This document shows, one piece after another, positions 1 through 64,000 of a stretch of DNA of 64,000 nt (within the stretch, counting starts at the first letter, position 1; each line of letters starts with the position of its first letter). This DNA comes from a virus, in IMG/VR virus record IMGVR_UViG_3300028898_000325, positions 2,631 through 66,630 of that record; one strand, 5' to 3'. A model generated the notes under the pieces. That model was given only the letters and a program-made list of their open reading frames with translations. It had not been told where the DNA came from and did no database searches. Position numbers and translations under genes: made by a program.

Positions 1-2
1 CA

Positions 3-548
3 AAAGAGGCGATACAGGCCAGGATAAACGAAATAAACGAAAAGATCACCCCGGATGTATCCGATTGGATGCGGGAAGAATTGCTTTCCCGGAAATCAAA
101 GCTTTCAGGCGGCTTTGCCCTGCTTTACATTGGTGGGAAGACTGCCGGTGAGATAAAGGAATTAAAAGACCGCTGCGAAGATGCTGTTTTGGCTGTTCGC
201 TCTGCCATTGAGGCAGGATATTTGCCCGGATGTGGTAAAGCGTATCTTATGGCCTCAAAAAAATTGCCCGGAAAATCTATTTTGATCGAAGCGCTGCACT
301 CAATTACTCGGCAGGTTTGCTTTAACGGAGACATCAACGAAATACAAACCGGGGAAATCATTTTAAAAATGCTTTCATCTGGCGTTACTTTTGGCTACAA
401 CGCCCGAACCGATACAATGGAGGATTTATTTAAAGCCGGTGTTATTGATAGCGCAAAAGTTGTCATTTCAGCCCTTCAGAATGCCGTTTCCGCTGCCCTG
501 GCCTTTGTAAACACGGAATTTATCATTGCTCAGGAAAAGAAAGATTAA
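3..548 (+). CDS. groEL: Chaperonin GroEL-like protein, C-terminal part (5' truncated by window edge)
   Basis: The frame is open from nt 3: ARINEI..SDWMREELLSRKSKLSGGFALLYIGG...KDRCEDAVLAVRSAIEAGYLPGCG...GYNARTD..DLFKAGVIDSAKVVISALQNAVSAA. This follows the GroEL apical/equatorial motifs (KERxxDAxxAxxAAxxxGxxPGGG; GIIDPxKVxxxALxNAxS). Confidence 0.92.
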   Translation, partial: KEAIQARINEINEKITPDVSDWMREELLSRKSKLSGGFALLYIGGKTAGEIKELKDRCEDAVLAVRSAIEAGYLPGCGKAYLMASKKLPGKSILIEALHSITRQVCFNGDINEIQTGEIILKMLSSGVTFGYNARTDTMEDLFKAGVIDSAKVVISALQNAVSAALAFVNTEFIIAQEKKD

Positions 549-796
549 TCACCTTCCAGTATCCATGTATAGGATTTTTTGTACCGATCCTTCCATTTGT
601 GCAGGAAGTCAATGGTAACGCCGTATGTGGCAAGTTCCAGCGCTTTCAGGTGGGAAAGTTTAACATCCATGGATTCAGCAAATTCTTTTTGAGTAAGCCC
701 GGCTTGATGCCGGGTTTCTCTTAGTCTTTTGGCAATGCCTGGATCACCAACCTTTGGCTTTACAGGCTTTTTCTTTTTTGTTTTGCTGACGGACAT
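545..796 (-). CDS. XRE-family helix-turn-helix regulator
   Basis: IAKRLRETRHQAGLTQKEFAESMDVKLSHLKALE matches the HTH_3 pattern. Confidence 0.85.
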   Translation of the reverse strand: MSVSKTKKKKPVKPKVGDPGIAKRLRETRHQAGLTQKEFAESMDVKLSHLKALELATYGVTIDFLHKWKDRYKKSYTWILEGD

Positions 797-839
797 TTTT
801 TTAGTTTGTTAAGGAGCGGACGAAAATACAAAAAAAGGA

Positions 840-889
840 TTGAGTTGCGGCAATTGGGCGGAACTGCGGCAATACAAGAGTTAGCAGCA
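840..889 (+). other. Putative attI-like entry site of cassette array 1
   Basis: It ends in GA|GTTAGCAGCA (GTT at 880) and has no left hairpin arm. TTGAGTTGCGGCAATTGGG (840-858) is 17/19 identical to the reverse complement of 12531-12549. TGCGGCAAT occurs twice in direct orientation. Confidence 0.5.
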
Positions 890-1150
890 ATGCCTGACCA
901 ACACACAATCCTGCTTTGCTATATGCCGCCACATGGTTCGCTGCCCAGCATAGTCCTCCCACAATACATAGTCTTTAATGCCACCAGCATTATCAACGTC
1001 AAATTCTTCACCGATTAAGTTTCTATACCAACCCTGCTCGTATGAGCATTGGGTAATTCTGACCCGACAAGGAGCAGGCGGCAGGGCACTGCTGCTAACA
1101 TCGGTTTGCTGCAAGTCAGGCTGATTGTTTTCTAATGAACTGTTTTCCAT
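881..1150 (-). CDS. Hypothetical phage protein in cassette A (antisense to attC)
   Basis: 89-aa ORF. The stop TAA lies inside the core at 880-889 and the ATG lies inside the attC at 1090-1231. Confidence 0.65.
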   Translation of the reverse strand: MENSSLENNQPDLQQTDVSSSALPPAPCRVRITQCSYEQGWYRNLIGEEFDVDNAGGIKDYVLWEDYAGQRTMWRHIAKQDCVLVRHCC

Positions 1151-1231
1151 TTTGTAAACTTTAGTTTGTTATTAAATACTGTTGTGCTGCCAAGTCCTGC
1201 CCTGACAGCAAGCCGTCAACCGTTGTAGGCA
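1090..1231 (+). repeat. attC-like recombination site (array 1, #1)
   Basis: TGCTGCTAAC - GGTTTGCTGCAAGTCAGG ... CCTGACAGCAAGCC - GTTGTAGGCA. The arms are imperfect inverted repeats between AAC and GTT cores, with the longer spacer on the GTT side. Confidence 0.8.
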
Positions 1232-1278
1232 ATTTGGCAACCGTCTCCATAATCTAAACTTCACCTAAAAACTTTCGT

Positions 1279-2097
1279 ATGACACCAAAAACTCTTTTAA
1301 TTATGTTAATGGCACTTGTTTGCCAAAACGCATTTGCTCAAAATAAAAAATCAAATAAAGAAGCTCCTAACAAATTCGAGAACATTGATACCACTTCTTC
1401 ATCAAATCAAAAAGGAACTGAGGACATCAGTGAATATGGAGGAACACCAATAGTGACAAGAACAAGTAAATTTATTGAAATTTCTGAGGAAAAATCAGGT
1501 GAGGAAATTGCAAGTTTATATGATGAATGTGTGGTGATTATCAGTGGGTCATCCTCCACATTTTCCAGTCAAGGTAGCGGAGTAATAATATCTTCTGATG
1601 GTTATTTAATAACAAATTATCACGTGATAGCTGGAATGAACAATATAACCGCTTCCAATGCTATTATTAAAAATACTCCAGTCACAATTATATTTAAAGA
1701 CCAAACTAATGACATAGCACTTTGCAAACTTCCTAAATCAAATTATAAGACTGCTCAATTTTGGTTTGGTGATGCGCTTTTTAAGGGGTCGACAATATAT
1801 GCTATTGGAAGTCCATTAGGAACTCCAAATATGATTACAAAAGGAATTGTGTCCGGTAAGTATATCGAAGATGGTAAAGCATATATAGTTCATGACGCAG
1901 CCATGGGCAGCGGATCTAGCGGAGGAGCATTAATAAATGCAAAAGGTCTTCTTGTAGGCATCAATACAAAAGTGAAATTGCAACAAAAAGAAACTGTTGT
2001 TCAAAACTTCAATTATGCAATACCAATTCACGTAATTGAAAATATTCTTAAAGAAGCAGGTTATGAAAATGTTCTTAAAAATACTTCATCCAAATAA
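1279..2097 (+). CDS. Secreted trypsin-like serine protease (S1/HtrA-like catalytic domain, no PDZ), cassette B
   Basis: Signal peptide ending AFA|Q; GSGVIISSDGYLITNYHVI (His), NDIAL (Asp), GSSGGALIN (Ser). Confidence 0.9.
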   Translation: MTPKTLLIMLMALVCQNAFAQNKKSNKEAPNKFENIDTTSSSNQKGTEDISEYGGTPIVTRTSKFIEISEEKSGEEIASLYDECVVIISGSSSTFSSQGSGVIISSDGYLITNYHVIAGMNNITASNAIIKNTPVTIIFKDQTNDIALCKLPKSNYKTAQFWFGDALFKGSTIYAIGSPLGTPNMITKGIVSGKYIEDGKAYIVHDAAMGSGSSGGALINAKGLLVGINTKVKLQQKETVVQNFNYAIPIHVIENILKEAGYENVLKNTSSK

Positions 2098-2100
2098 AAC

Positions 2101-2303
2101 TGCCTACAACAAATGTATTACAGCAAGCGGGGCAGAAGTACAAATCATCAGCTGGAAACCGCTACTGTACTGCATTCACGCATGCAGTACAGCTATGGAA
2201 CATCGGTTGTAAACATCAAATTTTAAATCAATAATCGGCTGCAGTCCCACGCATGCGGAACATGAAAAATCCCGCCTGCTTTAATACTCGGTCGTTGGGC
2301 GCA
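2101..2303 (+). repeat. attC-like recombination site (array 1, #2; long)
   Basis: TGCCTACAAC - GTATTACAGCAAGCGGG ... CCCGCCTGCTTTAATAC - GTTGGGCGCA. It begins 3 nt after the protease stop codon. Confidence 0.8.
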
Positions 2304-2306
2304 ATA

Positions 2307-2747
2307 CTACGCTACCATTAATTCAGGATTTTCATATTTATTACCAATAACTTCTGTTTGATTCCACCATTCTATTGAGTATAATGAGCATTGGTCTTCT
2401 GACACTGTTGCATGGAAAGCGTAATCCTTCCAAACGACAACATTCCACCCTCCTTGCCAATTTTTTACAATATCTCCTTCCCATATTTCTTTACCATTTT
2501 TATCCTTCAACCCTGTATTTTGAAGGAAAATAGATTCATTCGGGAAAATGTCATATTTGTTTTCGTCTGGAACATACTGTGTTAACTCATTGTGTAACTC
2601 AAATGATTTCCCCATCTTTTTTAAAGACGGAATCCACGCCTTAAAATTTAATTTTCTTTTCATAATAAACGTACATGCGCCCAACATTTGCTTTGTGGCA
2701 ATAGTGGCAGAAGTGCCAGCTTCAACTTTTGATTTTCTATTTGACAT
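2307..2747 (-). CDS. YopX-like phage protein, cassette C (alternative start 2663)
   Basis: KLNFKAW...LQNTGLKDKNGKEIWEGDIVK...EVIGNKYENPEL is the YopX family signature. Confidence 0.88.
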   Translation of the reverse strand: MSNRKSKVEAGTSATIATKQMLGACTFIMKRKLNFKAWIPSLKKMGKSFELHNELTQYVPDENKYDIFPNESIFLQNTGLKDKNGKEIWEGDIVKNWQGGWNVVVWKDYAFHATVSEDQCSLYSIEWWNQTEVIGNKYENPELMVA

Positions 2748-2814
2748 AAGAATATATTTTGAACATTTGATTAATAAATTCCACTACTGCACAAAGCAGT
2801 TCAACGTTGGGCGT
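2676..2814 (+). repeat. attC-like recombination site (array 1, #3)
   Basis: TGCGCCCAAC - TGCTTTGTGGCAATAGTGG ... CCACTACTGCACAAAGCA - GTTGGGCGT. The left arm carries one extra base. Confidence 0.85.
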
Positions 2815-2856
2815 AAGCACTACCAGCATTTATTGCCAGTAGTGCTGCCCGACAAA

Positions 2857-3111
2857 TTAAGAACGTGGAGGCCAGTGCCAGGTTCTTGGCTCTTTAGTTT
2901 CGCTGTAAGGAACAGAAGTTGCCCATACATCTTTTTCACCATCAGCCAATACTTTTAAATTCACCTCATCGTTTTCGTATGAAGTGTTTTCCCACGTTCT
3001 TACAATAACAGCAGGTGACGTTTCGCCATTATTGTTTTCTTTTCTTGCATCTTCTGGCCACACGTAGATTACTACTCTACCAGAAGACGGCTTTACTTCG
3101 GACTTTGCCAT
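2857..3111 (-). CDS. Conserved-looking phage hypothetical protein, cassette D
   Basis: PSSGRVVIYV...PAVIVRTW...VNLKVLADG..W.TSV...WHWPPR resembles a small phage protein family recalled from memory; function unknown. Confidence 0.75.
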   Translation of the reverse strand: MAKSEVKPSSGRVVIYVWPEDARKENNNGETSPAVIVRTWENTSYENDEVNLKVLADGEKDVWATSVPYSETKEPRTWHWPPRS

Positions 3112-3172
3112 TTTATTTACGGTTTGACCAGAGCCGTTATGGTTTAATTTTCTATTAAATTACCCGTGCCTA

Positions 3173-3309
3173 ACGCCCAACAAACGGTTTGGCGGCAGTC
3201 GGGGGACAAGTGCAAATCCTCATCTTCGCTTATCTATCGGCTTCGGAAATATGGTCAGCAGCAGTTTTTCAAATACCGCCCGACCGCCAAGCCGAAACCG
3301 TTAGCGGCC
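3173..3309 (+). repeat. attC-like recombination site (array 1, #4)
   Basis: ACGCCCAAC (GCCCAAC fits RYYYAAC) - GGTTTGGCGGCAGTCGGG ... CCCGACCGCCAAGCC - GTTAGCGGCC. Confidence 0.85.
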
Positions 3310-3311
3310 AT

Positions 3312-3641
3312 TTAATATTTAAAGCGATCATACGCCTGTATATTTTTTTTCATTTTGGTTTCTACAAAAAACTTTGCCATGCTTTCCATCATTGCTTTCA
3401 GTTCTTCATTTATGTTCCCGTGGAAAATTACTTTGTTATCAAGCGGGTACCAGGTTGTTACTGCAATGTTGTATCCGGGCACTCTTTCTTCTGCCAGTGG
3501 CTTTATTTTTTCCATCTGCTGGTTAAGCAGCTGGGTATCTTTGTACATCCATACCCTGCATATCCATAAAGGAAAAACAGTGTGCAGGATGTAGGTCCCG
3601 TCTTCTATGTTTACGAAAACAAATTTTTCTACTTTAGGCAT
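3312..3641 (-). CDS. Hypothetical protein
   Basis: Likely start MPKVEKFVF (ORF is open to 3683); the stop is adjacent to the attC #4 core. Confidence 0.65.
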   Translation of the reverse strand: MPKVEKFVFVNIEDGTYILHTVFPLWICRVWMYKDTQLLNQQMEKIKPLAEERVPGYNIAVTTWYPLDNKVIFHGNINEELKAMMESMAKFFVETKMKKNIQAYDRFKY

Positions 3642-3867
3642 CTTGCTTTTTGATTTTAAACTGTATTTCCACACCGTAACCATTAACTATCTCTTCCAGT
3701 ATATCCAGGCTAATATTTCGGATTCCCCTTTCTATGTACGAAAGGTTTGAAGCAGCCTGACCGGTTTTTGCTGCAGCATCTTCTAAAGTTAAATTTTGCT
3801 TTTTCCGGAATGCTTTTAGTGCGGATCCAACTTGTGATTTTAAATCTTCTGTGGTTTTCTCTTTCAT
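3634..3867 (-). CDS. XRE-family helix-turn-helix regulator
   Basis: LKAFRKKQNLTLEDAAAKTGQAASNLSYIERGIRNISLDILEEI matches HTH_3. Confidence 0.88.
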   Translation of the reverse strand: MKEKTTEDLKSQVGSALKAFRKKQNLTLEDAAAKTGQAASNLSYIERGIRNISLDILEEIVNGYGVEIQFKIKKQDA

Positions 3868-3966
3868 TTTTGGGGAGTGTTGATGCACCGGAGCAGCCAT
3901 ATAGGATAACGCCCCGGTGGGTTGTGTTTAGTTAAGGGCAAAATTGCGGGTTTATACTTGCTTTTT

Positions 3967-4197
3967 TCACCCTACAAACATTTTTTTAAGTGCATATATC
4001 TGGGTCCATAATGTAGGGTGTTTTTGCCCATCAAAAAGGCTGTGACCTTCCAACGGGGTTTTCTGCAAATGAAATTCAACAGAGTTTAACGCCATGCTGG
4101 CGGTAAACAATAACTCCCCTATCTTTTCCCGTTTATCTTTGGGAAGTAGCTTTATATTTTGCAATAGTGCTGTGTCGGTGGTTTGTTGTGCTTTCAT
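3967..4197 (-). CDS. Hypothetical protein
   Basis: 76-aa ORF in a run of minus-strand genes. Confidence 0.55.
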   Translation of the reverse strand: MKAQQTTDTALLQNIKLLPKDKREKIGELLFTASMALNSVEFHLQKTPLEGHSLFDGQKHPTLWTQIYALKKMFVG

Positions 4198-4241
4198 GCT
4201 GCACCGCTATTTATTTAACCGGTTAGCGTTCCGGGGGTTGG

Positions 4242-4505
4242 TTAATATTTCATTGGTGATGTTAAAAGACTGTCTAACTGATCGGCGTCTAAATCCGGGT
4301 ATTCAATGTGCAAAATATCTATTTCGTAGCCGTCCGTTCCCGGTTCGCATTGGGTGTATGCCGCAACCGCTTCCGGTGCATCTGTTACCCCTTTGTACGG
4401 GCACAATTTCCAGCGGCAAGCGTGACCAGGATTTTTACACCCGGCGCAACACATGAGCAGGGCGGCAATTATTATGAGTAGTAAGTGGATGTTTTCTTTT
4501 TTCAT
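4242..4505 (-). CDS. Putative lipoprotein
   Basis: MKKENIHLLLIIIAALLMCCAGC: basic N-terminus, hydrophobic core and lipobox-like Cys. Confidence 0.55.
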   Translation of the reverse strand: MKKENIHLLLIIIAALLMCCAGCKNPGHACRWKLCPYKGVTDAPEAVAAYTQCEPGTDGYEIDILHIEYPDLDADQLDSLLTSPMKY

Positions 4506-4573
4506 TACATTAGGTTTATGTGTTAATTAAAAAGGGGTACGGATTAAAAACAAAGCGGGGTAATAGTTATTTT

Positions 4574-4753
4574 TTAATAATAAAAAAAACGAGCGGTTAA
4601 TTTATCGGCTGGCTCTAACTGGTGCTTACTCCTGTAGAACTCTTTCGCTTGTTTGCATGTTTTACTTTGATCTGTGCTACAGACATAACGTCCATTTATA
4701 AACAAGTCAATTTTATAGCATCCAGTAGAACTGTTATATTTTTTATTTTTCAT
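4574..4753 (-). CDS. Small hypothetical protein (59 aa, not in ORF track)
   Basis: Manual translation: MKNKKYNSSTGCYKIDLFINGRYVCSTDQSKTCKQAKEFYRSKHQLEPADKLTARFFYY. Confidence 0.55.
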   Translation of the reverse strand: MKNKKYNSSTGCYKIDLFINGRYVCSTDQSKTCKQAKEFYRSKHQLEPADKLTARFFYY

Positions 4754-4839
4754 TGTCTTAGCTTTTAGAAGGTTATTTTTTAGGCCGTATAATTTGCAGC
4801 CAGTAAGCGCCGGTGAATTTCATGGTGGGTAGGGTGGGG

Positions 4840-6900
4840 TTATGGTTTGTCTAATATTACAGTTACAGTACTTACTCCGGTCGGACGAAATACACTGGCG
4901 AAGCTTCCTGCTGGGTTCTCTTCAATTGTTCCGTAGCGCTCAACCATTTGTAAAAATTCCGGGCTTCTGTGTTTGTTGTTAGCCATTATTGCTACCAATC
5001 TGCCGCCGCCGTTCAATAATTGGAATGCGTGTTTTACATGTTCAACATCCTGCAGGTTTTCAAACGGCGGGTTCATAATTATTTTGTCGAACTTTAAAGA
5101 TTCAGTATCGTTAAGCATGTTTAAAAAATCGCCGTTTTGCACTAAATGCCCCTTTGCTTTTAGCGCTTCAAATAAAGAATGGTTAATTTCAACGCAAAGC
5201 AGCTCATTGCCGGGGTGATCTGCTTTTATTTGATCTGCGATGTGCCCAAGTCCGGCGGATGGTTCCAAAATGGTGTCGCCGGGTTGAATGTTTGCCAATT
5301 CAACTATCTGCGCTGCAAGTGTTTCGGGGGTAGGGAAAAAACCTGGTATTTTTGATCCTATAAATTTTCTTTCGAGCTCTTTTATTTGCAGGCTTCTTTT
5401 TTGCTCTTCGCTTAATCCTGTGCCTTTTTCAAGGTTAAGCAGCTCACGCAATGCAGCCCTTAATTCTTCAATTGTATCTATACCGATGCGCTGAAGTCTT
5501 TTCATGTGCATTAACTGTTCTTTATATCGGTCAATTTGCCAACTATCCACAACGCTACATCTCTGGCAAAATAGAGTTTCGTAGTCCTCTACCCTTTGCT
5601 GGCTGTTTATGAGTATATACTCGTAAGGTGCCAATCTTTTAAGCATGCGGGAAGCGGCTAGTTTTTTGCCGGGAACATCTTTCATTCTCTCAATCTCTCC
5701 TTTTCGGTTTGCATATAAAATAGGGTATGGTAATTCTGCAAAGTTCACCGTCTCTAAACTTGTTTGGTATTTGCTGCGGTCTAAATTCAAAGCGTTTATG
5801 TGCCGGTTTTTCGCCATACTCAAAATACTTTTAAGCTCTTCAAGGTCTCTGCTATTGCTTATTTTGTATAGATATTTTATTTCTTCAGTCTCCATCGCTT
5901 CGCCAATTTTTACAAGTGTTTTGCCAAAGCTTATTTGTGCCGCCGCCTTTCTTTCGGCGTTTTCAGCCATTGCGGCCCGGCGGTGGGTGTTGGTTTCTCT
6001 GTCCCTGTTAAGTTCCCGCTCTCCATCTTTAATGAGGTTTATCCCTTTTTCTTTTAATGCTTCAGCTCTTGTTTGTTGTTTTTGCTCGGCGGATTGTTGC
6101 TTCAGCTCGCTTGCGTCTACATTGCCGTTCTTTACTTGTGCAAATAGTTCTGCCGCTTCTTTGTTTTCAAACGTGAATCCGGGAATAGCGCCGTTGCCTT
6201 TAAAGCTGGAATAGTAGCCGCCTAATTTTTTGGCTCTATTGTTTAACTCTTCATAAACAGAGCGTTGAACCCTTGTATCGAGCACGACAACCCAAAGAGG
6301 TATTTGTTTTTTTGCATGGAAACTTTCTTTTATGTGCATTTCAGCACTTACGTTCTCAACAGATGCAACCTGTGCCTTTTGTTTTTCTTCTCTTTCTTTT
6401 ATGGCTCTTCTTAAATCTGCTGTTAATTCATCGTATTTTATCCGCTGTTCACTGGTTAGGGCCGCCTCCCCTTTACTAGCTATGAAGCTGCGAAACTCTT
6501 CAAGCGTTTCGGGGTTGTTCAGTGCCTTTTCTCTTTCCTCTCTTTTGGCTTGCAATTTTGCTTTATATGCGGCGTATGTCTCTGCGGTGTAAGAGTTTGT
6601 TATTCTCTTTAAAGCCTGCTGCCATGTTTCATCAAATGGGGAATAAGAAAAACTATCCCCCATCACGGCGCATTGCGCTATTGTAGAAAATACACTATCA
6701 ACCGCCTGTTTTTTATTGTCGGCTCTGTACGTGTATTTTTTAAGGGTTGCAACTGTTTCTTTCGCAATCAATCCTTTCAAAAAATCTTCTTCAGTCAAAA
6801 CAAACTCCTTAAATGTTTGCCAGTCTTCAAAAGAATGTCCGTTTGAATACAACGTCCTCGCTGTATTAAGTAGCTCCGTAAAATTGTTTGGCTTATTCAT
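4840..6900 (-). CDS. Large protein with C-terminal class I SAM-dependent (probable N6-adenine DNA) methyltransferase
   Basis: FFPTP..LAAQIV, ILEPSAGLG (motif I), IIMNPPF (motif IV); long helical N-terminal region. Confidence 0.85.
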   Translation of the reverse strand: MNKPNNFTELLNTARTLYSNGHSFEDWQTFKEFVLTEEDFLKGLIAKETVATLKKYTYRADNKKQAVDSVFSTIAQCAVMGDSFSYSPFDETWQQALKRITNSYTAETYAAYKAKLQAKREEREKALNNPETLEEFRSFIASKGEAALTSEQRIKYDELTADLRRAIKEREEKQKAQVASVENVSAEMHIKESFHAKKQIPLWVVVLDTRVQRSVYEELNNRAKKLGGYYSSFKGNGAIPGFTFENKEAAELFAQVKNGNVDASELKQQSAEQKQQTRAEALKEKGINLIKDGERELNRDRETNTHRRAAMAENAERKAAAQISFGKTLVKIGEAMETEEIKYLYKISNSRDLEELKSILSMAKNRHINALNLDRSKYQTSLETVNFAELPYPILYANRKGEIERMKDVPGKKLAASRMLKRLAPYEYILINSQQRVEDYETLFCQRCSVVDSWQIDRYKEQLMHMKRLQRIGIDTIEELRAALRELLNLEKGTGLSEEQKRSLQIKELERKFIGSKIPGFFPTPETLAAQIVELANIQPGDTILEPSAGLGHIADQIKADHPGNELLCVEINHSLFEALKAKGHLVQNGDFLNMLNDTESLKFDKIIMNPPFENLQDVEHVKHAFQLLNGGGRLVAIMANNKHRSPEFLQMVERYGTIEENPAGSFASVFRPTGVSTVTVILDKP

Positions 6901-6953
6901 ATTTATTCGCCTTTCGCCTGTTGGCCCGGCGGCTGTGCCGGTGGTTTATTTGA

Positions 6954-7214
6954 TTAACAATTAAAATTTAAAGAATACTGAGAAAAGCTATTTTTCATCA
7001 CATCCGCAATGGCATATATACCTGAAGCCTTAGCCGGTGGCAATTGTCCGGTAAGTTGTCGTGCTATCTCTTGCCTCAGCATGATATTGTTCGCACCGCT
7101 TAAATACTGGGCGCAATGAAAATCAAAGCATTGGGGGCTATTCATGTAACTATTTTTTAGTGCATTAATTACATCCGTTGCCCGTGTGGTTAGTGTTACT
7201 TTGTTGTTTTGCAT
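6954..7214 (-). CDS. Hypothetical protein
   Basis: 86-aa ORF that shares a leader repeat with the methyltransferase gene. Confidence 0.6.
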   Translation of the reverse strand: MQNNKVTLTTRATDVINALKNSYMNSPQCFDFHCAQYLSGANNIMLRQEIARQLTGQLPPAKASGIYAIADVMKNSFSQYSLNFNC

Positions 7215-7265
7215 AATATATTCGCCCTTTCGCTATTGCCCGGCAGGCTGAACCGGTTGTTATGG

Positions 7266-7421
7266 TTAATTGAATGGGTTTTTGCTTTTAGAATTAAAAA
7301 CCATTGCCCACGCTTTTGCGTACATTTCAGCAGCCTTGCCAACTGGCACTTTTACATGGGGAAAGCCGGCTTTGCAAGCCATTTTATAAACTTTCTTATC
7401 AAATTTGTTTGCGGTGGTCAT
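7266..7421 (-). CDS. Small hypothetical protein (51 aa, not in ORF track)
   Basis: Manual translation MTTANKFDKKVYKMACKAGFPHVKVPVGKAAEMYAKAWAMVFNSKSKNPFN; it fills a gap in the minus-strand run. Confidence 0.45.
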   Translation of the reverse strand: MTTANKFDKKVYKMACKAGFPHVKVPVGKAAEMYAKAWAMVFNSKSKNPFN

Positions 7422-7441
7422 ACTGCAGTGTTTTGTTGTCA

Positions 7442-7558
7442 TCAATCAATTAGCGTATAAAAAGGAAACAACCGGTAAAACTTCTCAGTAGCTTTTGCCT
7501 CGTTAACCTCAGTTATTGTAACGGTCCCGGCGGTAGTATTGAAAATGAATGTTTGCAT
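7442..7558 (-). CDS. Small hypothetical protein (38 aa, not in ORF track)
   Basis: Manual translation MQTFIFNTTAGTVTITEVNEAKATEKFYRLFPFYTLID; tightly packed between its neighbours. Confidence 0.4.
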   Translation of the reverse strand: MQTFIFNTTAGTVTITEVNEAKATEKFYRLFPFYTLID

Positions 7559-7568
7559 GACCTATATA

Positions 7569-7772
7569 TTAATTTACCTTAATACTGTTCTCTTCGTTTA
7601 AAAATGAAACTACCTCTGAAATTTCATCCATATATCTGCCCTTCTCGCCACCTTCCATTGAAGTACGAACAAGTTGCAACCCGTTGTCCTGTTCTATACT
7701 GTCAATTATCCAAACTATACCGGATGTAGTTTGGAACTTAGAACCTTGAAGTATGTCGTTAACTGTTATCAT
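7569..7772 (-). CDS. Hypothetical protein (first gene after a TAACTTTG promoter)
   Basis: ATG 7772 is preferred over GTG 7793 because the -7 box overlaps the latter. Confidence 0.55.
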   Translation of the reverse strand: MITVNDILQGSKFQTTSGIVWIIDSIEQDNGLQLVRTSMEGGEKGRYMDEISEVVSFLNEENSIKVN

Positions 7773-7795
7773 TGTTTCATCGTTTGTTGACACAA

Positions 7796-7812
7796 AGTTA
7801 TGCTATATAACT
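7796..7812. promoter_or_regulatory. 17-bp palindromic operator-like motif overlapping a minus-strand TAACTTTG -7 box
   Basis: AGTTATGCTATATAACT; TAACTTTG on the minus strand at 7793-7800. Confidence 0.55.
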
Positions 7813-7964
7813 ATATAAACAAGCAAAAAGTATCAAATTTGATAAATTTAGTAGCTGTTCAATAAAATGCCTATATTTTATAACATTTGATAAAATTTAA
7901 ACGTAAAATTGAATAAAATTGAAAATATTTTAGTCTCGCAAATTCCCGGCAAAACACTTTTGAA

Positions 7965-7981
7965 GGTTATAAAGCATAACC
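7965..7981. promoter_or_regulatory. 17-bp palindromic operator-like motif
   Basis: GGTTATAAAGCATAACC; its reverse complement matches the 18673 copy at 15/17. Confidence 0.45.
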
Positions 7982-8126
7982 ATGCAAATAAACATGAGAG
8001 AGAACACCGGCGCCGGCACCAGCCGCAACACCACCAAACAGTGAAAAAAGTAAAAATGAAGCCTCCGAGAATTGAATAGAGAAAAACAAATTGCGCTATT
8101 GTACAGGATAAGCCAGGCTTACAGCC

Positions 8127-8510
8127 TTATTCAGCAGCATTCGGCAGGCCCGGCAGACCACGGGCCGCCAGCTTGTGCAATATCTTTTCGTAACGAGAGA
8201 GTAACAGACGACCGGACGTGGTGATGACCAGCGGTGAACGCTGACTACCACGAGCCAAATAGCCACGTTTGAGCAAACCCTGAACAAGATCATTTACAAA
8301 ACCAAAGGAACGAGTATTCCTACAAGCCTTTAATATCTTCCCTACTTTATCGTAAGTCACAGCAACCCCATGAGCATTGCAATAAACAACATACACCAAC
8401 GCAATTAAATCAACCCTCCTAACCTCCCAACCTTCCATAGATGATAACACAGAAAGGGCAGAGCCTTCATTCAACGTTGAACAAACCAACGGAAAATCAG
8501 CTAACACCAT
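8127..8510 (-). CDS. Hypothetical protein, possible winged-helix DNA-binding protein
   Basis: YDKVGKIL...VNDLVQGLLKRGYLARG...LVITTSGRLLL resembles MarR-like wHTH; the start codon is uncertain (ORF open to 8639). Confidence 0.4.
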   Translation of the reverse strand: MVLADFPLVCSTLNEGSALSVLSSMEGWEVRRVDLIALVYVVYCNAHGVAVTYDKVGKILKACRNTRSFGFVNDLVQGLLKRGYLARGSQRSPLVITTSGRLLLSRYEKILHKLAARGLPGLPNAAE

Positions 8511-9032
8511 TACAGACGAACGCAATTGTAATTTATCGCCCAAAATTAAACAGAGTTTGTACTCAATTGAGTGATTTATGAAGGGGTTAATTGCACATTT
8601 GCAGACACATTGGCGCATTAGATCCTGACATAACGGCACAATGTGTTATAACATTATGAAAATCAGTATGAATGCAAGGCGCAAAAGCAACGCCCACAAT
8701 ATTAATTATGTTAAATAGGCCATTTTTCACCCCAAATATACACCTTATCTTTCCATTTGAACGCTGCGAGAATTGAATATTTACCCTCAACCCCTCCCCT
8801 ACCCTACCGGATGTGCTGCAAATTGGTTTATTTTCCGTGATAACCATGCGAATTGCTTTGAAATTTCCAGATTCCCCTTTTCCCGCCGACCATAAAAAAG
8901 ACCCCACCCGGTCGCAAAATTCCCGTTTCCCCAGGCAAAACGACCCCGGCTTTATAAGGTATTATCCCTCCATTCCATCCACACGTCCTATTTTAACAGG
9001 CTGTGAATGGATGTGGCGGTTAATTTTTGGGT

Positions 9033-9320
9033 TTAGTATTTGAGTGTTAATACTTTTACCACATTCATTTGGGCGTTGAGGATTTCGCCTATGGTGTGGT
9101 GGTAAAGTATTGTGGCATGCTGTGATAGTGCTTTTTGTTGGGTTACTTCTCTTTCCTGTATTTCATCATGCAGGAGGTCTGCAAGTTCTGCGCAAAGTTT
9201 TTTTGCCTTGGTTACTTTGTCATCGTTTGATGGGTTGAAGGTTAATCCTACGAGTTTTTCCCCGAAAGTCATTGGTCTTTGTGGGGCTACATCTACTGGG
9301 CTTGATTGTGTTGTACTCAT
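9033..9320 (-). CDS. Small helical phage protein, possibly Acb2/Tad1-hairpin-like
   Basis: TFGEKLVGLTFNPSND...AKKLCAELADL...IGEILNAQMNVVKVLT; family resemblance recalled from memory, not searched. Confidence 0.45.
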   Translation of the reverse strand: MSTTQSSPVDVAPQRPMTFGEKLVGLTFNPSNDDKVTKAKKLCAELADLLHDEIQEREVTQQKALSQHATILYHHTIGEILNAQMNVVKVLTLKY

Positions 9321-9548
9321 AATATTGTCGGTTTTACCGGAGCCGATACGGTTTATTTTGATTGATCGCTTGTTTTGTTTACTTCTTATCGCTTTCTTTG
9401 TTATCGTTGGGATTTGGGGAGGTGTGTGGCTTGTTTGAGTTCCTCTTCTGTGTTCCCGTAGAGCGATTTAAAGACTACGGTTTTCTGTTGTTTTTCCATT
9501 GTGTGTTTGTTTATGGTTGCGAAGGATCACCCTTTGAGTATTCTTTGA

Positions 9549-9761
9549 TTATTTGGTTGGGCATGAGGGTAGTTTTATTTTTTTAAGCAGCATTGACATT
9601 AGGTAATCATATATACTGAAAACTTGTTTAAACTTGTCTACGCCTGAAAATATCCAGTATACCCCAGCCAGTACAAGCAGTACAGAATAGAGAGAGGTTA
9701 TTAGAAACGCCGCTGGCATCCAGGGTATTATTTTAATAAAAAAAACGAGTCTGTTTGTCAT
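9549..9761 (-). CDS. Small membrane protein
   Basis: Long hydrophobic stretch; ATGA overlap with the upstream gene. Confidence 0.5.
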   Translation of the reverse strand: MTNRLVFFIKIIPWMPAAFLITSLYSVLLVLAGVYWIFSGVDKFKQVFSIYDYLMSMLLKKIKLPSCPTK

Positions 9762-10033
9762 AGTTTTGTTTCGTTGTTTGTGGAGGGGTTTTGTTTTGAC
9801 TGAAGGAACATTTGATATGCCCCATCGGATGTGACATACTTCATATCGAGACCTATCCATGTACCATTGGAAGCGGACTGAAAATCTAACTTGTGATTGC
9901 TCATGAAGTTTGCAAACTCAATCGCCTCCCGCCGGCACAGTTCCTCTATCTGCTTTGTAAAGTCCGCTTCGTCTTCTCTTGTGAGGTATTGGTATTTGTC
10001 AATCTTTTGAACTAATTCGTAGGCTTTACTCAT
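9758..10033 (-). CDS. Hypothetical protein
   Basis: 91 aa; shares EAIEF and Y..FLQ.KQ motifs with its neighbour. Confidence 0.65.
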   Translation of the reverse strand: MSKAYELVQKIDKYQYLTREDEADFTKQIEELCRREAIEFANFMSNHKLDFQSASNGTWIGLDMKYVTSDGAYQMFLQSKQNPSTNNETKL

Positions 10034-10296
10034 TGCTGCTGTTTTTGCTGCAAGAAAATTTGATAATACTGTTCCATTGATTCATAGGTGCCGTGACTAT
10101 CTACAAATACACCAAGCGAAACCTCCAGCATTCTACCTGTAGCAAATTCAAGGAACTCAATCGCCTCCTGCTTGGCGTACTCGTCCATAGCCTTTTCTAT
10201 TTCTTCGATTTGGCTATTAGGGTCGCCACCCCAACTGTAGCATTCCGTACTATCCCATCCGCTGTCTTCAAGTATTTCTTCTTTTGTTTTTGTCAT
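10030..10296 (-). CDS. Hypothetical protein
   Basis: 88 aa; MTKTKEEIL...KAMDEYAKQEAIEF. Confidence 0.65.
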   Translation of the reverse strand: MTKTKEEILEDSGWDSTECYSWGGDPNSQIEEIEKAMDEYAKQEAIEFLEFATGRMLEVSLGVFVDSHGTYESMEQYYQIFLQQKQQQ

Positions 10297-10406
10297 GCCT
10301 CAGAGTTTTTTCTTAACAAAAACCAAAGATAGGAAAAAATATTTGGTTATGTGGCATAACTTTATGTTATTTGTGGTTATATTGTATGACTTTAAAAAAC
10401 GAAAGA

Positions 10407-10655
10407 ATGAAAACATTTATTTCTGTTGCGCTTGTGCTCGCCATGTGCTTGTACGTTTCCCGGATGAACATTCAGGCAAAGCCATTCAAAGTGTCATTCG
10501 GAGATCTCCCAGCGGGGCTCGGTGTATTGTTTATTGTCCTGGCGGTTATTTGCTTTCAGCTATCAGGATATAAACGAGGGGTGAAAGATGGATATAGTGA
10601 AGCCGTTGACGATGTTATTGAACTTTCAAAAGAGAAAAAGCAGCCTGCAGAATAG
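10407..10655 (+). CDS. Membrane protein
   Basis: Two hydrophobic segments followed by GYKRGVKDGY. Confidence 0.6.
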   Translation: MKTFISVALVLAMCLYVSRMNIQAKPFKVSFGDLPAGLGVLFIVLAVICFQLSGYKRGVKDGYSEAVDDVIELSKEKKQPAE

Positions 10656-10696
10656 CGTCTCCCTCCCCTGCCTTCATGGGGTGAAAGTATGGGGGA

Positions 10697-10827
10697 GGTA
10701 ACGGCTCCGGGTGTTTGCGAAGGGATGGAATAGTAGCACTTCCGCCCAACAACAACAAATGCCCGGCTTTGCAAATGGTTGAGAACTTATTCGTCAGCCA
10801 GCCTTTTGCAAATACCAATGTTCTATG
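10697..10827 (-). repeat. attC-like recombination site (array 2, distal)
   Basis: On the + strand: GGTAAC - GGTGTTTGCGAAGGGATGG ... CCAGCCTTTTGCAAATACC - GTTCTATG; the arms are 15/19 complementary. Spacer asymmetry indicates minus orientation. Confidence 0.75.
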
Positions 10828-10877
10828 TCTGTATTTTGCGAAGCTGCGGAGCTTTACTAACAATTTAAAAAGAGGTT

Positions 10878-11156
10878 ATGACAACAGAAAATGCTTTAGA
10901 CTTAGTAAAAATGTATGCTCAACCTGCTAAATCTTCTTTTGGCGGCGAACTGGATTATAATATAATTCCTTCAAAGCAATTCTATCATTTAGCAAATGAA
11001 ATTGCTGAAAAGGTAAACATGTGGCAAGATCAGGCCATTACGCTGCATAAGATTATTTATAAAATGATGAATGAAGAAATACCTACTTATGATATGAAGG
11101 AAGGGGAGGTAATTAAAAGTATTGTTGCTGAAATTGTAAATAACACAAAAAAATAA
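10878..11156 (+). CDS. Hypothetical protein (cassette E, gene 1)
   Basis: 92-aa ORF between paired cores at 10820 and 11571. Confidence 0.6.
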   Translation: MTTENALDLVKMYAQPAKSSFGGELDYNIIPSKQFYHLANEIAEKVNMWQDQAITLHKIIYKMMNEEIPTYDMKEGEVIKSIVAEIVNNTKK

Positions 11157-11161
11157 ATTTT

Positions 11162-11575
11162 ATGGTAGATAAGAAAAAACTTGCCGAAATATTTAACCTT
11201 CCAGTGAGTGAAGTTGAAACAATTTTTGAAGCTGCATTGGTTTATCAATGTGATGCACAAAATGAAGGGTATAGAGATTGGTGTAAAATGTATGATGGCA
11301 TTCATAGGGAAATGCACGGGGAAACAGCAATAAGAAACTGGCTTGCATTTAGAAGATGGCAAAAATCAAGGGCACAGCCTTCTATTAAAGAGTTTATGAA
11401 TCTCGCAAATGAGTTGAGTAATACATCTACGGATAAACAATTTAGATATGTTCTTACTCATTCACAACTTATAAAGCTGTATGAATTTGCGCAAGCTGGT
11501 GCTATTAATGCTGAAATTCAAACGTCCAGCCCATTAAAGAACGAAAAGTGTGGCAAGGGGCAAAATATAGCATAG
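11162..11575 (+). CDS. Hypothetical protein (cassette E, gene 2)
   Basis: 137 aa; the stop TAG lies inside the core CATAGAAC. Confidence 0.65.
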   Translation: MVDKKKLAEIFNLPVSEVETIFEAALVYQCDAQNEGYRDWCKMYDGIHREMHGETAIRNWLAFRRWQKSRAQPSIKEFMNLANELSNTSTDKQFRYVLTHSQLIKLYEFAQAGAINAEIQTSSPLKNEKCGKGQNIA

Positions 11576-11683
11576 AACGTGCCGGGTGCTTACGAAGGCG
11601 GGATATTGACTTGAGGCAGTTTGGCTTTGCGATTGTTCCGGCTTTGTTCCTTCGCCCCGCTTTTGTAAGCACCATGTTATGTA
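11571..11683 (-). repeat. attC-like recombination site (array 2, middle)
   Basis: CATAGAAC - GGTGCTTACGAAGGCGGG ... CCCGCTTTTGTAAGCACC - GTTATGTA; the arms are 16/18 complementary. Confidence 0.85.
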
Positions 11684-11785
11684 TCAGTAGGGCAATGACT
11701 GTTCCTGCTGCTGAATAGAATTACTGAAGAAAAAATGCGGGGACGGCTGAAGTCACAGCCACTCCGAAACACTAAAAACAAAAGC

Positions 11786-12169
11786 ATGAAAATTTATACT
11801 GCAAGCAAAACGAAACACGCTCACAAATGGATTGAGCTAAGAAATAACGGCGTGAATGTTATTTCAACTTGGATTGATGAAGCAGGGCAAGGGCAAACAA
11901 AAGACATGGCTGATTTGTGCCGCCGTTGCATTCAGGAAAGTATTGACTGTGATGCAATGATTGTGTATGCAGAAGAAGGCGACTATTTGAAGGGTGCATT
12001 TATTGAAATGGGCATTGCTCTTAGCGTTCCCTCTAAGCCGATTGTGTTGGTTGGCGAAGTGCTGCCTTTCGGTTCAGCATTCACGTATGCGCCACAAGTT
12101 TTCAGGGCTAAAACAATAGAGGCGGCTTTGGAACTGTTAGAAACTTCCAAAACGCCGGTCACGGCGTAG
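11786..12169 (+). CDS. Nucleoside 2-deoxyribosyltransferase-like (NDT-fold) protein, cassette F
   Basis: MKIYTAS...ISTWID...CIQESIDCDAMIVY...KGAFIEMGIAL..KPIVLVG follows the NDT pattern (xIYLAG ... D ... GxxxExGxA). Confidence 0.7.
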   Translation: MKIYTASKTKHAHKWIELRNNGVNVISTWIDEAGQGQTKDMADLCRRCIQESIDCDAMIVYAEEGDYLKGAFIEMGIALSVPSKPIVLVGEVLPFGSAFTYAPQVFRAKTIEAALELLETSKTPVTA

Positions 12170-12226
12170 GGAAGCGTGGGGCATTTTTTCTAAACTGAAG
12201 TTCGGTTATGTTCAAAAGCCCTATTG

Positions 12227-12365
12227 TACATAACGTCGAGAGGCTTTGTGCCTGTTGCCGAATTTGAAATTATTCACTCTAAAATTTATACAAATGTCCA
12301 AAAGTAAAAAGAAAGTTGAGCCGACTTCCCAAAGCGGCAATAGCACAAAACCTGTGTTATATGCC
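12227..12365 (-). repeat. attC-like recombination site (array 2, proximal)
   Basis: TACATAAC - GGCTTTGTGCCTGTTGCCG ... CGGCAATAGCACAAAACC - GTTATATGCC; one extra base in one arm. Confidence 0.85.
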
Positions 12366-12527
12366 GTTGGCGATTTGGTGAAAATCATTGCTAATGTTGA
12401 TTATGTAGGTTCAGTTGGTCGGGTGATTGATTTAAACGAACCTGGCCCTCATCCGATAAAGGTTCAATTTGAGGACACTTGGTGTTGTTATGCAGCCGAT
12501 GAGATATGTCACGCCAATGGCATATAA
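12294..12527 (+). CDS. Hypothetical protein, possible SH3/KOW-like fold (cassette G)
   Basis: AVGDLVKII...GSVGRVID...PIKVQFED. The ATG lies inside the attC and the stop TAA lies inside the core GGCATATAAC. Confidence 0.6.
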   Translation: MSKSKKKVEPTSQSGNSTKPVLYAVGDLVKIIANVDYVGSVGRVIDLNEPGPHPIKVQFEDTWCCYAADEICHANGI

Positions 12528-12549
12528 CTCCCCAATTGTCACAACTCAA
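12519..12549 (-). other. Putative attI-like entry site of cassette array 2
   Basis: Minus strand TTGAGTTGTGACAATTGGGGA|GTTATATGCC; no hairpin arm; matches 840-858 at 17/19. Confidence 0.5.
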
Positions 12550-12554
12550 CACAA

Positions 12555-12824
12555 ATGATTGAACCCCAATATTATCACCAAATTAAAAAAGGCTCTACGG
12601 TAACTCTGTGGAATGGCAGTTACCGTGTGCAAGAGGATAGAGGGCATTTGTATGTTGTGATGAAAGTAAATGGGCAACGTAAAAAGAAAACAATCACACC
12701 AGAATTATTCCCGGAACCAGGCAGTTTGCAGGATTTTATTTTTCATCAATGGTTTCAGGATTATACCGAGCAGGAATTTTATTCATTCGCTTCAGCCGAA
12801 TTAAGCTGGCTGGGGATAAATTAA
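12555..12824 (+). CDS. Hypothetical protein
   Basis: 89-aa ORF in a + strand run. Confidence 0.6.
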   Translation: MIEPQYYHQIKKGSTVTLWNGSYRVQEDRGHLYVVMKVNGQRKKKTITPELFPEPGSLQDFIFHQWFQDYTEQEFYSFASAELSWLGIN

Positions 12825-12829
12825 AATAT

Positions 12830-13054
12830 ATGAGTATGGAAAAGAAAAATGAAGGGCAAATTGTCACTTGTACGTGTATGGTATGCGGCCAAAAGTTTAA
12901 AGGTGAAGAGCCGCAAATGTGTTGTGACGGAAGGGGTTGCGGATGTATGGGAAAGCCGATAGATCCAGTTGTGTGTTCTACTGAATGCTTCTATAAATTA
13001 ATGCTTTGTCAAGTCCCTTCACCCCATTCACTCACAACCCCGAAGAGGGGATAA
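12830..13054 (+). CDS. Small Cys-rich protein
   Basis: CTCMVC, CCDGRGCGC and CSTEC clusters. Confidence 0.55.
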   Translation: MSMEKKNEGQIVTCTCMVCGQKFKGEEPQMCCDGRGCGCMGKPIDPVVCSTECFYKLMLCQVPSPHSLTTPKRG

Positions 13055-13067
13055 AAAAGAAAGTATC

Positions 13068-13460
13068 ATGTTTACACAAGGATTAAGTTATCAAAAAACA
13101 ATTTCAATGGTTACAGAGGTATGCTGTAACTGCGGTATAGCTTTTGGTATGCCGTCCGATTTTAGAGACGTATTGCTCAATGACTCGAACAAGTCGTTTT
13201 ATTGTCCTAATGGTCATGGTCAGCATTTTGTAAAAAGTCGTGAACAGCAATTAAGGGAAGATGCAGAAAAAAAGTTACGTCAAAAGGAAAACGAACTTGC
13301 GAACTTAACAGCATCGAAAATTCAGTTAGAAAGCGAACTACAAAAAACGCAAAGAAAATTAAAGCGGGTCCATAACGGCACGTGCCCATGCTGTAAAAGA
13401 AGTTTTCAAAACCTGGCTAATCACATGAAATCTAAGCATCCTGAACTATTAACCAAGTAA
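13068..13460 (+). CDS. Zinc-finger/coiled-coil protein
   Basis: CCNCG..FYCPNGH, a coiled coil, then CPCCKRSF.NL.NHM...H (C2H2-like). Confidence 0.75.
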   Translation: MFTQGLSYQKTISMVTEVCCNCGIAFGMPSDFRDVLLNDSNKSFYCPNGHGQHFVKSREQQLREDAEKKLRQKENELANLTASKIQLESELQKTQRKLKRVHNGTCPCCKRSFQNLANHMKSKHPELLTK

Positions 13461-13465
13461 CCCCC

Positions 13466-13732
13466 ATGTACAACCTATCAACCGATTACGAAGAACTCTG
13501 GAGCTATGTTATCAAAGGCCATGAGCCGGTGTGCTTTGTGGATTCAATTTTATTCAATGAAAGAAAATCATCACGTGCAGTTGCAATGATAAAAAGGCAT
13601 TCTGAAAAAGACATTGATATTGGTGTAAGAGGCAGAAGCTATGGAGGTGTTACTCCATTTGACACCGCCCCCGAAAAAGAATTATTCATCTCCGAATGCA
13701 AGCGGCTTAACCTGCAATGGGTGAGGCCGTGA
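13466..13732 (+). CDS. Hypothetical protein
   Basis: 88-aa ORF, tightly packed. Confidence 0.6.
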   Translation: MYNLSTDYEELWSYVIKGHEPVCFVDSILFNERKSSRAVAMIKRHSEKDIDIGVRGRSYGGVTPFDTAPEKELFISECKRLNLQWVRP

Positions 13733-13744
13733 AAAAGAAAAATT

Positions 13745-14158
13745 ATGAACACAGAAAATAAAATACCGGTAAGAATACAAAGAAGCCGTCAACATAAGCA
13801 AGTCTCTCCAAATGGATTGCCGATTGTTTATGTAGGCCGTCCAACTATGTGGGGCAATCCTTTTAAACTTGTAGGCGATATGATTTATGTTGATGCAAGT
13901 CACAGGAGAAAGATTTTATCACCGTGGGTTTTGTTTATGGATGGCGGCGGTCATAGAGCTGAAGAAGTTGTAAAAATATTCAGGTCAATGATGATGGACT
14001 TAAACGCTTGGCCTGTTGAAGAACCAATTTATAAAAGGTTTCAATTAATGAGGGATAGGATAAAAGATTTGCAGGATAAAAACCTTTCCTGCTGGTGTCC
14101 GACAAGTTGCAAATGTCACGCTGATGTATTACTTGAACTTGCAAACCCCACCCCATGA
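13745..14158 (+). CDS. DUF4326-like protein
   Basis: VYVGRPTMWGNPF ... KNLSCWC...CHADVLLELAN. Confidence 0.85.
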   Translation: MNTENKIPVRIQRSRQHKQVSPNGLPIVYVGRPTMWGNPFKLVGDMIYVDASHRRKILSPWVLFMDGGGHRAEEVVKIFRSMMMDLNAWPVEEPIYKRFQLMRDRIKDLQDKNLSCWCPTSCKCHADVLLELANPTP

Positions 14159-14706
14159 CACCCGAAACCATAGCCACTAACCTCATTATGGAACTCCAGC
14201 AAAATTTCGCTGATAATGCAGGATGTATAGACTATGACCGTTACGAAAAAACATTGTTAAACCAGTTGAAAGAAATATTTAAAGACATGAGCAACGATAA
14301 GACAGCAGCAAAAGACGAATGGATGCATTATACCCAAATTGATTTTACAGATGAAAAGTTTAATTACTTTTCTATTGATACCCGTGATTTTCATTGCAAT
14401 GCTTGTTTTACAGAGCTGCCTAAACTGGATTTACATTGTACGGCAAAAAATCCTGATAAAGTTTACTTCACGGTTGACGAATTAAAAAAACTATTGGATA
14501 GGTATTTTACCGAAAGTGGCGGTAATGCGAAATGGAGGATGTTCAGTCTGGAAGGTTATTGCAGAGGATGGGAAATGAAGTATTTAAGAATAATCAGATT
14601 GAAAAAAGGTTTTGTTGTTTGTACAAATTTCAGAGAAGTGTATACTGTTCACAAAAAGAAAAACCTTCAATTACCAGTAGAAAGAAAACATTTAGGCGCT
14701 TACTAA
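14155..14706 (+). CDS. Hypothetical protein
   Basis: 183 aa; ATGA overlap. Confidence 0.6.
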   Translation: MTPETIATNLIMELQQNFADNAGCIDYDRYEKTLLNQLKEIFKDMSNDKTAAKDEWMHYTQIDFTDEKFNYFSIDTRDFHCNACFTELPKLDLHCTAKNPDKVYFTVDELKKLLDRYFTESGGNAKWRMFSLEGYCRGWEMKYLRIIRLKKGFVVCTNFREVYTVHKKKNLQLPVERKHLGAY

Positions 14707-14755
14707 CCGGCACCATCCACACCACACCCGAATTAATCAATCAAAATAAATAAAC

Positions 14756-15040
14756 ATGACACAGTTTAACGCAGAAAAAAAAGATGTCCTTACTTATGGC
14801 GAATGCCTTAATCCAATTTTTGAGATAACAGACAAAGCCGATGCAATGCAGTACAAGCAAGCATACATTGATTACACACAAAAAATGCTTGACAAAGAAC
14901 CACGCAAAGATGATATGACAGCCGAACAAATTGTAAACGCCAATATTGGGTACTATGCTGGTTACGGTTCTAATGATGATAGGGCAAGAATTGAAGAACT
15001 GTTTGAGTGTTTGCACCCTGTTTTTGGTAAAGCAAAATAA
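14756..15040 (+). CDS. Hypothetical protein
   Basis: 94 aa; NIGYYAGY, HPVFG. Confidence 0.65.
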   Translation: MTQFNAEKKDVLTYGECLNPIFEITDKADAMQYKQAYIDYTQKMLDKEPRKDDMTAEQIVNANIGYYAGYGSNDDRARIEELFECLHPVFGKAK

Positions 15041-15107
15041 ACCTCCGGCGAATGCTTCTACCGCAACGATAAGGGAGAGTTGTATTGATAAACAAAAATG
15101 AAATTGT

Positions 15108-15716
15108 ATGACACAGGAAAAAGTATCAATCGAAAAAATAACAATTGACGAAACAGAAATATTTCTTGATGAACTTGGAAACAACCGAGGTAAAATAACT
15201 GTGAGCAACATTTATGGACATAATTATTCTTACTTCTGGGGAGCAATGGGAGGCACTTTAAAGAACTTCATACTAAATATTGATTCTGGTTATTTCGCTT
15301 CAAAGCTTATGGGCAGTGAATCAATCTACAAAATGAGCGTGAAAAAAACATTTGCTGAAATAAGAAGATTTATTAGAGAGGAAATAGGATTGCAGTTCTA
15401 CCACGTTCCAGCGTTCCAAAAGCATATGCGAGAGGTCTTAAATGAATTTCAAAGATCAATGGAGGAACAGGAAAATAAGGATTTGTTTGTGGCCTATTTT
15501 GATAGCTGGTTTATAAATTTTCTTGACTTCTCTTTAATCGAAGATCGTTTTGAAAGAGATCGAATAGAGAAAGAGTTTAAAGGGATTTGTGAGGTTTGGA
15601 ATTTCATTCAAGATGAACCAAATGAACGATATAAATGGCTATGCAAATTGCATAAGCAGTTGCAGGCAGCAATTAAAATCTCACCCTCAACCCCAACAAC
15701 AAATGAAAATGAATAA
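15108..15716 (+). CDS. Hypothetical protein
   Basis: 202 aa; YSYFWGAMGG motif. Confidence 0.7.
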   Translation: MTQEKVSIEKITIDETEIFLDELGNNRGKITVSNIYGHNYSYFWGAMGGTLKNFILNIDSGYFASKLMGSESIYKMSVKKTFAEIRRFIREEIGLQFYHVPAFQKHMREVLNEFQRSMEEQENKDLFVAYFDSWFINFLDFSLIEDRFERDRIEKEFKGICEVWNFIQDEPNERYKWLCKLHKQLQAAIKISPSTPTTNENE

Positions 15717-16071
15717 GCAGAAAGCAGCAGAGAAAAAAGCACTATACTACAAACTATTCGCATTCTTTCATCAGGAACATAACCTGATTTTACAGAACAG
15801 CGAAATACAGGAAATAATCCACGAGGTAGAGAAATTCCAAAAAGAAAACGGGCAGGAACAGCAGGGATGGATACCGGTAGAGGAACGGTTGCCGGAAATT
15901 GATCAATCTGTTATTGCGACAACCTTTATTAACGGGAAGTACGAAGTACTGCGTGAATATGCTTTTATCGACAAGCGTAATCAGTGGTATTGGAATGATG
16001 GAATAAATAAAGTTGCAAATAAAGTCACCCACTGGCGACCTCTTCCCCCGCCACCAAACAGTAAACAATAA
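15709..16071 (+). CDS. DUF551-like protein
   Basis: GWIPVEERLPE ... VTHWRPLPPPP. Confidence 0.8.
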   Translation: MNKQKAAEKKALYYKLFAFFHQEHNLILQNSEIQEIIHEVEKFQKENGQEQQGWIPVEERLPEIDQSVIATTFINGKYEVLREYAFIDKRNQWYWNDGINKVANKVTHWRPLPPPPNSKQ

Positions 16072-16083
16072 AACCCAAGTAAA

Positions 16084-16425
16084 ATGATAGAAATAACAAA
16101 CCAAAGAGACGCATTCAGAATTGACCTTTCACAAATTGATGCCCAGGTAAAAGCAACGCAGTTAACCAAAGTGCAAAAGCTGATTTGCAAGTGGTTTAAA
16201 ATAACTCCCGAAACAAAATACCACTTTAAGTTATCGGTAAGAATCATTGGTAAGCACCACATAAAAACAGGAGACTTTGTAATGAGTGATGATGGTCACA
16301 AGTGGATTGTTTGCAGGGTGCATGAGTCCAACGGATGGATCCAAATGAACAGCGTTTTGCCTTTGATTGCATATGGCAGGATGCACATACTGTTGACTTT
16401 AGGAAGGACCGTTCCCGAAGCGTAA
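16084..16425 (+). CDS. Hypothetical protein
   Basis: 113-aa ORF. Confidence 0.55.
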   Translation: MIEITNQRDAFRIDLSQIDAQVKATQLTKVQKLICKWFKITPETKYHFKLSVRIIGKHHIKTGDFVMSDDGHKWIVCRVHESNGWIQMNSVLPLIAYGRMHILLTLGRTVPEA

Positions 16426-16458
16426 AAAATAGCCGTAACAAAAAAGTTAAACACCCCT

Positions 16459-16911
16459 ATGGATAAAGAAAAATTAAAAGCTACCAGCGAACACATTTGT
16501 AAATGGCTGGATGATCACCCTGGATTTTCATTTAACTGGCTGTGTAAAGAATTAAAAGTTGATGGAGCAAACATGCAGCGCTGCAGGCAAAAGAAGTTGT
16601 TTCCTAAAAAGCACATTCCAAAGATGGAAGCTATACTTAAAAAGCAACACTATATTCCTTTTGGAGAAATTTCTATTAAGGTAGAGAGTTTACCAAATAA
16701 GATAACTGTTACTTCAGGGGGCAGTGGCTACAAAAACCACGTCATACCAACAGTTCTAAGTCGGCAGATTACCAAAAAGCCACATCAAAATGAGACATCA
16801 CCTGAAATTGTAGTGGACGGCAACCGTGTACTGCATCCCGAACAACAAAGATTCCCCGGAAGGTATCTTGATGAAGGTATTATTGACTGGAAAATAAGAA
16901 CTGCAAAATGA
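16459..16911 (+). CDS. Hypothetical protein, possible N-terminal HTH
   Basis: WLDDHPGFSFNWLCKELKVDGANMQR resembles an HTH. Confidence 0.5.
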   Translation: MDKEKLKATSEHICKWLDDHPGFSFNWLCKELKVDGANMQRCRQKKLFPKKHIPKMEAILKKQHYIPFGEISIKVESLPNKITVTSGGSGYKNHVIPTVLSRQITKKPHQNETSPEIVVDGNRVLHPEQQRFPGRYLDEGIIDWKIRTAK

Positions 16912-16992
16912 TAAAAATAGTATTGTCCTTTTTGGCACTTCTTCTATGGTATGATTTGCCAGTGATTATTAAAATGATCAAAGAAAAAAATT

Positions 16993-17148
16993 ATGATAGA
17001 CGTTACCCTCTACCACTCACAGCTGGAAACCCTGCAAGAGAAAATAAACAGAAAGATTGACTTACGAGTTGATGTTATACTGTTGTTTGAAAAGGCTTTT
17101 GAAAACAAAAAATTGATCACCAAAAAATTACTACAAAATGAACAATGA
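16993..17148 (+). CDS. Small hypothetical protein (51 aa, not in ORF track)
   Basis: Manual translation MIDVTLYHSQLETLQEKINRKIDLRVDVILLFEKAFENKKLITKKLLQNEQ; overlaps the next start codon. Confidence 0.35.
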   Translation: MIDVTLYHSQLETLQEKINRKIDLRVDVILLFEKAFENKKLITKKLLQNEQ

Positions 17149-18103
17149 TGTTTATGTTTTACAGAAAGACCTCCCCTATGCCAAAGCCGGGGCGGAATAT
17201 CACGTTGATGACAATGGTAACTACAGAACTACTGATGTGATTCAAAATGGGAACGTGACATACGACATACTTAATAAGGCGGTAGTTGAGAATAATCCCG
17301 ACTGGTTCAAGAAAAAGGAGCAGCCTAAAGATTGGCAAGTGCAAAGTTTTTTAACAAAAGACTTGCCTACCAATACCTTGCTGACGAGAATGCCGGACGG
17401 GTTGTATGGACAATTTTTCGCAGTCGAAGAAGAGTTACTAAAGTCGCCACTGCATTTTATATACTCTGTTAAACGTTTGAGTGACGGAAAGGTATTTACC
17501 ATTGGCGATGAAGTAAACTGCGATAAGTGCCCCAAAAGTTTCAGTAAACAAAAAATAGAAAAGTTTATTGTTTCAGAGACGGGCGTAATGGTTGCCTCCT
17601 GTGCAGGAGTTGATACCTCAATAAATAATATGTCACACTTAACAGAGCAGCCCGCACAAGACTTTGTTTGGACTGATGAACTGGTAAAGGATGCTATACT
17701 TGAAGCATGGCTTACCGGAACGTTTAAAAGCGGATTAAGTCCTGCTGAACTTATAAAAAAAATAAAAACTAGCAAGGGCAAACAAAACGACATTTATCCT
17801 GAAAAATGCGAATCATGTGCAGACTTAACCGTTTGTAAAACTATTGGGCGATGTGTAAGATGGAAACCACAAACGACAGATATGGAAGCTATTCTTAAAG
17901 AGCAGATATTTAAATTAAAATTACAGTTGGATGCCTGTAAGACAGAAAAAGGTTTTTGGACTGATGAACTGGTCGAGCGTTATGCAAGAATCAGGGCTAT
18001 TGAATACCCAATGGAATTGCGGCACGTGAAGACAACTATTAGTGAATTTAAAGCAGATGTACAAGCTGAAAAAGAAAAAAGCAAACAAAAGTTATTTTCC
18101 TAA
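17138..18103 (+). CDS. Hypothetical multi-module protein
   Basis: 321 aa; internal repeat FVWTDELV / FWTDELV. Confidence 0.7.
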   Translation: MNNDVYVLQKDLPYAKAGAEYHVDDNGNYRTTDVIQNGNVTYDILNKAVVENNPDWFKKKEQPKDWQVQSFLTKDLPTNTLLTRMPDGLYGQFFAVEEELLKSPLHFIYSVKRLSDGKVFTIGDEVNCDKCPKSFSKQKIEKFIVSETGVMVASCAGVDTSINNMSHLTEQPAQDFVWTDELVKDAILEAWLTGTFKSGLSPAELIKKIKTSKGKQNDIYPEKCESCADLTVCKTIGRCVRWKPQTTDMEAILKEQIFKLKLQLDACKTEKGFWTDELVERYARIRAIEYPMELRHVKTTISEFKADVQAEKEKSKQKLFS

Positions 18104-18219
18104 AAGAGTTTTCCGACAAGTCCTGTGACTACCAATTGCATATTACAAAGCGGATACCTACGGATAAAATTCCTGAAATCAAACAAGCAGTAGAAGCAAT
18201 ACTCAATAAATAAACCACA

Positions 18220-18411
18220 ATGGACGCAAAACAAAAGGCAGAACAAATTTACTGGAAGTATGTAAAGAAGATTGATCCAAACTTTGGCATATTGGTTAAA
18301 AGGCGGGTTCATGATGAAGCGGTGAAATTGGCGCTTGCAGATGAAAAATTGAAGGCAATGAAGAACCCAAATTACATTGCAAAAGTTAAAGCTGAAATCG
18401 AAAAAATATAG
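18220..18411 (+). CDS. Hypothetical protein
   Basis: MDAKQKAEQIYWKY...KAEIEKI. Confidence 0.55.
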   Translation: MDAKQKAEQIYWKYVKKIDPNFGILVKRRVHDEAVKLALADEKLKAMKNPNYIAKVKAEIEKI

Positions 18412-18419
18412 CACAAAAA

Positions 18420-18665
18420 TTAAAGCACCGCCTTCAAGTGTTCAGCCTGCAGGACACAGTTACCATCAATAACTTTTTCCTGCCATTTTAAATAGGCAAC
18501 TCTATCCCCTTCTTTTACTGGGCAATCTTTAATGTCTTTGCTGATTGAAGTAACGATACCGGTTCCAATGAAAGGGTTTTCCTCCAATGCAAGTTTGAGG
18601 CCGGTTGCTGACCGGTCTTTTATTTTTTCGGGCTGTATGATTATATGCTGGGCTATTGGGAGCAT
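18420..18665 (-). CDS. GroES-like co-chaperonin
   Basis: MLPIAQHIIIQP...SATGLKL...GTGIVTSI...VKEGDRVAY follows the GroES pattern. Confidence 0.75.
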   Translation of the reverse strand: MLPIAQHIIIQPEKIKDRSATGLKLALEENPFIGTGIVTSISKDIKDCPVKEGDRVAYLKWQEKVIDGNCVLQAEHLKAVL

Positions 18666-18672
18666 GTTGCAA

Positions 18673-18689
18673 AGTTATGCTTTATAACT
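18673..18689. promoter_or_regulatory. 17-bp palindromic operator-like motif overlapping the minus-strand TAACTTTG box of the GroES-like gene
   Basis: AGTTATGCTTTATAACT; -7 box at 18670-18677. Confidence 0.55.
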
Positions 18690-18738
18690 ACCTAAAAAAT
18701 TTTATCGGTTATTTTGTCATGACAATATAAATATTACT

Positions 18739-18764
18739 TAGCTTTGAGGTTATATAGTATGACT
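18739..18764 (+). promoter_or_regulatory. Bacteroidota -7 box plus degenerate 17-bp palindrome over the start codon
   Basis: TAGCTTTG (18739-18746) followed by GGTTATATAGTATGACT (18748-18764), 14/17 to the reverse complement of the 7796 copy. Confidence 0.5.
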
Positions 18765-19364
18765 TTAAAATGTCCTTTCAACAAGATACTGGTAACGATT
18801 GAAAAAAAGTACCAAGACAAAGAAAAAGGGCTGTTCATTGACACAACGTACCATCCGGAAGAATATGCCACACTGAAAGGCGTAGTGCACAGCGTTCCTG
18901 CCCGGCTGAAAAATGAACACTGGCGGGAAGAAACACAGCAGATCATTCAACCGGGTGATGAAATATGGTTCAGCTTTTACGTGGTGTACAGCTTTACCAG
19001 GTACGAAAACAACGAAACCCCTTCATACAAGAACTTGATTGTATTTGAAGGACAAGAATACTGGCAAGTTGATTACAGTGAGGTGTTTTGCGTGAAGCGT
19101 GGAGACGAAATAATAATGCCCTATCAATACGTGCTGCTGGAACCGATGAAAGACGACAGGAACCTGAAAAGCAAAAGCGGATTGATTATTACCCATAATG
19201 AAACATTTCAAGACCGGGCAAAAGTAAAGGCGCTCCCCAAAATAAATGTTGACTGCACCATTGGAGACATTATACCAATAGAGCAGCAATACGTGCAGAA
19301 ATACCGGCTTTTTGATTCCCTTCATTACATTCTCCCTGTAAGACGGCTGATTGCGAAGTTTTAA
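18759..19364 (+). CDS. Tandem double GroES-like domain protein
   Basis: CPFNKILVT...KGLFI...KGVVHSVP...QPGDEIWF, followed by a second unit PYQYVLLEP...SKSGLII...AKVKALP...IGDII. Confidence 0.7.
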   Translation: MTLKCPFNKILVTIEKKYQDKEKGLFIDTTYHPEEYATLKGVVHSVPARLKNEHWREETQQIIQPGDEIWFSFYVVYSFTRYENNETPSYKNLIVFEGQEYWQVDYSEVFCVKRGDEIIMPYQYVLLEPMKDDRNLKSKSGLIITHNETFQDRAKVKALPKINVDCTIGDIIPIEQQYVQKYRLFDSLHYILPVRRLIAKF

Positions 19365-19388
19365 AATAGTTTTTAACCGTACCCTATT

Positions 19389-20063
19389 TTGGATTTATTC
19401 GACATTCATAACGATGTGTATTTCCTTGCCAACAAGGAAATGAACTACTGGACAAGGGCTGAAATAGACTCGGCTCTGCACACATCGTCACAGGCATACT
19501 TCCGAAAATACTACAACCTGTACTTCGCAAAAGATCAGGATGCCATTGATGCGCTCTCTCCTTTCAAAAAGAAATATTCTTTTACCGAAGCAGACACTCC
19601 AAAAGGCTTGATTGATATTTCAGATGAGAAATACAACTACTGCCACCTTTTAAGCATATACCTGCCTGTTTATGACAGCAAATTAAAGAGAGTGGTACCG
19701 CAAGAAGTAATTCCGGTAAACGAAGATGAACTTCCCCGCAGGCTTCGCAGTCAAATGGAGCCGGTAACTAAAACTACTCCAACAGCAACAGAACCTGGAC
19801 TTGGCCTGATTCAGCTGTACCCGGAAGTGCCAAACACAGGGCATATTTTCTATCTCAAAAACCCCGATGCACCAGTGTTTAAGGCTTCATACGATGACGA
19901 CACCCGTGAGGAACGATACAATAAAAACAACAGCACACAGCTTGAATGGGCAGACACATATGTGAGGCAGATCATTGTCGGCGCTGCAGAAATACTGGCA
20001 ACAAACATTCAAAGCCAAAGGCTGCAACAATATTTAGAAGCAAAACAGCAAACATCAAAATAA
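19389..20063 (+). CDS. Putative tail ring/head-tail connector protein (crAss-like)
   Basis: IHNDVYFLANK...EIDSALH.SS..YF...DALSPF resembles crAss-like ring proteins; position in the virion operon. Confidence 0.55.
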   Translation: MDLFDIHNDVYFLANKEMNYWTRAEIDSALHTSSQAYFRKYYNLYFAKDQDAIDALSPFKKKYSFTEADTPKGLIDISDEKYNYCHLLSIYLPVYDSKLKRVVPQEVIPVNEDELPRRLRSQMEPVTKTTPTATEPGLGLIQLYPEVPNTGHIFYLKNPDAPVFKASYDDDTREERYNKNNSTQLEWADTYVRQIIVGAAEILATNIQSQRLQQYLEAKQQTSK

Positions 20064-20064
20064 A

Positions 20065-21285
20065 ATGGCAACCGTAGTACCCAATCTTAAAGCATCCATT
20101 TCTTTATCCGTAAAGCTGGGTGACTTTACACTGGAAAAAACTTTCTCCGCCGCAAATATCAATGAATATGACAGCAGAAAATTTACTGTGTCATCCACTG
20201 CGGAAACCGTTATTATGCAGTTGGCCGCTACTGCAGCAGCGGGAACCTATGCGATTAACACGCTGAAACTGGCTGCCATTTTTAACAACGATGATACCAA
20301 TGCTGTTCGTGTAAGATTAAAAACAATCACTTCCGGCAAATTGAAGGCATTCGGAAGTTATGCCCCTGGCAACTACTATAAAAATGGGATTTATACCAAC
20401 ATCCCCTTTACCGGTGGTACCGGTTCCGGGGCGACCGGCGCTTTTTCTGTAAACGGTTCAAATATTTTCTCGCTGGGGAACCTTGTTGGTGGTTCCGGAT
20501 ACACCGTTGGTGTATATACCAATGTGGCGCTTACCGGCGGCAGCGGTTCCGGGGCAACAGCCAATGTTACTGTTGGTGCAACAAACGGCATATCAAGCGT
20601 ATTGATTTCAGTTGGCGGCAGCGGGTATATAAATGGTACCTACACTAACGTGCCCATCACTCAAACATCGCCAGCAGGCGGCAGCGGGGCTGAAGCTACT
20701 GTTATTGTTTCCGGCGGGGCTGTTACCAGTATCACCATCACCAAAGCGGGTTCAGGGTATACCAATACCGCTTTCGCAATTATTGACGCCGTTTACCTGG
20801 GCGGCAGCGGTTCCGGGTTTTTTGGCGGAATACTGACTACCAGTTCCGGGGCAATCACTTCCGTACAGGTAAGCAACCGGGGAACCGGGTATGTGGTAGG
20901 CGACACGCTTTCCGTTTCAAATGCAAGTGTTGGCGGAACCGGCTCTGGCTTTTCAATCAAAGTGGATGCTTTATGCGGCGCTATTCAAAACTTAGCCATT
21001 GTCGATAAGGGGAAAGGCTATTCAATAGCCGACACGTTATCTGTTAACCCTGCAAATCTTGGCGGCGCTGGTTCCGGCTTTGCGGCCACCGTATCGGACA
21101 TAGAAACGGCTTCCGATATTCTGGATATGAAACTGGAACCCAAAAGATTCTTTGTGTTCACAAACAGCTCGTTCAGCACAGATAATTCCGGCGGCTCATT
21201 CTTATCATTTAAAAACATTGAATCCGTATCTGTACAGGCAGACATTGCGCCTGCTGACATTGAAATATTAACTCTTTCCGAATAA
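20065..21285 (+). CDS. Gly-rich repeat virion protein (fibre/decoration-like)
   Basis: About six GSGY...GG(S/T)GSG repeats. Confidence 0.65.
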   Translation: MATVVPNLKASISLSVKLGDFTLEKTFSAANINEYDSRKFTVSSTAETVIMQLAATAAAGTYAINTLKLAAIFNNDDTNAVRVRLKTITSGKLKAFGSYAPGNYYKNGIYTNIPFTGGTGSGATGAFSVNGSNIFSLGNLVGGSGYTVGVYTNVALTGGSGSGATANVTVGATNGISSVLISVGGSGYINGTYTNVPITQTSPAGGSGAEATVIVSGGAVTSITITKAGSGYTNTAFAIIDAVYLGGSGSGFFGGILTTSSGAITSVQVSNRGTGYVVGDTLSVSNASVGGTGSGFSIKVDALCGAIQNLAIVDKGKGYSIADTLSVNPANLGGAGSGFAATVSDIETASDILDMKLEPKRFFVFTNSSFSTDNSGGSFLSFKNIESVSVQADIAPADIEILTLSE

Positions 21286-22211
21286 TGCCAGTAACAACAA
21301 AATATACCATGATGGAACAGGTGATGAACCGCTTAAACGGCGGCAATTCATCCGCACCGTCACGTACGCAGCCGGCATATGTCATGAAGTTGATTGAACA
21401 AGTGATCAACAGAAAACTAAAACTCACCCATTTCAACACGCAAATGGCTGCCGGCGAAACTATTCCCGATGGCTGCATGATCGCTACCTATGAAAAAGTT
21501 CCGGTAGAAAGATACCAGGGAAATAGGGCAAGGGCATTTCTGCCAGCTATTCCTATTTCATTGCCACGAAATATGGGAATATTCGCAGTACGGCCGCACA
21601 TTTCAAATGAGTACCTGAAAAAAAATCAACTCAGCGCAAATCCGTACAGCAGCACTGTTATCAACTGTTCATGGACAGGGATTGAATTTGCGTCAGGTTA
21701 TATTTTGGAGAGAGCAAAGGACTTGGGCTTTACTCAAAACCTTACACAGATGTACAGCGGCCCGGACTTGTTTTTTACCGACAACGGCGCTTCTCCATCT
21801 ACGACATATTTCTACCGGGTAAAAGGCTTCAATGCTGATTATATCGACAGCGATTGGGTTGTTGCAACAGCTACTACGCTGCAGGATATTCAGGCGGTTA
21901 AACTTGGTAAGCCGGTAATTAAAACACAGAGAGTAGATAATTATTTCATTTCGTTGTCCTGGTCGACAATACCAAACGCTCAAAATTATATTGTAGAACG
22001 CTCGACCGATTCAAATTTCCCGGCACCAGAAATAGTCTATTACGGGCCAAACGCATACTATACAGACAATGGGTTAACAGCAGATACCATGTATTACTAC
22101 AGGATAACTGCTGTTGCATCTGGCTACATAAATAGCGACAGTGGCTACCACTCCCAAAAAACCAATCCTGCAGGCATTTTTGATAACTCTTTTGATGAAA
22201 CATTTAATTAA
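21285..22211 (+). CDS. Virion protein: ring-like N-terminal part fused to two fibronectin type III domains
   Basis: SWTGIEFASGYILER...FTDNG.SP.TTY.YRVKG and LSWSTIPNAQNYIVER...YTDNGL..DT.YYYRITA; C-terminal IFDNSFDETFN. Confidence 0.75.
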   Translation: MPVTTKYTMMEQVMNRLNGGNSSAPSRTQPAYVMKLIEQVINRKLKLTHFNTQMAAGETIPDGCMIATYEKVPVERYQGNRARAFLPAIPISLPRNMGIFAVRPHISNEYLKKNQLSANPYSSTVINCSWTGIEFASGYILERAKDLGFTQNLTQMYSGPDLFFTDNGASPSTTYFYRVKGFNADYIDSDWVVATATTLQDIQAVKLGKPVIKTQRVDNYFISLSWSTIPNAQNYIVERSTDSNFPAPEIVYYGPNAYYTDNGLTADTMYYYRITAVASGYINSDSGYHSQKTNPAGIFDNSFDETFN

Positions 22212-22216
22212 TCCGT

Positions 22217-23200
22217 ATGGCAACTTTAACAGACTCGCAATTAATAGTACAGGCGCAGCAGATCAAAACAGAGCAAGATCCGCTTGACAATACGGCCGTA
22301 AGGGTTGGGACGATGTTTGAAGAACTGGTAAACAACAAGGTAAACAACGACAAGATAGAGACGTCCTCTTTGTCAAGCAGCACCTCAAAGATACCAAGCT
22401 CGGCCACCGTAAAGGCATACGTGGACAACGCCACAACCGGATTGCTGGATGACAGGGGAAACTATAACGCCGGAGGGAACACCTTCCCGGCTTCCGGCGG
22501 CAGCGGTACGGCCGGGGCCATTAAAAAGGGTGACATATGGTTTATTTCTACTGCCGGCATATTGGGCGGCAACTCTGTTTCGGTGGGAGCTTCAGTGAGG
22601 GCACTGGTAGACTCACCGGGGCAAACAGCGGCAAACTGGTCCATCCTGAGTAATGGCGTGGGGTATACGCCCGAAAACGTGGCAAACAAGTCAACCGATA
22701 TGGCAGCAGATGCCGGTAGCACCATTAAATACCCAACGGTAGCAGCGGTAGAGACGCATCTAGCCGGCATCGTTGGTTCGGCGCCGGTAACAGTGAAAAC
22801 GTCCATTACATCCGCCGAGTTAAAATCATTGGCTTTCCCATTTAAAACCCTGGCAGCTTCACCCGGCACCGGCAAGGCAAGGATTCCCGTTGCGTTTTTG
22901 TTCAAGTATAATGCCGGCACCAGCAGCTATATCATTCCAGGGAACAGCACCTTTTTCGTATATGTGTGCTATACTAGGCCCGGAGGACAAACGATGGCGA
23001 TGGGCGGCACCGCAATTTTATCGCAAAACGTTGCCGACACGGCAAACTTTCGGCCATTTGAGATATTCCAGCCAACCGGCAATACTGGGCTGTTTGGGGT
23101 GACGGATGCAGCAATAACATTGGCAAATTTCAGCGCCAACATGATAACCGGGGATGGAACGCTTGATGTTTATACAACCTATTACGACATAGCATTATGA
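22217..23200 (+). CDS. Putative virion fibre/decoration protein
   Basis: N-terminal IKTE..PLDNTAVRVG; GNYNA....FP..GGSG..GAIKKGD.W motif. Confidence 0.55.
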   Translation: MATLTDSQLIVQAQQIKTEQDPLDNTAVRVGTMFEELVNNKVNNDKIETSSLSSSTSKIPSSATVKAYVDNATTGLLDDRGNYNAGGNTFPASGGSGTAGAIKKGDIWFISTAGILGGNSVSVGASVRALVDSPGQTAANWSILSNGVGYTPENVANKSTDMAADAGSTIKYPTVAAVETHLAGIVGSAPVTVKTSITSAELKSLAFPFKTLAASPGTGKARIPVAFLFKYNAGTSSYIIPGNSTFFVYVCYTRPGGQTMAMGGTAILSQNVADTANFRPFEIFQPTGNTGLFGVTDAAITLANFSANMITGDGTLDVYTTYYDIAL

Positions 23201-23538
23201 TAGCACCACAACAGTACATACCGTTGAGGACAAACGAAAGTTTCATGGTGGCCGGGCAAAACCGGCTGCTCAATACACTAATGGGACTTGTGGGATATGA
23301 GCCGCATGAAAACTACGTGGTGTTTACCGAAGATGTTACCCAAACACGGGCAACAAAATTTGTTGACTTTCAGTTGGTCGTGCAGGACTTCAACAAATAC
23401 GGCGACTATGATCCGTTGCCGTTGCCGCCGGATATGGCTGCAGATGTGATTGAAGAGGTCGTAAAAATGTTGATACCTGAATTGCCACCAGATAAAAAAG
23501 TTGATCCTGTAAGTGTACAAAACATTGAACAACGATGA
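23197..23538 (+). CDS. Putative C-terminal half of a ring-like virion protein
   Basis: YIPLR...LMGLVGYE...DPLPLPPDM..DVIEEVVKML. Confidence 0.5.
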   Translation: MIAPQQYIPLRTNESFMVAGQNRLLNTLMGLVGYEPHENYVVFTEDVTQTRATKFVDFQLVVQDFNKYGDYDPLPLPPDMAADVIEEVVKMLIPELPPDKKVDPVSVQNIEQR

Positions 23539-24287
23539 GATTTACTTCTTTACATACCATTGTTACCGGGCTTCTTATAAGAAAGCAATACCCTATTCAC
23601 TGGTACCTGCAACTTCTTTTTGAAGCTACAAGATGTTTTGAAGAAATGCACTTTGACAGCCTGCAGAACATTCAAACGGTAAGATTAAAAGCGGACGAGC
23701 TTGGGTCGGTGTATTTACCCTGCAATGCCATGGACTTAATCAAAGTTGGTGTACCGCACGGGCAGTATGTACGCCCAATGTTTGAGCGTGACGGCATCAA
23801 CAGCTTGTTTAATTATGATGCAAACGACAACAAGGTATTGTACCCTGATGAAGATTTTGACCTGGCAACAATCGACCGGCTTTTTTTTAATGGCGCCGCT
23901 ATTCATCCGTTTGATAACCGTGGCCTCAGATTTTTTGGCATGGGAGCAAATGACAATACCCAGTCATTCAAATACATCTCAAAAGAAAACAGGATTCAAT
24001 TAAACCAGCATTCAGGACGGAGCGAAGTTATTGTGCAGTTTATTGATGACGGAACCAATGCCGACAATGCAACAATGGTAGACCCAAAAGCAAAAGCAAC
24101 CATTGAAGCATACGCAGATTGGCAGATGAAAGAAAATGGAAGGCAGTATTCCCAGGGAGACAGAGAGAGGGCAAAAAGCAAATACGAATACGAGCACAAA
24201 AAATACAGAGCAAGGAAAAACAGTATGACGAAAGCTGAAATCATGGCAATGTTCCGTGATGCAGCCAAAGGCTCCCCTAAAATATAA
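23535..24287 (+). CDS. Putative tail ring/connector protein
   Basis: 250 aa between ring-like and muzzle-like genes; YLQLL..A.RC.EE.HFD, VYLPC...LIKVG. Confidence 0.55.
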   Translation: MRFTSLHTIVTGLLIRKQYPIHWYLQLLFEATRCFEEMHFDSLQNIQTVRLKADELGSVYLPCNAMDLIKVGVPHGQYVRPMFERDGINSLFNYDANDNKVLYPDEDFDLATIDRLFFNGAAIHPFDNRGLRFFGMGANDNTQSFKYISKENRIQLNQHSGRSEVIVQFIDDGTNADNATMVDPKAKATIEAYADWQMKENGRQYSQGDRERAKSKYEYEHKKYRARKNSMTKAEIMAMFRDAAKGSPKI

Positions 24288-24288
24288 A

Positions 24289-24308
24289 AACCCCGTAGAA
24301 ACGGGGTT
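24289..24308. terminator. Hairpin AACCCCGT-AGAA-ACGGGGTT
   Basis: 8-bp stem directly after a stop codon. Confidence 0.5.
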
Positions 24309-24372
24309 CGTTTAATAGGATAAAATTTAAATAACTATAGAATCGTTGTAAAGTTATATAATCTGACCTTAA

Positions 24373-27300
24373 TTGCAAAACGAAAAACGATATTTTAATA
24401 AAGGGCTAAACGCTGACGTTAGTTTTGAGCAGATAGAAAACGGGCAGTACGTTAACGGCCACAACATGCGGTATGGATCTACCGATAATGGGGTTATTGA
24501 CTTTATTCAAACCATTTGCGGAACGGACGAGATCAACAACATTTTTCTTCCGGACGGCAAAAATATTGGCTGGGGCGGCTGTGAAGATTCAGAAAGAAAT
24601 CGCATTCTATTTTTCAACTACAACATTGAGGGCGCCCACGGCATTTATTGCTTTGATAGAAAAGCAGGGCAGGTTTACAAGGTGCTGCTTAATGACCAGG
24701 TAGAGGGCGGATTGAATTTTAAAAAATACATCCACAGCTGCGGAGTAAATGCCGGCTGCCTATACTGGACAGAGGAAGACGCCAACCAGCCAAGGAGAAT
24801 CCATATTGATGCCTGCATTAAAACAAACCATCCTTCGTACACAACAACAGCCAAAGCATACCACTTCCCTATTAAGCAGTCAATGATAATGCTGATCAGA
24901 AGGCCGCCTTCTATGCCTCCTGTTATTTCAAAGCATATTTATGATGTGGTGTTCAGCCCTGTCTTTGTTTCTGCTCCGCCATCTTACGCAACAAAACCAG
25001 TGTTTAACAACATAGCTGACAAAGCGTTTTATTTTGCATGGAGGTTTAATTACCACACAAATGAAACAAGCGTTCTTTCCGGATTCAGCCGGCTTTCTCC
25101 CAAGAATGCCAAAACAGAAACCTACGACACAATTAAAGTAGAACTTCCGGTATCAGAAATCACAGAGGATGTAAAAACAGTTGACATTGTTGCAAAAGAT
25201 GCAGATACCGAAAAATGCTATATCGTTTATACCTGGGATATAACAAAGCCGTTATTTGATGGAGTTACTATTTACCCGTCATATTCAAATGCCTACTTTT
25301 TCACCAATCACCAAACCGGCGAATTTATTGATGCTGCCAGTTCTGTAAAGCAGTACGATTCAGTTCCCCGTTTTGCCTGGGGCATGGACTTTGGGAGGAA
25401 CAGGTTGTTCCTTGGTAGGTTTATTTCGGGATACAGCGTTCCTGATACAAATTCATTAAAATGCGTTTTCAGTAAAACCGCCGCCGGGTTGTCTACGATA
25501 ACTGCTTCTTACAAAAACTTTAATTTAAGCGGGTATTATTATTCAAGTACAAGCGGGGCCCTGCCTACTATCTCATACACGTTTGTTCTGCTTGAACTTT
25601 TAAATGTGTCTCAATCCGGGTATTACAAAAAAGGAACTGGAGACATCCCAACTACTCCCGGCCCGATCAATGATTCCTTTTCAAATTTCACGTTTGTGGA
25701 TTCCGGGCCGGGTAGCGCACAGGTTATAGCGGGCCAGCAGGTTGTATTTGGCGTGTTTCATAAAATAGTTCAACAGTTGAATGCAGCGGCACCAAGCGGA
25801 TATTCGTTTGTTATTGATCCTGCTTCTGCCATGGTTACGGACAATGTTGACATTACGCTTACGGATGCAGTGCTTAATAATACGGTAGTAAGTTCTGATG
25901 CCCAATACAAGTCCGGTGGAATATATCAAACCGGGATTGTATTTGCTGATGACTACGGAAGGAAATGGGGTGTTTATTCAAAAAACAGGATAGTCATTCC
26001 GGAAAGAGGGTTTGCTGATTCTACAGTGGGCGGGACGAATATTTTATGGAGCCTTTCAAACATAAACAATACCGAAATTCCGGTTGAAGCCACAAACTAT
26101 CACATAGTAAGAACAAAGTGCCTCACCACAACTCAATTTGTAGAGGGGAAGCCTGCAGCAAACGAAGCTACAGGAGCAAAGACAAGAGTTATTTATGTAA
26201 AGAAGGATGCTTCCGGCAACATCACATACACTGATTCGTACCCTGCGTACGATGACAGGGACAGCTATATTGCTATTGATATTTCATGCCTCAGTAGCTA
26301 CGGCATGGGGTATGCTTACCAACCCAACGATAAAATAAAGCTATTCACGGATACTACAGCGGCGCCGCTGATAATGGACATTGTGAACCAAGACGACAAA
26401 TATGTTTGGTGCCCAATACGAAGACTTGAAGTTGCAGCGTCTTTGTCCGTTGTGACCGGAGGTTCTGGATATACAAACGGAACCTATACAGGGCTGCAGG
26501 CAAAAAATGTAATAGGAGAAGGTACCGGTTTGCTTGTAAATGTTACCGTATCCGGCAATGCGGTAACGGCTGTTTCAATAAATAAAGCGGGAATAGGCTA
26601 TGCTCCTGACGATACATTTTATGTAGAGGGCATTGGCGGCGGAAGCGGGTTATCCCTTAAAGTAAACACCGTTACGCTGGTTACAAATACCCTTTTTGAA
26701 TTATACAGCCCTCACAAAGAGCAATTGAATGAGCCTTTTTATGAAGTGTCCGAATGCTACAAAATACTCAACCCCGGCACCGCCAGCCGGGCATACAGCG
26801 TTCTTTCCGGAACCATACCGGGGGATGTTTACATAGTAACGAGAAAAGGAGAGAACGCAAACTTTTTGGCAGAATCTATGTCCCCCAATGATCTTTATTG
26901 GAAGGTATGGAATACCTCTGCCAGCAGGCCAAATTTCATTGACAAAATCGGAGAGCGGGAAGTTCACGAAATAGCATTCAGTAACATTTACGTCAAAGGT
27001 TCCCTGGTTAACGGGCTATCATCATTTGAAGCCTTGAATGTTGTTCCGCTGCCCGGAGAATATGGCAATTTAAGAAAGTTAAAATCCGCATCAAAGGTTC
27101 AGGCCAATGGCAATGTTATGCTGGTACTTTGCTCCAATCAAACCGGAAGTATTTACATGGGCGAAGCAGAACTTTTCGATACCAAAGGAAGCGCCTTTGT
27201 TATCAAAACAGAAAATGTACTTGGAAATATTAATGCACTCAATGGAAGTCTTGGCTGCTCACATCCGGAAAGTGTATTTGAACACAACGGATTTGTTTCG

Positions 27301-28092
27301 TGGTTTGACAAAAGAAATGCCTGCTTTGTAAGGTACTCAAACAACGGGCTGTTTCCTATTAGCCAGTACGGCATAACAAGGGTTGCCAACCAGTTAGCCA
27401 AAGATATTTCTGATGAACAGCTGATTATTGGCGGCTGCGACCCGTATCACAAAGACTGGTTATTCTCTATTCCAAAAACGCAGGATGTGCCGCCAAAGGG
27501 ATATTTGGAAGACTACAAAAGCATGGTATTTCCATATGATGTTTACGATGGCCAGGCAAAAACGCTTGTATACAAAAACAATGATGATTACTGGGGTACT
27601 CCATTTCATTTTTCAGCTGAAGTGTTTATTCGTCTTGGAAAAGACTTGTACAGCATTTACGAAGGGAAGCTGTACCTGCACAATACATCTTCCAATAAAA
27701 TTTATGGAAAGCCATACACCAGTGGAATAGCATACACATGCGGAACCTTTCAAGGGCCAAAGCATTACAGAGGGATTGCATTGGAAGCGGATATTATTCC
27801 GGCTTTTACGCATTTAAGAACAGAAGACCCGGAAAAACAAATTTATCAAAGCAGTGATTTGGTGTCGGAAAATTATTCCAACAAAGAAGGTGTGTTATAT
27901 GCCCCATTTTTCAGAGACAGACTTGATGTAAACGCCGGAAGCAGCTACTTCGAGAGAATGAAAAAGGGCAAAAAATTAAACGGGAAGTACCTGCTCATTT
28001 CGTTGACTTTCGACAAAAAAGTGCAGATGAAAGCGAGCAATGTGAATTACTCAATAAACGAAGGACATTTTATTAATCAACCACAAAGTTAA
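24373..28092 (+). CDS. Tail muzzle/stabilization-like protein
   Basis: 1239 aa starting F.KGLNAD.S...I.NGQY..G.N.R; beta-propeller-like repeats; position before the ejection genes. Confidence 0.7.
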   Translation: MQNEKRYFNKGLNADVSFEQIENGQYVNGHNMRYGSTDNGVIDFIQTICGTDEINNIFLPDGKNIGWGGCEDSERNRILFFNYNIEGAHGIYCFDRKAGQVYKVLLNDQVEGGLNFKKYIHSCGVNAGCLYWTEEDANQPRRIHIDACIKTNHPSYTTTAKAYHFPIKQSMIMLIRRPPSMPPVISKHIYDVVFSPVFVSAPPSYATKPVFNNIADKAFYFAWRFNYHTNETSVLSGFSRLSPKNAKTETYDTIKVELPVSEITEDVKTVDIVAKDADTEKCYIVYTWDITKPLFDGVTIYPSYSNAYFFTNHQTGEFIDAASSVKQYDSVPRFAWGMDFGRNRLFLGRFISGYSVPDTNSLKCVFSKTAAGLSTITASYKNFNLSGYYYSSTSGALPTISYTFVLLELLNVSQSGYYKKGTGDIPTTPGPINDSFSNFTFVDSGPGSAQVIAGQQVVFGVFHKIVQQLNAAAPSGYSFVIDPASAMVTDNVDITLTDAVLNNTVVSSDAQYKSGGIYQTGIVFADDYGRKWGVYSKNRIVIPERGFADSTVGGTNILWSLSNINNTEIPVEATNYHIVRTKCLTTTQFVEGKPAANEATGAKTRVIYVKKDASGNITYTDSYPAYDDRDSYIAIDISCLSSYGMGYAYQPNDKIKLFTDTTAAPLIMDIVNQDDKYVWCPIRRLEVAASLSVVTGGSGYTNGTYTGLQAKNVIGEGTGLLVNVTVSGNAVTAVSINKAGIGYAPDDTFYVEGIGGGSGLSLKVNTVTLVTNTLFELYSPHKEQLNEPFYEVSECYKILNPGTASRAYSVLSGTIPGDVYIVTRKGENANFLAESMSPNDLYWKVWNTSASRPNFIDKIGEREVHEIAFSNIYVKGSLVNGLSSFEALNVVPLPGEYGNLRKLKSASKVQANGNVMLVLCSNQTGSIYMGEAELFDTKGSAFVIKTENVLGNINALNGSLGCSHPESVFEHNGFVSWFDKRNACFVRYSNNGLFPISQYGITRVANQLAKDISDEQLIIGGCDPYHKDWLFSIPKTQDVPPKGYLEDYKSMVFPYDVYDGQAKTLVYKNNDDYWGTPFHFSAEVFIRLGKDLYSIYEGKLYLHNTSSNKIYGKPYTSGIAYTCGTFQGPKHYRGIALEADIIPAFTHLRTEDPEKQIYQSSDLVSENYSNKEGVLYAPFFRDRLDVNAGSSYFERMKKGKKLNGKYLLISLTFDKKVQMKASNVNYSINEGHFINQPQS

Positions 28093-28096
28093 AAAT

Positions 28097-28648
28097 ATGG
28101 ATCCGTTAACAATAGCTGGTGGGGTAATAGGGCTGGGTAAAGTGCTTTTTGGCATAGGCCAAAACAGCAAAGCCAGCAGCGTTGTTGTGCCAAATGTAGA
28201 CTACAAAGATTCGCCTTACGCAACCTCAAAGCTTAATCTTGCCAAAGTATTATACGGCGGACGTATGCCCGGTGCTGCAGCAGCGGAGCAAAATTTACTG
28301 CAAAACAATTCAAACACATCTTCTGCAGTTCAAAGAAACGCTTCCAGTGGCGCACAGGCCTTATCCATGCTTTCGGCTATACAAGGGCAAACAGATTCCT
28401 CTTTGCTTGACCTAAGAAATCAGGAGGCGGGCTACTCTTTGAATATGCTGAATAATTTAAATCAGGCAAACGATACAATGTCTGATCAGTGGTATAAAAA
28501 TTATTTGGATGAAGTGCGGACGCAGGAACAAAAAATGGCTGAGAAAAGCGGACTGAGAAATGCGGCATGGCAGAACATCGGCGGCGGGGCAAACGAAATA
28601 CAGCAGGTTATTGGCAATCAGCAATTATTAAAAGCTTTGAAAAAATAA
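28097..28648 (+). CDS. Putative small DNA ejection/pilot protein
   Basis: Hydrophobic Gly-rich N-terminus (MDPLTIAGGVIGLGKVLFG) and Ala/Gln/Asn-rich helices. Confidence 0.65.
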   Translation: MDPLTIAGGVIGLGKVLFGIGQNSKASSVVVPNVDYKDSPYATSKLNLAKVLYGGRMPGAAAAEQNLLQNNSNTSSAVQRNASSGAQALSMLSAIQGQTDSSLLDLRNQEAGYSLNMLNNLNQANDTMSDQWYKNYLDEVRTQEQKMAEKSGLRNAAWQNIGGGANEIQQVIGNQQLLKALKK

Positions 28649-28650
28649 AT

Positions 28651-30348
28651 ATGGCGTACCAACAAGATTGGGCTGTGGTTCTGCCCGACAACAGCAAGAA
28701 TAATTTATACATAGGACAGCAGCTTATGGAAATAAGCCGCCAGAAAGAGGCTGCCCGTATAAAGCAGCAGGAGGACGATGCCAAACGGCAGGAGAACCTA
28801 TTAAAACTTGTCGGTGATATTGACCCTACAAAAATCAACAAAGAGGATTACTACGCACCATATGCCGTTGAACGAATGGGAGAGCTGCAAAAGAACATGC
28901 TGAATTATTTGTCTGAAAAAAGGAATAAGGGAGAAAGGCCTGATGAAATTGCTTTGCGTCAAAATATCAATGACGGCATGGCAAAAATTGCATCCGACCA
29001 TTTACGGGCAAAAAATGCTGAAGCCGGCATAAAAGAAATAGTGAAACAATACAAAGGGCCGGGCATTGATGATGCAGCGTTGCTAGACTTAGCGCTTGAA
29101 GAGTATTTTAAATACACCGACCCTGAAACCGGTAAAAAATCTGTTGATCCAAACAAATGGCGTGATGTGTCACCGCAGGAATTAGTAAAAGATGTGTTGG
29201 AAAAACACTACGATGTTATAGGAAACAATAAGGGAGTAGATGAAGCCATTCAAAAAGCGTTTAGAAATGACAAGCCGTATAAAATGAAATTGCCCCCGCT
29301 GTTTGATAGAAACGGCAACATCATTCCCGGCAGCTATGAAGTGTCGATTCCTGGTTCAAAGGAATTGGTGTATGATGAAAATAACAATCCTACCGGCGAA
29401 ATGAGAATTAAAAGAGCGCCGGTTCTCAAACCAGATGGAACGCCAATTTATAATATGGATGGCTCCATAAAAACAAGCATTGACCCCGGAATTGAAAAGG
29501 CAATGTTTGATACGGTACCTGGGCTTCAATTAACTATTAAAAATCAGCTTGCTGAAAAAATAAAAGAGGAAAACAAAACAAGAGAGCGATTGAGAAATAT
29601 GGTCGGCCCACACAATCAATCTATCATGCCGGTATCGGAAGACGAAGCCGAAATAATGAAGCGTGATCTGGTACTTGATTTTGCCGAAAGAAATTCACAG
29701 GGCGGAGAGTTTAAAGACAGGACGCTTGACGATTATAAAGCCATGAAGGCGATACAAGCAAGGGAAAGATCGCTTGAATTGCAGTCCGAAAGGAACGGAT
29801 TGTTTAAAGCGTATTTGAATGAAAAAAAGCAAAGGCTTGCTGCAGGGGATAATTCAGAGGTGGATTACTTTAAAGGTATTGTTGATCAGCAAACCAATAC
29901 TTACGAAATCGAAACAAAGCCGTTCAAAAAGGGAGAGTGGAGATTATTTAAGAAGAATGATCCTGATCAGCAGGCCGAACACACTCCAACTGAAATTTTT
30001 CGTACCGACAATTTAGATCAAAGAGAGTTGGAAACTGTAGTGGGAACAAAAGATGGGAAAGCAGCTATAAATTCCTACGAGTTCAAGTTAAAAAGCGGAG
30101 AAAAAATTAAAGGGCTTTTACTTGAAAGAAATTCATCCGGAGAAGTTGTTGCGGTAAGAGGGAAAGACGGTGTTGCTAAAAAAGAAACTGTTAATGACTT
30201 CTTTAATAACAAATTATTCCGAAAATCAGCACAGGGGCAAGTTGGAAAAAGAGGACAAGAGTATGTGCCGGTAGAAGATAAAAATAAACCAGCAGCGCAA
30301 CAGCCAGCAACAAAAATAAAGGGTACCAAAAAAAGTGTTTTTGATTAA
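28651..30348 (+). CDS. Putative DNA ejection (internal virion) protein
   Basis: 565 aa, charged and helical; position. Confidence 0.55.
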   Translation: MAYQQDWAVVLPDNSKNNLYIGQQLMEISRQKEAARIKQQEDDAKRQENLLKLVGDIDPTKINKEDYYAPYAVERMGELQKNMLNYLSEKRNKGERPDEIALRQNINDGMAKIASDHLRAKNAEAGIKEIVKQYKGPGIDDAALLDLALEEYFKYTDPETGKKSVDPNKWRDVSPQELVKDVLEKHYDVIGNNKGVDEAIQKAFRNDKPYKMKLPPLFDRNGNIIPGSYEVSIPGSKELVYDENNNPTGEMRIKRAPVLKPDGTPIYNMDGSIKTSIDPGIEKAMFDTVPGLQLTIKNQLAEKIKEENKTRERLRNMVGPHNQSIMPVSEDEAEIMKRDLVLDFAERNSQGGEFKDRTLDDYKAMKAIQARERSLELQSERNGLFKAYLNEKKQRLAAGDNSEVDYFKGIVDQQTNTYEIETKPFKKGEWRLFKKNDPDQQAEHTPTEIFRTDNLDQRELETVVGTKDGKAAINSYEFKLKSGEKIKGLLLERNSSGEVVAVRGKDGVAKKETVNDFFNNKLFRKSAQGQVGKRGQEYVPVEDKNKPAAQQPATKIKGTKKSVFD

Positions 30349-33218
30349 TGGAATTAAGACAAGATATACAAGAGCAGCAGCAGCAAACGCCCGACCCATC
30401 GCCAAAGTCTCAAAAACTTTACGATAACTTAATTAAAGACGGGTACACCGCTGAAAATTTGGGAACGCCCGAAGCGTTTCAATCTATGCTTTCGGATAGC
30501 GCCAAAGCAAAAAAACTTTATTCAAACCTTATTAATGATGGATATACCCAAGACAATTTAGGCAGCGAATCCGACTTCCTGAAAAATGTTATGCCAGAGG
30601 TAAAAGAAACACCCATAGACCTTGCGTTTAAATCTGCTGAATTAAAAAAAAAGGGTACATGGGTAGGCGGTGGTGGTACCGGTGGTGGAGGTGGATATTT
30701 TCAGCCTGATCTCGAAGCAAGAAAACAGGCCGAAGAAATTGAAAAGGGTTTGCAGGAAAAAGGCATAGACCCTAATCTTGCTACAAGTCTTTTTTCAAAC
30801 AAAAATCTTTCGCCTGAATTAAAAGAACATTACAGCCAACAACTGGCAGAAAACCCAAATGCCGTTATTCGTGAGGTAAATCATGTTGACTGGAAAAGCG
30901 CTTTGGAGGCAGAGGCAAATGTTCAAAAAGAAGGAGCAGAAGAATGGAGGAAACTGCAAATAGATAAAGCGTTATCTGCCGCCCAAAAATCGGGACAAGC
31001 GGGAAACTATCAGTATCAAAGACAGAATTTTCAAGAGGTAGCAAAGGCCATTAGGACTATCATGCCCGAGCCGGAAAAGTATCTTGAAAAATTTGGGCAA
31101 GAAGCCGCCTTTGCGTATGGTGCAAATCTTCTACCAGCTTATGAAAATGGTGGAATAACAAAGCGTGTGCATGGACAAGATTTTATTACAGATGAAGCAT
31201 GGAAAGCCGGCTTGAATGACCTGCAAATTTCAGCGCTTAATTATCTGCAAGACATAAAGCCGGAGTTATTTGAATCGTTCAAAGGAGTACTCATACCTGA
31301 AAAAGATTTTGATAAAAATGATACCGACCTGATGGTGGGCCGTGATGAAAAATTGAAACGCCTGGAAGAAATCGGCATTAAATTAAAAGCTGATGCGGCG
31401 AGAGAAATTAGAGACACGCTGCTTCAAAAGGGTGACGTTACTGCAGCGTCAATTTATCAGGATGAACTTGCAAACGCCTTGAATTATTCAAGTGCACTGA
31501 TGAATAATTACCCCCGCTTGAAAACTCTTGAAGCATCAAAACTTGCAGATGAACTGGCTGGAGAGAAAGACAACCCTGTTGACAGATGGGTAAAGGTTAC
31601 AGGAAAAGGAACCGGAAGTTTTGTAAAAGGCATTTGGGATATTGTATCGGAACCGTTCCGTAGCGAAAAAAACAGTCAAATGCACCTTATGGCTGTATTG
31701 GGTGACGAGAAAATATCCGGCACAATAACGAATAGTGCTCAAAGCAATGAATTAACTCAATCCATGGAGGTGTCTGCTGATAAAGGATTGCAGGCCGGCA
31801 TTGATGTAATACAAAATTCAACGCTTGATGATAAAGAAAAAAGAAGGTTAACTGAAGACCTTATTTATGAAAACATTGACAAGGTAAAAGTAAAGGGCAT
31901 TGATCCAAAAACAAACCTTTCAATAAAGTCGCTCGCCCGTGGAGTGACAGATATGTTTGCCGGCTTGATCCCCTTCATTGCGGCAGAAATGACAACCGGA
32001 GGGATTGCAACCACAGGATTAGGAGCACTCAACAAAGAGGCTGCAATCGCTGGACTTACAGTGTACCATGACGAATTAGCCAGGGCGGTAGACGAAGGCG
32101 TTGCCAATCCTAACGCAACCGCTTTCCGTAGAACGCTTGTCAATGGTTACACCATGGCCGGTGTGGGCACTGCAGAAAAACTGAAGGCCATTGCCAAGGG
32201 ATTCAAAAATCCTGCAATGAGAGAGGTAGTCGAAAAAATGAGTAATAAGGAGCTGCAGGCAATGATTGACGGTGCCGTTAAAAAAGAAAGTATTGGTTCT
32301 CAAATGTGGCAAAAAGTTGTTGAGTCGGCAAAGTCATCGGCAAAAATATCAGCTGCAATTTCCGCAGGCAATGCGGCAAATCAAATTATAGACAACAAAG
32401 ACATTTCCGGCGAAGAATTAGCCAGGACAACAATGACTGAGGCCGGGAAAATGTTTTTGATGACTACAGCAATGGGGATGCTGGGGTTGCCATTTAAAAA
32501 GGCATCCGACATTAATAAGTTGTCTCTGTATGAAGCAGGAAGAACGCCAGATGTTTTTCTAAAAGAAATTGACATAATGAAGCAGGAAGGAAAACTTTCT
32601 GATGATCAATACAACGAATATAAAAACAACATTGCCCTTGCAAAAAAAGTGTATGAAAATACACCAATGGTTGATGCAGATGGTAAGCCGCTGAAAGATC
32701 AAGCAGCAAGGGACTTAATGGTTGAAAAATTCAAAATTGCAAAACTTGAAGAACTTTCAAAGAAAGATATTCCAGTGCCTTTACAGGAAAAAGTGCAGGC
32801 ACAATTGGCAGAAGCTAAAGTGCAAGCTGAAACTTTGCAACAACCCGAAATAGCCAAACCTGAAAGTGATATTATACAGCAGGAGAGTGTTAAGCCTGTT
32901 GAAGAAACACCGGTAACCAATGAACCCACTACAGCAAAAGTTGACGAACCTGTACAACCTGATGTTGCAGAACCCAAAATGCAGGAACCAGAAGCATCTG
33001 TAAAATCAAAAACTCAGGAAATATTTCAAAAGGGCGTTGACTTGTTTCAGAGCATATCCGAAACAGAGGGTGGCACAAAAAAAAGAAGGTTGGCTGAAGA
33101 GCGCAGAAAGCTATTTGAAAACGAACCCTCACTACAACGCATAGACGCAAATATTTCAGAGATATACCGGCAGATGGAAGAAAACAAATTGATTACCAAA
33201 AAAGGCAATTGCCCATAA
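30348..33218 (+). CDS. Putative large DNA ejection protein
   Basis: 956 aa; duplicated N-terminal LYDNL..DGYT..NLG motif; central Ala/Gly hydrophobic stretch. Confidence 0.6.
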   Translation: MELRQDIQEQQQQTPDPSPKSQKLYDNLIKDGYTAENLGTPEAFQSMLSDSAKAKKLYSNLINDGYTQDNLGSESDFLKNVMPEVKETPIDLAFKSAELKKKGTWVGGGGTGGGGGYFQPDLEARKQAEEIEKGLQEKGIDPNLATSLFSNKNLSPELKEHYSQQLAENPNAVIREVNHVDWKSALEAEANVQKEGAEEWRKLQIDKALSAAQKSGQAGNYQYQRQNFQEVAKAIRTIMPEPEKYLEKFGQEAAFAYGANLLPAYENGGITKRVHGQDFITDEAWKAGLNDLQISALNYLQDIKPELFESFKGVLIPEKDFDKNDTDLMVGRDEKLKRLEEIGIKLKADAAREIRDTLLQKGDVTAASIYQDELANALNYSSALMNNYPRLKTLEASKLADELAGEKDNPVDRWVKVTGKGTGSFVKGIWDIVSEPFRSEKNSQMHLMAVLGDEKISGTITNSAQSNELTQSMEVSADKGLQAGIDVIQNSTLDDKEKRRLTEDLIYENIDKVKVKGIDPKTNLSIKSLARGVTDMFAGLIPFIAAEMTTGGIATTGLGALNKEAAIAGLTVYHDELARAVDEGVANPNATAFRRTLVNGYTMAGVGTAEKLKAIAKGFKNPAMREVVEKMSNKELQAMIDGAVKKESIGSQMWQKVVESAKSSAKISAAISAGNAANQIIDNKDISGEELARTTMTEAGKMFLMTTAMGMLGLPFKKASDINKLSLYEAGRTPDVFLKEIDIMKQEGKLSDDQYNEYKNNIALAKKVYENTPMVDADGKPLKDQAARDLMVEKFKIAKLEELSKKDIPVPLQEKVQAQLAEAKVQAETLQQPEIAKPESDIIQQESVKPVEETPVTNEPTTAKVDEPVQPDVAEPKMQEPEASVKSKTQEIFQKGVDLFQSISETEGGTKKRRLAEERRKLFENEPSLQRIDANISEIYRQMEENKLITKKGNCP

Positions 33219-33221
33219 AAT

Positions 33222-33716
33222 ATGAAACTTGAAACATTACCTGCAGAAGTAGCAACGCTGTTAAACCAGCTTATTCCCTTTGAATATTCAGCCATGTATT
33301 TATACCAAAACGCAACTAATTGGTGTAAAAATAATGGCTTCAAAATAGCTGCTGCATATTTTGAAAAAGAATCGCTCAGCGAAATAGAGCATGCTAAAAA
33401 GTTACAAGACTTCCTTATTAAATGGAATGTAATGCCGGAGCTTCCACCAATACAAAAACCTGTTTCTTTTACCGGACTATTCGACATTATTCAAAAGGCA
33501 TACAAAATAGAGCACGATTTATATGAAAAACACGAAGACGTAAGCAACAAGATTTTAAAAATGGGTGACACCTGCGTTTTTGACTTCTTAATGTTTTTCC
33601 GGCAGGTACAAACAGAAAGCGTTGCGGAGTACAGCGACATGATAAACATACTTCAGGGAGTTGACACAAACGACAAGTTCAAATTATTAATGTTAGAAGA
33701 AAATCTTTTTGAATGA
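33222..33716 (+). CDS. Ferritin-like protein
   Basis: LLNQ...EYSA..LY...GF..AA.YF..ES..E.EHA.KL..FL...E..LY...FL..F...Q.E...E..D; ferroxidase-type residues present. Confidence 0.88.
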   Translation: MKLETLPAEVATLLNQLIPFEYSAMYLYQNATNWCKNNGFKIAAAYFEKESLSEIEHAKKLQDFLIKWNVMPELPPIQKPVSFTGLFDIIQKAYKIEHDLYEKHEDVSNKILKMGDTCVFDFLMFFRQVQTESVAEYSDMINILQGVDTNDKFKLLMLEENLFE

Positions 33717-36700
33717 GCGAACCTTGCATCATAACGTTTAAAGGGAAGGACTACAACCATGCGGAATTTATGACAATGCTGCATGATGGACTATTGAAGG
33801 AAATGGAAGATTCCGGTAGTGTTTTATTGAAAGATTCTTTATCGGCCAGGGAAACTGTTTATCAGGATAAAACGGGCAATCGCATTGTAGAATTTGGCGG
33901 CGCAAAAGTTGTGGTAAATAAAAAGGGCGAACGAGCATCGGCGCCAACTACCAGAAAAGCGATCAATGAATATGCAGATACCGTTGATTTTACAGTTGGG
34001 GAAAAAGCACCGGAACCGGAAGGAAGATTAAATGAGCGTGAATATTCTTCCCACGTAGCCAAAACGTCAAACAATCCTGCAGAACTTGTGGAGGTTTACG
34101 AAAACAACCATGAGCCAGAAGGTTTGTCCGCTACAGAAAGCGCTATTGCAAACTACGGCATTGGTAAAATAACCGAAAGCAGTTTCAATCGTTTCGGAGA
34201 CAGGAACACAAAAGGCATGAGCATTGCCAAAACTTATTTTGATAATAAGAACGGGCAGGGAATTGACCAAGTGGCAAAAGAAATTTCCGACAAAACAGGG
34301 GTTCCAGTTGAGCCGCAGGATATTGTTGAGTTCATCAATCGGTTTCCGAATGGCTTAAATCCCGATACGGTAAGACCTAATGAAACAGCCAAAGAAGCAG
34401 CAGCAAGGTTTGAGCAAATAACAGGGCTGAAACTCACTGACTCAATGGCTGAAAGGGTGCTGAAACAACTTGAAAACAAAAAAGCGGAAGAAGAGGTATT
34501 GACCAACGAAAAACTTTTGCTTGAAAAAGACAAAATAAATTCCGAATTTGCTGATCAGATTATTGCTGATGAAGGTATAACAACCCTTGAACAGCTTGAA
34601 GGTTTGAAATCCCTGTTTGAAGGATTCCCTTATAACAAAGAGGATTTTGATGCCATCAAAACCAAAATAAATGAAAGACAAAATTCTACAGAATCAGGAG
34701 AAGCAGGACAAGAAAGTATTGGCCCTGATCAAAATAAACCAGCAGGTGAGACAGAACCGCCTGCAACAGAAACTGCGCCGCAGGAAAAGAGCCCTGGATT
34801 AGAAGAACAGGCCAAGAAGGAAAGATTTTTTGAAGAAATTGCCGGCGCAAAACCGAATAATGCTACAGGAAGAATTTCTATTGACCCAATTTTAGGGGAG
34901 CAGCCAAAGAAACTTTCCAAGATTTTACGGGACTTCACCAAAAAAACAAATCAAAAGATTTTTTACTTAAAGGTTAGCAAGGGAGCCGCTGGAACATACA
35001 ACTCTGCTAACGCTGGAATAAAGCTAAGGTACTCAGGAGACTTAGACACTACAGCCCACGAATATGGGCACAAGATTGATGATGTATATAAAATCATTGA
35101 TGCTATTGATGCCGACCCTGCAGCAACAAGAGAACTTCCGTACTTCATGGCTTCACCGGCAGCAAGTAAGCCGCCACAGGGGCATCCCAATCCATTAAAA
35201 TACAAAAAATCAGAAGGCTTTGCAGAATGGTTAAGGGCATTCATAGTCAACCCAAACAAGGCAATCTCTGAAGCACCAGCAATTCACAAAATTTACGAAG
35301 CTACCGTTGAAGAGTCGGCTAAAAAAGCTGTCAAAGAACTGTCAAACGACATTCGTGTTTGGGCTGGTTCAACCGGAAGAGACATTACTTTGGCCAACAT
35401 TGAAATAAAGCCCGAAGACAAAAGCATATGGAGTAAAATTTTTGGCAAAGACGAAGCGGGAAAATATTACTTAAACTGGACAGACAAGTTTGCCGCTCAA
35501 TTCCTGCAGCCAATGCAGGCCTTTAATAAGGCTTTTGAATTTGCAAAAGGAATAAAAGGAGTTGACGAAGTGCTTCCCGAAAACGACCCTGTTATTTTAT
35601 CCAGATTGCTATTAGGATTCAATGGGAAATTTGAGGACATAGTGACCAATGGAATGGTCGATGGTAAACTCAATCGACTTTTGGATAGCAAAGGCAATCC
35701 TAAAAACATCAAATGGTTATTGGAGCCTCTTGACAATACGGATAGGGGTACCATTCAGAAAGACATGGAAGACGTTTTGGCTTACATGATTTCAGAAAGG
35801 ACGGTTGAACTGTCAAAAAAGTTTAACAGAGACAATGTATTGTCGGGAGTTGGCGGCGGGATATTTAAAGACCTTGATGTGGCGGTAAAAACTCTTGATG
35901 AATTTAGCAATGGAGACCAACAAAAACTTGCAAGGATTAAAGACGCCGCTGAAAGATACAGGGAGTTGGCTGATGATGTATTGAAGTACATGGTAGATAA
36001 GGGAAGGCTGGCAGACGAAACCTTTGACAAAGACGGCAATCTTGTAGGCGGGTATAAATTCATCAAGCAAAACAATCTACAGTATGTAGCAATGAACAGG
36101 ATATTTGAAAGTGAACCTAGCGTAGAGTTGCAAACTGGTTTAAAAATTTCCGGAGGCAAAGCAATAGGCTCTGCTAAAGAAACCTTGTTCAAGATAAAGG
36201 GTTCATCAAAGCAAATAGCTAACCCTTATAGCGTACTGATTGAAAACATTTACAAAAGCATAAAAGAGTCTGACAGAAATGAAGTGATGAAGGCTTTTCG
36301 TGATATAGTTTACGATCAAAGAAGCATGCACCAAGGTGACGTTAAGGCCTACAGTGATATTGGAGTTTTAGGAAAAGAGGGAGATAAGAACGGCGTCAAA
36401 ATTTTTGTAAATGGCAAACCGGAGACATGGGTGTTTCATCCTGAAATATTTCGGGCAATTAAAAACCTTGACGGAGACCTTTATCAGCTGCCGAAACTGA
36501 TGCGCTTGCCAGGAAAAGTATTGCAATTTACAGTTACGCATTTCCCAACGTTTGCAGCAAGAAACGTTGTTCGTGATACTCAGGACCGGCTTATAAAGTC
36601 AACAACAGGTAGTGGCTTTAAAGATATGATAGGAGACAAAGCCCATTGGGAAGAGGTTGCCAAAGCTGGCGGTTTAAATGCAGGCATGTACTACAAAGAC

Positions 36701-37924
36701 AGAAGTCACTACTATGGACTCCTTGAAACCACGATGAACAAAATGGCTAAAGATAAAAAGTTCATTTTGGCGGATCCGGAAAGATTTAAGAAAGCCATGG
36801 GTGACGCATGGAAAAGCTATGAAGGCTTATTGTATAAGTCGGAAACTGTAAACAGGGTTGCCGAGTATAGGGGTGGTGTAAGAGAGGCAAAATCAAAAGG
36901 CATGGATGACTACAATGCTATGCTTTATGGGGCATACAAAGCAAGGGATTTAATTGACTTTGCTGTTGCCGGGCACACTATGCGAATGGTAAACCAATTG
37001 ATCCCTTTTACAAATGCTGCGGTCCAGGGAATGCGGTCGTCTATAGTAAGCCTGAAAAAAAATCCCGCAGGCTTCGCTGTAAGGACTGCATTATATTCAA
37101 TCATTCCAACTGCAGCGCTTTGGTATCTAAATCATCAAGACGAAGAAACAGCAAAAGAGTACGAAGAAGTTCCTTCATACCAAAGGGATATGTACTATAA
37201 CTACAAAATAGGTGACAACAAATGGTTGGCAATACCAAAGCCATATGAGCTAAGTCTAACTGGCGCAGCCGTAGACAGGATGCTTAGTGATATGGCCTAT
37301 GGAAAAAAAGATTCTTATAAAGGCTATGCAGGAACAGTGGCAAAATCGTTTTTCCCGTTCGATGAAGCTGCAGCTGCCGGTTTTTTGCGTCCAGTTATAG
37401 AGGGTATAGCCAACTATGACTTTTATCGAGAAAAAACGGTTATTCCTGCACACGAAGATAAGCTCGCATTGGAACTAAGACATACCGAATCGGCAAGTTC
37501 CATAGGGAAACTTGTGCAAAGTGTAGCAGGCGTAGACGCCAGAAAAGTTGACCATTTTATACGGGGCCAGTTCTCATATTTCGGGAATGCAGCAATGAAA
37601 ACTTCTGACATGGCTTTCAGTGACAACACGCAAGAGAATTGGGATATAATTGACCTGGGATTTTTCAAAAGGTCGCCGGCATATAATTCCGTAAGCGTTC
37701 AGGAGCTATTGAAATTTGCAAAAGAATGGGATTTAGAGAAAAGCAAGGATTATAGAGAGTTTGCCGATCAAGCAACCGAATATTTCAAATTAAAAGACGA
37801 CTCAGAAAAAGAAAAAGCTGGCATGGAGCTTATTGATCATGCAAAAGCTCTGATGCTTAAATGGCAATCAGAAAACGTAAAAGAGCAAAAAATCACAGAC
37901 AAGAAAGAAAAAGAGCAGCAATAA
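33713..37924 (+). CDS. Large polyvalent ejection protein with zincin-like metallopeptidase and C-terminal LPD38-like domain
   Basis: TTAHEYGHKID (HExxH) followed by EGFAEW; KKNP...R...IP...LW.LN..DE...Y.EVP.YQRD.YY..KIG..W.AIPKPYE. Confidence 0.75.
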   Translation: MSEPCIITFKGKDYNHAEFMTMLHDGLLKEMEDSGSVLLKDSLSARETVYQDKTGNRIVEFGGAKVVVNKKGERASAPTTRKAINEYADTVDFTVGEKAPEPEGRLNEREYSSHVAKTSNNPAELVEVYENNHEPEGLSATESAIANYGIGKITESSFNRFGDRNTKGMSIAKTYFDNKNGQGIDQVAKEISDKTGVPVEPQDIVEFINRFPNGLNPDTVRPNETAKEAAARFEQITGLKLTDSMAERVLKQLENKKAEEEVLTNEKLLLEKDKINSEFADQIIADEGITTLEQLEGLKSLFEGFPYNKEDFDAIKTKINERQNSTESGEAGQESIGPDQNKPAGETEPPATETAPQEKSPGLEEQAKKERFFEEIAGAKPNNATGRISIDPILGEQPKKLSKILRDFTKKTNQKIFYLKVSKGAAGTYNSANAGIKLRYSGDLDTTAHEYGHKIDDVYKIIDAIDADPAATRELPYFMASPAASKPPQGHPNPLKYKKSEGFAEWLRAFIVNPNKAISEAPAIHKIYEATVEESAKKAVKELSNDIRVWAGSTGRDITLANIEIKPEDKSIWSKIFGKDEAGKYYLNWTDKFAAQFLQPMQAFNKAFEFAKGIKGVDEVLPENDPVILSRLLLGFNGKFEDIVTNGMVDGKLNRLLDSKGNPKNIKWLLEPLDNTDRGTIQKDMEDVLAYMISERTVELSKKFNRDNVLSGVGGGIFKDLDVAVKTLDEFSNGDQQKLARIKDAAERYRELADDVLKYMVDKGRLADETFDKDGNLVGGYKFIKQNNLQYVAMNRIFESEPSVELQTGLKISGGKAIGSAKETLFKIKGSSKQIANPYSVLIENIYKSIKESDRNEVMKAFRDIVYDQRSMHQGDVKAYSDIGVLGKEGDKNGVKIFVNGKPETWVFHPEIFRAIKNLDGDLYQLPKLMRLPGKVLQFTVTHFPTFAARNVVRDTQDRLIKSTTGSGFKDMIGDKAHWEEVAKAGGLNAGMYYKDRSHYYGLLETTMNKMAKDKKFILADPERFKKAMGDAWKSYEGLLYKSETVNRVAEYRGGVREAKSKGMDDYNAMLYGAYKARDLIDFAVAGHTMRMVNQLIPFTNAAVQGMRSSIVSLKKNPAGFAVRTALYSIIPTAALWYLNHQDEETAKEYEEVPSYQRDMYYNYKIGDNKWLAIPKPYELSLTGAAVDRMLSDMAYGKKDSYKGYAGTVAKSFFPFDEAAAAGFLRPVIEGIANYDFYREKTVIPAHEDKLALELRHTESASSIGKLVQSVAGVDARKVDHFIRGQFSYFGNAAMKTSDMAFSDNTQENWDIIDLGFFKRSPAYNSVSVQELLKFAKEWDLEKSKDYREFADQATEYFKLKDDSEKEKAGMELIDHAKALMLKWQSENVKEQKITDKKEKEQQ

Positions 37925-37930
37925 TTTTTT

Positions 37931-37958
37931 TATTTTTGAATAGTTATACCATATAACT
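37931..37958 (+). promoter_or_regulatory. Bacteroidota -7 box plus 17-bp palindrome
   Basis: TATTTTTG (37931-37938) followed by AGTTATACCATATAACT (37942-37958), upstream of the packaging genes. Confidence 0.55.
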
Positions 37959-37974
37959 TTTTATATCCGTACTC

Positions 37975-38568
37975 ATGAACTATAAAGAAGCAAGCTTTAA
38001 TGCTTGCGTATTCAATCCGTTGGTAAAAGGTAAACTGCTTTCGCAGTACCCACGCATTAGTGAAATTATCGACCCTGTTTGGGCTGTTGATCCTCACTTG
38101 GACAACCTTCTACGATATATAATCTTGATGTACGATGTCAACAGCCCGCTAATCAAAGACGAAAAAGATTTGAACTACAGAAAAGGGATTGCGGCAAACA
38201 TTGCTGGGTTTGACATGGAAGACCAAGGGTTTCTTGATGCGGTGTATTCTTTCACGCATCCATTCTTGGTTGAATTGACAATAAAGTTTTTGATCCGGTT
38301 TATAAAATCAAAAGAGTTTACGGCAATAGTTGTAGTTGAGAACTGTTTTTGGGAAAGCGTTAGCAAACTGATGGAACCCATAAAAGGAACAAGTAGCAAC
38401 GAAATATTGCAGGCTGTTCAGAAGAAGGCTGCAATCAAAACAGAAATTGACAATGACATGGCAAGGCTTGAAAAATATTACAGATCATTTTATGGAGAAG
38501 ATGAAGTGTTAGAGGAAAAAGGGAAAAGAAGAATTACAGCAGAAAGTGTTGCTGGAATAAAAAAATAA
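37975..38568 (+). CDS. Hypothetical protein, possible terminase small subunit
   Basis: Helical 197-aa protein immediately upstream of TerL; assignment by position only. Confidence 0.45.
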   Translation: MNYKEASFNACVFNPLVKGKLLSQYPRISEIIDPVWAVDPHLDNLLRYIILMYDVNSPLIKDEKDLNYRKGIAANIAGFDMEDQGFLDAVYSFTHPFLVELTIKFLIRFIKSKEFTAIVVVENCFWESVSKLMEPIKGTSSNEILQAVQKKAAIKTEIDNDMARLEKYYRSFYGEDEVLEEKGKRRITAESVAGIKK

Positions 38569-38570
38569 TA

Positions 38571-40607
38571 ATGTACGCACCAATCCCAAATGGGGAAAAA
38601 GAATTGATTTATGATTTGTACGAGTGTCACATACCACCCGTAGGTTATGGTATTGATTCAACTACCGGCAGTCTTGAAAAGACCGATGTAATAATGCGGT
38701 CGACAAAAATAAAAGAGCAAAAATGGGAAAGAACTCCGCTTCCATATGATTGGGTAAAAAAAAGAAAAATTGAGTCGGTACTTCAGCAAAATGATGAAAA
38801 TTATTTTGATCCCAAACTTGAAGAGTTTAGGCAGCAGGAATGGAAAAGACGTCTTCGTGGGGTTTGGTTTTATAATAATGGCAAGCCTACATACATAACA
38901 GGAGAACATTACATGTACCTTAATTGGTGGCACTTAGATGATGGCTACCCCGAATATAGAGAACCAGACAGAAAAAGGTATTATGTACTTCAATATTGTA
39001 TTGAAGACCCAAGGTGCGCTGGGATGATTGAAGCGGCAAATAGGCGTAGCGGCAAAAGCTATAGAGGTGGGCTATTTGTTTACGAATATACATCCAGAAC
39101 TGCGGATGCAAATAGCGGCATTCAAAGCAAAACCGATTCAGATGCTAAAAACTTATTCAAAGGAAAAGTAGTAACTCCATTTAGGAGGCTACCCGATTTT
39201 TTCAGGCCCACAATAGATACTTCTGCTGGAGCCAATCCAGAAAAGGAAATAAAATTTACACCCACAACAAAAAGAGGCAAACAGGCGCTTTCAAGTTTTG
39301 ATGACTTAGGGCTTAATTCTTATATAAACTTTCTTTCGTCCGAGCAATTTGCATATGATGGATGGAAACTACACAGGTACCTTGGAGATGAGGTTGGCAA
39401 AACCCTTAAAGTAAATGTTTATGATCGCCACCAAGTGATTAAGTATTGTTTACGTGTTGGTGGGAAATGGATTGGCAAGGCGCTTTATACTACAACCGTA
39501 GAGAAGTTAAAAAAAGAAGAGGAAAGTAAATTAAATGGACAAGAAGCCAAAGCATTCAAAATGCTGTGGGATGAAAGCAATCCATTAGAAAGAGATGCTA
39601 ATGGTCATACAAAAAGCGGGCTGTACAAATACTTTACTCCTGCATATGAAATGTATGATTTTGATGAATATGGATTCCCAAAAATAGAAGAAGGCAAAGA
39701 GTTTTATTTAAATACAAGAGCAGGACTTCTGCATAATCCTCGTGGCCTTGCAAGTGAAATATGCAAAAATCCGTTTTCCGAAAAGGAAATGTTTAAGCCA
39801 GACGGAGACAAGTCAATTTTTGATCCGATAGTTCTTGGGGATAGGCTTGACGACTTGTACATAATGAAAAACGTATTTACAAAGGGAGATTTCATTTGGG
39901 AAAATGGAGTGCAAGACTCAAAGGTAATTTTTAAGCCAAATAAAAATGGCAGGTTTGATGTTACATATCTTTTTGAAGAAGAAGGGAGATCAAACAACAG
40001 GTCAAACAAAGGTGGCATATGGTACCCTAATAATTCCTCTGAATTTGTAATTGGAGCCGACCCGTTTAGTCACGGGAAAACAGTAGATAAGCGAAGGTCA
40101 AATGGCGCTGGATTATGCTACATGAAATTTAATGCTGCCGGTAATAGTCCGTATAGAGAATCCTTTGTTGCTAAATACAATTTCAGGACAGCAACCCCAT
40201 CTGAATTTTATGAAGATATGCTAAAGATGGCCGTTTATTACGGGTGTCACATTTTATGGGAAAATAACAAGAACAACTGGGATATATATTTTAAACAAAG
40301 AGGATATGAAGGTTTTTTGATGAAGCTGGACGACTATCCAGATTACGGCATACCAGGAAACGAAAATACCCATAAACAAATCACAGAAATCACAATTGAG
40401 TATATCCACAAAAATATAAACAAAGTATTCTTTCCCGATTTAATTGAACAGTGGTTAGAATTTGATCCAGCAGACACTACAAAGTCGGATTTGGTTATGG
40501 CTGCTGGATATACATTGATAGCGGATTTAAGGAAGACTTATAAAAAAACTATTACAACTCTTAGACCAATGACCGAGTATGGTTTCAGAAAACATAAAAT
40601 AGCATAA
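38571..40607 (+). CDS. terL: Terminase large subunit
   Basis: YITGEHYMYLNW; Walker A-like NRRSGKSY; LGDEVGK; nuclease IGADPF; SDLVMAAG. Confidence 0.9.
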   Translation: MYAPIPNGEKELIYDLYECHIPPVGYGIDSTTGSLEKTDVIMRSTKIKEQKWERTPLPYDWVKKRKIESVLQQNDENYFDPKLEEFRQQEWKRRLRGVWFYNNGKPTYITGEHYMYLNWWHLDDGYPEYREPDRKRYYVLQYCIEDPRCAGMIEAANRRSGKSYRGGLFVYEYTSRTADANSGIQSKTDSDAKNLFKGKVVTPFRRLPDFFRPTIDTSAGANPEKEIKFTPTTKRGKQALSSFDDLGLNSYINFLSSEQFAYDGWKLHRYLGDEVGKTLKVNVYDRHQVIKYCLRVGGKWIGKALYTTTVEKLKKEEESKLNGQEAKAFKMLWDESNPLERDANGHTKSGLYKYFTPAYEMYDFDEYGFPKIEEGKEFYLNTRAGLLHNPRGLASEICKNPFSEKEMFKPDGDKSIFDPIVLGDRLDDLYIMKNVFTKGDFIWENGVQDSKVIFKPNKNGRFDVTYLFEEEGRSNNRSNKGGIWYPNNSSEFVIGADPFSHGKTVDKRRSNGAGLCYMKFNAAGNSPYRESFVAKYNFRTATPSEFYEDMLKMAVYYGCHILWENNKNNWDIYFKQRGYEGFLMKLDDYPDYGIPGNENTHKQITEITIEYIHKNINKVFFPDLIEQWLEFDPADTTKSDLVMAAGYTLIADLRKTYKKTITTLRPMTEYGFRKHKIA

Positions 40608-40609
40608 CC

Positions 40610-42970
40610 ATGAACGAAGCAGTATCATTTCCAAAGCATAACATCAACCCTCAATTAAAGGGAAGAGAATGGTGCCTTCAGGCAGCAAAAGCCATTGCCC
40701 ATAACTGGTCGAACTCCATGAAGGAGGGAAGTATTTTTTATGCCAAGCGTAAAAGATATGACGAGATAGATGACTACTACATGGGGTTGCAAACAACGCT
40801 TCGCTACATGGAATGGCAGACAGGAGAAAAAAATCCTGCAGCCACATGGATCAATATTGACCAAAGTATTGATCCGACAATGAAAAACCATATTCAAAAG
40901 GTTGCTGGGCGTCTCAAAAAAATTGGCTACAATATTTGCGCTACGCCGCTGGACAGCACAGCAAAAAGTAAGCTGGATTCATGGTATGACCAAATGAAAG
41001 TTAAAATACTCATGCGTGAAGCAGCAATGCAAGCCAATCCTCAATATGCACAAACAGCGCAGCTGATGAATGCCGGTGACGAACCGGAGGATGTCGAAGA
41101 ATTAAACATTGCGGTTAAGTTCAGCCCAAAAGTTATTCGTGCAAAAGATGTTGAGCAGGCCGTGTCAATGATTTTTTATGAGAATGATTTTGATGCGCTG
41201 AAAGACAAAATGGACGAAGACATTATCAAGTATGGCGTAACCGTACCGAGAGAGTATCTTGATGAAAATGGAAAGGTTTGCATTAGGGTGTACAATCCAG
41301 GAAACTTTGTTTGCTCATGGTCGGAAGATGGAGACTTCAAAGATTTGACCTACGCAGGCGTTTACGATTATGTAACGCTTACTTCATTGGCTCCGTATTT
41401 TTCTCCAGAAGAGTTGGAAAAAATTGCCAACGCAGTAAGAGGGCAACACGGCAATCCAGCATATTTAAGTAGCAATGCACAAAATGCACTTGATTCATTC
41501 AGGGTAGCAATTTTTGATTTTGAATACAAGTCTTATGACAGCGTTGCCTATGAAGAAAAAACACGCAGGAACGGAACAAAAACTTTTGGCAAGGCTCCAT
41601 ACAGCGTTCTTTCAAAAGATGAAAACACCTATACCGGAGAAGGTGCGGTGAGAAAATACTTTGGAAAAACTAAAGAGGAAATTTACAAAGGGAAGTGGGT
41701 TGTGGGTACTGATTTTATTTACGCATATGGTAAAGAAACCAACTCAAAAAGAACAATGAACCGTAAATGGGTTCACAAAACTTCTCTTAGCTTTTTGCCG
41801 CAGGCTGCATCCTTCAGTAAAATGAGAGCGGTTAGCCTTGTTGAAGATTTGATGTCGATTGCAAACGATGTTCAAATGGTGGTGAATAAAATGAGGACGC
41901 TAAGAAACACCATGATTGTAAATGCTGTTGCAATAGATTTTTCCGCACTGGAAAATGTTGCAATCGGAGACGGTGGAGAAAACATGAAGCCGAAAGAAGT
42001 GCTGGAAATGTTTTTGCAAAACGGCGTACTGGCCTACCGGAGCGAAGACTTGATTGTTGAAGGGAAGCTGGTGCAAAGAAAACCGGTTGAACCGCTTCAG
42101 ATGAACGGAGCGATTGAACTTGCAAATATGTGGATTGACCTCAACAATCTTCACAACAAAATGTATGAGGTAAGCGGGCTGAATAAAACCACCGACAGCG
42201 CAACGGTTAACCCTAAAACATTGGTAGGTATTGCTAACGCTCAAAACATGGGCACCAACAATGCGTTGTACTCACTGGAAAATGCAAGGCGTAAAGCGAT
42301 GTTGAAGATTGCAAAAAACATTGTTCCAAGATTTCAAACTGCTTTATTGAACGGAGACTACGAAAGCGAATATGCGGACGTGTTAGGAGACAATACTATT
42401 CAGTATTTCAAATTTGCAGCAGCAAATATGCCATGCGATTACTCATTGGTTTTGGAAGACAAGATTGATGACGATTTGAGAAAAATGATTGTAGAGGTAA
42501 TGGCCGAAGACATAAAGAAAGAACTTATTACAAGTGCAGATGTCCTCATGGTAATGGACAACTACAACCTGAAAGATGCCTGCATGATTTTGGAAAAAAG
42601 AGTTGCCAAAGCCAAAAAGCAAAGAGAAGATTTTGCCATGAAGCAACAGCAGATGAACGGAGAGGTACAAGTTAAATCCGCTAAAGAAGCCGAAGCAGCC
42701 AAACGAGAAACAATGAAAGAGCAAAGCAGGCTGAAATTAAAAGAAATAGCTCTCACCAAAAGCTGGGATTACAAAATCGAACAACTAAGGCTCAGAAACT
42801 CTGCAGCAGCTACCATACATAACAATGCAACATCATTAACCAAAGAGGCTATGAAAAACAGCGGTATGCCAATGGCTGCACCAGCAGAACCAATGATGCC
42901 GCAGGAGGAACCAGGCGAAGATGCTGAAATGGAAATGCCGGAAATGGAAGAGCCGGAAGAAGTGCAATAG
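40610..42970 (+). CDS. Portal protein
   Basis: 786 aa directly after TerL, with a crAss-like gene order and an acidic C-terminal tail. Confidence 0.8.
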   Translation: MNEAVSFPKHNINPQLKGREWCLQAAKAIAHNWSNSMKEGSIFYAKRKRYDEIDDYYMGLQTTLRYMEWQTGEKNPAATWINIDQSIDPTMKNHIQKVAGRLKKIGYNICATPLDSTAKSKLDSWYDQMKVKILMREAAMQANPQYAQTAQLMNAGDEPEDVEELNIAVKFSPKVIRAKDVEQAVSMIFYENDFDALKDKMDEDIIKYGVTVPREYLDENGKVCIRVYNPGNFVCSWSEDGDFKDLTYAGVYDYVTLTSLAPYFSPEELEKIANAVRGQHGNPAYLSSNAQNALDSFRVAIFDFEYKSYDSVAYEEKTRRNGTKTFGKAPYSVLSKDENTYTGEGAVRKYFGKTKEEIYKGKWVVGTDFIYAYGKETNSKRTMNRKWVHKTSLSFLPQAASFSKMRAVSLVEDLMSIANDVQMVVNKMRTLRNTMIVNAVAIDFSALENVAIGDGGENMKPKEVLEMFLQNGVLAYRSEDLIVEGKLVQRKPVEPLQMNGAIELANMWIDLNNLHNKMYEVSGLNKTTDSATVNPKTLVGIANAQNMGTNNALYSLENARRKAMLKIAKNIVPRFQTALLNGDYESEYADVLGDNTIQYFKFAAANMPCDYSLVLEDKIDDDLRKMIVEVMAEDIKKELITSADVLMVMDNYNLKDACMILEKRVAKAKKQREDFAMKQQQMNGEVQVKSAKEAEAAKRETMKEQSRLKLKEIALTKSWDYKIEQLRLRNSAAATIHNNATSLTKEAMKNSGMPMAAPAEPMMPQEEPGEDAEMEMPEMEEPEEVQ

Positions 42971-43031
42971 CGGTTAGCACAATGTCATGAAAAAATGTCC
43001 GAAATATTTTTTGTGAAATAAAAACTATGCT

Positions 43032-43056
43032 TACTTTTGGGTTATACTATATAACT
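43032..43056 (+). promoter_or_regulatory. Bacteroidota -7 box plus 17-bp palindrome
   Basis: TACTTTTG (43032-43039) followed by GGTTATACTATATAACT (43040-43056), upstream of the head genes. Confidence 0.55.
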
Positions 43057-43071
43057 TTTTAAAATGAAAAG

Positions 43072-43605
43072 ATGAAACAATATCGCTCACTGCTTGTTGT
43101 GTCCGCCGCTCAATTTTTAGCCGCTGACGTAAAAAAAGAAATTGATGCACGTGCTGAAGAAGACAAAAGACTTCCGGTGCTGTTCAGCGACTTTGAAGTA
43201 AAGGTTGGCTCAGAAATGCTGGTAAACGTTCCATCCGGCGATGGCACAACAGTTACCCTGTATGACGGCGACTGGCTGGTGAACGAAAATGGCCTTTTCA
43301 AAAAGTACAGCACGGGCGAATTTGAAAAAGCGTTTGAAGAAGTCCCCGTTTACAATCCAGAATTTAACCAAGAGGTTTTACCTGCCGCCTCGGAATTGCA
43401 GGAGGAAGATCAGTCCGTTGTTTCGCATGTTGTTACGGAGCAAACCTTAGCCTTAAATCCGGAATTGGCTGATGCAGGCGTAAAAGAAGGGGACACTGTT
43501 ACATTCTCTGTTGAGCCGACAGAAGAAGAAAAGGCGGACGCTGTTAAAGAAACTGAGAATCAGGCGCCCAAAAAAGAAAGCAAAAAAAACGCAGCAGGCA
43601 AATAG
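43072..43605 (+). CDS. Hypothetical protein
   Basis: 177 aa; VTEQTLALNPELADAGVKEGD motif and a charged tail. Confidence 0.65.
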   Translation: MKQYRSLLVVSAAQFLAADVKKEIDARAEEDKRLPVLFSDFEVKVGSEMLVNVPSGDGTTVTLYDGDWLVNENGLFKKYSTGEFEKAFEEVPVYNPEFNQEVLPAASELQEEDQSVVSHVVTEQTLALNPELADAGVKEGDTVTFSVEPTEEEKADAVKETENQAPKKESKKNAAGK

Positions 43606-43659
43606 GCTGCGCTGTTTTTGATAAGCATTTACTAATCCACTCCCTACAAAGAAAACAAA

Positions 43660-44784
43660 ATGAGAACAGGACAATTCGTACCCTATTTTTATGACCCTAC
43701 GCCCGGAGAAGGCGGCGGCATCTTGTCTTACGAACAAGTTCAGGCAATGATGGCCGAACCGGCACCGCAACCACCATCCGAACCCGAAAGTCCTGCCCCT
43801 CAAAACGAAACCCCTGCAGCACCCGTTGACAGTCCAAATCCACCAGCTGCCTCCGAAACTACTCCCCCGCCACCCCCACCGGTTACAAGTTGGAAAGAAT
43901 CAGTGACCGATGAAGAATTGTTGGGACACGTGGCGGAAAAATTCCAAAAGCCGGCACTGCTCAAAACATTGGGAGTGCCGGAACATTTAATCGGAGCGTT
44001 TGACAAGATTACCCCGGAGATAGCAAAATATGCCGAATATGTTGCTTCCGGCGGGAATCCAACAGAGTACCTCCGCATTGTAAACACCGACTACAAAGCA
44101 ATGTCGGAGCTTCAATTGATCGAGCTTGATTTAAGAGAGCGTCATCCTGACCTGGATCAAAACAAGTTCCAAATACTCTTAAAAAGCGAACTGAAGAAAT
44201 ACAACCTTGACCGTGACGATTACGCAGAGAACAGTGATGAAGCGGTTGTAGGTGAAATTGCACTCAAAAAAGACGCAGATAAGGTTAGAGAAAGATACCT
44301 GCAAAAGCAGAGCGAACTGAAAGCACCAGCGCTACAGCCTGATACCAGAGCGCAGGAACAGGCTGAAAAGGTGAAACAAATAACCGACACAGTACGCAAT
44401 AGCGTAGCGGTTAAGGAACTACAAGCCAACAAAAAACTACTCTTCGGCGTAGGCGCTGATGCCTTCCCGTTAGAGATACAGGATTTTGACGGTATCGTAA
44501 ATTCCATTATCAGTGCCTCTATTGAAGCAGGTAAACCCCTGGCCGATGCTGATGCCATACGACTCGCAAAAACAGTAACCTTCCATAACAACATGGATGC
44601 TATTGAAAAAGCATGGTCTGCACACATGAAAGCCGTTGTTGAGGCTGCGATAAGAAAAGAAGATCGCAACGCAGCACCTCCCGGCACCACTCCCGCCCCA
44701 ACGAATCCCCAAAACAAATCTGCCGGAAATCTACTTGCCACAGAAGGGCAAATTATGAGTTACGAGCAGCTTTTTGGAGGCTAA
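43660..44784 (+). CDS. Putative capsid scaffold protein
   Basis: Pro-rich acidic N-terminus and helical body; immediately upstream of the MCP. Confidence 0.65.
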   Translation: MRTGQFVPYFYDPTPGEGGGILSYEQVQAMMAEPAPQPPSEPESPAPQNETPAAPVDSPNPPAASETTPPPPPPVTSWKESVTDEELLGHVAEKFQKPALLKTLGVPEHLIGAFDKITPEIAKYAEYVASGGNPTEYLRIVNTDYKAMSELQLIELDLRERHPDLDQNKFQILLKSELKKYNLDRDDYAENSDEAVVGEIALKKDADKVRERYLQKQSELKAPALQPDTRAQEQAEKVKQITDTVRNSVAVKELQANKKLLFGVGADAFPLEIQDFDGIVNSIISASIEAGKPLADADAIRLAKTVTFHNNMDAIEKAWSAHMKAVVEAAIRKEDRNAAPPGTTPAPTNPQNKSAGNLLATEGQIMSYEQLFGG

Positions 44785-44816
44785 ACATTCGTAAACCTAT
44801 TTAAACTTTTTTAAAA

Positions 44817-46154
44817 ATGCAAAGGCAAGACATACTCAATAAACAGTACGTCACATCTACCGCATTGCTTGATGAAAGAGACATCAGGCCGGAGATTGTT
44901 GACAATGAAAATACAATGGACTGGGCATCACTTATGGTGTTCGCCGGTTTGAAAGAAGAGTGTAAAGTTTCCAAATATTACCAGTGGGAAGACGAACCAA
45001 ACCACAAGGTGTTGGTGATCGACACGGGCGGCGTAACAGGCTCTCCCGGAACGTCACTGGATATTACAACCACAACCGGAACTGCTGGTTGGGCAAGAAA
45101 AAACATGGTACTGAAGTTCAATGATGATAAGGTGGGTGTAATCACCAGCGCCATTACCCCAAGCGGTGGTAAAGACACGTTCACCGTGACAAGCACAGAC
45201 GGTACCAACCTTACCGCAGCAGCCGGTCAAAAAATCATCGACCTGGGCACAAGTGCCGGTGAAGGTTCTGCAGGCGTAGACAACATCGTTTACAAGCCCA
45301 CCAGCGACTTCAACCTGCTCACAAGGTTGAGAACTGTTGATCGTATCACAGACGTGCAGAAGCAAACTTTCATCACCGCAAAAGCGCCTGATGGAACCAT
45401 GCTGATTGCCAGTTACGAAAAGTACAAAAAAGCAAAAGCATTCCAGCTGGATATTTCATGCGCATTGTTCGGCCAGCGTAAATCCGCAAAAGAATATGGA
45501 GACGCTTCTCCATTGGTGGATGGACAAGGAAAGCCAACGCAGTTTACCGGAGGTATCGACCAGGAAATTTCTACAAAAGGTATTGCATCCAACTTTACAA
45601 CCAACGGTACTTATGTACTGGCTGACCTGGATAATGAGTGCGATGCAATCACGGCGCAGAAAGGCCCACGGGATTACTTTAAGGTTGGTCCAAACAAAGC
45701 AATCAGAACCATAAGCACGTTTGCTAAAAACCTTGGAAGTTCTGGTGTCACAGGAGCAAGGCTAAATTTCAACAGCAATGAAATTACCGCTTTCAACTAC
45801 AATGTTTCAAAAATTTCACATGGTGGTTTTGAGTTTGAATATGGCATGTTGCCAATGTTCGACCACACTGAAAAGTTTGGCGCAGGCGTAGGTACCATCG
45901 GTAAATCCATTTATGGTATTCCTAAAGATAAGGTTCAAACCGTAGGTAATGGTATCATGCCACGTGTAAGAATGAGGTACATGAAACACGGTATCAAGTC
46001 CGCAGGTAACGCCTGGATCGCTGAATGGGAAGAAGGTGCAATGGCTGACGTTGCTACCAACGACAAAGCCGAGCTGACTGTTCACTGGCTTTGCAATTTC
46101 GGGAATGAAATTCACGGTGGTAAACACTTCTCAAAACAAAGGGCACTGGCCTAA
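44817..46154 (+). CDS. Major capsid protein
   Basis: 445 aa after the scaffold and followed by a strong terminator; YQWEDE and FTGGIDQEI resemble HK97-fold capsid proteins. Confidence 0.8.
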   Translation: MQRQDILNKQYVTSTALLDERDIRPEIVDNENTMDWASLMVFAGLKEECKVSKYYQWEDEPNHKVLVIDTGGVTGSPGTSLDITTTTGTAGWARKNMVLKFNDDKVGVITSAITPSGGKDTFTVTSTDGTNLTAAAGQKIIDLGTSAGEGSAGVDNIVYKPTSDFNLLTRLRTVDRITDVQKQTFITAKAPDGTMLIASYEKYKKAKAFQLDISCALFGQRKSAKEYGDASPLVDGQGKPTQFTGGIDQEISTKGIASNFTTNGTYVLADLDNECDAITAQKGPRDYFKVGPNKAIRTISTFAKNLGSSGVTGARLNFNSNEITAFNYNVSKISHGGFEFEYGMLPMFDHTEKFGAGVGTIGKSIYGIPKDKVQTVGNGIMPRVRMRYMKHGIKSAGNAWIAEWEEGAMADVATNDKAELTVHWLCNFGNEIHGGKHFSKQRALA

Positions 46155-46167
46155 TAAATAATCATCG

Positions 46168-46198
46168 GCAAGGCGGCTAAATAACCGCCTTGCTTTTT
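46168..46198 (+). terminator. Rho-independent terminator after MCP
   Basis: GCAAGGCGG-ctaaataa-CCGCCTTGC followed by TTTTT. Confidence 0.8.
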
Positions 46199-46219
46199 GT
46201 ATAACTAAAATTTGCTTTT

Positions 46220-47110
46220 ATGCAGCTCCAAAAATTCCCTGAAATCAACATCAACAAAATTTCAGAAAAAGGTAAAGTTCAGGACTACTTGAACAAATAC
46301 ACCCCAAAGCCTGGCGGGTATGTAAAATTCCGGATGTTGAACGGAACCAAAAACCCCAACCCGGACGCAATCAAAGGCAAGAATGACATTCGCTATCCAT
46401 ATGTGCAGCTGCCGTTGAGGGCAAAAATAAAAGACCCGGAAACCAGCTATCCTGTTGAAATCGGCCATGTGCTTGAAGTAGAGGCAAGTGGTAAGGCAGT
46501 AAAACGCCATGGCGTTCTTGAAGTTCCCCAAGAAAACAGAGGCTTCTTTGTGATACATGAAAACATCATTGAAGAAATCGAAAAACTGCCGGCAATCCTG
46601 TTAATGAATGAATGCGCCGACAATCCCTTCAGGGATGAAAGCGTAACGCCGCTTTATGAGATTGTTGATGAAGTTGCAAACGCCAAACTGAGAACGTCAA
46701 AACGCAACCTGAAAAATGACATGATGGAATACATCGCACTCATGGATCAGGAAGAAAGGCGTGAATTGTATGCGGCCATGGGTGGGGATTATGATGCCGA
46801 TCCGTTTGTGATTGAAGATGCTTTGCAGGAATCATGCGAAGCGGATCCTGAAAAGTTCAAAGCCCTGGTGTATAACAAAGAAAAATCCATTCGTGCAATT
46901 GTAAAAAGAGCGCTTGACAAAAACGTGATCACTTACAATCCGCAGACCTGCCAATACTCTTTCACAAAATCAAAGGAGAACATTTTTACCCACGAAAGAA
47001 AAGAAGGAGTAGAGCCGATACAGCTTTTTGCACAGTTCATTAATTCTGCAGCTAACGGCGGCCACATTATGAAGCAATTGAAACTGCTTGTTGCCGGCGA
47101 TAAAAAATAA
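46220..47110 (+). CDS. Conserved head-module protein downstream of MCP
   Basis: 296 aa; position and A..DP.KF...IVKRALD..VI..N resemble the crAss-like post-MCP gene. Confidence 0.55.
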   Translation: MQLQKFPEININKISEKGKVQDYLNKYTPKPGGYVKFRMLNGTKNPNPDAIKGKNDIRYPYVQLPLRAKIKDPETSYPVEIGHVLEVEASGKAVKRHGVLEVPQENRGFFVIHENIIEEIEKLPAILLMNECADNPFRDESVTPLYEIVDEVANAKLRTSKRNLKNDMMEYIALMDQEERRELYAAMGGDYDADPFVIEDALQESCEADPEKFKALVYNKEKSIRAIVKRALDKNVITYNPQTCQYSFTKSKENIFTHERKEGVEPIQLFAQFINSAANGGHIMKQLKLLVAGDKK

Positions 47111-47155
47111 TTGGCCTTGAACCGATGTCTCACAGGGGACTCGTTTGAAGGGAGC

Positions 47156-47185
47156 GCCCACCCTTTTTTAAGGGTGGGCAATTTT
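47156..47185 (+). terminator. Hairpin, probable terminator
   Basis: GCCCACCCTT-TTTT-AAGGGTGGGC followed by AATTTT. Confidence 0.6.
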
Positions 47186-47207
47186 AAAAACCATTAAACT
47201 TTTAGAA

Positions 47208-48371
47208 TTGCCGTCCCTAAATACTTACATATCGTTTGATGCAAAGTTTGTTTTGAGCAGCGAGCCGGTGCTGGTGCTTACTGCAAAAACAACATTGACT
47301 TCAGTACAACAGCAGCAGGTAAAAGGATACTTTACCGTTACCATGCCGGACGGCATTACTACCACAGGTAGCTTTACAAATCCTCACATCAATTTTGAAT
47401 CAGGGAAAATAACCTACGAAATACCGGTAAGAAAAGATACTCTGGGGAGCTATCAGCAGGGAGGTTATGATATAACCTTTTCAGCCAGGCACCCGGACTA
47501 TACAGACGGGGCTTTCAACAGGTACTTCGGGATGGAGGTTACACCGGTAAAACAAACCATCCGTGTAACGGCAGACTACTTTACCCCACTGATTAAATAC
47601 GAAGATCTCACCAGTTATATCATCAACGATTACACGATTGCAGATCAAATTGCATCATGGGTTACTGTTGTTGACGGAATAAATTCGGTTACGTCATCAA
47701 CTACGGAAGTCAACCCGGCAATCAACGGCAAGTATTATGCTACAGCCTACATCACAAGGTATATCAAATCTGTTCTTTACCAAAGCATAGACAATCCATG
47801 GCTTTCAGCGCTGGTTGTTTTTGAATACACCGCAACAGCAGAGGCTTACGCCCCGCTGCAAATGAGTGCACTGGTAGTGTATTTAGAGCAGCTGAAAAAC
47901 AAAACACAGAAACAGTGCGGCGACCCGCAACTGCAGGCTTTGTTTGAAAAAGCATCTTCTCTGTACACATTGATCCGTGGAAAGGTTTGTGCAAGAGATA
48001 CGGCAAACCTGAAAACGCTTTTTGAAGAATATTACGCATTGACACATGACGGAGCCCCGCTTGCTTACCCAGCAAATAAAGCAGAGATACCTCCATACGA
48101 TTTTGTTACAGGCTGTTCAGGTAGCAACACTGGTACCGCATACAGAAACTATCCAGCTGTTCTTACGGCCACGTTTGACGGACAAACTGTATTGCCAATG
48201 ACGCTGCCGGCATACGCCAGGATAATTTCAGCGGTAAAAGGTATTGTTCATCTGGAGCCTTCCGATTACAGCTACACTTCAACGCAGTTCACTTTGTTAA
48301 ATGGCCTTTCAATGAGTTTTTCTGACGACAGCGCAGAAAAGATTTTCATTACATACGAAACAAGAGCATGA
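47208..48371 (+). CDS. Putative virion structural protein
   Basis: 387 aa, beta-rich N-terminus; TTG start. Confidence 0.55.
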   Translation: MPSLNTYISFDAKFVLSSEPVLVLTAKTTLTSVQQQQVKGYFTVTMPDGITTTGSFTNPHINFESGKITYEIPVRKDTLGSYQQGGYDITFSARHPDYTDGAFNRYFGMEVTPVKQTIRVTADYFTPLIKYEDLTSYIINDYTIADQIASWVTVVDGINSVTSSTTEVNPAINGKYYATAYITRYIKSVLYQSIDNPWLSALVVFEYTATAEAYAPLQMSALVVYLEQLKNKTQKQCGDPQLQALFEKASSLYTLIRGKVCARDTANLKTLFEEYYALTHDGAPLAYPANKAEIPPYDFVTGCSGSNTGTAYRNYPAVLTATFDGQTVLPMTLPAYARIISAVKGIVHLEPSDYSYTSTQFTLLNGLSMSFSDDSAEKIFITYETRA

Positions 48372-51300
48372 AGAATATCTTAACCATATTGTTTTTATTA
48401 CCGGCACTTGCCTTTGCCCAACCAAAATGGAATGCAGCTACCGGTAATACTGATTTTAAAGACAGCATAAAGTTTTCAAAGTACAGAAACGGTGACACAT
48501 CGGCTATAGGAATAGATGCTAATGGCAAATTAATGCGCTTGGCTGCTATTCCCTTAAACATCACCGGCACCAACGGTATCACCGTAACCGGCACATCTAC
48601 AGATAAGACTATTGGCCTGACAGATACACTACAGGAGGGGCCTGGAATATCCATCACAAAAACAGGTGGCAGAGTTATCATCAGCGGATCAGCTGCTGGT
48701 AATTCACTTGTAAGCGCACCAAACCCTGATTTAACCGATAGCACTGTAACGGTTGTCCCGAATGTTATCTATTGGATGAACGGAGTGAAAGACACTATAC
48801 CTGATAGCGAAAGTTGGGTGATTAACTCCGTTCCAGACGGACAAAAACAATCAATCCTTATATACATCAACAGCAGCGGTGCTTTGGACACAGCGCAGGG
48901 GCAGATTGGAACGTTGAAGGTTAATCCGCCCGTTCCGCCCGGTGGTATTGCTGTAAGCTATGTGGACGTGTACGGGAGCGAAATACAGCCACCCCTAACC
49001 GTTAGCGGCTATCAGCGTACCGGCTTCCAGTATATCAACAGCGAAGGTGCAAGCGCAACAGACAGCGCCTATGCGTCCTATGATGACGTGACAAAGACAG
49101 CATCTTTCTTTAAGCTAAAATTAAATGGTGTTGACCGGGTAAGCTCTGCAGATAGTGCGTTGACGTTAGTAAACGGAGAGATAAAATACGGAGCAGTAAC
49201 CGGAGGTGGTGGAGGCGCTACCACATTCGAACAGTCGATCATTAACGGCAATACACTTACCCAAAACAGAACAGTCAATCAAGCTACAAAAACAATGTCC
49301 TTTTCAAACGGGAAGGTAGGCATTGATTCGCTTTTATTAAACCATGTTGCGGTGTGGAATACGCCTGACAGCTTGCTTGGATTTGGTGATTCTTATGGAG
49401 TTGGTACAGGTGCTTCAGTAATTGATTCGGCTTATTTAAACAGGCTTAAGACTTACTACGGATTACCATTGTCAAACTATGCTGTAGGTGGCGCTGGCGC
49501 TACAGGAACCGCTTTAAATCACTATGCCAATACTTATCCCGGACACAAACATTTGTCCGTTGTAATGACCGGATTTAATGACGTGTACAGATCACAGGCG
49601 AACAGAAAGACGCAGAATAAAATTATCAACGGCCTTTCGTCTGTTTTCGCAAGCCAGTTTATGAAGTCTTACCAACCTGCCGGAACCGGCGCAAATGTTA
49701 CGAGGTACGGAACATGGAGCGATTACACCGCAAATGCAGTAGGCGGTAAATCTTCAGCAGGTAAACAAACATCAAATGTAAATGACAGTATTGTTTATAC
49801 CTTCACAGATACTACCCTGATAGTTGCAATGATGGGTTCTGACGGAGTTACAAACACCTATAGCAACTCTGTTGAGATATACCTTGATAATGTCTTGGTT
49901 AAAACAGTAAACACCAATACTCAAACAAACGGTGTAACAGATGGAGCAATTGCCCCCAATACCAATCCCGGAACAATAACGCCACTGCCTTTCTTCTTTA
50001 CTGGACTGACAAACACTTCTCACAAGGTGAAGTTGGTAAATAAAAATGCCAATCCGATGGTAGTGGATTATTTCGGCCACTTTGTAGACAAGAGCGAAGC
50101 GATACCAATGCTGTTATTTAAAATACAGCGCATGGCAGTTACCATTTTAGCAAGCAATCCCGGAGGCTCGACACTTGCTGATCTTGATACTTTAAATGCA
50201 AAAATTGACAGCCTTGTAACTAACTGGCCTGTTGGCTACCCGGTATTCCTTGCACAGACAGGAAATTACTTTACAGCTATCCCGGCGCAAATGAGTTCTG
50301 ACAGCATACACCCAAACAATGTCGGCTACAGAGCATTGTATAACGCTGGTATTGCTGCGTTGTCAAGCATCAACGATAATTCAGTTTCTGATAATGTTTT
50401 GTACAACGATGAAAGGCTGTATTTCGTTGACGGGCATATTCACAACAAACTTGCTTACGTTTCTGAAATTCCTAACTCATGGAACAAAGGGGGGAATAAT
50501 GTTTTGGCTGCAGAAACTTCATCCATCGGAACAACAAATAACAGGGCGCTAAGAATTATTACCAGGGATTCGACACGAATGATAGTTGACAGTACCGGTT
50601 CAAGACTTGGTATAGGTTTAACAAATCCTCAATATAATATTGACGCATACGAGAGTATCAGGGCGCTGGCTTCCACCTCTGGTGTTGCTTTGTGGGTTGG
50701 TAGTTCCGCTGCTATTCGTGGGGATGCTGCAAGTAACGGCACAATGTATATTGATGCTTCAAGGAACACAACAGGTACAATTTCTATTCGCTCAACCACA
50801 ACAAATGTTTCAGGAGCATTAAACGCACAATCAACCGCAACAGTAGCACAGTCCCTGGATGTACAGGGAAGTACCTCCACCAATGGTTATATGCTAAATG
50901 GTGTATCTGTTGCAACCTCTACAACCGGAGATAGCTTGTTAAGAATTAACGATAACAGCAGGTATAAGCGTATTGGTATCCGTGGTGATAAATACCAGTT
51001 CAATGATGACGGTACAGGTGCAGCGTCTTGGACTTGGAATCAATCGGCTTTGGTTGAAATGAGAAGCACAACTAAAGGTTTGTTGATTCCTAAAATGACA
51101 ACAACCAACAGGAATGCAATCGGTAGCCCTGCAACCGGACTGTTAGTATACAATACCTCTGTTGATAGCTTTCAATATTACGCAGGTTCATGGAAGAATT
51201 TAGGTGGCAGTACGATTGACACCGCTGCAATGCTTTCGGCTTACAAAACAAGGCTTGATAAAATATCCTCTGGAACATACCAGCCAACGATTACCTCTAT

Positions 51301-51622
51301 TGCTAATCTTGATGCAATAAGTATATCCAGATGTATTTATGAACGGGTAGATTCGGCGTGTACAATAGCTGGTGAAATAACACTTGATCCAACGTCTGCA
51401 TCTGGTACACTTGCAAGGGCAAGGTTTACATTTCCTTTTACCACTGATTTAAACGCAAGCTGGCAATGTGATGGTATAATTTATACAGGGATTGCGGCAT
51501 CTACTGCGATTGGGGGTGCTATAACTGCAGATCAGGTAAACGATCAGGCAGAAATCAACTTCCCGGCAAACTTCACATCATCACAAACGGCAAAATTTAA
51601 ACTAACATTTTACATACGATGA
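48368..51622 (+). CDS. Fibre/spike-like protein with SGNH/GDSL hydrolase domain and signal peptide
   Basis: LLGFGDSYG, NYAVGG, GFNDV, DSIHPNNVGY; SPATGLLVYNT..SFQYY; N-terminal ...ALAFA|Q. Confidence 0.8.
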   Translation: MKNILTILFLLPALAFAQPKWNAATGNTDFKDSIKFSKYRNGDTSAIGIDANGKLMRLAAIPLNITGTNGITVTGTSTDKTIGLTDTLQEGPGISITKTGGRVIISGSAAGNSLVSAPNPDLTDSTVTVVPNVIYWMNGVKDTIPDSESWVINSVPDGQKQSILIYINSSGALDTAQGQIGTLKVNPPVPPGGIAVSYVDVYGSEIQPPLTVSGYQRTGFQYINSEGASATDSAYASYDDVTKTASFFKLKLNGVDRVSSADSALTLVNGEIKYGAVTGGGGGATTFEQSIINGNTLTQNRTVNQATKTMSFSNGKVGIDSLLLNHVAVWNTPDSLLGFGDSYGVGTGASVIDSAYLNRLKTYYGLPLSNYAVGGAGATGTALNHYANTYPGHKHLSVVMTGFNDVYRSQANRKTQNKIINGLSSVFASQFMKSYQPAGTGANVTRYGTWSDYTANAVGGKSSAGKQTSNVNDSIVYTFTDTTLIVAMMGSDGVTNTYSNSVEIYLDNVLVKTVNTNTQTNGVTDGAIAPNTNPGTITPLPFFFTGLTNTSHKVKLVNKNANPMVVDYFGHFVDKSEAIPMLLFKIQRMAVTILASNPGGSTLADLDTLNAKIDSLVTNWPVGYPVFLAQTGNYFTAIPAQMSSDSIHPNNVGYRALYNAGIAALSSINDNSVSDNVLYNDERLYFVDGHIHNKLAYVSEIPNSWNKGGNNVLAAETSSIGTTNNRALRIITRDSTRMIVDSTGSRLGIGLTNPQYNIDAYESIRALASTSGVALWVGSSAAIRGDAASNGTMYIDASRNTTGTISIRSTTTNVSGALNAQSTATVAQSLDVQGSTSTNGYMLNGVSVATSTTGDSLLRINDNSRYKRIGIRGDKYQFNDDGTGAASWTWNQSALVEMRSTTKGLLIPKMTTTNRNAIGSPATGLLVYNTSVDSFQYYAGSWKNLGGSTIDTAAMLSAYKTRLDKISSGTYQPTITSIANLDAISISRCIYERVDSACTIAGEITLDPTSASGTLARARFTFPFTTDLNASWQCDGIIYTGIAASTAIGGAITADQVNDQAEINFPANFTSSQTAKFKLTFYIR

Positions 51623-52104
51623 AACTCCTCCTCCCACTTCTCCTGATAACCGTAACGGCTTTTAGTCAGCCGACATTATCAGGCTTCACCGTCACACAGC
51701 AAAACCAGCTACGTGCATACATGCAGTGGCAGGGAAAGCAGTCAGCAGACAGCGTGAAGAAAGTAATTACGAACGATTATAAGCTAGCCATACAGGCGGT
51801 GACCGGGACAATATTCGCAGTGAGAAAGTCCCTGGCGGATACGCTCAATAACCTGCAGTATCATTTAGGCAGGTCGGATAGTTTGGCAAGGGTTACGACC
51901 GGTTTAAACACCGCTGTGTGGAACAACATGAACGGGTTTAAGCGGATACAGGACAGCGCCAATGCACAGGACGCAACCAATTTCGGCGTGATTGTAAAGG
52001 AAATCAACAACATAAAAGCAACCTATTTCACCAAAGAAGAAGCCGCCGCAATCAATGCAGCGTTGCAGGTTTTTAAAGAGTGGATGGATAGGGTGCGGAA
52101 ATAA
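51619..52104 (+). CDS. Signal-peptide-bearing coiled-coil protein
   Basis: MKLLLPLLLITVTAFS|Q, followed by helical sequence. Confidence 0.6.
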   Translation: MKLLLPLLLITVTAFSQPTLSGFTVTQQNQLRAYMQWQGKQSADSVKKVITNDYKLAIQAVTGTIFAVRKSLADTLNNLQYHLGRSDSLARVTTGLNTAVWNNMNGFKRIQDSANAQDATNFGVIVKEINNIKATYFTKEEAAAINAALQVFKEWMDRVRK

Positions 52105-52109
52105 AAATT

Positions 52110-52532
52110 ATGGACATAGTAATTGACTTTGACGGCACAGTTGTAACACACGACTTCCCAAAAGTGGGGGTTGATATAGGCGCTGTGCCTGTATTGAAAA
52201 ACATTGTAGAAAAAGGGCATAACCTGATATTGTTTACAATGAGATCAGACGTTAGCGAACCTTATTCTAAAAGCCCTGAAATAATCACAAAAAGCGGCAA
52301 CTACTTAACTGATGCAATTAACTGGTTTGCTGATAACGGCATACCCTTGTACGGCATACAAAAAAATCCAACGCAGCACACTTGGACAACTTCTCCAAAA
52401 GCATACGGCCAAATTATTATTGACGATGCAGCATTGGGATGCCCGTTAAAGTTTGATAAGCATTTTCACTCACGCCCTTATGTTGATTGGGATGCGGTAG
52501 AAAAAATACTGACAAACATCGGTGTAATATGA
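52110..52532 (+). CDS. HAD-superfamily phosphatase-like protein (BT0820-like)
   Basis: IVIDFDGTVV (motif I), LILFTMR, IIIDD. Confidence 0.85.
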   Translation: MDIVIDFDGTVVTHDFPKVGVDIGAVPVLKNIVEKGHNLILFTMRSDVSEPYSKSPEIITKSGNYLTDAINWFADNGIPLYGIQKNPTQHTWTTSPKAYGQIIIDDAALGCPLKFDKHFHSRPYVDWDAVEKILTNIGVI

Positions 52533-54541
52533 AATTTTTAGCAACCATACTACTTTTAACGCTTACCGGCAACCTATTCGCTACAACTTACTACGTGAGC
52601 GCAACGGGTAGTGACAGCAACCCCGGCACACAGGCGCAACCGTGGCAGACAATTGCAAAGGTGAACAGCGCAACGTATCTGGCAAATGATTCTGTTCTGT
52701 TCAACCGGGGCGACATATTCTTTGGCTCGGTGATAGCGAAGCGTAACAACATGACGTTTGGCGCTTATGGCACAGGATCAGCACCAGTAATTACCGGCTT
52801 TGTAACCCTGTCAAGCTGGGTGGAGGAATCGTCCGGCTTTTACAAGACTTCTCTCACCGCCAAAGGAAACCTGCGTGTAGTCGCAATGAACGGCATCCCA
52901 CAGGAAATGGGCAGAACACCCAACAGCGGTTTAGGCCGCAACTCATGGTTATATTACGAAGCCTGCACCGGTTCTACGGTTATCAAAGATTACCAGTTGA
53001 CTAACACTCCCTCACGTCTTGGTAGAACAATCATTGTACGGCATTCTGGCTGGGCTACAGGGCAATTCCGGGTAACCAATCACACGGACAGTTCTTTAAC
53101 CATCACCCCAAACAGGCACCAAAGAAACGCCAATGCAATCAGTGTGAACAGCCTCACCAAAGATCACGGGTATTTTTTCGAGAATGACAAATCTGATTGC
53201 GACCTTCCCGGCGAGTGGGCGAACGACACCGCTAACGGTTACCTGTACATGAACTTCGGCGGTTTGAATCCTTTAACAAACCCGGTGAAATATGCAGCGG
53301 TTGACACGCTCTTTAACTGCGGTGCATTTACCAACATCACTATATCAAACATCACCTTTGACGGCGGCGGGTTGTTCGGTGTTTACTCCCGTAACGGTAG
53401 TTATATATCAGTCACCAATTGCACGTTTACCAACATTGGTGTAACGGGATTTCATTCACGGACAACAAGTAACGTGACGGTGGCAGATTGTTCATTCGAT
53501 TACTGCCTGTCAACAGCGATACAAGTGATTGGCGCCAATTCTACCACCGGGTTAATCACTCGTAACACCATCGGGCAGGTAGCGCCGTTTGAGGGCATGT
53601 ATCAGAACTTTGATGCCAGTGACGGGGTTGCTATTGCCAACGATATAAGCAACTGCGAAGCGAGTAACAATACAATCGCATCATCCGCTTATCACGGGCT
53701 GGCTTTTAACGGCAACAACGCTTTTGTCTACCGGAACAAAGTTCAATCCTTTTCTAAATGGTTGACAGATGACGGCGGTATTTATTCGTTTTCCAGCAAC
53801 ACCACCACACCGACAACTTACACCAATCGTGTTGTAAAAGAAAATCTGATCTTAAACGGTATCGGTAACACCAACGGAATGCCGGTAAATGCTCTTCCGT
53901 CTACAAAGGGAATTTATGCCGACGACTGGACAATGAACGTGACTTATGAAGGTAATGTAATTGATTCGTGCAGTGTGGGAATATCCTGTAACTCCAATGA
54001 AAACCTGACTTTCAGGAATAACTTTTTCAGGTCATGGTATGGGTTAAGGGTTACCCGGAAATTATACAACGATGCAGAGAATATTTTCATCCGTAATAAC
54101 ATCAACATCGTAACAGATCCCAAAGGCGACCTGATCGAATTTAACGACTGGGATTTAAACCTACCAACACCGCACACCATTGCAAGCACGCTGGCCGCTG
54201 TTCAATCGGATAGTAATTATCACTACGGAGCAGACTTCTATGTTCAATACAAAAACGTTCGCCAGTTCGCCAGCACCTACAGTTTACCAGCATGGCAAGC
54301 ATTAACCGGGGTAAGCGCCAACGATGTTATTATTCCCTGGGATATGAGCAAAGCGCAATTGGTTTATAACTGGACTGCATCACCTGTTACCGTTACATCC
54401 GCAGGGATCAATTCAACCCTAAACGGAACATTTACTAACGCTTATTCCTTGCCGGCATACTCGTTTGTATTTTTTGTAAGATCAGAAGATACTACCGGGC
54501 TGCCGAAGGATATGATTTATTTACCGTTAAAATTTGAATGA
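52529..54541 (+). CDS. Right-handed parallel beta-helix (pectin lyase-like) protein with signal peptide
   Basis: ATTYYVSATGSDSNPGTQAQPWQTIAKVN; NCTF/NITFD repeats; DDGGIY, GIYAD. Confidence 0.85.
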   Translation: MKFLATILLLTLTGNLFATTYYVSATGSDSNPGTQAQPWQTIAKVNSATYLANDSVLFNRGDIFFGSVIAKRNNMTFGAYGTGSAPVITGFVTLSSWVEESSGFYKTSLTAKGNLRVVAMNGIPQEMGRTPNSGLGRNSWLYYEACTGSTVIKDYQLTNTPSRLGRTIIVRHSGWATGQFRVTNHTDSSLTITPNRHQRNANAISVNSLTKDHGYFFENDKSDCDLPGEWANDTANGYLYMNFGGLNPLTNPVKYAAVDTLFNCGAFTNITISNITFDGGGLFGVYSRNGSYISVTNCTFTNIGVTGFHSRTTSNVTVADCSFDYCLSTAIQVIGANSTTGLITRNTIGQVAPFEGMYQNFDASDGVAIANDISNCEASNNTIASSAYHGLAFNGNNAFVYRNKVQSFSKWLTDDGGIYSFSSNTTTPTTYTNRVVKENLILNGIGNTNGMPVNALPSTKGIYADDWTMNVTYEGNVIDSCSVGISCNSNENLTFRNNFFRSWYGLRVTRKLYNDAENIFIRNNINIVTDPKGDLIEFNDWDLNLPTPHTIASTLAAVQSDSNYHYGADFYVQYKNVRQFASTYSLPAWQALTGVSANDVIIPWDMSKAQLVYNWTASPVTVTSAGINSTLNGTFTNAYSLPAYSFVFFVRSEDTTGLPKDMIYLPLKFE

Positions 54542-54743
54542 CATGTCAAGGGTTATTTATGACAGCTCAAAAGCAGAATGGGTTAAAACAATTGATGAAG
54601 AAACCGGCGAAGTGACGGGATGGACCACCGACCAGGGGGAGGCGCTTACCTGGGAGTGTCCGCTTTCTTACATGGAGTGGCAGATATGGCTCAATTCAAC
54701 TGAGGCAAAATTCGTAGGACAAAGACCCCGTAAACCGCATTAA
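54534..54743 (+). CDS. Hypothetical protein
   Basis: 69 aa ending FVGQRPRKPH. Confidence 0.6.
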   Translation: MNDMSRVIYDSSKAEWVKTIDEETGEVTGWTTDQGEALTWECPLSYMEWQIWLNSTEAKFVGQRPRKPH

Positions 54744-55099
54744 TGAGTAAGATCAAAGAAATACTGTGTTTGGCAAGCTGTTGGGCTTTTCTGGCCGGGA
54801 ATATCATTTACGACCTGCTGGAAAGCACACAGGAAAATTTGCGCTGTACGGATAGTACCGTTGATTATTCCGGATGGTATTTTATCCCCTTGTCTTTTAT
54901 GATCACCATGTTGATCGGGGCCATGCTGGAAAATTCCGTGGGCAAATGGGTAAAAACGCAGTGGCTTTTCTTTTATGTTTTGTCCTGGTCCATGGTTTTT
55001 AAATATACCCTGTTGGATGCAATACATTTTCACATAAACGATTACTGGTTTCTGCTTACTGCAGCAGCCGCAACCTTAATAAGATGCCGAAAATTTTAG
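54743..55099 (+). CDS. Multi-pass membrane protein
   Basis: Three to four hydrophobic segments. Confidence 0.65.
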   Translation: MSKIKEILCLASCWAFLAGNIIYDLLESTQENLRCTDSTVDYSGWYFIPLSFMITMLIGAMLENSVGKWVKTQWLFFYVLSWSMVFKYTLLDAIHFHINDYWFLLTAAAATLIRCRKF

Positions 55100-55413
55100 A
55101 CGAAGTAATTGACTACATCAGTAAAAATTTTGTGCTTATGGCAAGTTTAACCGTGGGAGCGATTTTGAAAGCAAGCGTTGACTACAAGACCAAACAATTG
55201 AAGTTGTGGGAGCGGATTATCAATGTGCTTTTGTCTATTTGTGTGGGGTGGATTTCATGGAGATTTCTCAGGGCTGTTAACTTGGAAAAATATATCGGCG
55301 TTGTTGTTCCATTGTGTACGCTGCTTGGCGAAACTTTCACCCTGTGGATCATTACAAAGGCAACTGATTTTTTTAACAGCATGTACGAAAAATATATACC
55401 CAAAAAGAAATGA
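55084..55413 (+). CDS. Putative holin-like membrane protein
   Basis: Three hydrophobic segments and a basic C-terminus; lysis cluster. Confidence 0.55.
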   Translation: MPKILDEVIDYISKNFVLMASLTVGAILKASVDYKTKQLKLWERIINVLLSICVGWISWRFLRAVNLEKYIGVVVPLCTLLGETFTLWIITKATDFFNSMYEKYIPKKK

Positions 55414-55706
55414 AAAATTGGATCAACAACTGGAAAGCGCCCACGCCTGAAGCATGGAAAAAGGTAATACGCTGGTCCCTTTCTTTATCTGCCGGCTCCG
55501 TAGCATTGTTAACCGCTGACACCCTGGGTAAAGCGGTGATGCCCGATTTTAGTTTTAAGCTATTGCCATGGGTTGTTACGGTCGCAAAAAATGTATTTGT
55601 AGCGGGGCTGTTTTTGGCTGCCGTTGCGAAGTTTCAAAAAGAAGATACGGACAACCAGCGGCCAGCGGCGCCAAAGGATGACGAACTACAAAATAAGCAA
55701 CCATGA
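55410..55706 (+). CDS. Putative holin
   Basis: WKAPTP..WKKV, two TM segments, charged tail. Confidence 0.6.
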   Translation: MKNWINNWKAPTPEAWKKVIRWSLSLSAGSVALLTADTLGKAVMPDFSFKLLPWVVTVAKNVFVAGLFLAAVAKFQKEDTDNQRPAAPKDDELQNKQP

Positions 55707-56353
55707 ACATAAGAGAAAGATTATACAGTGGCGTCAATCCCTTTCTATTGATTTATTTGGCTGGAATTATCCTGCTGATTTCTTTGAATGCCTGCTACAC
55801 GCCGGGGAAAGCAATAGGCCAGGCAGAAAAAGCCATGAACAAATATCCTGAAAAGGTATTGCCGGTATTCCGGGGCAAGTTCCCGTGTATAACAACATCA
55901 ACAAAAACAACCGTTGACAGCTCCGATTACAAAGCATGGAAAGCGCATACTGATAGCATTATCGAGTTTTACAAAACCCTGCTCGATAATGTTGAGCCGG
56001 AAATTATTCACGACACTGTACCGGTTCCTGATAGCACAAAATGCAATGAAGTTTTGTCCCAGTACCGGGCTTCCGATAAAAAGCATAAGGAAAGAGAAAG
56101 TTTGCTGCAGTCTACCATCAAAGATTTGCAACAGAAACTCGCAAGTATTCCGCCGGTAAAAGAAAGTACCGTCAACAATATTAAAGACGATTCAGAGGTA
56201 AAAGAATGCGAGCTAAAAGCAGACAGGTATAAACAGATGGCAGAGAAAAGTGATCGTGAAAACGAAAAGAAGGCCACATTAATCAAGTGGATTTTGATTT
56301 TACTGGCAGGTTCAATCGTTGGTAACATTCTTCAATTCAAAAAAATATTTTAA
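55703..56353 (+). CDS. Putative unimolecular spanin
   Basis: N-terminal lipobox-like LNA|C, coiled-coil body and a C-terminal TM segment. Confidence 0.6.
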   Translation: MNIRERLYSGVNPFLLIYLAGIILLISLNACYTPGKAIGQAEKAMNKYPEKVLPVFRGKFPCITTSTKTTVDSSDYKAWKAHTDSIIEFYKTLLDNVEPEIIHDTVPVPDSTKCNEVLSQYRASDKKHKERESLLQSTIKDLQQKLASIPPVKESTVNNIKDDSEVKECELKADRYKQMAEKSDRENEKKATLIKWILILLAGSIVGNILQFKKIF

Positions 56354-56355
56354 TC

Positions 56356-56829
56356 ATGACAACCAAACCGCAACAGTGCCTTAAAAAATACGGCAATCCA
56401 AACTTATTGGCTACTCAACAAAAATGGTTCACCTTATGGATTGTACCTGAAAAATTATTGAAGGCATTTTCGCATGTTTACTTCACTCAGGTCGGAACGG
56501 TTGGTTTCCCTAAGAAAATTTTTGTCAACAAAGACTTTCTGCCATTACTCGAAAAGGGTTTAAACAATGTTGTTGACCGTGGGCTTTCAAAATTGCTTGA
56601 ATCCTGGGACGGATGTTTCATCATCCGTAAGCAGCGGGGTTCAGATGAAATGTCCATACACAGCTGGGCAGCGGCCTGCGATGTTAATGCAGAGAAAAAC
56701 CCGATAGGGAAAAAGCCTACAATGCCGCCGGAACTGGTAAAATGCTTCACTGATGCCGGTTGTATCTGGGGAGGAACATTCAAAGGCAAAAGGGTTGATG
56801 GTATGCACTTTGAAATTGCAAGTATTTAG
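56356..56829 (+). CDS. Endolysin, M15-family peptidase
   Basis: R.QRGS...SIHSWAAACDVN; WGG.F....DGMHFE. Confidence 0.9.
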   Translation: MTTKPQQCLKKYGNPNLLATQQKWFTLWIVPEKLLKAFSHVYFTQVGTVGFPKKIFVNKDFLPLLEKGLNNVVDRGLSKLLESWDGCFIIRKQRGSDEMSIHSWAAACDVNAEKNPIGKKPTMPPELVKCFTDAGCIWGGTFKGKRVDGMHFEIASI

Positions 56830-56863
56830 GATTTTCTCATAAGCAGTATTGTTTTGGTAAACG

Positions 56864-56883
56864 GCCCCTGTTTCTACAGGGGC
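56864..56883. terminator. Hairpin between convergent operons, probable bidirectional terminator
   Basis: GCCCCTGT-TTCT-ACAGGGGC. Confidence 0.7.
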
Positions 56884-56890
56884 TTAATTT

Positions 56891-58330
56891 TTACAACATT
56901 TCCACCGCCTGTTTTATTGCGTCATAGTCTGTTTTTCTTCCATCAATAATTATGGACACCAAAGATGCCCTTGTAATTGCGGTGTACATTGATTGCATCT
57001 TTTCTTTATTGGTGATCATGGTGACGCTTGTAATATCTGTTTCGTCAACTACAACGGCTTTGTATGTAGATCCCTGTGATTTGTGACTTGTAATTGCATA
57101 GGCATATTCCAGCGGGGCGTATTTTCTTTTGAATGCCCAGGCTTCTTTTAATGCTGCTTTTCTTTCATCAGAACCTTTTACCATTGTTTTTGCATGAGCA
57201 AACTTTACAGCCACATCAGCATTAAAACGAGCAATATCCCTTTTGTCTAGTGTAAGCGCTGATTGTTCTTTTCCTTCATACAAAAACGAAATATCATAAC
57301 ACCGGTAGCCGCTGTCTTTTAATGGGCTTGATTTGATTACCTGAACCTCATAACTGTTGCTTATTGGATCGTCCAGGCCAATATCGTAGTTGTCGCTGAA
57401 CATCAATAAATCCCCAGGTAAAAACTGCTGCTGTGATTTTTCATAACCAAAAAGATACTCTCTTGCAATGTTGTTTATTTGGGTTCTTGTTTCCCTTCGG
57501 TAAGACACAAATTTTATTAAATTCATATCTTTTGTGTCGATTGCTTTTTTGAAAACAGGGAGTATTGATTCCATAATATCATCGGCGTGTTTTGCAAAAA
57601 CTAAAGCTCCGACACCACTAACAATACTCGTTCTATTATCATCTGGAACAGGGTTTACCGGTGGGTACTGCAGTCTTGATGCGTCACCAAAATAATCAGC
57701 AAATGGAAGTATTGGTGATTCTTCTCCTTGCCTTACTCGTTCATGTAAAACAACCCGGTTTTCTGTGTAGAAGACTGGCGAAGGTTTACCCCTGTGTTCA
57801 CTGTTGGATTCCCGTATTGGAGGCAACTGCCTTACGTCTCCGAAGTAAATCACAATGGCGTTTTTCCGCTTCTCACTCATTATAAGATCGTGCGCTTTTT
57901 CATTAATCATACTCCCTTCATCAACAATAATTATTTTGGCTCTTTGTATTGGCCGAAACGATTCGCCCTCCATTGTAAAATCGCCTGTTTCTTCGTCCAT
58001 TTTCATAGCCAAAGCTCCTGCAACAGTCTTTGATACAAAGTTGATGTTTTCGCCAAAAGCCTCTTTTATTTTATTCTCTAAAACCAACTTTGCTTTATGG
58101 CTTAATGCACAGATAAGAACCGACATTCTTTTAATGAACGGCTCTAAAATCCCTATTGCAACAGTAGTTTTCCCGGTACCAGCCTTACCTACTATTGTCA
58201 TCCATTCATCAGGGTTGCCGTTTAGAATAAAATCCCTGCCTGCTTTTATCGCAAGCTCCTGCTCCGCATTTTTAGGCTGGATTTTATTGTATTGCTTCTT
58301 TGCTTTTTTCTTTGCCTTTGCTTGTGACAT
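56891..58330 (-). CDS. SF1B RecD/Dda-like DNA helicase
   Basis: GKAGTGKTT, IIVDEGSM, GDVRQLPP, YAITSHKSQGSTY, YTAITRA. Confidence 0.92.
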   Translation of the reverse strand: MSQAKAKKKAKKQYNKIQPKNAEQELAIKAGRDFILNGNPDEWMTIVGKAGTGKTTVAIGILEPFIKRMSVLICALSHKAKLVLENKIKEAFGENINFVSKTVAGALAMKMDEETGDFTMEGESFRPIQRAKIIIVDEGSMINEKAHDLIMSEKRKNAIVIYFGDVRQLPPIRESNSEHRGKPSPVFYTENRVVLHERVRQGEESPILPFADYFGDASRLQYPPVNPVPDDNRTSIVSGVGALVFAKHADDIMESILPVFKKAIDTKDMNLIKFVSYRRETRTQINNIAREYLFGYEKSQQQFLPGDLLMFSDNYDIGLDDPISNSYEVQVIKSSPLKDSGYRCYDISFLYEGKEQSALTLDKRDIARFNADVAVKFAHAKTMVKGSDERKAALKEAWAFKRKYAPLEYAYAITSHKSQGSTYKAVVVDETDITSVTMITNKEKMQSMYTAITRASLVSIIIDGRKTDYDAIKQAVEML

Positions 58331-58341
58331 TTATAGGTGTT

Positions 58342-58785
58342 TTAAAGTCCGAATACCAACATAGCCGAATCCCTGGAATGTTTTGATGTTGTGCCGGTAT
58401 ACCCTGTGATTTTAGAAAATGTTTGCTGATCAAGTTTTGTTTTATTGTTCTTCGGTGCTGTCATTTCAAAGGGTATCTTTTTATCCTTCAAAAAATCTTC
58501 CCAAGCAACGGCATCACGTTTTACATATCCAGCACCTTCACGGCGGCCACGTTCTGCTGATTCCGTTTTTTGTTTTGGGATCCACTTTCTTAAACGAGCA
58601 TCTTCAATGCGAACAAAAACATTTTCCTTATGCTCATTAAAGTAGCCTTCAACCAACTCAAATGCTTTGTGTATTTGCGTTGTGGCTAAAAACAAAATCT
58701 TTTTCTTCTCTCTTGAATAAAGGCAGATTCCTGTGTTTACGCCAGTGTCTATTCCGATAAGGTATTTGCAGTTTTTGGGTATCAT
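58342..58785 (-). CDS. RuvC-like (RNase H fold) Holliday junction resolvase
   Basis: LIGIDTGVNTG, VRIEDAR, HSRDSAML. Confidence 0.75.
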   Translation of the reverse strand: MIPKNCKYLIGIDTGVNTGICLYSREKKKILFLATTQIHKAFELVEGYFNEHKENVFVRIEDARLRKWIPKQKTESAERGRREGAGYVKRDAVAWEDFLKDKKIPFEMTAPKNNKTKLDQQTFSKITGYTGTTSKHSRDSAMLVFGL

Positions 58786-59606
58786 TTTCTTCGGTCGTTT
58801 CCTTTGTAAATAATATAATTCATCATTTCCCTGAGCCTGCTTCTTACAGCTTCATCATATCTCGCCTCTAACTCTTTAGGGGTTCTATTTGTGGTAATAT
58901 GCAGGCTGCTGAAGGGAATTTTTTTAAAGTACCTTGTTTGAAAAATTTTACTGATTGCGTCAGTCTTGTTACCAAAATCAAAGACAACGCTCTCTCTGCC
59001 AACATCATCAAATGCCCACCCTATTTCCGGCTGGTAAAAGAATTTTTCATGGTGTCCCCACCCTGGCACCGGGCCGATAAAGTTTTGATAAGCGTCCGTA
59101 CCGTCTTTTTGTAGCATTGATTCAATGTCAAAAACGGTGATCATGTGAAAACACTGGCGCTTGTTAAACCTGAAAATATTTAGGATTTCGGTTTTGCCAA
59201 CTCCCACTGGACCAACAAGACAAATACCTTTTGTCAGCGAATAGTTGTTGCCGTTTAAATCCTTGTAGCTTTCAAACCTTTTATCATTGCTGAAATACAA
59301 ACACAGCAGCTCAAAAACCGGCAAAGCCTGCTCGTCAAGCTGAAACCATGGGTTTGTTTTTAAAACAAATTCCCTGAGTTCGTTTACAGTAAACGGAAGT
59401 CGGGCCGCTGTCATTTGGCTTGCCTTTTCCTTAAGTTTTTTCTTCCGCTGCAGCTCCCAGTATTTTTCGCACCGGGCATCAAAAATTGCAAGTTCCGTTT
59501 CTTCTTTAGTCAGCTGCACTTCGTCAAAATCCGGTGGCATAGTCACTATCCCCGGCTTTTTTATCTGCGCCTTTTGTAAAATTTCCGTTATGGGTTTTGG
59601 TTCCAT
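58782..59606 (-). CDS. DnaC/IstB-like ATPase (helicase loader)
   Basis: GICLVGPVGVGKT, WAFDDVGRE, HITTN, RSRLREM. Confidence 0.85.
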   Translation of the reverse strand: MEPKPITEILQKAQIKKPGIVTMPPDFDEVQLTKEETELAIFDARCEKYWELQRKKKLKEKASQMTAARLPFTVNELREFVLKTNPWFQLDEQALPVFELLCLYFSNDKRFESYKDLNGNNYSLTKGICLVGPVGVGKTEILNIFRFNKRQCFHMITVFDIESMLQKDGTDAYQNFIGPVPGWGHHEKFFYQPEIGWAFDDVGRESVVFDFGNKTDAISKIFQTRYFKKIPFSSLHITTNRTPKELEARYDEAVRSRLREMMNYIIYKGNDRRK

Positions 59607-60252
59607 TAGCTGTATGCTTGTTTTTTAAATAGTTTGGCATCCAAAAAAGAAAATGCTTTCTGGCTTCAATAAAGTTTGAATATTCCTTTGTGTGGTTTTG
59701 CTGGAACCAAATTTTTACGCCGTCATCAAATTCCGCCGAGGGCATTCCTTTGAAAGTCCAACTTTCTTTAAGCCCTGGATCAGAACTAAAAGCATCGACA
59801 ATCTGATTCAGCAATTTTTTTTCGGCACCTGTTACTATGAATAGTTCAGTTTGGTTTAATATAGTTTTATTAAGGTGTTCCCTGTGTGTGCCATTCTGTG
59901 TTTCCACCTGTGTTCCTGTGTGTGTTCTTTTCTGTGTTTCTACAGGAAACACAGAGTCTTCGTTTTCGTAGAGTACAGTAAGCTCATAAGTAGGCGATCC
60001 GCTGGCTTGCCGGCTGGGATAGTATTTTATTAGCCCCCGCTGGATTAAGGTATTACGTGCTACCGATAATCGTTTCCGGGTCATCCCACATTGGTTTTCC
60101 AAAGTTTGTGTGCGTACAACTAATTTCCTCTGTCTCCAACGGTCTGCGTTAAAACACTGCATCAGGTTATACCAAAATACCTGTGCATCCGGTGGCATGG
60201 GATTGATTGAGTTCTGCACTCCAAACTCTCGAAATTGCTTCGCAAGATTCAT
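59524..60252 (-). CDS. Replication initiator protein (lambda O-like, winged HTH)
   Basis: LENQCGMTRKRLSVARNTLIQRGLIKY; repetitive linker; lies upstream of the DnaC-like gene. Confidence 0.75.
   Translation of the reverse strand: MNLAKQFREFGVQNSINPMPPDAQVFWYNLMQCFNADRWRQRKLVVRTQTLENQCGMTRKRLSVARNTLIQRGLIKYYPSRQASGSPTYELTVLYENEDSVFPVETQKRTHTGTQVETQNGTHREHLNKTILNQTELFIVTGAEKKLLNQIVDAFSSDPGLKESWTFKGMPSAEFDDGVKIWFQQNHTKEYSNFIEARKHFLFWMPNYLKNKHTANGTKTHNGNFTKGADKKAGDSDYATGF
59881..59954. repeat. Iteron-like repeats inside the initiator gene (candidate origin)
   Basis: CCTGTGTGTG x2 (59881, 59915); TTCTGTGTTTCYAC x2 (59894, 59930); inverted repeat CTGTGTTTC/GAAACACAG. Confidence 0.55.
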
Positions 60253-60764
60253 TGCTTAAAAAGCTTTAAAAATTCAACATCTTCTAAGGATAATGCGAAC
60301 CACTCGCCTCTTAGCCTTTTTTCAGAAAAACATTTATGCAGGTTTTTTTCTAATGATTTTTCGCAATGGAAATAATGTATTAGTTGTATATCTGGCTCCT
60401 GCGCCTGAAGTGTTCTTTCTCTTACAGCTACATTGTTTGATCTTCCAATTTTATAATATCCATTTTGCTTATTAAGCATAACGTAAATATTGGTTACGTT
60501 ATCTGTATTTAACTTCCAGAGTCCAGAATTGTGCTCGTTAAGTAGATTGTGACGTCTAATTGTTTCATCATCAATGTGACTTAAATAGCTTTTACAAAAT
60601 CCTAATAATAATTCTATCATGTACTTGGATTGTAAATAACCATTCAAGTTGGATATCAAAATTCTTCCTTTCTCATCTTTTGATATGTAAAAATCACTTT
60701 CAACTAATTCACTATTTTTTACAATGTTTATAGTCTGTGTTGCCGTTAATTTTTCTTCTTCCAT
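60249..60764 (-). CDS. GIY-YIG (T5orf172/MUG113-like) domain protein
   Basis: IYVM..KQNGYYKIGRS....RERTLQ...EKNLH..F..KRLRGEWFAL. Confidence 0.88.
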   Translation of the reverse strand: MEEEKLTATQTINIVKNSELVESDFYISKDEKGRILISNLNGYLQSKYMIELLLGFCKSYLSHIDDETIRRHNLLNEHNSGLWKLNTDNVTNIYVMLNKQNGYYKIGRSNNVAVRERTLQAQEPDIQLIHYFHCEKSLEKNLHKCFSEKRLRGEWFALSLEDVEFLKLFKQ

Positions 60765-60766
60765 TT

Positions 60767-61378
60767 CTAAATATTTCTATGTTCAGGAATAAAGTACTGC
60801 ACCCCCAGCCAGCGGAAAAAATCTTGTTCGCTTTGCCATGCTGGTGGTAGTTTAGGGTTGGCTAAATCCTTTTTTACAGCCCAGGAATATTCGCCGGTTT
60901 GATAGCACTCTTTTGCCAGGCGAAGACCGTCATCGGTTCCTACCCAGCCTCTTCGCCGCCAAACACCAGAGATAAAACGTTTGACAAAATCACTGCTGCC
61001 TGTCCTTATCGTGAAAATCCTCCAATAGTCATGCAGCTGGGGCATAAAAATGTCAACATTAATTCGGTGCTCTATACTTTCAATGTTGTGCACCACTTCC
61101 AGTTTTATATACCTGCCCGAAAATTGGCCTTTCAAAACCCTCCCTGTATTACGGATGGTTTTTTCAAACATTGGATCAACAATAACTTCTTTGCGAATTA
61201 CTTCGCCAAACAGGTTTTTTATCTCATGTATGGTTCTTTTAGGGATTAATACCAGTTCAATATCTTTTACTTCCGGCACCCGCCTGCGGACACTGCCAGC
61301 CACATTGATTATTTCACAATGCGGCTGCAGTGATTCCTTCATGGTGTTTGCAATAATGTCGGCGTAGTATAGGTGCAT
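60767..61378 (-). CDS. Minimal DNA polymerase X-family protein (palm/thumb only)
   Basis: VAGSVRRRVPEVKDIELV, NVDIF, IRTGS. Confidence 0.82.
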   Translation of the reverse strand: MHLYYADIIANTMKESLQPHCEIINVAGSVRRRVPEVKDIELVLIPKRTIHEIKNLFGEVIRKEVIVDPMFEKTIRNTGRVLKGQFSGRYIKLEVVHNIESIEHRINVDIFMPQLHDYWRIFTIRTGSSDFVKRFISGVWRRRGWVGTDDGLRLAKECYQTGEYSWAVKKDLANPKLPPAWQSEQDFFRWLGVQYFIPEHRNI

Positions 61379-61599
61379 TATTGAATTTTACTTTTTATCA
61401 CAAGGATTGTTTCATAGTTGTACTGTACTTTAACGATCTGCCTTGCATAAAGGCTTTTAATTTCTTTTTTCTTTTGATCGACAAATATTTTTCTCAACTC
61501 CACACGCTCTTTAAATGGAAGTCTGCCATACTCTGGAATTTCTATTTCCATTTCTTGAAAGAAATCGTTGTGCAGGTATAATTGAAGATGGGCTATCAA
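61378..61599 (-). CDS. Hypothetical protein
   Basis: 73 aa with overlapping stop/start codons. Confidence 0.55.
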   Translation of the reverse strand: MIAHLQLYLHNDFFQEMEIEIPEYGRLPFKERVELRKIFVDQKKKEIKSLYARQIVKVQYNYETILVIKSKIQ

Positions 61600-62015
61600 G
61601 CCATTTCCTCCTTTAATTTTTTAACCTCTTCATTTGGCAGATACTCCACTTTAAGCGTTTCTCCTTTAAGGATATGTTCGATAACCTCTACCAACGCCGT
61701 TCTTGCTTCAGGTGTTACATGAGAAATCATTGCGTACAACTCTACGATACCCAAAACATCGCTGTGCCACTCTCTTCTTATTCCTTCGGATATATCCGGG
61801 GCGTCAATAAACGCAGGTTGTGCAGCCAAGTCTCGGTAAACAAAAGAGAGTTTTTCAGAGTAATTTTTAAAAAGCCTTGCACCTGTTGATCCCTGGTGCT
61901 CACGAATAAAATCATCAAAGTATTCTTTTGCTATACGCAAATGGTGTACTGCTGATACTATTGAGGTTTTGCCTTTCATTTCGGATTGATAGATTTTTAA
62001 AGGAGCAACCACCAA
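61596..62015 (-). CDS. Hypothetical protein
   Basis: 139 aa, helical. Confidence 0.6.
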   Translation of the reverse strand: MVVAPLKIYQSEMKGKTSIVSAVHHLRIAKEYFDDFIREHQGSTGARLFKNYSEKLSFVYRDLAAQPAFIDAPDISEGIRREWHSDVLGIVELYAMISHVTPEARTALVEVIEHILKGETLKVEYLPNEEVKKLKEEMA

Positions 62016-62055
62016 TGAATGATGGTTGCTTTTGTATATGGGAATTAAAAACGGG

Positions 62056-62619
62056 TTAGGTTAGTGCAAAATCAATAACTGCTTCCTCCTCTGTAATTTT
62101 CATTGGCATGATACCAATATATCCTTTCGCTTCGCCGGATGGGAAAAACACCATCATTTCGTGGTTATCATAAAACCGGCAAATAAGATTTTCGGAGGGG
62201 AATATTTTTGCTGCAATCTTTATCCATTCAGGGTTAAAGCAAACAAAGGCTTTTTTATCGAACAAAGAATTTGCTACAGAGTTAACAATCGCAATGTAGT
62301 CTGGGAACTTTAAATCGCAGTGAATGTTGTACTCGCAATCAAAACCGCCTTTTTTACAATGCAGCTTTTCACCTTCCAAAACCTCGATGTTTTCTGCGTC
62401 CAAAATTTCCTCCCAAATATCCCGGTGAATAAGTTTGCCATCGAGTTGCTTTATTGTTTCATCTGGTAGTGTAGAGTATTTGCTGAGGTTCAGTTGGGCA
62501 ATGATATTTCCGTTTGTTGCTGTGGCTATGCCATTAGCAATTTCAATGTGTTGTAATGCAGGCCGCAATTCGTCATCTGAGCAAGCCAAGTGTATTGGCG
62601 GCAATAATTTTTTAGCCAT
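62056..62619 (-). CDS. DNA polymerase III beta sliding clamp-like protein (short)
   Basis: ACSDDELRPALQHI....ATATNG..IA; FPDY; FNPEW; GIMPM. Confidence 0.7.
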   Translation of the reverse strand: MAKKLLPPIHLACSDDELRPALQHIEIANGIATATNGNIIAQLNLSKYSTLPDETIKQLDGKLIHRDIWEEILDAENIEVLEGEKLHCKKGGFDCEYNIHCDLKFPDYIAIVNSVANSLFDKKAFVCFNPEWIKIAAKIFPSENLICRFYDNHEMMVFFPSGEAKGYIGIMPMKITEEEAVIDFALT

Positions 62620-62896
62620 TTTTATTTTGTGTTTTTGGTGATTGATTTTTCCTTGTGGTCATATCATATAACCTTATATTCAAAGATTGAAGCTCTTCAT
62701 TATTAAGGCTATCCAGGTTCTTCTTACAGTTGTCGTTATGGGTGGAAACAGTAAGGATGTAACTGTTGTTTACCTTGCTCATGTCATCAATCCAAATAGG
62801 CTGTGAATGAGGCGTAGGCTTTATTTTAATGGCTGGGTTGAAGACTACTTTGTATGTCCCCAGCGATTCAAAAAGATCAATTATTTTCTTCTTCAT
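62612..62896 (-). CDS. Hypothetical protein
   Basis: 94 aa in a packed operon. Confidence 0.55.
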   Translation of the reverse strand: MKKKIIDLFESLGTYKVVFNPAIKIKPTPHSQPIWIDDMSKVNNSYILTVSTHNDNCKKNLDSLNNEELQSLNIRLYDMTTRKNQSPKTQNKNG

Positions 62897-63059
62897 TTGG
62901 CATATCGGTTAAGGTTCGTAATTCCATCCACATTTGGTAGCGTTTGTATTTACGCTCTACCTTTTTTCTTAAAAGATCAGGGAATAATTCATAAAACAAG
63001 TTCATAAACAGGCTGCACGAACCCAACTCATAATTGCAGGCATCAGCAAAAGTTATCAT
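62877..63059 (-). CDS. Hypothetical protein
   Basis: 60 aa in a packed operon. Confidence 0.45.
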   Translation of the reverse strand: MITFADACNYELGSCSLFMNLFYELFPDLLRKKVERKYKRYQMWMELRTLTDMPNEEENN

Positions 63060-63580
63060 ACCGTATTTTTTAAAGCGTTAATAAATACATCAGGAATAGG
63101 TGTTGCATCTTTTATGTCATCCTTAATAAGCAAAAAACGTTCAACAACCTTCGGCCATACTTGCATTTTACTGGCATCATCCCAGCTGCGATCATACTCA
63201 GAATGACAGCCGCAACCAGCGCCAAGTATCAAATAGTTTTCGGGATGCGTAGCAACGGAAGGAAACATATTCTTTCTCTTTGGAAGGATGTGCGCTGTTG
63301 CTGCCCTGGCAAAAGCCACATGTATAAACTCCCCGCAATTCCAGCAATGGGCGCCACCGTTTTTAAACTCCTTTGCTTCTACTTCTGCAAACCATTCGTT
63401 TTGCTTGTCACGGTTGGGCTTTTCTTCTTTAAGTTGCTTTTTTCTTTTTTCGCTGATTGGTGCAATGCCTACCTTTTCTTTTGCAGGCTTCGGCCCCGCA
63501 TAGTGCTTTGCATGATGTATGCAAAACCCATCACGGACAGCATGGCCTTTACAAAGAGGAAATGTGCAGTTGTCGCTCAT
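63056..63580 (-). CDS. HNH/NinG-like zinc-binding nuclease
   Basis: CWNCG...AHILPKR.....HPEN...L...CGCH..YD. Confidence 0.7.
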   Translation of the reverse strand: MSDNCTFPLCKGHAVRDGFCIHHAKHYAGPKPAKEKVGIAPISEKRKKQLKEEKPNRDKQNEWFAEVEAKEFKNGGAHCWNCGEFIHVAFARAATAHILPKRKNMFPSVATHPENYLILGAGCGCHSEYDRSWDDASKMQVWPKVVERFLLIKDDIKDATPIPDVFINALKNTV

Positions 63581-63966
63581 AGGCTGTTCTTTAAAAAGTT
63601 TTCGCTCTCGCTGTCATCAATTAATTCATCAAGCCTTACAAAATATTCAGAGTTGTACTCTCCGTCCGGATAGCCCGCTAATTGATAATAAACAACTCCG
63701 CCATCACCAGTGTACAAATCAGTTACAAGACATAGTTCATTGTATTGTGGCCCGTGGCATTGTACCTTTTCTACAACAACATGAGTGCGCTTTATAAAGC
63801 CAAAAAAACTCCAAACAGGCGCAAGCCTTGCAGGCAGGGTTCTCTCCCAATTCCCACGACCCTTGCAAACAACTTTGAATAAGTACATAATTGAACTACA
63901 CTTTTTGATTGTTAACCATCCCGCATTTTGTGCACTTCCATCCTGCAGTTGTTTCGCCTTCTTCAA
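63577..63966 (-). CDS. Hypothetical protein
   Basis: 129 aa (start uncertain); YYQLAGY....YNSEYF. Confidence 0.5.
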   Translation of the reverse strand: MKKAKQLQDGSAQNAGWLTIKKCSSIMYLFKVVCKGRGNWERTLPARLAPVWSFFGFIKRTHVVVEKVQCHGPQYNELCLVTDLYTGDGGVVYYQLAGYPDGEYNSEYFVRLDELIDDSESENFLKNSL

Positions 63967-64000
63967 GCGTTACTCTTTGAGCCTGACGACAGCTGCCACA

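Follow-up and report, generated by a model that had tools for sequence, protein, structure and literature searches.

Two gene arrays in a temperate phage of Chitinophagaceae bacteria are most probably orphan, CALIN-like cassette arrays of an integron-like system of that host family, lying in the early regions of the phage without a cognate recombinase. We put the probability of this reading at roughly 80%. CALINs are defined as at least two clustered attC sites with no integron integrase nearby (Cury et al. 2016, cited in PMC8618304 and PMC9024848), and both arrays were found to be clusters of sites without an integron integrase. Coordinates below are those of the window, the whole 64-kb stretch of phage DNA that was analysed. 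Sites were scored with R1, a covariance model built from 11 bacterial sites only, all of them from Chitinophagaceae chromosomal arrays.

Layout of array 1

Array 1 consists of four hairpin sites bounding four cassettes (window positions 841-3311), with one gene in each cassette. The first-pass annotation of this DNA had described four attC-like hairpins that separate single genes, and we recovered all four both as folds and as R1 matches. The folding check that it had proposed also gave a positive answer, since all four intergenic stretches fold into long imperfect hairpins with AAC...GTT as the closing pair. The features of the array are as follows.

841..880, plus strand: putative entry (attI-like) junction, without a hairpin; crossover point G880|T881
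841-862, plus: 22-nt motif inside the entry junction
846-854 and 865-873, plus: two copies of TGCGGCAAT in the entry junction
880-889 GTTAGCAGCA / 1090-1099 TGCTGCTAAC: box pair of cassette 1
1222-1231 GTTGTAGGCA / 2101-2110 TGCCTACAAC: box pair of cassette 2
2294-2303 GTTGGGCGCA / 2676-2685 TGCGCCCAAC: box pair of cassette 3
2806-2814 GTTGGGCGT / 3173-3181 ACGCCCAAC: box pair of cassette 4
881..1222, plus: cassette 1, boxes TTAGCAGCA...TGCTGCTAAC
881-1150, minus: ORF of cassette 1, 89 aa, starting in the loop of site 1
1088..1233, plus: attC-type site 1, R1 83.5 bits, E 4e-17, folds as a hairpin
1223..2294, plus: cassette 2, the sole cassette with its gene sense to its own site
1279-2097, plus: ORF of cassette 2, secreted trypsin/HtrA-like serine protease (Pfam Trypsin_2, E 2.7e-26)
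2099..2305, plus: attC-type site 2, R1 35.6 bits, E 3.8e-6, fold z = -3.0
2295..2806, plus: cassette 3, with a YopX-family phage gene (Pfam YopX, E 1.6e-20)
2307-2663, or 2307-2747 with its start in the site loop, minus: YopX gene of cassette 3
2674..2817, plus: attC-type site 3, R1 73.4 bits, E 8.3e-15, fold z = -4.4
2807..3300, plus: cassette 4
2857-3111, minus: ORF of cassette 4, 84 aa, small phage-type protein
3170..3311, plus: attC-type site 4, the last of array 1, R1 35.6 bits, E 3.8e-6

The entry junction, a putative insertion site, shares its 22-nt motif with the other array: 17 of the 22 positions are identical to the reverse complement of 12527-12548, which abuts the array 2 entry. 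Among the cassette genes, the 89-aa ORF matched no Pfam family, the protease has a 38%-identical homologue in a sense cassette of contig L067, and homologues of the YopX gene align to its C-terminal ~115 aa only. Metagenome copies of the cassette 4 ORF vary at the third codon positions of its frame, and homologues of its 84-aa product sit in early regions of phages without attC sites. Site 2 is of a long class (~190 nt from AAC to GTT). In site 4, R' is GTTAGCGGCC and TTAGCGGCC is phage flank; the 21-nt arm of this site occurs exactly in 17 Chitinophagaceae-type genome contigs.

Complementarity is offset across the cassettes

Every cassette opens with a stretch (G|TT plus 7-9 nt) whose reverse complement forms the last bases of that same cassette ahead of AAC. 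The four GTT/AAC box pairs annotated in array 1 proved exact, and two of them (I13, I20) lengthen to 14-15 nt at 93% in a repeat finder. As had been claimed, the complementarity spans the gene rather than the hairpin: in a count restricted to the four variable positions adjoining AAC/GTT, 28/28 were paired across cassette ends vs 12/28 within the same hairpin (seven cassettes, both arrays). A detector combining hairpins with offset complementarity recovered arrays 1 and 2 and nothing more from the 71-kb genome, and only scattered weak pairs from three related phage genomes used as controls. The sites are dense, with four in 2.2 kb in array 1 and three in 1.7 kb in array 2. In both arrays a single GTT box marks one end and a complete hairpin the opposite end, which is the polarity expected for insertion at G|TT.

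The sites depart from textbook attC. All seven keep AAC and GTT unchanged, and the family consensus reads ACWGC-NNNN-AAC ... GTT-NNNN-GCWAT. The consistent asymmetry is that of the unpaired spacer, which measures 2 nt in the 5' arm and 6 nt in the 3' arm; stem bulges differ from site to site, and no conserved extrahelical base was seen in the L box. The R'' boxes of sites 3 and 4 and the R' boxes of sites 2 and 3, all in array 1, follow the RYYY/RRRY pattern at each of the four flanking positions, and the other boxes do so only in part. A strict RYYYAAC/GTTRRRY hairpin scan detected site 3 only, and the textbook consensus is thus too narrow for this site family. Scanning by duplex energy was noisy by itself, since shuffled sequence gave ~20 matches of -20 kcal/mol or lower, and the hairpin sites had no match in Rfam at gathering scores. 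Identical 12-14-nt end boxes do occur on different cassettes (X5 record 10, G011), which could suggest transposon-like terminal repeats. We rejected this idea because just four box positions vary, so that repeated box types are expected among many cassettes.

A second array of opposite orientation

Array 2 comprises three cassettes (10698-12528) and is oriented opposite to array 1.

12223..12528, minus strand: entry junction and first cassette; G|TT is the complement of C12528
12519-12528: entry box GGCATATAAC
12223-12367, minus: site of the first cassette, R1 67.5 bits, E 1.8e-13
12294-12527, plus: ORF of the first cassette, antisense to the site
11567..12233, minus: second cassette, boxes GTTATGTA / TACATAAC
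11567-11685, minus: site of the second cassette, R1 E 3.5e-7
11735-12169, plus: ORF of the second cassette, antisense to the site
10698..11577, minus: third cassette, boxes GTTCTATG / CATAGAAC
10698-10824, minus: site of the third cassette, R1 E 1.9e-5
10878-11156 and 11162-11575, plus: two ORFs of the third cassette, antisense to the site

The sites belong to a chromosomal family of Chitinophagaceae

The bacterial alignment underlying R1 carries compensatory changes in 18 of 24 pairs, and the phage sites fit the same structure. Across the 64-kb window, R1 matched exactly seven sites (E 4e-17 to 1.9e-5), with the next match at E 0.41. The array 1 sites matched on the plus strand and those of array 2 on the minus strand, without opposite-strand matches, in agreement with the positions of the lone GTT box and the complete hairpin at the array ends. 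R1 gave no match in three phages related by TerL, nor in seven phage contigs that carry homologues of the cassette 4 gene. In Chitinophagaceae chromosomes, the same family forms long same-strand arrays; 64 of the 101 sampled genomes contain R1 matches, and the arms of phage sites 4 and 2 are nearly identical to those of chromosomal sites. Since a model made from chromosomal sites finds just these seven, we conclude from sequence and structure that the phage sites belong to the cassette-site family of the Chitinophagaceae integron-like system and that the arrays are genuine cassette arrays of this system.

Phage context

The element carrying the arrays is a temperate phage of Chitinophagaceae bacteria. 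Its record encodes a large terminase, a portal, virion proteins and a methyltransferase, has an integrase at the provirus end and is 71% complete (CheckV). About 3.5 kb separate array 1 from the left end of the provirus record; its left-hand neighbors are the integrase of the phage, GroES/GroEL and an HTH gene, and phage early genes follow on its right. Array 2 is situated 10 kb within the phage and has phage operons on both sides. Metagenome contig L002 shows the same gene order. GC skew has its turning point at 8-10 kb, in the stretch that separates the two arrays; because transcription turns there too, it does not locate an origin.

The phage had no close kin in GenBank phages, IMG/VR or 401 Chitinophagaceae genomes with which presence or absence of cassettes at G|TT could be compared. 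Megablast of 20 kb against GenBank phages gave no match, nor did IMG/VR searches with the right-flank protein and the GroEL piece. The closest TerL in IMG/VR was 58% identical, and three TerL-related genomes (58%, 46% and 47% identity) contained neither the sites nor GroEL. Against the 401 Chitinophagaceae genomes, TerL reached just 43% and 34% identity. The exact left-junction 24-mer was absent from IMG/VR and the JGI metagenomes, in searches that excluded the records of the window itself.

Phage cassette genes are mostly antisense to their sites

Six of the seven cassettes of this phage carry genes antisense to the site, the protease cassette 2 being the sense one. This orientation sets the phage cassettes apart from the bacterial ones, in that 33/33 bacterial cassettes are sense vs 1/10 phage cassettes (p 1.8e-8). 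Antisense cassette genes were also present on three other viral contigs (L072, L074 and G011), the last with a four-cassette array. Three antisense ORFs start inside site loops. The antisense genes are co-directional with the phage operons around them and are therefore probably expressed by phage read-through.

Candidate recombinases

No array-type recombinase was found in the phage record, although a phage-encoded one may lie in the missing part of this incomplete genome. The sole tyrosine recombinase of the record, the phage integrase of 386 aa, reaches 50.6 bits with TIGR02249 (cut-off 265); we rejected it as the cassette enzyme, its 26% identity to the array-type recombinase being limited to the catalytic core. 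The bacterial arrays begin 150-220 nt downstream of an Xer-like recombinase gene of 390-420 aa on the same strand (G009, G106, G110, G021, G027), and a remnant of this layout is preserved in G006. R1-family sites occurred in 33 of the 40 genomes with the Xer-like recombinase (Fisher p 0.0015). Small Xer-like recombinases are encoded directly beside R1-type sites on viral contigs L072 (280 aa) and L074 (267 aa), 55 nt to ~700 nt from the array; G011 lacks a small recombinase.

A Bacteroidota IntI had been proposed as the enzyme to try on these sites, and here the annotation did not hold. None of five array-bearing genomes contains a protein reaching the curated score for canonical IntI, and the array-linked Xer-like enzyme scores 183-185 bits on the IntI model vs the cut-off of 265. 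It has ~19 residues where the model has 58 positions (182-239), a segment that we take to be the IntI-specific insert. This insert is thought to be necessary for reading folded attC sites. Judged by sequence, the enzyme for these sites is likely an Xer-like recombinase without the insert and not a Bacteroidota IntI.

Mobility of the cassettes

A copy of cassette 4 with ~96% identity was present in the metagenome of another study, where it was joined to other DNA. Metagenome contigs leave the window sequence at 2804, 3174/3182 and 3303/3308/3317, that is, at R'' and R' boxes, and sites of these types too are found linked to other DNA. Sites 2 and 4 reach 10-20 times the phage depth. The suggested search for excised circles, carried out on the assembled contigs of four runs, revealed no deletion joint, excision joint or circle junction; assembled contigs drop rare forms such as excision products, so that this result does not argue against excision. 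The annotation had proposed that the phage gains or shuffles accessory genes by attC-type recombination. The site family, the G|TT polarity and the phage context speak for this, and the mobility of the cassettes themselves is supported only indirectly.

The anatomy suggests how such cassettes may have entered. Each would once have been a circle, in which its first bases (TT plus 7-9 nt) pair with its last bases before AAC, so that the R stem of the cassette's own hairpin is closed. Entry would then proceed by strand exchange at G|TT, at the hairpin-less junction or at another site. The enzyme would be supplied in trans, either by the host as the 390-420-aa Xer-like recombinase or by other phages as its 267-280-aa relative.

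Alternative explanations

Two alternatives deny that the phage carries recombination sites at all, and we consider both very improbable. Terminators, RNA elements or miniature transposable elements with terminal inverted repeats could likewise be intergenic and strongly structured. However, the stems are not followed by a T run and have no Rfam counterpart, the complementarity spans the gene and differs in every cassette, and the same site family adjoins a tyrosine recombinase at chromosomal arrays. Nor do we see much room for host chromosome brought in by a wrong provirus boundary or a chimeric assembly. The short distance of array 1 from the record's left end would permit it, but that array is flanked by phage genes on both sides, array 2 lies deep within the phage, contig L002 repeats the arrangement and the cassette genes are co-directional with the phage operons.

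More serious, if still improbable, is the view that the arrays are relics, picked up once by recombination and now immobile, whose hairpins are kept as 5' leaders, start codons or transcript structure. Illegitimate recombination has been proposed for CALIN entry into phages (Qi et al. 2023, PMC9892861), and the lack of an array recombinase in the record, the lack of joints in contigs and the three ORF starts in site loops would all agree with it. Decay would, however, erode both end complementarity and stems, and all seven cassettes retain perfect complementarity, intact stems and strong model scores; each array also has a clean entry junction and a terminal hairpin, and cassette 4 is joined to other DNA elsewhere. 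Somewhat better placed, although we still hold it unlikely, is the possibility that the arrays are served not by the host enzyme but by a small Xer-like recombinase of phage origin, encoded in the unsequenced part of this genome or by co-infecting phages, with a phage cassette pool separate from the bacterial one. The small recombinases of L072 and L074 beside sites with antisense genes, the antisense phage genes (YopX, 84-aa family) in the present cassettes and the incompleteness of the record favor this idea. Against it, the protease cassette has the sense layout typical of bacterial cassettes, the near-identity of the site 4 and site 2 arms to chromosomal sites indicates that the pools are not sealed off, and G011 has no small recombinase.

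Starting from our preferred reading of orphan arrays of the Chitinophagaceae system, a broader one can be offered tentatively, with a chance that we rate as somewhat under even. Phages of Chitinophagaceae and related Bacteroidota might keep a 'mirror' integron of their own, made of antisense accessory-gene cassettes that are transcribed with phage operons, some from starts in the site loop, and shuffled between phages and between phage and host by a small phage Xer-like recombinase without the IntI-specific insert or by its larger host relative; both arrays would be orphan members of that pool. If so, the antisense layout would allow the genes to follow the direction of transcription and replication, and the recombining strand of both arrays would lie on the lagging-strand template for forks leaving the 8-10 kb divergence point.

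Comparison with known systems

Integrons have been regarded mostly as devices by which bacteria capture genes with the help of IntI, and attC clusters have been noticed in phages only recently and rarely. The annotation knew of no description of attC-type recombination as a routine mechanism for phage accessory regions; phage-borne attC clusters have, however, been described, as 17 CALINs have been reported in 10,705 phage genomes, and five of six sites tested were recombined by IntI1 (Qi, Rajabal, Ghaly, Tetu & Gillings 2023, Front Microbiol 14:1091391, PMC9892861). Like the present arrays, the published ones have at least two attC-type sites bounding accessory genes, in temperate and virulent phages, and no adjacent integrase. 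They include an example with a Bacteroidota host, Polaribacter phage P12002L, and were proposed to serve phage-bacteria cassette exchange (PMC9892861). Those sites were called with canonical attC models, whereas ours are defined by R1 and belong to a Chitinophagaceae family with an Xer-like enzyme; in addition, this phage carries a pair of arrays in opposite orientation, both with an entry junction, and most of their genes are antisense.

Classical and sedentary chromosomal integrons (IntI, attI, attC; Vibrio superintegron) share with these arrays the imperfect hairpins with AAC...GTT cores, the crossover at G|TT, by which the cassette start complements its own R'' box, and the one-directional arrays that start at a hairpin-less entry site. 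They differ in that the array-linked bacterial enzyme here falls below the IntI score and is encoded on the same strand as the array, upstream of it, that the site asymmetry is one of 2-nt vs 6-nt spacers, and that the phage genes are antisense. Closer still are the Chitinophagaceae chromosomal arrays, which have the same site family (R1, exact 21-nt arms) and the same box logic, and whose sense type is that of the phage protease cassette; we found no paper describing such integron-like arrays with an Xer-like recombinase. The chromosomal arrays are long, entirely sense and follow a recombinase gene, whereas the phage ones are short, orphan, mostly antisense and carry phage-type genes. The 'mirror' arrays of L072 and L074 likewise have R1-type sites on the strand opposite small phage genes, ORFs starting in site loops and an entry junction ending in AG|TT; they differ by encoding a recombinase near the array.

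With attC arrays in phages already published, the present arrays are a clean variant and not a new principle. The case is unusually clean, comprising two intact arrays with entry junctions that are tied by covariance to a widespread Chitinophagaceae site family. Three of its features are not described in PMC9892861, PMC9024848 or PMC8618304, namely the packaging of phage genes (YopX, the small early-gene family) as cassettes, the systematic antisense orientation and the association with recombinases that lack the insert thought to be needed for folded attC. Should the sites prove active, phages would not only use but also carry a cassette pool that they share with their hosts, and these arrays would provide a natural test of how an Xer-like enzyme handles hairpin substrates.

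Two opposed cassette arrays in a phage genome

The window corresponds to bases 2631-66630 of a 71,442-bp IMG/VR provirus record with a completeness of 71% (CheckV). The element is a phage, since it encodes a large terminase, a portal, virion proteins and a large DNA methyltransferase. At its start the record encodes a tyrosine integrase of 386 aa, and GroES- and GroEL-like genes come next. The main features are as follows.

545-796, minus strand: small HTH gene, between the GroEL-like gene and the array 1 region
G880|T881: array 1 entry, a single G|TT box with no hairpin
3170-3311: terminal complete hairpin of array 1
10698-10824: terminal complete hairpin of array 2
Complement of C12528: array 2 entry, a single G|TT box with no hairpin
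38571-40607: large terminase
40610-42970: portal

The phage's own GroES-like (81 aa) and GroEL-like (about 525 aa, Cpn60_TCP1) genes lie immediately past the integrase (G000:C1:1359-3178), and window positions 3-548 are the C-terminal part of this stretch; GroEL was not found in the TerL-related phages checked.

The first-pass annotation had described an integron-like array of four cassettes near the left end of the window (array 1), and this observation was confirmed: every box that it listed was found at its position, and the four intergenic stretches fold into long imperfect hairpins closed by AAC...GTT. The same phage carries a second array of three cassettes in the opposite orientation (array 2, 10698-12528). 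The claim that each cassette start is complementary to the far end of its own cassette rather than to the end within the same hairpin held for both arrays. At the four variable positions beside AAC/GTT, counted over seven cassettes, starts pair with their own ends at 28/28 positions and within-hairpin ends pair at 12/28. A genome-wide detector combining hairpin and offset complementarity recovered the two arrays and no others, and on three related phages it returned weak scattered pairs only.

Both entry junctions share a 22-nt motif (841-862 region and 12527-12548; 17/22 identity), and AG|TT ends the entry junctions of both arrays as well as those of two other viral contigs, G011 and L074. 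In array 1 the entry motif is followed by 18 more bases (863-880) that repeat TGCGGCAAT and hold an AAC and a GTT at a spacing of 15 nt; this may be what is left of a lost site. The cumulative GC skew reaches its lowest point at ~8-10 kb (window 8000-10300), where leftward and rightward operons diverge, halfway between the two opposed arrays.

The phage sites belong to a Chitinophagaceae site family

The 21-nt 5' arm of site 4, the last site of array 1, has exact matches in 18 species genomes, 17 of them in Chitinophagaceae-type site contexts (Niabella, Puia, Parafilimonas, Ginsengibacter, Pedobacter and several MAGs). Other taxon labels are attached to three of these MAGs; the remaining match, in a Neisseriaceae MAG, was dismissed as chance. 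Around the arm matches lie arrays of 120-130-nt or 185-192-nt sites, on a single strand and with the same offset box logic. From 11 such bacterial sites, with site-4-like ones excluded, we built a covariance model (R1), whose consensus fold has 24 pairs, 18 of them with compensatory changes. On the 64-kb window R1 found exactly the seven phage sites (E 4e-17 to 1.9e-5; next match E 0.41), on the plus strand for array 1 and on the minus strand for array 2. These strands agree with the anatomy, because a lone G|TT starts each array and a complete hairpin ends it. R1 also matched in 64/101 sampled Chitinophagaceae genomes, and gave no match in three TerL-related phage genomes or in seven phage contigs with homologues of the cassette 4 gene. 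By these matches, the phage sites belong to the cassette-site family of the host family. With all seven sites matching R1 and the polarity from G|TT entry to terminal hairpin fitting, the integron-like reading of the phage arrays is supported.

In the long class of bacterial sites (185-192 nt; loci L028-L042), the loops are conserved across genera and made of repeated units CAACTTNNGTT, in contrast to the expectation that loops are the variable part of attC sites. Chitinophagaceae-type sites also occur on short contigs binned to unrelated taxa, namely L035 (Saccharibacteria MAG, 1.5 kb), where site 4 has a near copy, L040 ("Citrobacter" MAG) and L026; these are probably binning errors caused by site repeats.

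Phage cassette genes mostly run antisense to their sites

In the bacterial arrays an ORF on the strand of the site fills each cassette (29/29, plus 4/4 in one more genome). Among the phage cassettes only one has its gene sense to the site, the gene for a secreted trypsin-like protease (1279-2097). The genes of the six others, one of the YopX family, are antisense and co-directional with the flanking phage operons, which run leftward at array 1 and rightward at array 2. Together with G011, an IMG/VR phage with a four-cassette array (1656-3990), perfect offset boxes and antisense genes, the sense:antisense ratio is 1:9, versus 33:0 in bacteria (p 1.8e-8). ORFs in the viral contigs L072 and L074 are also antisense to their sites. 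The rule is not absolute, however, since in two other viral contigs single sites have the sense arrangement. One G011 cassette (1797-2007) seemingly lacks an ORF.

Starts in the site loop are possible for three antisense ORFs (881-1150, 2307-2747 and 12294-12527). Metagenome copies of the 84-aa antisense gene in cassette 4 have substitutions at third codon positions, which confirms its reading frame, and phage early regions that lack such sites contain homologues of its product. Some of these homologues lie near Tad2-like (anti-defence) genes or a Phage_Mu_F gene (L062 5866-6664; L061 569-1396). This neighbourhood hints at an early role of the host-takeover type.

Sites and cassettes in other contexts

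Evidence on movement was drawn from assembled contigs only, among which no joints were reported. Sites 2 and/or 4 reached 10-20x phage depth in a run of the source study (X3) and in one from another study (X9), as expected for multi-copy site families. Cassette 4 recurs at about 96% identity on a 453-nt contig from another study, and a contig of 1,047 nt holds a protease homologue, 38% identical, in a sense cassette. Contigs diverge from the window at 2804, 2 nt before G2806, at the R'' (AAC-side) boxes of site 4 (3174/3182) and site 2 (2107/2111), and at 3303, 3308 and 3317, which are three different continuations right past G|TT of site 4. Depth, the cassette 4 copy and these box-edge divergences show that other contexts also contain the sites and at least one cassette, and that the breaks fall at the boxes; they do not show movement within this phage lineage.

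Xer-like recombinases accompany the site family

The only tyrosine recombinase of the phage is an ordinary phage integrase: its score on the IntI model TIGR02249 is 50.6 bits, and the cut-off is 265. No protein in five array-bearing bacterial genomes reached this cut-off either. Two of the Chitinophagaceae genomes (G009, L036/L043; G106, L066) encode a conserved Xer-like recombinase of 390-420 aa on the strand of the array, whose first G|TT follows 150-220 nt downstream of the gene; G006 (L028) has a recombinase remnant in that position. Sites follow within about 2 kb of the enzyme in G110, G021 and G027. In G007 (L044) it stands at a contig end, as do many more copies, which is where assembly would break on repeated sites. 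The recombinase is present in 40/101 sampled Chitinophagaceae genomes, 33 of these 40 having sites (p 0.0015), and copies from two genera share 61% identity. At its N terminus it carries an additional domain of about 110 aa, and it matches positions 2-181 and 240-315 of the IntI model, with only about 19 residues between. We take the gap at positions 182-239 to be the place of the IntI-specific insert that contacts extrahelical bases.

Searching IMG/VR with an alignment of three Chitinophagaceae Xer-like enzymes identified relatives (34-38% identity) in L072/L073 (280 aa) and L074 (267 aa); their scores on the IntI model are 139-147 bits, and XerA is the model on which they score best. Immediately upstream of both recombinases, the opposite strand carries R1-type sites. 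The first cassette of L074 begins at G|TTAGTAGCT, which pairs with the R'' box of that cassette; about 55 nt separate this start from the start codon of the recombinase. Because recombinase and sites adjoin in L072 and L074, complete platforms exist in some phages; within its sequenced extent, the window phage has orphan arrays. The loci L074 4560-6786 and L072 1-2065 are complete "mirror" platforms, each with a small Xer-like recombinase, R1-type sites on the opposite strand and all small genes antisense to the sites; in L074 the entry site, too, is identified, at that distance of about 55 nt or less from the start codon. The only tyrosine recombinase of the G011 record is 30 kb from its array.

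Comparison with known integrons

The first-pass annotation had taken attC-type recombination as not known to be a described routine mechanism for phage accessory regions. Phage-borne attC clusters are already published: a screen of 10,705 phage genomes yielded 3 integrons, 1 In0 element and 17 CALINs (attC clusters without an integron integrase), and IntI1 recombined 5/6 phage sites (Qi et al. 2023, PMC9892861). For Bacteroidetes, only In0 elements and one complete integron, in Salinibacter, were reported (Néron et al. 2022, PMC9024848), and our literature search found no published description of the Chitinophagaceae arrays. The novelty is a variant and not the principle of phage attC arrays: orphan arrays of a Chitinophagaceae site family inside a phage, mostly antisense cassettes that hold phage genes, and associated Xer-like enzymes without the IntI insert.

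Follow-up and report, generated by a model that had tools for sequence, protein, structure and literature searches.

Two gene cassette arrays in the genome of one Bacteroidota prophage begin without an integrase gene at their head, which raises the question of what kind of site each array starts from and which enzyme could have filled it. We examined a window of 64,000 nucleotides (positions 2,631 to 66,630 of the 71,442-bp virus record IMGVR_UViG_3300028898_000325) in which an earlier note had proposed that both arrays share an attI-like entry site used in trans. The features at issue, in window coordinates, are these:

545 to 796, minus strand: HTH/XRE gene (Pfam HTH_19/HTH_3), divergent from array 1; no recombinase
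797 to 839, no strand assigned: backbone intergenic region with the XRE promoter, from comparison with relatives L021, L026 and L030
840 to 858, plus strand: distal (second) attI-like unit, the array 1 19-mer; exact left terminus of a 2,472-nt insert
859 to 880, plus strand: proximal attI-like unit of array 1, ending in GAG; crossover after G880; aligns with TTGCGTATATTTGAGAG
881 to 1222, plus strand: cassette 1 of array 1; attC about 1095 to 1226; antisense ORF 881 to 1150
1223 to 2294, plus strand: cassette 2 of array 1; trypsin-like protease and attC 2105 to 2299
2295 to 2806, plus strand: cassette 3 of array 1; antisense YopX-family gene and attC 2680 to 2811
2807 to 3300, plus strand: cassette 4 of array 1; antisense ORF 2857 to 3111 and attC 3176 to 3304
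3301 to 3311, plus strand: right-half remainder of the array 1 site, TTAGCGGCCAT T; no complementary partner
10737 to 10749, minus strand: right-half remainder of the array 2 site, TTGGGCGGAAGTG (minus strand), past the last attC; outer boundary approximate
10750 to 12527, minus strand: array 2, three cassettes (12527 to 12234, 12233 to 11578, 11577 to 10750)
12528 to 12549, minus strand: attI-like unit of array 2, the 19-mer plus GAG; crossover after G12528 on the minus strand
12555 to 12824, plus strand: hypothetical 89-aa gene, divergent from array 2; no recombinase features

Both array heads are crossover junctions without an attC

The 19-mers described in the earlier note, at 840 to 858 on the plus strand and 12531 to 12549 on the minus strand, are indeed 17/19 identical, and both head regions close in GAG↓TT (the arrow marks the crossover), at G880↓T881 in array 1 and at G12528↓T12527 on the minus strand in array 2. 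At up to three mismatches, the only copies of the 19-mer in the window are the two at the array heads, where shuffled sequence predicts 0.07 matches and 0 of 100 shuffles gave two; a search of the whole record still returned only those two. The extra 21-nt unit reported at 859 to 879 is also real, as the record contains just two copies of TGCGGCAAT, 19 nt apart. The tandem units seen at the head of array 1 are candidate recombinase-binding boxes or direct repeats.

In each array, the sequence adjoining G↓TT pairs with the inverse core of that array's own first cassette: 880 to 894 is complementary to 1085 to 1099 (93%), and 12512 to 12528 to 12356 to 12372 (94%). Both are therefore true crossover junctions. 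Each head has the position of an attI, directly 5' of a first cassette that begins at 881 or 12527, with the crossover at G↓TT, the following sequence belonging to that cassette, and every attC on the far side of the head.

Neither junction contains an imperfect palindrome of the attC type. We built a sequence-only attC model from 17 family attCs, since RNAalifold predicted no structure from their MAFFT alignment; it found no attC upstream of either first GTT and just seven known sites in the record. A hairpin scan found no hairpin-bounded AAC...GTT unit ending at 880 or 12528, which bears out the earlier observation that the first GTT of each array has no hairpin partner. These results bear on the idea of the 19-mer as a remnant of an old attC, its right-hand (R') end, with the left half gone, an idea drawn from the resemblance of its core, GTTGYGRCAATTGGG, to cassette-start boxes such as GTTGTAGGCAATTTGG at 1222. 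We regard it as highly improbable: there is no L' stem, the attC model has no match there, all array heads carry GAG↓TT rather than the (A/C)CG↓TT that ends 16/17 family attCs, and the units are in register with a recombinase-adjacent bacterial site that is itself no attC.

The site has a counterpart beside a bacterial recombinase gene

Comparison with the attI of bacteria sharing the phage's attC family favored the attI-like reading, with units aligning in register. Four bacterial genomes share one identical site, TTGCGTATATTTGAGAG↓TTA, with a divergent recombinase gene some 165 nt away; the first cassette after it differs among the four, and the attCs that follow belong to the phage's family. 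The four bacterial junctions align without gaps to four phage junctions (two from the window and two from other phages), with G..AT....GAG↓TTA invariant. The likeness between phage and bacterial sites is moderate, at 10-11/17 positions including the 3 that served as anchor. When about 128,000 window positions were scored with a position weight matrix trained solely on junctions outside the window, the array 1 junction ranked 3rd and the array 2 junction 8th; among 25 GAGTTA sites judged by the upstream 14 nt alone, the two ranked 1st and 3rd. The array 2 unit (12528 to 12549) corresponds in position to the proximal unit of array 1. The earlier note was right that the array heads are related, but the register counterpart of array 2's 19-mer is the 21-nt unit of array 1, whose own 19-mer is a second unit upstream.

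The recombinase beside the bacterial site is a 360-aa Xer/IntI-like protein of Sphingobacteriaceae-type bacteria. It is without about 40 residues that are present in the true IntI of genome G071, scores 198-202 bits against TIGR02249 (cut-off 265), and has no IntI-specific additional domain near patch III, the mark of a classical integron. Because it does not have the IntI insert, it is not a canonical IntI; the earlier note had proposed a host IntI or a recombinase encoded outside the window. Recombinase and attC family co-occur (30/39 versus 46/112 genomes, p = 1.6e-4), and no family attC was found near the two true IntI genes of G071. Relatives of the bacterial array recombinase in IMG/VR are only 28-29% identical to it.

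The phage record encodes no array-type recombinase

No integrase lies beside either array within the window, as had been noted, but the record holds a 386-aa tyrosine recombinase at positions 1 to 1161, outside the window and 2.3 kb upstream of array 1. No other tyrosine recombinase occurs in the record. This one is a tRNA-adjacent prophage integrase rather than an enzyme of the array type, scoring 50 bits with the IntI model (cut-off 265) and 16.6 bits to the bacterial array recombinase. AACTCAA and GCAATAC were considered as its arm-type sites and rejected, their counts in the record being unremarkable.

The earlier note had asked for an IntI search of the rest of the phage and of candidate hosts. 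The record as a whole contains no homologue of the 360-aa bacterial recombinase, nor was a cognate recombinase found in the two other phages with homologous junctions. The integrase gene that neighbors an attI is therefore present in the bacterial counterparts and absent from the phage. With 4 + 3 family attCs, as called by our own 17-attC model, and no IntI, the arrays are CALINs in the sense of at least two attCs with no integron integrase nearby. Since the record has no array-type recombinase, its source would be the host or some other element present in the same cell, and the phage probably depends on a host enzyme for gene capture. Because the record is only 71% complete by CheckV, an array-type recombinase may also sit in its missing part.

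Array 1 is an insertion in the phage backbone

Relative to at least three related phages (L021, L026 and L030), positions 840 to 3311 are a 2,472-nt insert of which the 19-mer is the exact left end. The relatives have 41-43 nt there, an intergenic region whose whole counterpart is 797 to 839. The array 1 site is not part of the conserved phage backbone; the empty-site comparison covers array 1 alone. The neighboring genes had been correctly described as XRE and hypothetical. The former, 58% identical to its L021 homologue, is conserved backbone and is kept in array-less relatives, and the latter matches no Pfam family. Single-protein searches of IMG/VR with ORF 12555-12824 and the phage GroEL found no relatives.

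Between the arrays lies backbone DNA that is syntenic with relatives, and this matters for another interpretation of the 19-mers, which are inverted, flank 11.7 kb, lie just upstream of divergent genes and each contain the palindrome CAATTG. They might serve the XRE and hypothetical genes as operators or promoter parts, or bound an 11.7-kb segment that is mobile or invertible. We give this little credence: relatives without the 19-mer keep the XRE gene and its promoter, the intervening DNA is backbone, the record holds no further copies, and homology to the bacterial attI explains the sequence. Inversion by site-by-site recombination is possible as a side effect of attI-type sites and is not an alternative reading of them. 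In Logan contigs from four bioreactor runs, neither inversion of the segment nor an alternative junction at 880/881 or 12528/12527 was seen, a result that favors neither side because such contigs drop rare variants.

At the level of exact matches, the suggestion that the 19-mer marks array starts elsewhere did not hold. Exact searches with the 19-mer or 17-mer (two degenerate positions) marked no other array in IMG/VR or JGI metagenomes; the 13 matches in IMG/VR and 23 in JGI contigs, numbers close to chance expectation, were all in unrelated and mostly coding contexts. The junction pattern TCGCAWATWTNCGAGTTAGC returned just two IMG/VR contigs, both already known, no GenBank phage matched either array region by blastn, and 151 genomes from the comparator family, searched with a profile of the 109-aa phage protein, yielded no related prophage.

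Nearly all cassettes run antisense and right halves lie at the far ends

In cassette 1, the attC loop holds the start of the ORF, and the junction TTA, read on the opposite strand, is its stop codon TAA. The protease of cassette 2 is the only sense ORF of array 1. The YopX-family gene of cassette 3 has its true start at ATG 2663, and the attC of cassette 4 is 81.5% identical to one from the unrelated phage G001. Array 2 has its ORFs on the plus strand, in antisense orientation with respect to the top strand of the attCs. Nearly all phage cassettes thus hold antisense ORFs while the bacterial arrays examined hold sense cassettes, a difference for which simple flow of cassettes from host to phage does not account. 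At the far end of array 1, 3301 to 3311 matches the bacterial attI right half, TTAGCGGCAAG, at 9/11 positions and adjoins the 109-aa backbone gene at its stop codon. The attC sequences at 2111 to 2293 and 3182 to 3299 reach 4-20x the depth of the backbone in the same bioreactor metagenomes, and contigs diverge at cassette core boundaries, which speaks for mobility.

Discussion

We consider it likely that both arrays are headed by an attI-type site of a Bacteroidota integron-like system whose enzyme acts in trans. Under this model, the heads would be double-stranded, hairpin-less insertion sites built of ~18-nt tandem units (TTGYG..CAAT...), one in array 2 and two in array 1, the last ending in GAG. 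The system's recombinase would be the 360-aa Xer/IntI-like enzyme that is without the insert of classical integron integrases, supplied by the host or another element in the same cell. A circular cassette would recombine through its folded attC with the site at GAG↓TT, the newest cassette would then adjoin the site, and the old right half (TTAGCGGCCAT.., TTGGGCGGAAG..) would be displaced to the far end of the array. Junction anatomy, absence of an attC, cassette-specific complementarity, register-exact likeness to the bacterial site beside the recombinase gene and a record free of array-type recombinases were all observed. What we infer from these sequence comparisons is that the recombinase binds the units, that the sites are active today and that the enzyme is supplied in trans.

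Since relatives are without the site, it may have come with its cassettes and never been used in the phage. Each array with its attI stub would then have been copied in once from a bacterial or phage integron-like locus, by illegitimate or homologous recombination or by recombinase action at a secondary (attG-like) site, leaving the 19-mer as an unused fossil. The precise termination of the 840-3311 insert at the 19-mer fits such a relic, as does the presence of only 22-40 nt of the ~165-nt bacterial attI region, and genomic GWT sites are known targets for cassette insertion by integron integrases (bioRxiv 10.1101/2022.09.11.507474). We nonetheless think this unlikely, because the genome has two independent sites whose cassettes differ and whose units have diverged, junctions of this kind also occur in two other phages of unrelated backbone, antisense phage cassettes are not plain copies of the sense bacterial arrays examined, and intact core complementarities of 10-17 nt argue for recent precise exchange.

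If the heads are attI-type sites, they share with classical attI (e.g., attI1, with L and R boxes and direct repeats DR1/DR2) the head-of-array position, G↓TT crossover, lack of a hairpin, candidate directly repeated ~18-nt units upstream of the crossover box and an old right half at the far array end; the bacterial counterparts also share the divergent, adjoining recombinase gene. The phage site differs in having no recombinase gene beside it and a GAG↓TTA crossover context, and its cognate bacterial enzyme, unlike those of classical integrons, does not have the IntI-specific insert. To our knowledge, no sequence relation to attI1-3 is to be expected.

Phage CALINs and rAID-1 arrays are already published. 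A Bacteroidota (Polaribacter) phage is among those in which integrase-less attC clusters have been described, and repeated GTTRRRY motifs at array boundaries were noted as well (Qi et al. 2023, PMC9892861). Our arrays are likewise attC clusters in a phage without an integron integrase, but their heads can be paired with a defined insertion site in bacteria, two such heads occur in one prophage, and cassettes are almost all antisense with start codons in attC loops. In rAID-1 of gut Bacteroidales, an XerD-family recombinase (by the criterion of that study, >44% identical to BF9343_RS08045) stands at the 5' end of a co-directional gene array (Ross et al. 2019, bioRxiv 10.1101/471110). Likened by description only, those are also Bacteroidota recombinase-headed arrays with repetitive integron-like intergenic sequences, whereas the recombinase of our bacterial loci is divergent; the portions of Ross et al. 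drawn on here define no attI and describe no phage copies. Finally, attG sites (Loot et al., bioRxiv 10.1101/2022.09.11.507474) also receive cassettes outside a complete integron at a double-stranded G↓(A/T)T, but they broadly differ in sequence from attI and attC, while the two sites here are alike and also similar to the bacterial attI.

In published integron surveys, complete integrons are almost absent from Bacteroidota. We know of attI sequences for few integron classes, and they are normally unpredictable; here the attI could be read by comparing bacterial with phage junctions, and a phage bears the landing pad without the enzyme. We tentatively suggest that temperate Bacteroidota phages might keep recombinase-less docking sites as live gene-capture platforms, where the insert-less Xer-like array recombinase of the host would insert cassettes from a phage-adapted, reverse-oriented pool that draw promoter and start codon from attC loops. 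If so, two inverted sites per genome could let the enzyme invert the 11.7-kb early region. Active pads would also mean one cassette pool common to phages and their Bacteroidota hosts, shared through a recombinase without a domain held essential for integron function, with a bearing on both integron origins and the acquisition of accessory genes by phages.

Array heads and cassettes

An earlier note had placed a shared attI-like 19-mer before the first cassette of two arrays in this phage, and searches of both the window (record positions 2631-66630) and the whole 71,442-bp IMG/VR provirus record bear out its account. The 19-mers at 840-858 (+) and 12531-12549 (-) are 17/19 identical and are the sole matches at ≤3 mismatches in the window (0.07 expected) and in the record. 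GAG|TT, read before as GA|GTT, is present at both heads, immediately after the 19-mer in array 2 and 21 nt further on in array 1. Neither head has a hairpin partner: an attC family model built from 17 attCs matches nothing in the record but the seven known sites, none upstream of either GAG|TT. The earlier observation is confirmed.

Cassettes of the two arrays
881-1222 (+), array 1
1223-2294 (+), array 1
2295-2806 (+), array 1
2807-3300 (+), array 1
12527-12234 (-), array 2, running leftward
12233-11578 (-), array 2
11577-10750 (-), array 2

Every cassette starts with TT and 10 to 17 nt complementary to an AAC-ending sequence at its own far end. That AAC and the next GTT are separated by a hairpin element of 100 to 190 nt, in a single polarity throughout, that reads AACA, a 2- to 5-nt spacer, stem, loop, stem, a 6- to 7-nt spacer, and (A/C)CG|TT. 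This chimeric pattern is as expected for integron cassettes exchanged at G|TT, and the attCs are alike in sequence, not just in shape. The first cassettes show the same core complementarity (pairs I11 and I1), which makes both GAG|TT points genuine crossover junctions.

Individual cores recur elsewhere. The inverse core of the protease cassette, ACTGCCTACAAC (2097-2110), is found beside unrelated ORFs in another phage (L142, ~1785-1798) and in a metagenome-assembled genome (MAG) contig (L065, 107-118), and GGCATATAAC, the core of cassette 12356-12528, is present again beside a methylase-like ORF in the related phage L026 (441-450). DNA methyltransferase genes are cassettes in related phages (L031, 10115-10870, N6_N4_Mtase; L026, 1-516), as they are in published phage CALINs.

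Array 1 as an insertion

Relatives of the phage were recovered with its GroEL (67% identity) and with a profile built on the 109-aa protein encoded to the right of array 1; their flanking proteins are 54 to 58% identical to those of this phage. In these relatives, an intergenic region of 41 to 43 nt separates the XRE gene from the stop codon of the 109-aa gene. With only 41 to 43 nt between those genes in relatives, window positions 840-3311 are a 2,472-nt insertion, and the array 1 site lies outside the phage backbone. The insertion starts exactly at base 1 of the array 1 19-mer and ends on the right with TTAGCGGCCATT, immediately 5' of the stop codon. A stretch of the array 1 site, TTGGGCGGAACTGC (853-866), is 13/14 identical to the array 2 far-end remainder (reverse complement of 10736-10749), a likeness that may stem from a shared ancestor of the two platforms.

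Related arrays in phages and bacteria

Two contigs were matched by a pattern derived from two of the attCs: G001, an unrelated viral contig of 42 kb, and a 3-kb contig of a Sphingobacterium MAG, which is such a cassette array over its entire length. All that G001 shares with this phage is an attC, 81.5% identical over 146 nt. Its seven cassettes follow a head, ...TTTCGCAAATATGCGAG|TTAGCGGTCATTGCC, that has no upstream attC, and the relative L031 has another array with the head ...TGTCGCATATTTACGAG|TTAGCCGCCATCC. A 42-codon ORF beside the G001 head (L142, ~4030-4155, +) resembles the NUMOD4-type region at the N terminus of a homing endonuclease.

In the bacterial family of the Sphingobacterium MAG, the attC model matches 76 of 151 genomes, among them genomes with chromosomal arrays of at least 20 attC sites (e.g., G088:C1:1624594-1654690). 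Partial integron-integrase matches in these genomes are 1 to 5 kb away from the attC matches. Four genomes (L171 to L174) have a cassette array and, divergent from it, a gene for a 360-aa recombinase.

Bacterial 360-aa recombinase genes
L171:1250-2332 (-)
L173:1173-2255 (-)
L174:9104-10186 (+)

All four loci carry an identical TTGCGTATATTTGAGAG|TTA about 165 nt from the recombinase start, then four different cassette starts and family attCs; upstream of TTGCGTATATTTGAGAG, at a distance of 17 nt, is another, weaker unit. With about 200 bits against the IntI model, the enzyme falls short of the cutoff of 265. Aligned with a true IntI of the same bacterial family, it is without the ~40-residue IntI insert and has 87 additional N-terminal residues with a weak DUF5710 match. 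Enzyme and attC family co-occur (30/39 versus 46/112 genomes, p = 1.6e-4), and genome G071 has two true IntI genes with no family attC nearby. IntegronFinder 2.0 listed one complete integron in Bacteroidetes, and published surveys found almost no integrons in the phylum.

The proposed comparison with host attI, run on these bacterial counterparts, argues for attI-like heads. Aligned without gaps, the eight junctions (four bacterial, four phage) have G..AT....GAG|TTA invariant. A weight matrix trained solely on junctions outside the window, namely those of the bacteria, G001 and L031, placed the junction of array 1 3rd and that of array 2 8th among ~128,000 window positions. The array 1 far-end remainder, TTAGCGGCCAT, has 9 of 11 positions in common with TTAGCGGCAAG, the right half of the bacterial site. 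Degradation of an attC is another conceivable origin for the heads; all of them have GAG before the crossover, whereas 16/17 attCs have (A/C)CG, which counts against it. While homology to the bacterial site supports the attI-like reading, its register, backbone status and adjacent-integrase wording need correction. The "extra" 21-nt unit of array 1 is indeed related, but it is this unit, not the array 1 19-mer, that is the counterpart of the array 2 19-mer; in the alignment register, the array 1 19-mer is an additional unit further upstream, such as the bacterial site also has.

Cassette orientation and mobility

Bacterial cassette ORFs (L171, L173 and L174) are sense to the attC top strand. 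In contrast, those of all four phage arrays and the MAG contig are antisense to it and codirectional with the flanking phage operon, the sole exception in the phage arrays being the protease cassette (1279-2097).

Antisense arrays
881-3300, window, array 1
10750-12527, window, array 2
L142 877-3977, unrelated phage
L031 9520-12327, related phage
L065, MAG contig

First-cassette ORFs begin inside the attC loop, and in three phage arrays the TTA after GAG| is the TAA stop of the first-cassette ORF on the other strand (881-883 and 12525-12527; L142, 3975-3977); the three proteins ending there have no detectable relation to each other.

Contigs over attC regions 2111-2293 and 3182-3299, taken from four runs of a single bioreactor study, have summed depths 4 to 20 times that of the phage backbone, and many part at core (GTT/AAC) boundaries into other sequences, such as GTTGCCTGCAATGC after 3298. 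These are signs of mobility; no alternative junction at the two heads was seen in contigs of the four runs. A shorter attC variant in these source-type bioreactor metagenomes omits 3205-3276. Phage CALINs (PMC9892861), genomic attG insertion (bioRxiv 10.1101/2022.09.11.507474), and rAID-1 arrays with a XerD-like recombinase (bioRxiv 10.1101/471110) have already been published.

Source of the recombinase

The left end of the record reads 386-aa tyrosine recombinase, groES, groEL, XRE gene, array 1. That no integrase lies beside the array, as had been claimed, holds inside the window, but the 386-aa gene is at record 1-1161, just beyond the window edge. An identical 7.7-kb contig has the 3' end of a tRNA gene (L020:1-35) 80 nt upstream of it, so the enzyme is the prophage integrase and the record's left end looks like the left attachment site. 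Nothing else in the record matches PF00589. Against the integron-integrase model this enzyme reaches 50 bits (cutoff, 265).

Beyond a 16.6-bit match to this integrase, no homologue of the bacterial array enzyme was found in the record, which is 71% complete. G001 and L031, the two other phages with such junctions, have one generic integrase each, unrelated to each other or to the bacterial enzyme, whose relatives in IMG/VR are only 28 to 29% identical. Given these results, supply of the recombinase in trans would be the simplest reading, and activity in trans is plausible.

Follow-up and report, generated by a model that had tools for sequence, protein, structure and literature searches.

The window analysed here, a 64,000-nt stretch of the viral record IMGVR_UViG_3300028898_000325, contains two inverted arrays of integron-like cassettes. 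Inverted cores that match perfectly over 9-10 nt (GTTxxxxxx...xxxxxxAAC) flank every gene body in these arrays, and a hairpin of about 100-130 nt stands on its 5' side with respect to phage transcription. The phage is integrated, with a prophage integrase at the end of the record, and is probably of Bacteroidota type, the host phylum resting on its SD-less start contexts. The features of the two arrays are as follows.

840..879, + strand: attI-like entry site of array 1, with motif TTGAGTTGCGGCAATTGGG at 840-858, adjoining the hairpin-less array end
880..1230, - strand: cassette C1, with terminal core GTTAGCAGC at 880-888 and ORF 881-1150(-), 89 aa
1091-1230, - strand: C1 hairpin, with inner core 1091-1099, outer core 1222-1230 and loop ATG 1148-1150
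1222..2214, + strand: cassette C2, with trypsin-like protease gene 1279-2097(+) and hairpin 2102-2214
2294..2814, - strand: cassette C4, with terminal core 2294-2302, YopX gene 2307-2747(-) (Pfam YopX) and hairpin 2677-2814
2745-2747 and 2661-2663, - strand: C4 ATGs, the first in the loop and in frame, the second family-typical
2806..3308, - strand: cassette C5, with ORF 2857-3111(-), which has its own start 70 nt past the core, and hairpin 3173-3308
10694..11578, + strand: cassette D3, with hairpin 10694-10828 and genes 10878-11156 and 11162-11575, both with their own starts
11570..12234, + strand: cassette D2, with hairpin 11570-11684 and gene 11735/11786-12169, with its own start
12226..12528, + strand: cassette D1, with hairpin 12226-12365, inner core GTTATATGCC at 12356-12365 and terminal core GGCATATAAC at 12519-12528
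12294-12527, + strand: D1 ORF, 77 aa, start in the loop
12531..12549, - strand: attI-like entry site of array 2, with motif TTGAGTTGTGACAATTGGG

In the whole 71-kb record there are just two copies of the attI-like motif, one per array end, and they point in opposite directions. Region 880-3308 contains four to five attC-like hairpins and region 10694-12528 three, and no IntI accompanies them. The cores of C1 are complementary at 9/9 positions, and those of C2 (GTTGTAGGC/GCCTACAAC) are complementary to each other. The C2 protease (Pfam Trypsin_2, E 2.7e-26) is encoded by the only ORF on the opposite strand, and C2 is the only cassette with canonical gene orientation. An Rfam search of window positions 1-14000 gave no match. 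The 686-aa gene between the two arrays has distant relatives only, and no match to the 593-aa ORF 28567-30348 was found among cultured phages.

Because a simple hairpin scorer alone did no better on these sequences than on shuffled sequence, a core-chain rule was adopted. The consensus fold of 21 hairpins comprises 24 pairs, 17 of them with compensatory changes, which is strong covariation, and two of its positions are invariant G·U pairs on the sense strand. The sequence-only reading had taken the sites for attC, and in part this stands: the hairpins are imperfect inverted repeats with R and L boxes that fold from a single strand, and every unit has a perfect 9-10 nt core pair, the 5' end of each cassette pairing with its own inner core. 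The AAC and GTT triplets do not vary (AACG...TGTT in 21/21), and the rest of the core often departs from RYYYAAC/GTTRRRY, as in GTTATATGC and GTTGTAGGC. A canonical attC site has its extrahelical bases on the arm farther from the cleavage point of the recombined (bottom) strand. Here the additional unpaired bases, which make up a 4-6 nt spacer and sometimes a bulge, were instead found on the 5' arm of the sense strand, at whose 5' AA|C the boundary lies, so that in this asymmetry, as in gene orientation, the sites depart from attC. They are integron-like and at most candidate IntI-type attC sites.

The hairpins are related overall and form one broad family, within which those at 2677-2814(-) and 12226-12365(+) group together. 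An arm-based pattern of the latter group, used for searches, recovered one new family member from viral contigs, none in the first 120 genome matches, and nothing in metagenomes beyond further copies of the D1 unit. No integron integrase was detected in the record, nor any tyrosine recombinase other than the prophage integrase; TIGR02249 hit only the latter, at 34 bits, on which result it was rejected as an IntI. The record therefore carries no IntI with the specific insertion next to attI, the arrangement that defines a complete integron. The related phage G002, which is complete, encodes a 277-aa Xer-like enzyme that begins 51 nt from the array end; it scored 158 bits in two pieces, and the IntI insertion region is absent from it.

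The gene lies behind the hairpin on the folded strand in 16 of the 17 ORF-bearing units that were checked by hand in the window and in G001, not on the attC top strand with the hairpin downstream. The orientation that the sequence-only reading described as antisense insertion is no accident: cassettes of this type regularly have the hairpin first and the gene behind it on the phage-sense strand. Movement of such a unit is seen with D1: contig L151 carries a 100% identical copy of 297 nt of it (12232-12528), placed behind dnaB with unrelated flanks and again bounded by AA|C on both sides. Arrays end without a hairpin at the conserved attI-like motifs, and the outer core of the first hairpin had no upstream partner in 7/9 tests. 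A single type of hairpin and leader stands in front of five different gene bodies, one of which is present as two homologous copies.

Other homologies can be read with the opposite polarity, in which the sense strand is the attC top strand and the hairpin of an upstream cassette donates its ATG and leader across G|TT. In the C1 family, bodies are 90-97% identical and loops unrelated, and homology with contigs L220 and L221 begins 8-12 nt before the inner GTT and stops at the terminal AAC; the Z6 hairpin is 95% identical in L186, in front of a different body; and the extra bases are on the arm where a canonical top strand would have them. We nevertheless consider canonical polarity unlikely. 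D1 moves as a hairpin with its downstream body, the arrays open with a partnerless outer core and close with a hairpin-less body by the entry site, the hairpins downstream of C1 bodies differ as well, and the conserved G·U pairs speak for the sense strand as the one that folds. The two sets of observations may be reconciled if both cores serve as crossover sites.

Three ORFs (881-1150, 2307-2747 and 12294-12527) had been described as beginning within a hairpin loop, and both their coordinates and their sequences were confirmed. Their ATGs, at 1148-1150(-), 2745-2747(-) and 12294-12296(+), lie 51, 62 and 62 nt 5' of the inner GTT core, in loops closed by a long stem, and the frames stay open through the 3' arm and the core into the gene. 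The likeness of two leaders from different arrays was also borne out: both have 24 codons, and they are homologous in DNA over 39 nt at 74% identity, continuing upstream of the ATG. Alignment of homologues agreed with the expectation that the leader varies independently of the body, with the switch at or within ~12 nt of GTT and the in-frame ATG kept. Each of the unrelated C1-family loops has an in-frame ATG, and in the D1 family P0014 retains the loop ATG in the same phase; leaderless D1 relatives sit in ordinary, packed operons.

Across the window and five related phage contigs, a hairpin ATG reading through on the phage-sense strand was present in 29/35 cassettes, as against 8/35 on the opposite strand; 500 shuffles of the loops gave 12.2±2.7, with a maximum of 21. 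As the hairpins are homologous, these counts are not fully independent; after clustering of the loops at 70% identity, 16/20 clusters retained a through-reading ATG, single-linkage clustering at 60-65% being uninformative, with shuffled loops reaching 0.68. The loop ATG is fused in frame to the cassette gene in 16/35 cassettes, and all 14 of the 14 fused ATGs tested lie within the closed loop. The core is crossed in two phases, with GTT either as a Val codon or split as xxG TTx. The claim of a second frame is upheld to that extent, and its example, the frame from 10775, is not a gene leader: opened by the loop ATG of D3, it is a 51-codon ORF that runs out of frame over gene 10878-11156 from a start context at the 13th percentile, and it would be at most a uORF. 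The hairpin of D2 has no loop ATG, and that of C5 opens a 17-codon ORF with its stop just beyond the core.

Start contexts of the loop ATGs reached the 94-99th percentile and those of downstream alternatives the 4-37th, although an AT-rich loop in itself inflates such scores. The contexts are A-rich and SD-less, as at real starts of the phage, in keeping with the A/T-rich upstream sequence noted beforehand. C1 contains no ATG, GTG or TTG within 135 nt past the core, and its loop ATG scored at the 99th percentile; residues 1-27 of its AlphaFold model are of low confidence and lack secondary structure. In D1 the downstream TTG ranks at the 8th percentile for context and the GTG at the 24th. For C1 and D1 the loop ATG is the only credible start, at which translation would be expected to begin. 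Z1, like C1, has no other start, and the conserved N-terminal motif of the Z6 methyltransferase aligns to CcrM from residue 30, immediately past the core.

It is improbable that the loop ATGs go unused, with genes starting at downstream ATG, GTG, TTG or near-cognate codons and the open frames being by-products of hairpin composition and shared ancestry. Membership of the hairpins in one broad family fits that account, as do plausible downstream starts in YopX and several methyltransferases. YopX homologues begin at M-x-R-x-x-K-F-R-A-W, residue 29 of the 2307-2747 product, so that ATG 2663 is, on homology, the usual family start and the leader optional, even with loop and downstream contexts at the 94th and 28th percentile. 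A downstream start likewise matches the family N-terminus in Z5, Y1 and some others, and L165_4702 has a GTG that would yield the canonical N-terminus. However, in C1, Z1 and Z6 no start codon separates the loop ATG from the conserved N-terminal region, unrelated loops on one body each retain an in-frame ATG, and the excess holds against both the shuffles and the opposite strand. The proposal that the site is a portable start module survives for C1, D1 and several related cassettes, as their sole credible start, and is weakened for YopX.

Genes lie directly behind a stem that, as RNA, is very stable (-30 to -50 kcal/mol). Some loop ORFs stop on or next to the following start; two ATGA overlaps were seen, besides a small number of near misses, and translational coupling of loop uORFs to genes with their own starts is at most a suggestion. 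These overlaps, the conserved G·U pairs, which point to a function of the transcribed strand, and the lack of an IntI would also suit hairpins that serve mainly as RNA elements of phage transcripts (stability, processing or uORF control) and move by non-integron means, comparable with the promoter stem-loop modules of T4-type phages. We regard this as very improbable, given perfect complementary cores with invariant AAC/GTT around each body, homology that breaks exactly at AA|C, conserved entry sites, and no host-type promoter motif on the sense strand of any of the 35 hairpins. On the last result, host-type promoters in the loops were rejected for the sense strand.

The likely explanation overall is that of integron-like, hairpin-first cassettes whose loop ATG starts their genes, the recombination site probably also starting translation, as judged from sequence. 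The mobile unit would consist of a recombination hairpin and, behind it, a gene on the strand of phage transcription; this phage-sense strand would be the one that folds, with its 5' AA|C as the crossover point. In the transcript, ribosomes would load on the open A/U-rich loop, initiate at the ATG in its good SD-less context and melt the 3' arm and the core as they elongate, and a loop start would thereby avoid occlusion of a start immediately behind the stable stem. Where the frame is continuous they would run on into the cassette gene, adding an unstructured head of 17-26 residues, necessarily for C1 and D1 and optionally for YopX; alternatively they would stop near a gene with its own start, the loop ORF acting as a uORF. 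More tentatively, and with somewhat less than even confidence, we suggest that Bacteroidota-type phages possess an integron-like class of their own, in which the hairpin is a self-contained initiation module (A-rich loop, ATG and disposable leader), hairpins and bodies reassort at both cores, promoterless, start-less gene fragments in phase behind a hairpin could be expressed from read-through transcripts, and the recombinase may be Xer-like rather than IntI.

Clusters of attC sites without an integrase (CALINs) have already been published from phages (Qi et al. 2023, PMC9892861); loop-encoded starts are not reported there, the text being without the term 'start codon', and no description of them was found in the literature. 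The present arrays resemble integron cassettes and CALINs in their imperfect hairpins, their AAC/GTT cores, the complementarity of the cassette 5' end to its own inner core, a single conserved entry site anchoring each array, and homology that breaks at G|TT (AA|C); as in CALINs, no integrase lies beside them. They differ in that the genes are on the folded (bottom) strand with the hairpin before the gene, the loops hold a start codon and leader, the spacer/bulge asymmetry is reversed, the 7-mer cores often deviate from the consensus, and the only adjacent recombinase, that of the related phage, is Xer-like without the IntI insertion.

A parallel for the start module is found in attI1 of class 1 integrons, where ORF-11, ORF-17 and ORF-18 span the crossover point with their own initiation signals and drive translation of signal-less cassettes by coupling or fusion (review PMC8876359). 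Both systems place a short ORF with its own initiation signals across a recombination crossover. The attI1 ORFs, however, lie in attI rather than attC, serve the first cassette only, initiate with an SD sequence and follow the canonical cassette direction, whereas here every cassette has its own module in a hairpin loop.

Two further systems share the stem-loops. Work by Jacquier et al. in 2009 is said to have found that attC stem-loops in mRNA impede ribosomes, which likewise makes the hairpin an RNA structure that affects translation of cassette genes; there it is an obstacle downstream of the gene, whereas loop initiation would here let the ribosome open it. The promoter stem-loop modules (PeSL) of T4-type phages, reportedly described by Arbiol et al. 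in 2010, are similar as repeated stem-loops with expression signals between small genes, in plastic phage regions with gene shuffling. PeSL carry promoters and shuffle by homologous recombination; the present hairpins, in contrast, have no promoter motifs and show exact core crossovers and start codons in loops.

In integron biology, attC is treated as nothing but a recombination site, placed behind a promoterless gene, and the origin and expression of cassettes are still questions of the field. Here, the recombination site precedes the gene and appears to supply its start. If this is true, phages could express swapped accessory genes (methyltransferases, YopX and small unknown proteins) without signals for each gene, and a recognisable class of proteins with hairpin-encoded heads is predicted, one that gene callers and attC finders would mis-handle.

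The two arrays lie in a phage with an SU10/crAss-type capsid protein. The window covers bases 2631-66630 of an IMG/VR provirus record of 71 kb, the first gene of which encodes a tyrosine integrase and is followed by GroES/GroEL-like genes. Each gene body (the gene part of a cassette) is flanked by a perfect inverted core pair of 9-10 nt, and bodies are separated by hairpins of 100-130 nt with an inner core (the GTT end, on the gene side) and an outer core (the AAC end). The hairpins at 10694-10828, 11570-11684, and 12226-12365 are joined by near-perfect core pairs.

840-3308, array 1
880 and 1091, core pair GTTAGCAGC
1222 and 2102, core pair GTTGTAGGC
2294 and 2677, core pair GTTGGGCGC
2806 and 3173, core pair GTTGGGCGT
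10694-12549, array 2
12356 and 12519, core pair GTTATATGCC

Both arrays run with local phage transcription and are mutually inverted, and the transcription-downstream end of each is a body without a hairpin behind it, followed by TTGAGTTGYGRCAATTGGG, a 19-nt motif with exactly two copies in the 71-kb record (840-858(+) and 12531-12549(-)). In array 1, a second TGCGGCAAT repeat lies between this motif and the crossover. The 80 nt between cores GTTGTAAAC (2206) and GTTGGGCGC (2294), at 2215-2293, lack both a partner core and a clear fold and are probably a decayed or empty cassette. Stops of cassette genes at 881-883, 12525-12527, and 11573-11575 fall in or beside the terminal core (TAA/TAG right before AAC), so that the core supplies the stop too. 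When the hairpins were aligned with relatives, compensatory changes were seen at 17 of 24 stem pairs, and AACG...TGTT was invariant. Two stem positions (columns 10/134 and 30/119 of the 21-sequence alignment A6) are G·U (G·T) on the sense strand in 20-21 of 21 hairpins, which shows that the fold is under strand-specific selection; since the opposite strand would have A·C mismatches at these positions, the phage-sense strand is the one selected to fold.

A 297-nt stretch that begins at the outer AAC of hairpin 12226-12365 and ends at the terminal AAC past ORF 12294-12527(+) is present again, without a single mismatch, in metagenome contig L151; there, and in the same context in L004 and the partial contig L156, it lies behind a dnaB gene with both flanks unrelated to the window. 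The related phage G001 has three arrays, each with the end AAC followed by TAATGGCTATGCGC..., and in seven of nine tests no complementary partner lay upstream for the first hairpin's outer core. Taken together, the identical unit elsewhere, the like array ends, and the unpartnered first outer core indicate that the unit is a hairpin plus its downstream gene. Viewed from the opposite strand, this has the form of a classical cassette, G|TT-gene-attC-G|TT, with the gene inverted. The cassettes had been described as antisense from the sequence alone; the gene is indeed inverted relative to the classical layout, but this orientation is the rule of the cassette type and no accident, with only the protease cassette canonical in the window. 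Two points qualify this view of the unit. Extra unpaired bases occupy the crossover-adjacent arm, unlike in canonical attC. In addition, there are homology blocks of bodies alone and of hairpins alone, so the inner core is probably a crossover point as well. The G001 array ends at 27734, 31039, and 40685 (L160/L161) read AAC followed by TAATGGCTATGCGCTACTCATAGCGCATAG. This site is a palindrome with the stem CTATGCGC/GCGCATAG, which also forms the short hairpin of Y1, a cassette in a relative.

The three ORFs that the sequence-only reading had starting in hairpin loops were found to do so. The ATG of 881-1150(-) lies 51 nt ahead of the inner GTT, with no further ATG, GTG, or TTG in the 135 nt past the core; that of 12294-12527(+) lies 62 nt ahead, the sole alternatives being TTG 12375 and GTG 12378; and that of the YopX gene 2307-2747(-), also 62 nt ahead, competes with ATG 2663. 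Against a start-context matrix trained on 46 long genes outside the arrays, the three loop ATGs ranked at the 99th, 96th, and 94th percentile among all ATGs, in part owing to the AT-richness of loops, and the downstream alternatives, including ATG 2663, at the 8th-28th. Gene starts are preceded by A-rich sequence without an evident Shine-Dalgarno-like signal, which fits the Bacteroidota-type initiation previously assumed. An HTH protein encoded outside the arrays (545-796(-)) likewise opens MSVSKTKKKK..., its start region resembling the leader of 12294-12527 in DNA, so a preference for Lys-rich heads in start regions may be general in this phage. Of the 35 hairpins, 6 carry the Bacteroidota -7 promoter motif TAnnTTTG on the antisense strand (one at window 12299-12306(-), the other five in related loci), and none has it on the sense strand; these occurrences may be due to chance.

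Seven more contigs were recovered via a conserved loop segment, giving 35 cassettes defined by the core-chain rule. A hairpin ATG whose frame runs without a stop across the 3' arm and the core was present on the sense strand in 29 of 35 and on the other strand in 8; with shuffled loops the count was 12.2±2.7 (maximum 21). Clustering loops at 70% identity retained such an ATG in 16 of 20 clusters. The loop ATG is joined in frame to the cassette gene in 16 of the 35, and every tested fused ATG sits within a loop closed by a long stem. In the methyltransferase cassette Z6 of a relative, the conserved N-terminal motif aligns with CcrM from residue 30, right after the core, so its start must be one of the loop ATGs. 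Cassettes with their own start carry a short core-crossing ORF opened by a loop ATG; in two of them, its end overlaps the gene start as ATGA, which hints at translational coupling.

In the homologue comparison that had been proposed as a check, leaders vary independently of bodies, with the in-frame ATG retained in the families of 881-1150 and 12294-12527. Homologues of 881-1150 form two groups: one with bodies 90-97% identical in DNA, the identity beginning shortly ahead of the inner GTT and ending at the terminal AAC, that follow unrelated loops each with an in-frame ATG, and one of short forms with their own ATG, of which P0006, the only one with retrieved context, sits in a packed operon. 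In the 12294-12527 family, the hairpin ATG of P0014 keeps the phase but lies three codons nearer the core. P0017 and P0018 have their starts right at the domain, and P0017 (the only context retrieved of the two) sits in an ordinary operon. The leader MSTQVDLFT.VEPTSVSPAIAKPFV precedes five distinct bodies, one of which is represented by two homologous copies, and the switch falls on the core's Val codon. Residues 1-27 of the 881-1150 protein have no secondary structure in an AlphaFold model. A loop start is not necessary for YopX, whose homologues begin at the residue 29 position, so that its leader is dispensable. The observation that ORFs open in the loops is confirmed and extended. The interpretation of the loop as a translation-initiation module is partly supported, initiation from the hairpin loop being a plausible mechanism.

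No account of attC loops with start codons or of hairpin-first cassettes was found in a literature search. CALINs in phages have already been published (PMC9892861), and it is well known that short ORFs spanning attI1 drive the translation of cassettes (PMC8876359). The integrase at the record start reaches only 34 bits with the integron-integrase model (cut-off 265); no integron integrase is encoded in the 71-kb record or in G001, and no recombinase gene lies beside either TTGAGTTGYGRCAATTGGG copy. In G002, a complete related phage of 41.8 kb, the cassette array stops 51 nt ahead of the start ATG of a Xer-like tyrosine recombinase of 277 aa, which aligns to the IntI model as two separate pieces and is without the IntI-specific insertion.

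L212 1372-2292, G002 array end and recombinase region
G002 22171-23055, further coordinates for this array and recombinase

Candidate movers of the cassettes are the Xer-like enzyme of G002 and a host IntI. The G002 layout, in which an array adjoins a recombinase gene, resembles the intI-attI-cassettes arrangement.

Follow-up and report, generated by a model that had tools for sequence, protein, structure and literature searches.

A candidate integron-type cassette carrying a protease gene in a provirus with mainly Bacteroidota-like proteins

The left end of the provirus and the protease gene

The window analysed here, the whole stretch of 64,000 nucleotides, corresponds to bases 2631-66630 of a 71,442-bp IMG/VR provirus record, which is 71% complete according to CheckV and whose best protein matches lie mostly in Bacteroidota. 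Near its left end lies an array of four cassettes bounded by attC-type hairpins, the second of which carries a gene for a serine endopeptidase, and a further array, with its sites inverted, is found to the right. The features on which the analysis rests are the following, with the scores of the sites given for the covariance models R1, R2 and R3 described below.

880-3306, sites on the top strand (+): left array, four cassettes, the protease cassette being no. 2
880-889, +: first GTT core, GTTAGCAGCA, an entry junction with no hairpin partner upstream
1093-1228, +: attC a0, site of the preceding cassette (112 bits with R1, 102 with R2, 88 with R3)
1223-2294, +: protease cassette, starting with the TT of G|TTGTAGGCA and ending with the G of the following G|TT
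1223-1278, +: 5' leader of the cassette, 56 nt, without an exact TAnnTTTG box
1279-2097, +: protease ORF, 272 aa, PDZ-less HtrA/DegS-type serine endopeptidase, predicted to be exported
1279-1338, +: predicted signal peptide, residues 1-20, cleavage AFA|Q
1486-2058, +: protease domain, about residues 70-260, pLDDT about 90 in the AlphaFold model
1621-1623, 1711-1713 and 1918-1920, +: catalytic codons for His, Asp and Ser, as read from the sequence
2101-2303, +: attC-like site a1, with R'' TGCCTACAAC at 2101-2110 and R' GTTGGGCGCA at 2294-2303
2115-2132 and 2271-2287: 5' and 3' arms of a1, separated by a long loop; spacer TCGGTC
2679-2812, +: attC a2, own site of the YopX cassette (127 bits with R1, 126 with R2, 101 with R3)
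3175-3306, +: attC a3, last site of the left array (106 bits with R1, 99 with R2, 81 with R3)
10744-12528, sites inverted (top strand -): right array, with at least three sites in 10744-12362

An independent contig of 7.7 kb (L001), 99.97% identical to the provirus record, reaches 117 bp further left, and this additional sequence resembles the 3' end of a tRNA gene, with no complete tRNA detected by ARAGORN in that flank. At the left end, the tRNA-like host flank precedes a tyrosine recombinase of 386 aa, after which come GroES and GroEL, an HTH gene and then the array. The 386-aa recombinase, GroES (81 aa) and GroEL (525 aa) are encoded on the + strand, as is the protease (L001:1-1278; window 3-548), the two chaperonin genes lying 0.7-2.5 kb upstream of it. 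The recombinase gene is the only one in the record with PF00589, and is located beside the tRNA-like flank, 2.3 kb upstream of the first core at 880. Taking into account that its scores against TIGR02249 (34 + 20 bits) are far under the cut-off for integron integrases (265 bits), we read it as a probable prophage integrase at attL and not as an integron integrase (IntI); no IntI was detected by TIGR02249 and PF00589 searches of the 71-kb record. An integrase search of viral contigs led only to relatives at 25-29%, and no close phage relatives were obtained in which the arrays could be compared.

The Bacteroidota -7 box TAnnTTTG is depleted in the window (39 copies in 1-64000, versus 77 ± 9 expected), and between 393 and 3536 no exact copy was found on the + strand. 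One copy on the - strand (2110-2117) falls inside the 5' arm of a1, pointing antisense into the protease gene. A palindromic repeat (AAAGTTATGC…ATAAC) recurs at the boundaries of the early region (7793-7822, 7940-7987, 10340-10367 and 18667-18714), and may be an operator or promoter element.

A preliminary description of this DNA had presented the protease gene as AT-richer than its neighbours and opposite to the surrounding transcription, and both observations are borne out: its GC content is 33.3%, the fifth lowest among 89 ORFs with a mean of 40.9%, its GC3 (21.6%, z = -2.7) is the lowest of all 89, and the genes around it (545-796, 881-1150, 2307-2747, 2857-3111 and 3312-3683) are all on the - strand. 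The stop codon TAA (2095-2097) had been placed 3 nt before the AAC core, which holds for the 10-nt core and not for the AAC triplet itself, situated 10 nt downstream. As also described, MTPKTLLIMLMALVCQNAFA|Q at the N-terminus looks like a signal peptide cleaved at AFA|Q, and in the AlphaFold2 model residues 3-19 form a helix, after which comes a disordered linker (19-68). The proposed catalytic triad proves intact, H115, D145 and S214 being invariant across seven family members and aligned with the catalytic residues of HtrA.

Likewise, the lack of a PDZ domain is confirmed with Pfam and NCBIfam, the protein ending 12 residues past the protease domain; a T9SS sorting domain was not found either. 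Pfam assigns the domain to Trypsin_2 (2.7e-26), and among the NCBIfam models for DegP, DegS and HtrA only the protease half is matched, far under the cut-offs. With 130 bits against TIGR02037, whose cut-off is 416 bits, the protease falls outside the orthologues of every named HtrA. By sequence, its best solved relative is the HtrA of Thermotoga (PDB 1l1j, 4.9e-23), whereas the best Foldseek matches of the model are DegS-deltaPDZ structures (1e-15). PADLOC returned only a match of the protease domain to RT-protease fusions, which is not counted as a system call.

Cassette boundaries and the attC site family

The protease cassette is delimited by two complementary pairs. Its 5' end, GTTGTAGGCA (1222-1231), the G of whose G|TT junction is given by the R' of a0 (GTTGTAG), is the exact reverse complement (10/10) of its own R'', TGCCTACAAC (2101-2110), and at the other end GTTGGGCGCA (2294-2303) is the exact reverse complement of TGCGCCCAAC (2676-2685) in the next site. 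The same relation is found along the whole left array: the first core, GTTAGCAGCA (880-889), is the exact reverse complement of the head of the a0 R'', TGCTGCTAAC (1090-1099), and the R'' of a3, ACGCCCAAC, is a reverse complement of the R' of a2, GTTGGGCGT. This gives a chain with 10/10 complementary positions for 880/1090, 1222/2101 and 2294/2676, and 9/9 (9 of 10) for 2806/3173. Complementarity between the 5' end of a cassette and its own R'' also occurs in three metagenome contigs (L003, L009 and L010). Such a chain would be the signature expected of circular cassettes inserted by crossover between G and TT.

The site of the protease cassette, a1, is atypical. Its arms form 16 pairs with 2 mismatches, the spacers have 4 and 6 nt, and the DNA folds at -29.6 and -31.5 kcal/mol on the two strands (z -2.6 and -3.3 versus shuffled sequences). 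Motifs of its loop are also found in a2 and a3. In the seven phage sites AAC-A and C-GTT are invariant (7/7), although the degenerate positions of RYYYAAC are partly unmet (CTACAAC). Nonetheless, a1 has 197 nt, versus 131-135 nt for the attC family, and was not recovered whole by R1-R3, its best whole-site score being 5 bits; only the core of its loop (2187-2244) is a weak model match. One bacterial site of 197 nt exists (L115:1786-1982).

The loop of a1 contains a perfect 11-bp hairpin at 2165-2192 (CTGTACTGCAT / ATGCAGTACAG) and a 9-nt direct repeat, CACGCATGC, present at 2177-2185 and 2249-2257; both look like insertions which stretch the loop to its 197 nt. A candidate inner R' (GTTGTAA at 2206) was set aside for lack of any supporting arm pairing. 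As in integron cassettes, the unit carries a single sense ORF that precedes the site of the cassette and lacks an exact promoter box, together with R'' and R' cores, complementary ends and imperfect inverted repeats with unpaired spacers.

In a plain MAFFT alignment of the seven phage sites RNAalifold gave no consensus structure, and this made it necessary to use a structure-aware seed, built from four phage sites and iterated to yield the models R1-R3, R3 being the general one. These define a family of sites of about 132 nt, of which the array neighbours a0, a2 and a3 are members (81-127 bits). In the right array, the site at 12228-12362 scores 81-127 bits on the - strand, and two others score 23-25 bits (R3, -). 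The truncated sites of L003, L009 and L010 were not recovered by any of the three models. All nine predicted helix pairs (9/9) have compensatory changes across 35 phage and bacterial sites, in an alignment that is fitted to the model and therefore favours the structure.

At E ≤ 1e-4, family matches appear in 72 of the 151 genomes of the order to which a Lewinellaceae MAG belongs, where a single genome may have as many as 21. A second Bacteroidota order has them in 8 genomes out of 101, and the five non-Bacteroidota genomes searched have none. In the Lewinellaceae MAG two sites (75 and 50 bits) are in a chromosomal setting, with a LysR regulator, an aminotransferase and a T9SS-sorted protein, and immediately upstream of the array is a tyrosine recombinase, broken and in the same orientation. 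This locus (L100:11948-13988; G005:C15) has two cassettes, whose ORFs, a short-chain dehydrogenase and one of 169 aa, are sense; the recombinase is interrupted by a TAG, which splits it into two ORFs, and the entry core, GTTAGCGGTC, almost matches the last core of the phage left array, GTTAGCGGCC (3300-3309). Two other bacterial arrays (L115 and L117) have no recombinase in their flanks. An eight-site bacterial array adjoins genes for DarT-domain and DUF6939 proteins (L115:14413-16195; G118:C28), which fits the idea of defence genes travelling as cassette cargo.

With four sites in 1093-3306, at least three in 10744-12362 and no IntI in the 71-kb record, the phage arrays correspond to a CALIN. 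They do not constitute a complete integron, for which an IntI (PF00589 plus the IntI-specific domain) beside attI would be needed.

Gene orientation and homologues of the cassette

The rule for orientation was calibrated on the ORFs located between sites in three bacterial arrays, 27 of 29 of which are sense to the site strand. In the phage only one cassette ORF in eight is sense, and this is the protease gene (Fisher p = 2.6e-5 versus bacteria). The other seven are antisense and co-directional with the phage operons: in the left array, the 89-aa ORF of the a0 cassette (881-1150), the YopX gene, whose cassette spans 2295-2806, and an 84-aa ORF; in the right array, whose sites are on the - strand, four ORFs on the + strand. 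The contrast between 27/29 and 1/8 is a simple marker.

Two of the antisense ORFs, 881-1150 and 2307-2747 (both -), start at an ATG in the loop of their own attC (1150 in a0 and 2747 in a2), continue through the arm and the R'' core, and end at the 5' boundary of the cassette or no more than about 12 nt from it. The likeness of the YopX protein to its family begins only at about residue 20, just inside the cassette boundary.

Homology breakpoints coincide with the cassette ends. Contig L095 matches the YopX cassette at 83% DNA identity as far as 2293/2294, exactly where the two sequences diverge, and at the opposite end of the cassette the likeness continues into a2; among the contigs with YopX homologues only L095 is informative on orientation, those on the long contigs L091 and L094 being surrounded by ordinary rows of phage genes with no sites. 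For the protease cassette, the likeness to L009 starts at about the G|TT core, includes the beginning of the leader, GTTGTAGGCAATTT, and continues past R'' into the 5' arm, while upstream of the core L009 has only 16 nt, which are unlike a0. Taking together these breakpoints and the calibrated rule, the earlier statements that the protease gene has the canonical cassette orientation, and that it is the only sense cassette, stand.

Among 1.84 billion representative proteins, eight were found below 1e-30. Excluding the window protease itself (P0001), the four closest relatives have identities of 38-44%, and three of them, all encoded on short metagenome contigs, are in cassettes with the same end structure: P0124 (41%) is flanked by GTTGTAGGC/GCCTACAAC, P0123 (43%) by GTTGTACGC/GCGTACAAC, and P0003 (38%) by GTTGGTGGC/GCCACCAAC. 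In L009 the cassette ends are identical to those of the window cassette. No flanking sites could be recognised around the best homologue, P0122 (44%). The gene of the closest homologue (44%, L008:1698-2504) has a GC content of 31.5%, versus 45.8% in the rest of its contig, and short direct repeats follow its stop codon. The closest homologues did not turn out to be phage genes devoid of attC flanks, P0122 being the exception as to flanks.

In the bacterial arrays the cassette bodies have 30-38% GC and the sites 44-47%, and the corresponding values of the protease cassette are 33.3% and 45.2%, so that its composition matches that of a shared cassette pool rather than that of an exotic donor. 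A search of 401 genomes of the candidate host order yielded only housekeeping HtrAs and no close homologue, and among the matches listed in a search of representative genomes with a generic peptide motif there were only housekeeping HtrAs of 30-41% identity. No phage record has a relative above about 36% identity. However, the homologue in L010 is followed by a gene of the phage family phrog_3964, and P0001 itself matches phrog_11383 (1.8e-35), so that a phage-borne pool is equally possible as a source. An ORF downstream of the protease gene in L010 was considered as a relative of the 686-aa early protein of the window, and is unrelated. The three independent assemblies of the locus show no presence/absence polymorphism, and the context of the cassette is identical in L001 and L002.

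These data qualify what the preliminary description had proposed on provenance. The gene is bacterial-looking in its orientation and in the GC of its body and site, less so in that one homologous cassette adjoins a phage-family gene. Capture from a host integron pool finds support in the composition and in the abundance of the neighbours' attC family in Bacteroidota, but no donor appeared among the 401 genomes or among the matches listed from representative genomes. In the same way, the homologues that it suggested looking for in integrons or CALINs exist as same-ended cassettes on three metagenome contigs, and were not found in those genomes of the host order. That the capture was recent finds no support, the nearest cassette homologue being only 41-43% identical and no presence/absence polymorphism being seen.

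Interpretation and comparison with known systems

Taken as a whole, we consider it probable that 1223-2294 is a single-gene, integron-type mobile cassette, situated in a CALIN near the integrase end of the provirus and coming from a Bacteroidota cassette pool. The cassette would have entered in circular form through the action of a tyrosine recombinase on the folded site, and its 5' end would mirror its own R'' because the crossover would lie between G and TT. The record encodes no recombinase that could move the cassette, and such an enzyme could have been supplied in trans, by an integron-like platform of the host or by another element. Entry from the cassette pool of Bacteroidota chromosomes is suggested because the gene is sense, its body AT-rich and its site GC-richer, as opposed to the seven antisense phage cassettes. 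Since no PDZ domain is present, the product would be a Sec-exported, predicted periplasmic serine endopeptidase without PDZ gating. Expression of the gene is uncertain, because no exact promoter box of the host type precedes it and its direction is against local phage transcription; on these grounds it would most likely be a moron-like accessory gene with weak or conditional expression, for instance in the lysogen. The protease fold is ordinary, and the interest of the protein would lie in its being the predicted exported cargo of a prophage cassette.

It is unlikely that the protease is instead a long-resident phage gene, within an immobile unit that did not come from a bacterial pool and whose flanking sites belong to the neighbours or are relics. 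The atypical structure of a1, missed by the family models, the PHROG match of P0001 (1.8e-35), the phage-family gene adjoining one homologous cassette and the lack of polymorphism among three independent assemblies would agree with such an origin, but it leaves unexplained why both ends are exactly complementary, one to the unit's own R'' and the other to that of the next cassette, and why the same ends surround a 41%-identical protein in L009, where the short upstream stretch is unlike a0; a GC3 that is the lowest of 89 ORFs and the absence from phage records of any relative above about 36% identity also speak against it. Far less credible is a reading of the AAC…GTT hairpins as terminators or regulatory stem-loops between convergent and divergent genes, with an incidental complementarity of the ends. 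It is true that a1 lies between the convergent protease and YopX genes and has a perfect 11-bp hairpin, and that attC sites can be weak terminators (discussed in PMC9892861); nevertheless, no T-run follows the hairpins, and a role of this kind would account neither for the 9-10-nt complementarity chain over successive sites, nor for the helix covariation in 35 phage and bacterial sites, the arrays of up to 21 sites per genome with interchangeable gene content, or the homology breakpoints at G|TT, exact in the case of the YopX cassette.

As regards function, it has been considered that the protease could be a tool of the phage for proteostasis or lysogenic conversion, acting in periplasmic quality control together with GroES/GroEL, or cleaving a receptor against superinfection. 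HtrA (S1C) proteases act on envelope proteins, and the triad of this one is intact and its export predicted from sequence; GroES and GroEL are encoded 0.7-2.5 kb upstream on the same strand, a nearness that may be due to chance because the gene is in a separately mobile unit. Taking into account that no promoter box was found, and that PADLOC has no system match beyond that of the protease domain, this role seems doubtful, and the part of it that concerns receptors or superinfection is pure conjecture. A wider proposal, to be taken as tentative, is that Bacteroidota and their temperate phages draw on one integron-like pool in which orientation marks provenance (sense for bacterial, antisense for phage-adapted cassettes), the protease being a bacterium-to-phage transfer caught in the act whose product would serve in lysogenic conversion by remodelling the envelope, for instance through removal of a receptor. 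Returning to the favoured reading of a mobile cassette, its build and its being the only sense one point to exchange between bacterial and phage cassette pools.

The protein has in common with HtrA, DegP and DegS (MEROPS S1C; nearest structures the DegS-deltaPDZ 3lh3 and 2rce) the chymotrypsin fold, the His-Asp-Ser triad, the GxSGG(A/P)L motif and an N-terminal export signal. It differs from them in a disordered linker of 50 residues after the signal peptide and in having no PDZ domain, HtrA, DegP, DegQ and DegS carrying one or two at the C-terminus.

The arrays resemble sedentary chromosomal integrons, such as the Vibrio cholerae superintegron with its VCR sites, in the RYYYAAC…GTTRRRY cores, the G|TT crossover signature, the homogeneous sites of about 130 nt per lineage, the promoterless single sense gene and the AT-rich bodies. 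Unlike in those integrons, no IntI with the extra domain is present in the phage record, and the recombinase adjacent to the array of the Lewinellaceae MAG, a broken PF00589 gene, runs in the direction of the array instead of diverging from it. In Bacteroidetes, IntegronFinder 2.0 had found only In0 elements and one complete integron, that of Salinibacter ruber (PMC9024848), and the site family of the neighbours of a1 is very common in the chromosomes of this group, where published surveys had thus found almost no integrons.

Arrays of cassettes without a recombinase are already known in phages, and the present locus adds another example. A total of 17 CALINs, along with integron components, have been published in phages. 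Their sites recombine with IntI1, and among the cases, a phage of Polaribacter (Bacteroidota) included, are sites of divergent orientation and stretches of several ORFs from one site to the next (PMC9892861, Qi et al. 2023). As in these, an array of attC-type hairpins bounds small genes here, with no IntI nearby. Here, however, the sites belong to a uniform Bacteroidota family of about 132 nt, present in about half of the sampled genomes of one order, and most of the cassettes are antisense. Moreover, for the published sites the calls came from IntegronFinder/HattCI and the tests used IntI1, whereas those described here are defined from sequence and, a1 excepted, by covariance models of their own. 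Phage cassette arrays have only recently been recognised as a route of gene flow (PMC9892861), and this locus is a concrete example, in which a cassette of bacterial-style build and composition lies among antisense cassettes of the phage style.
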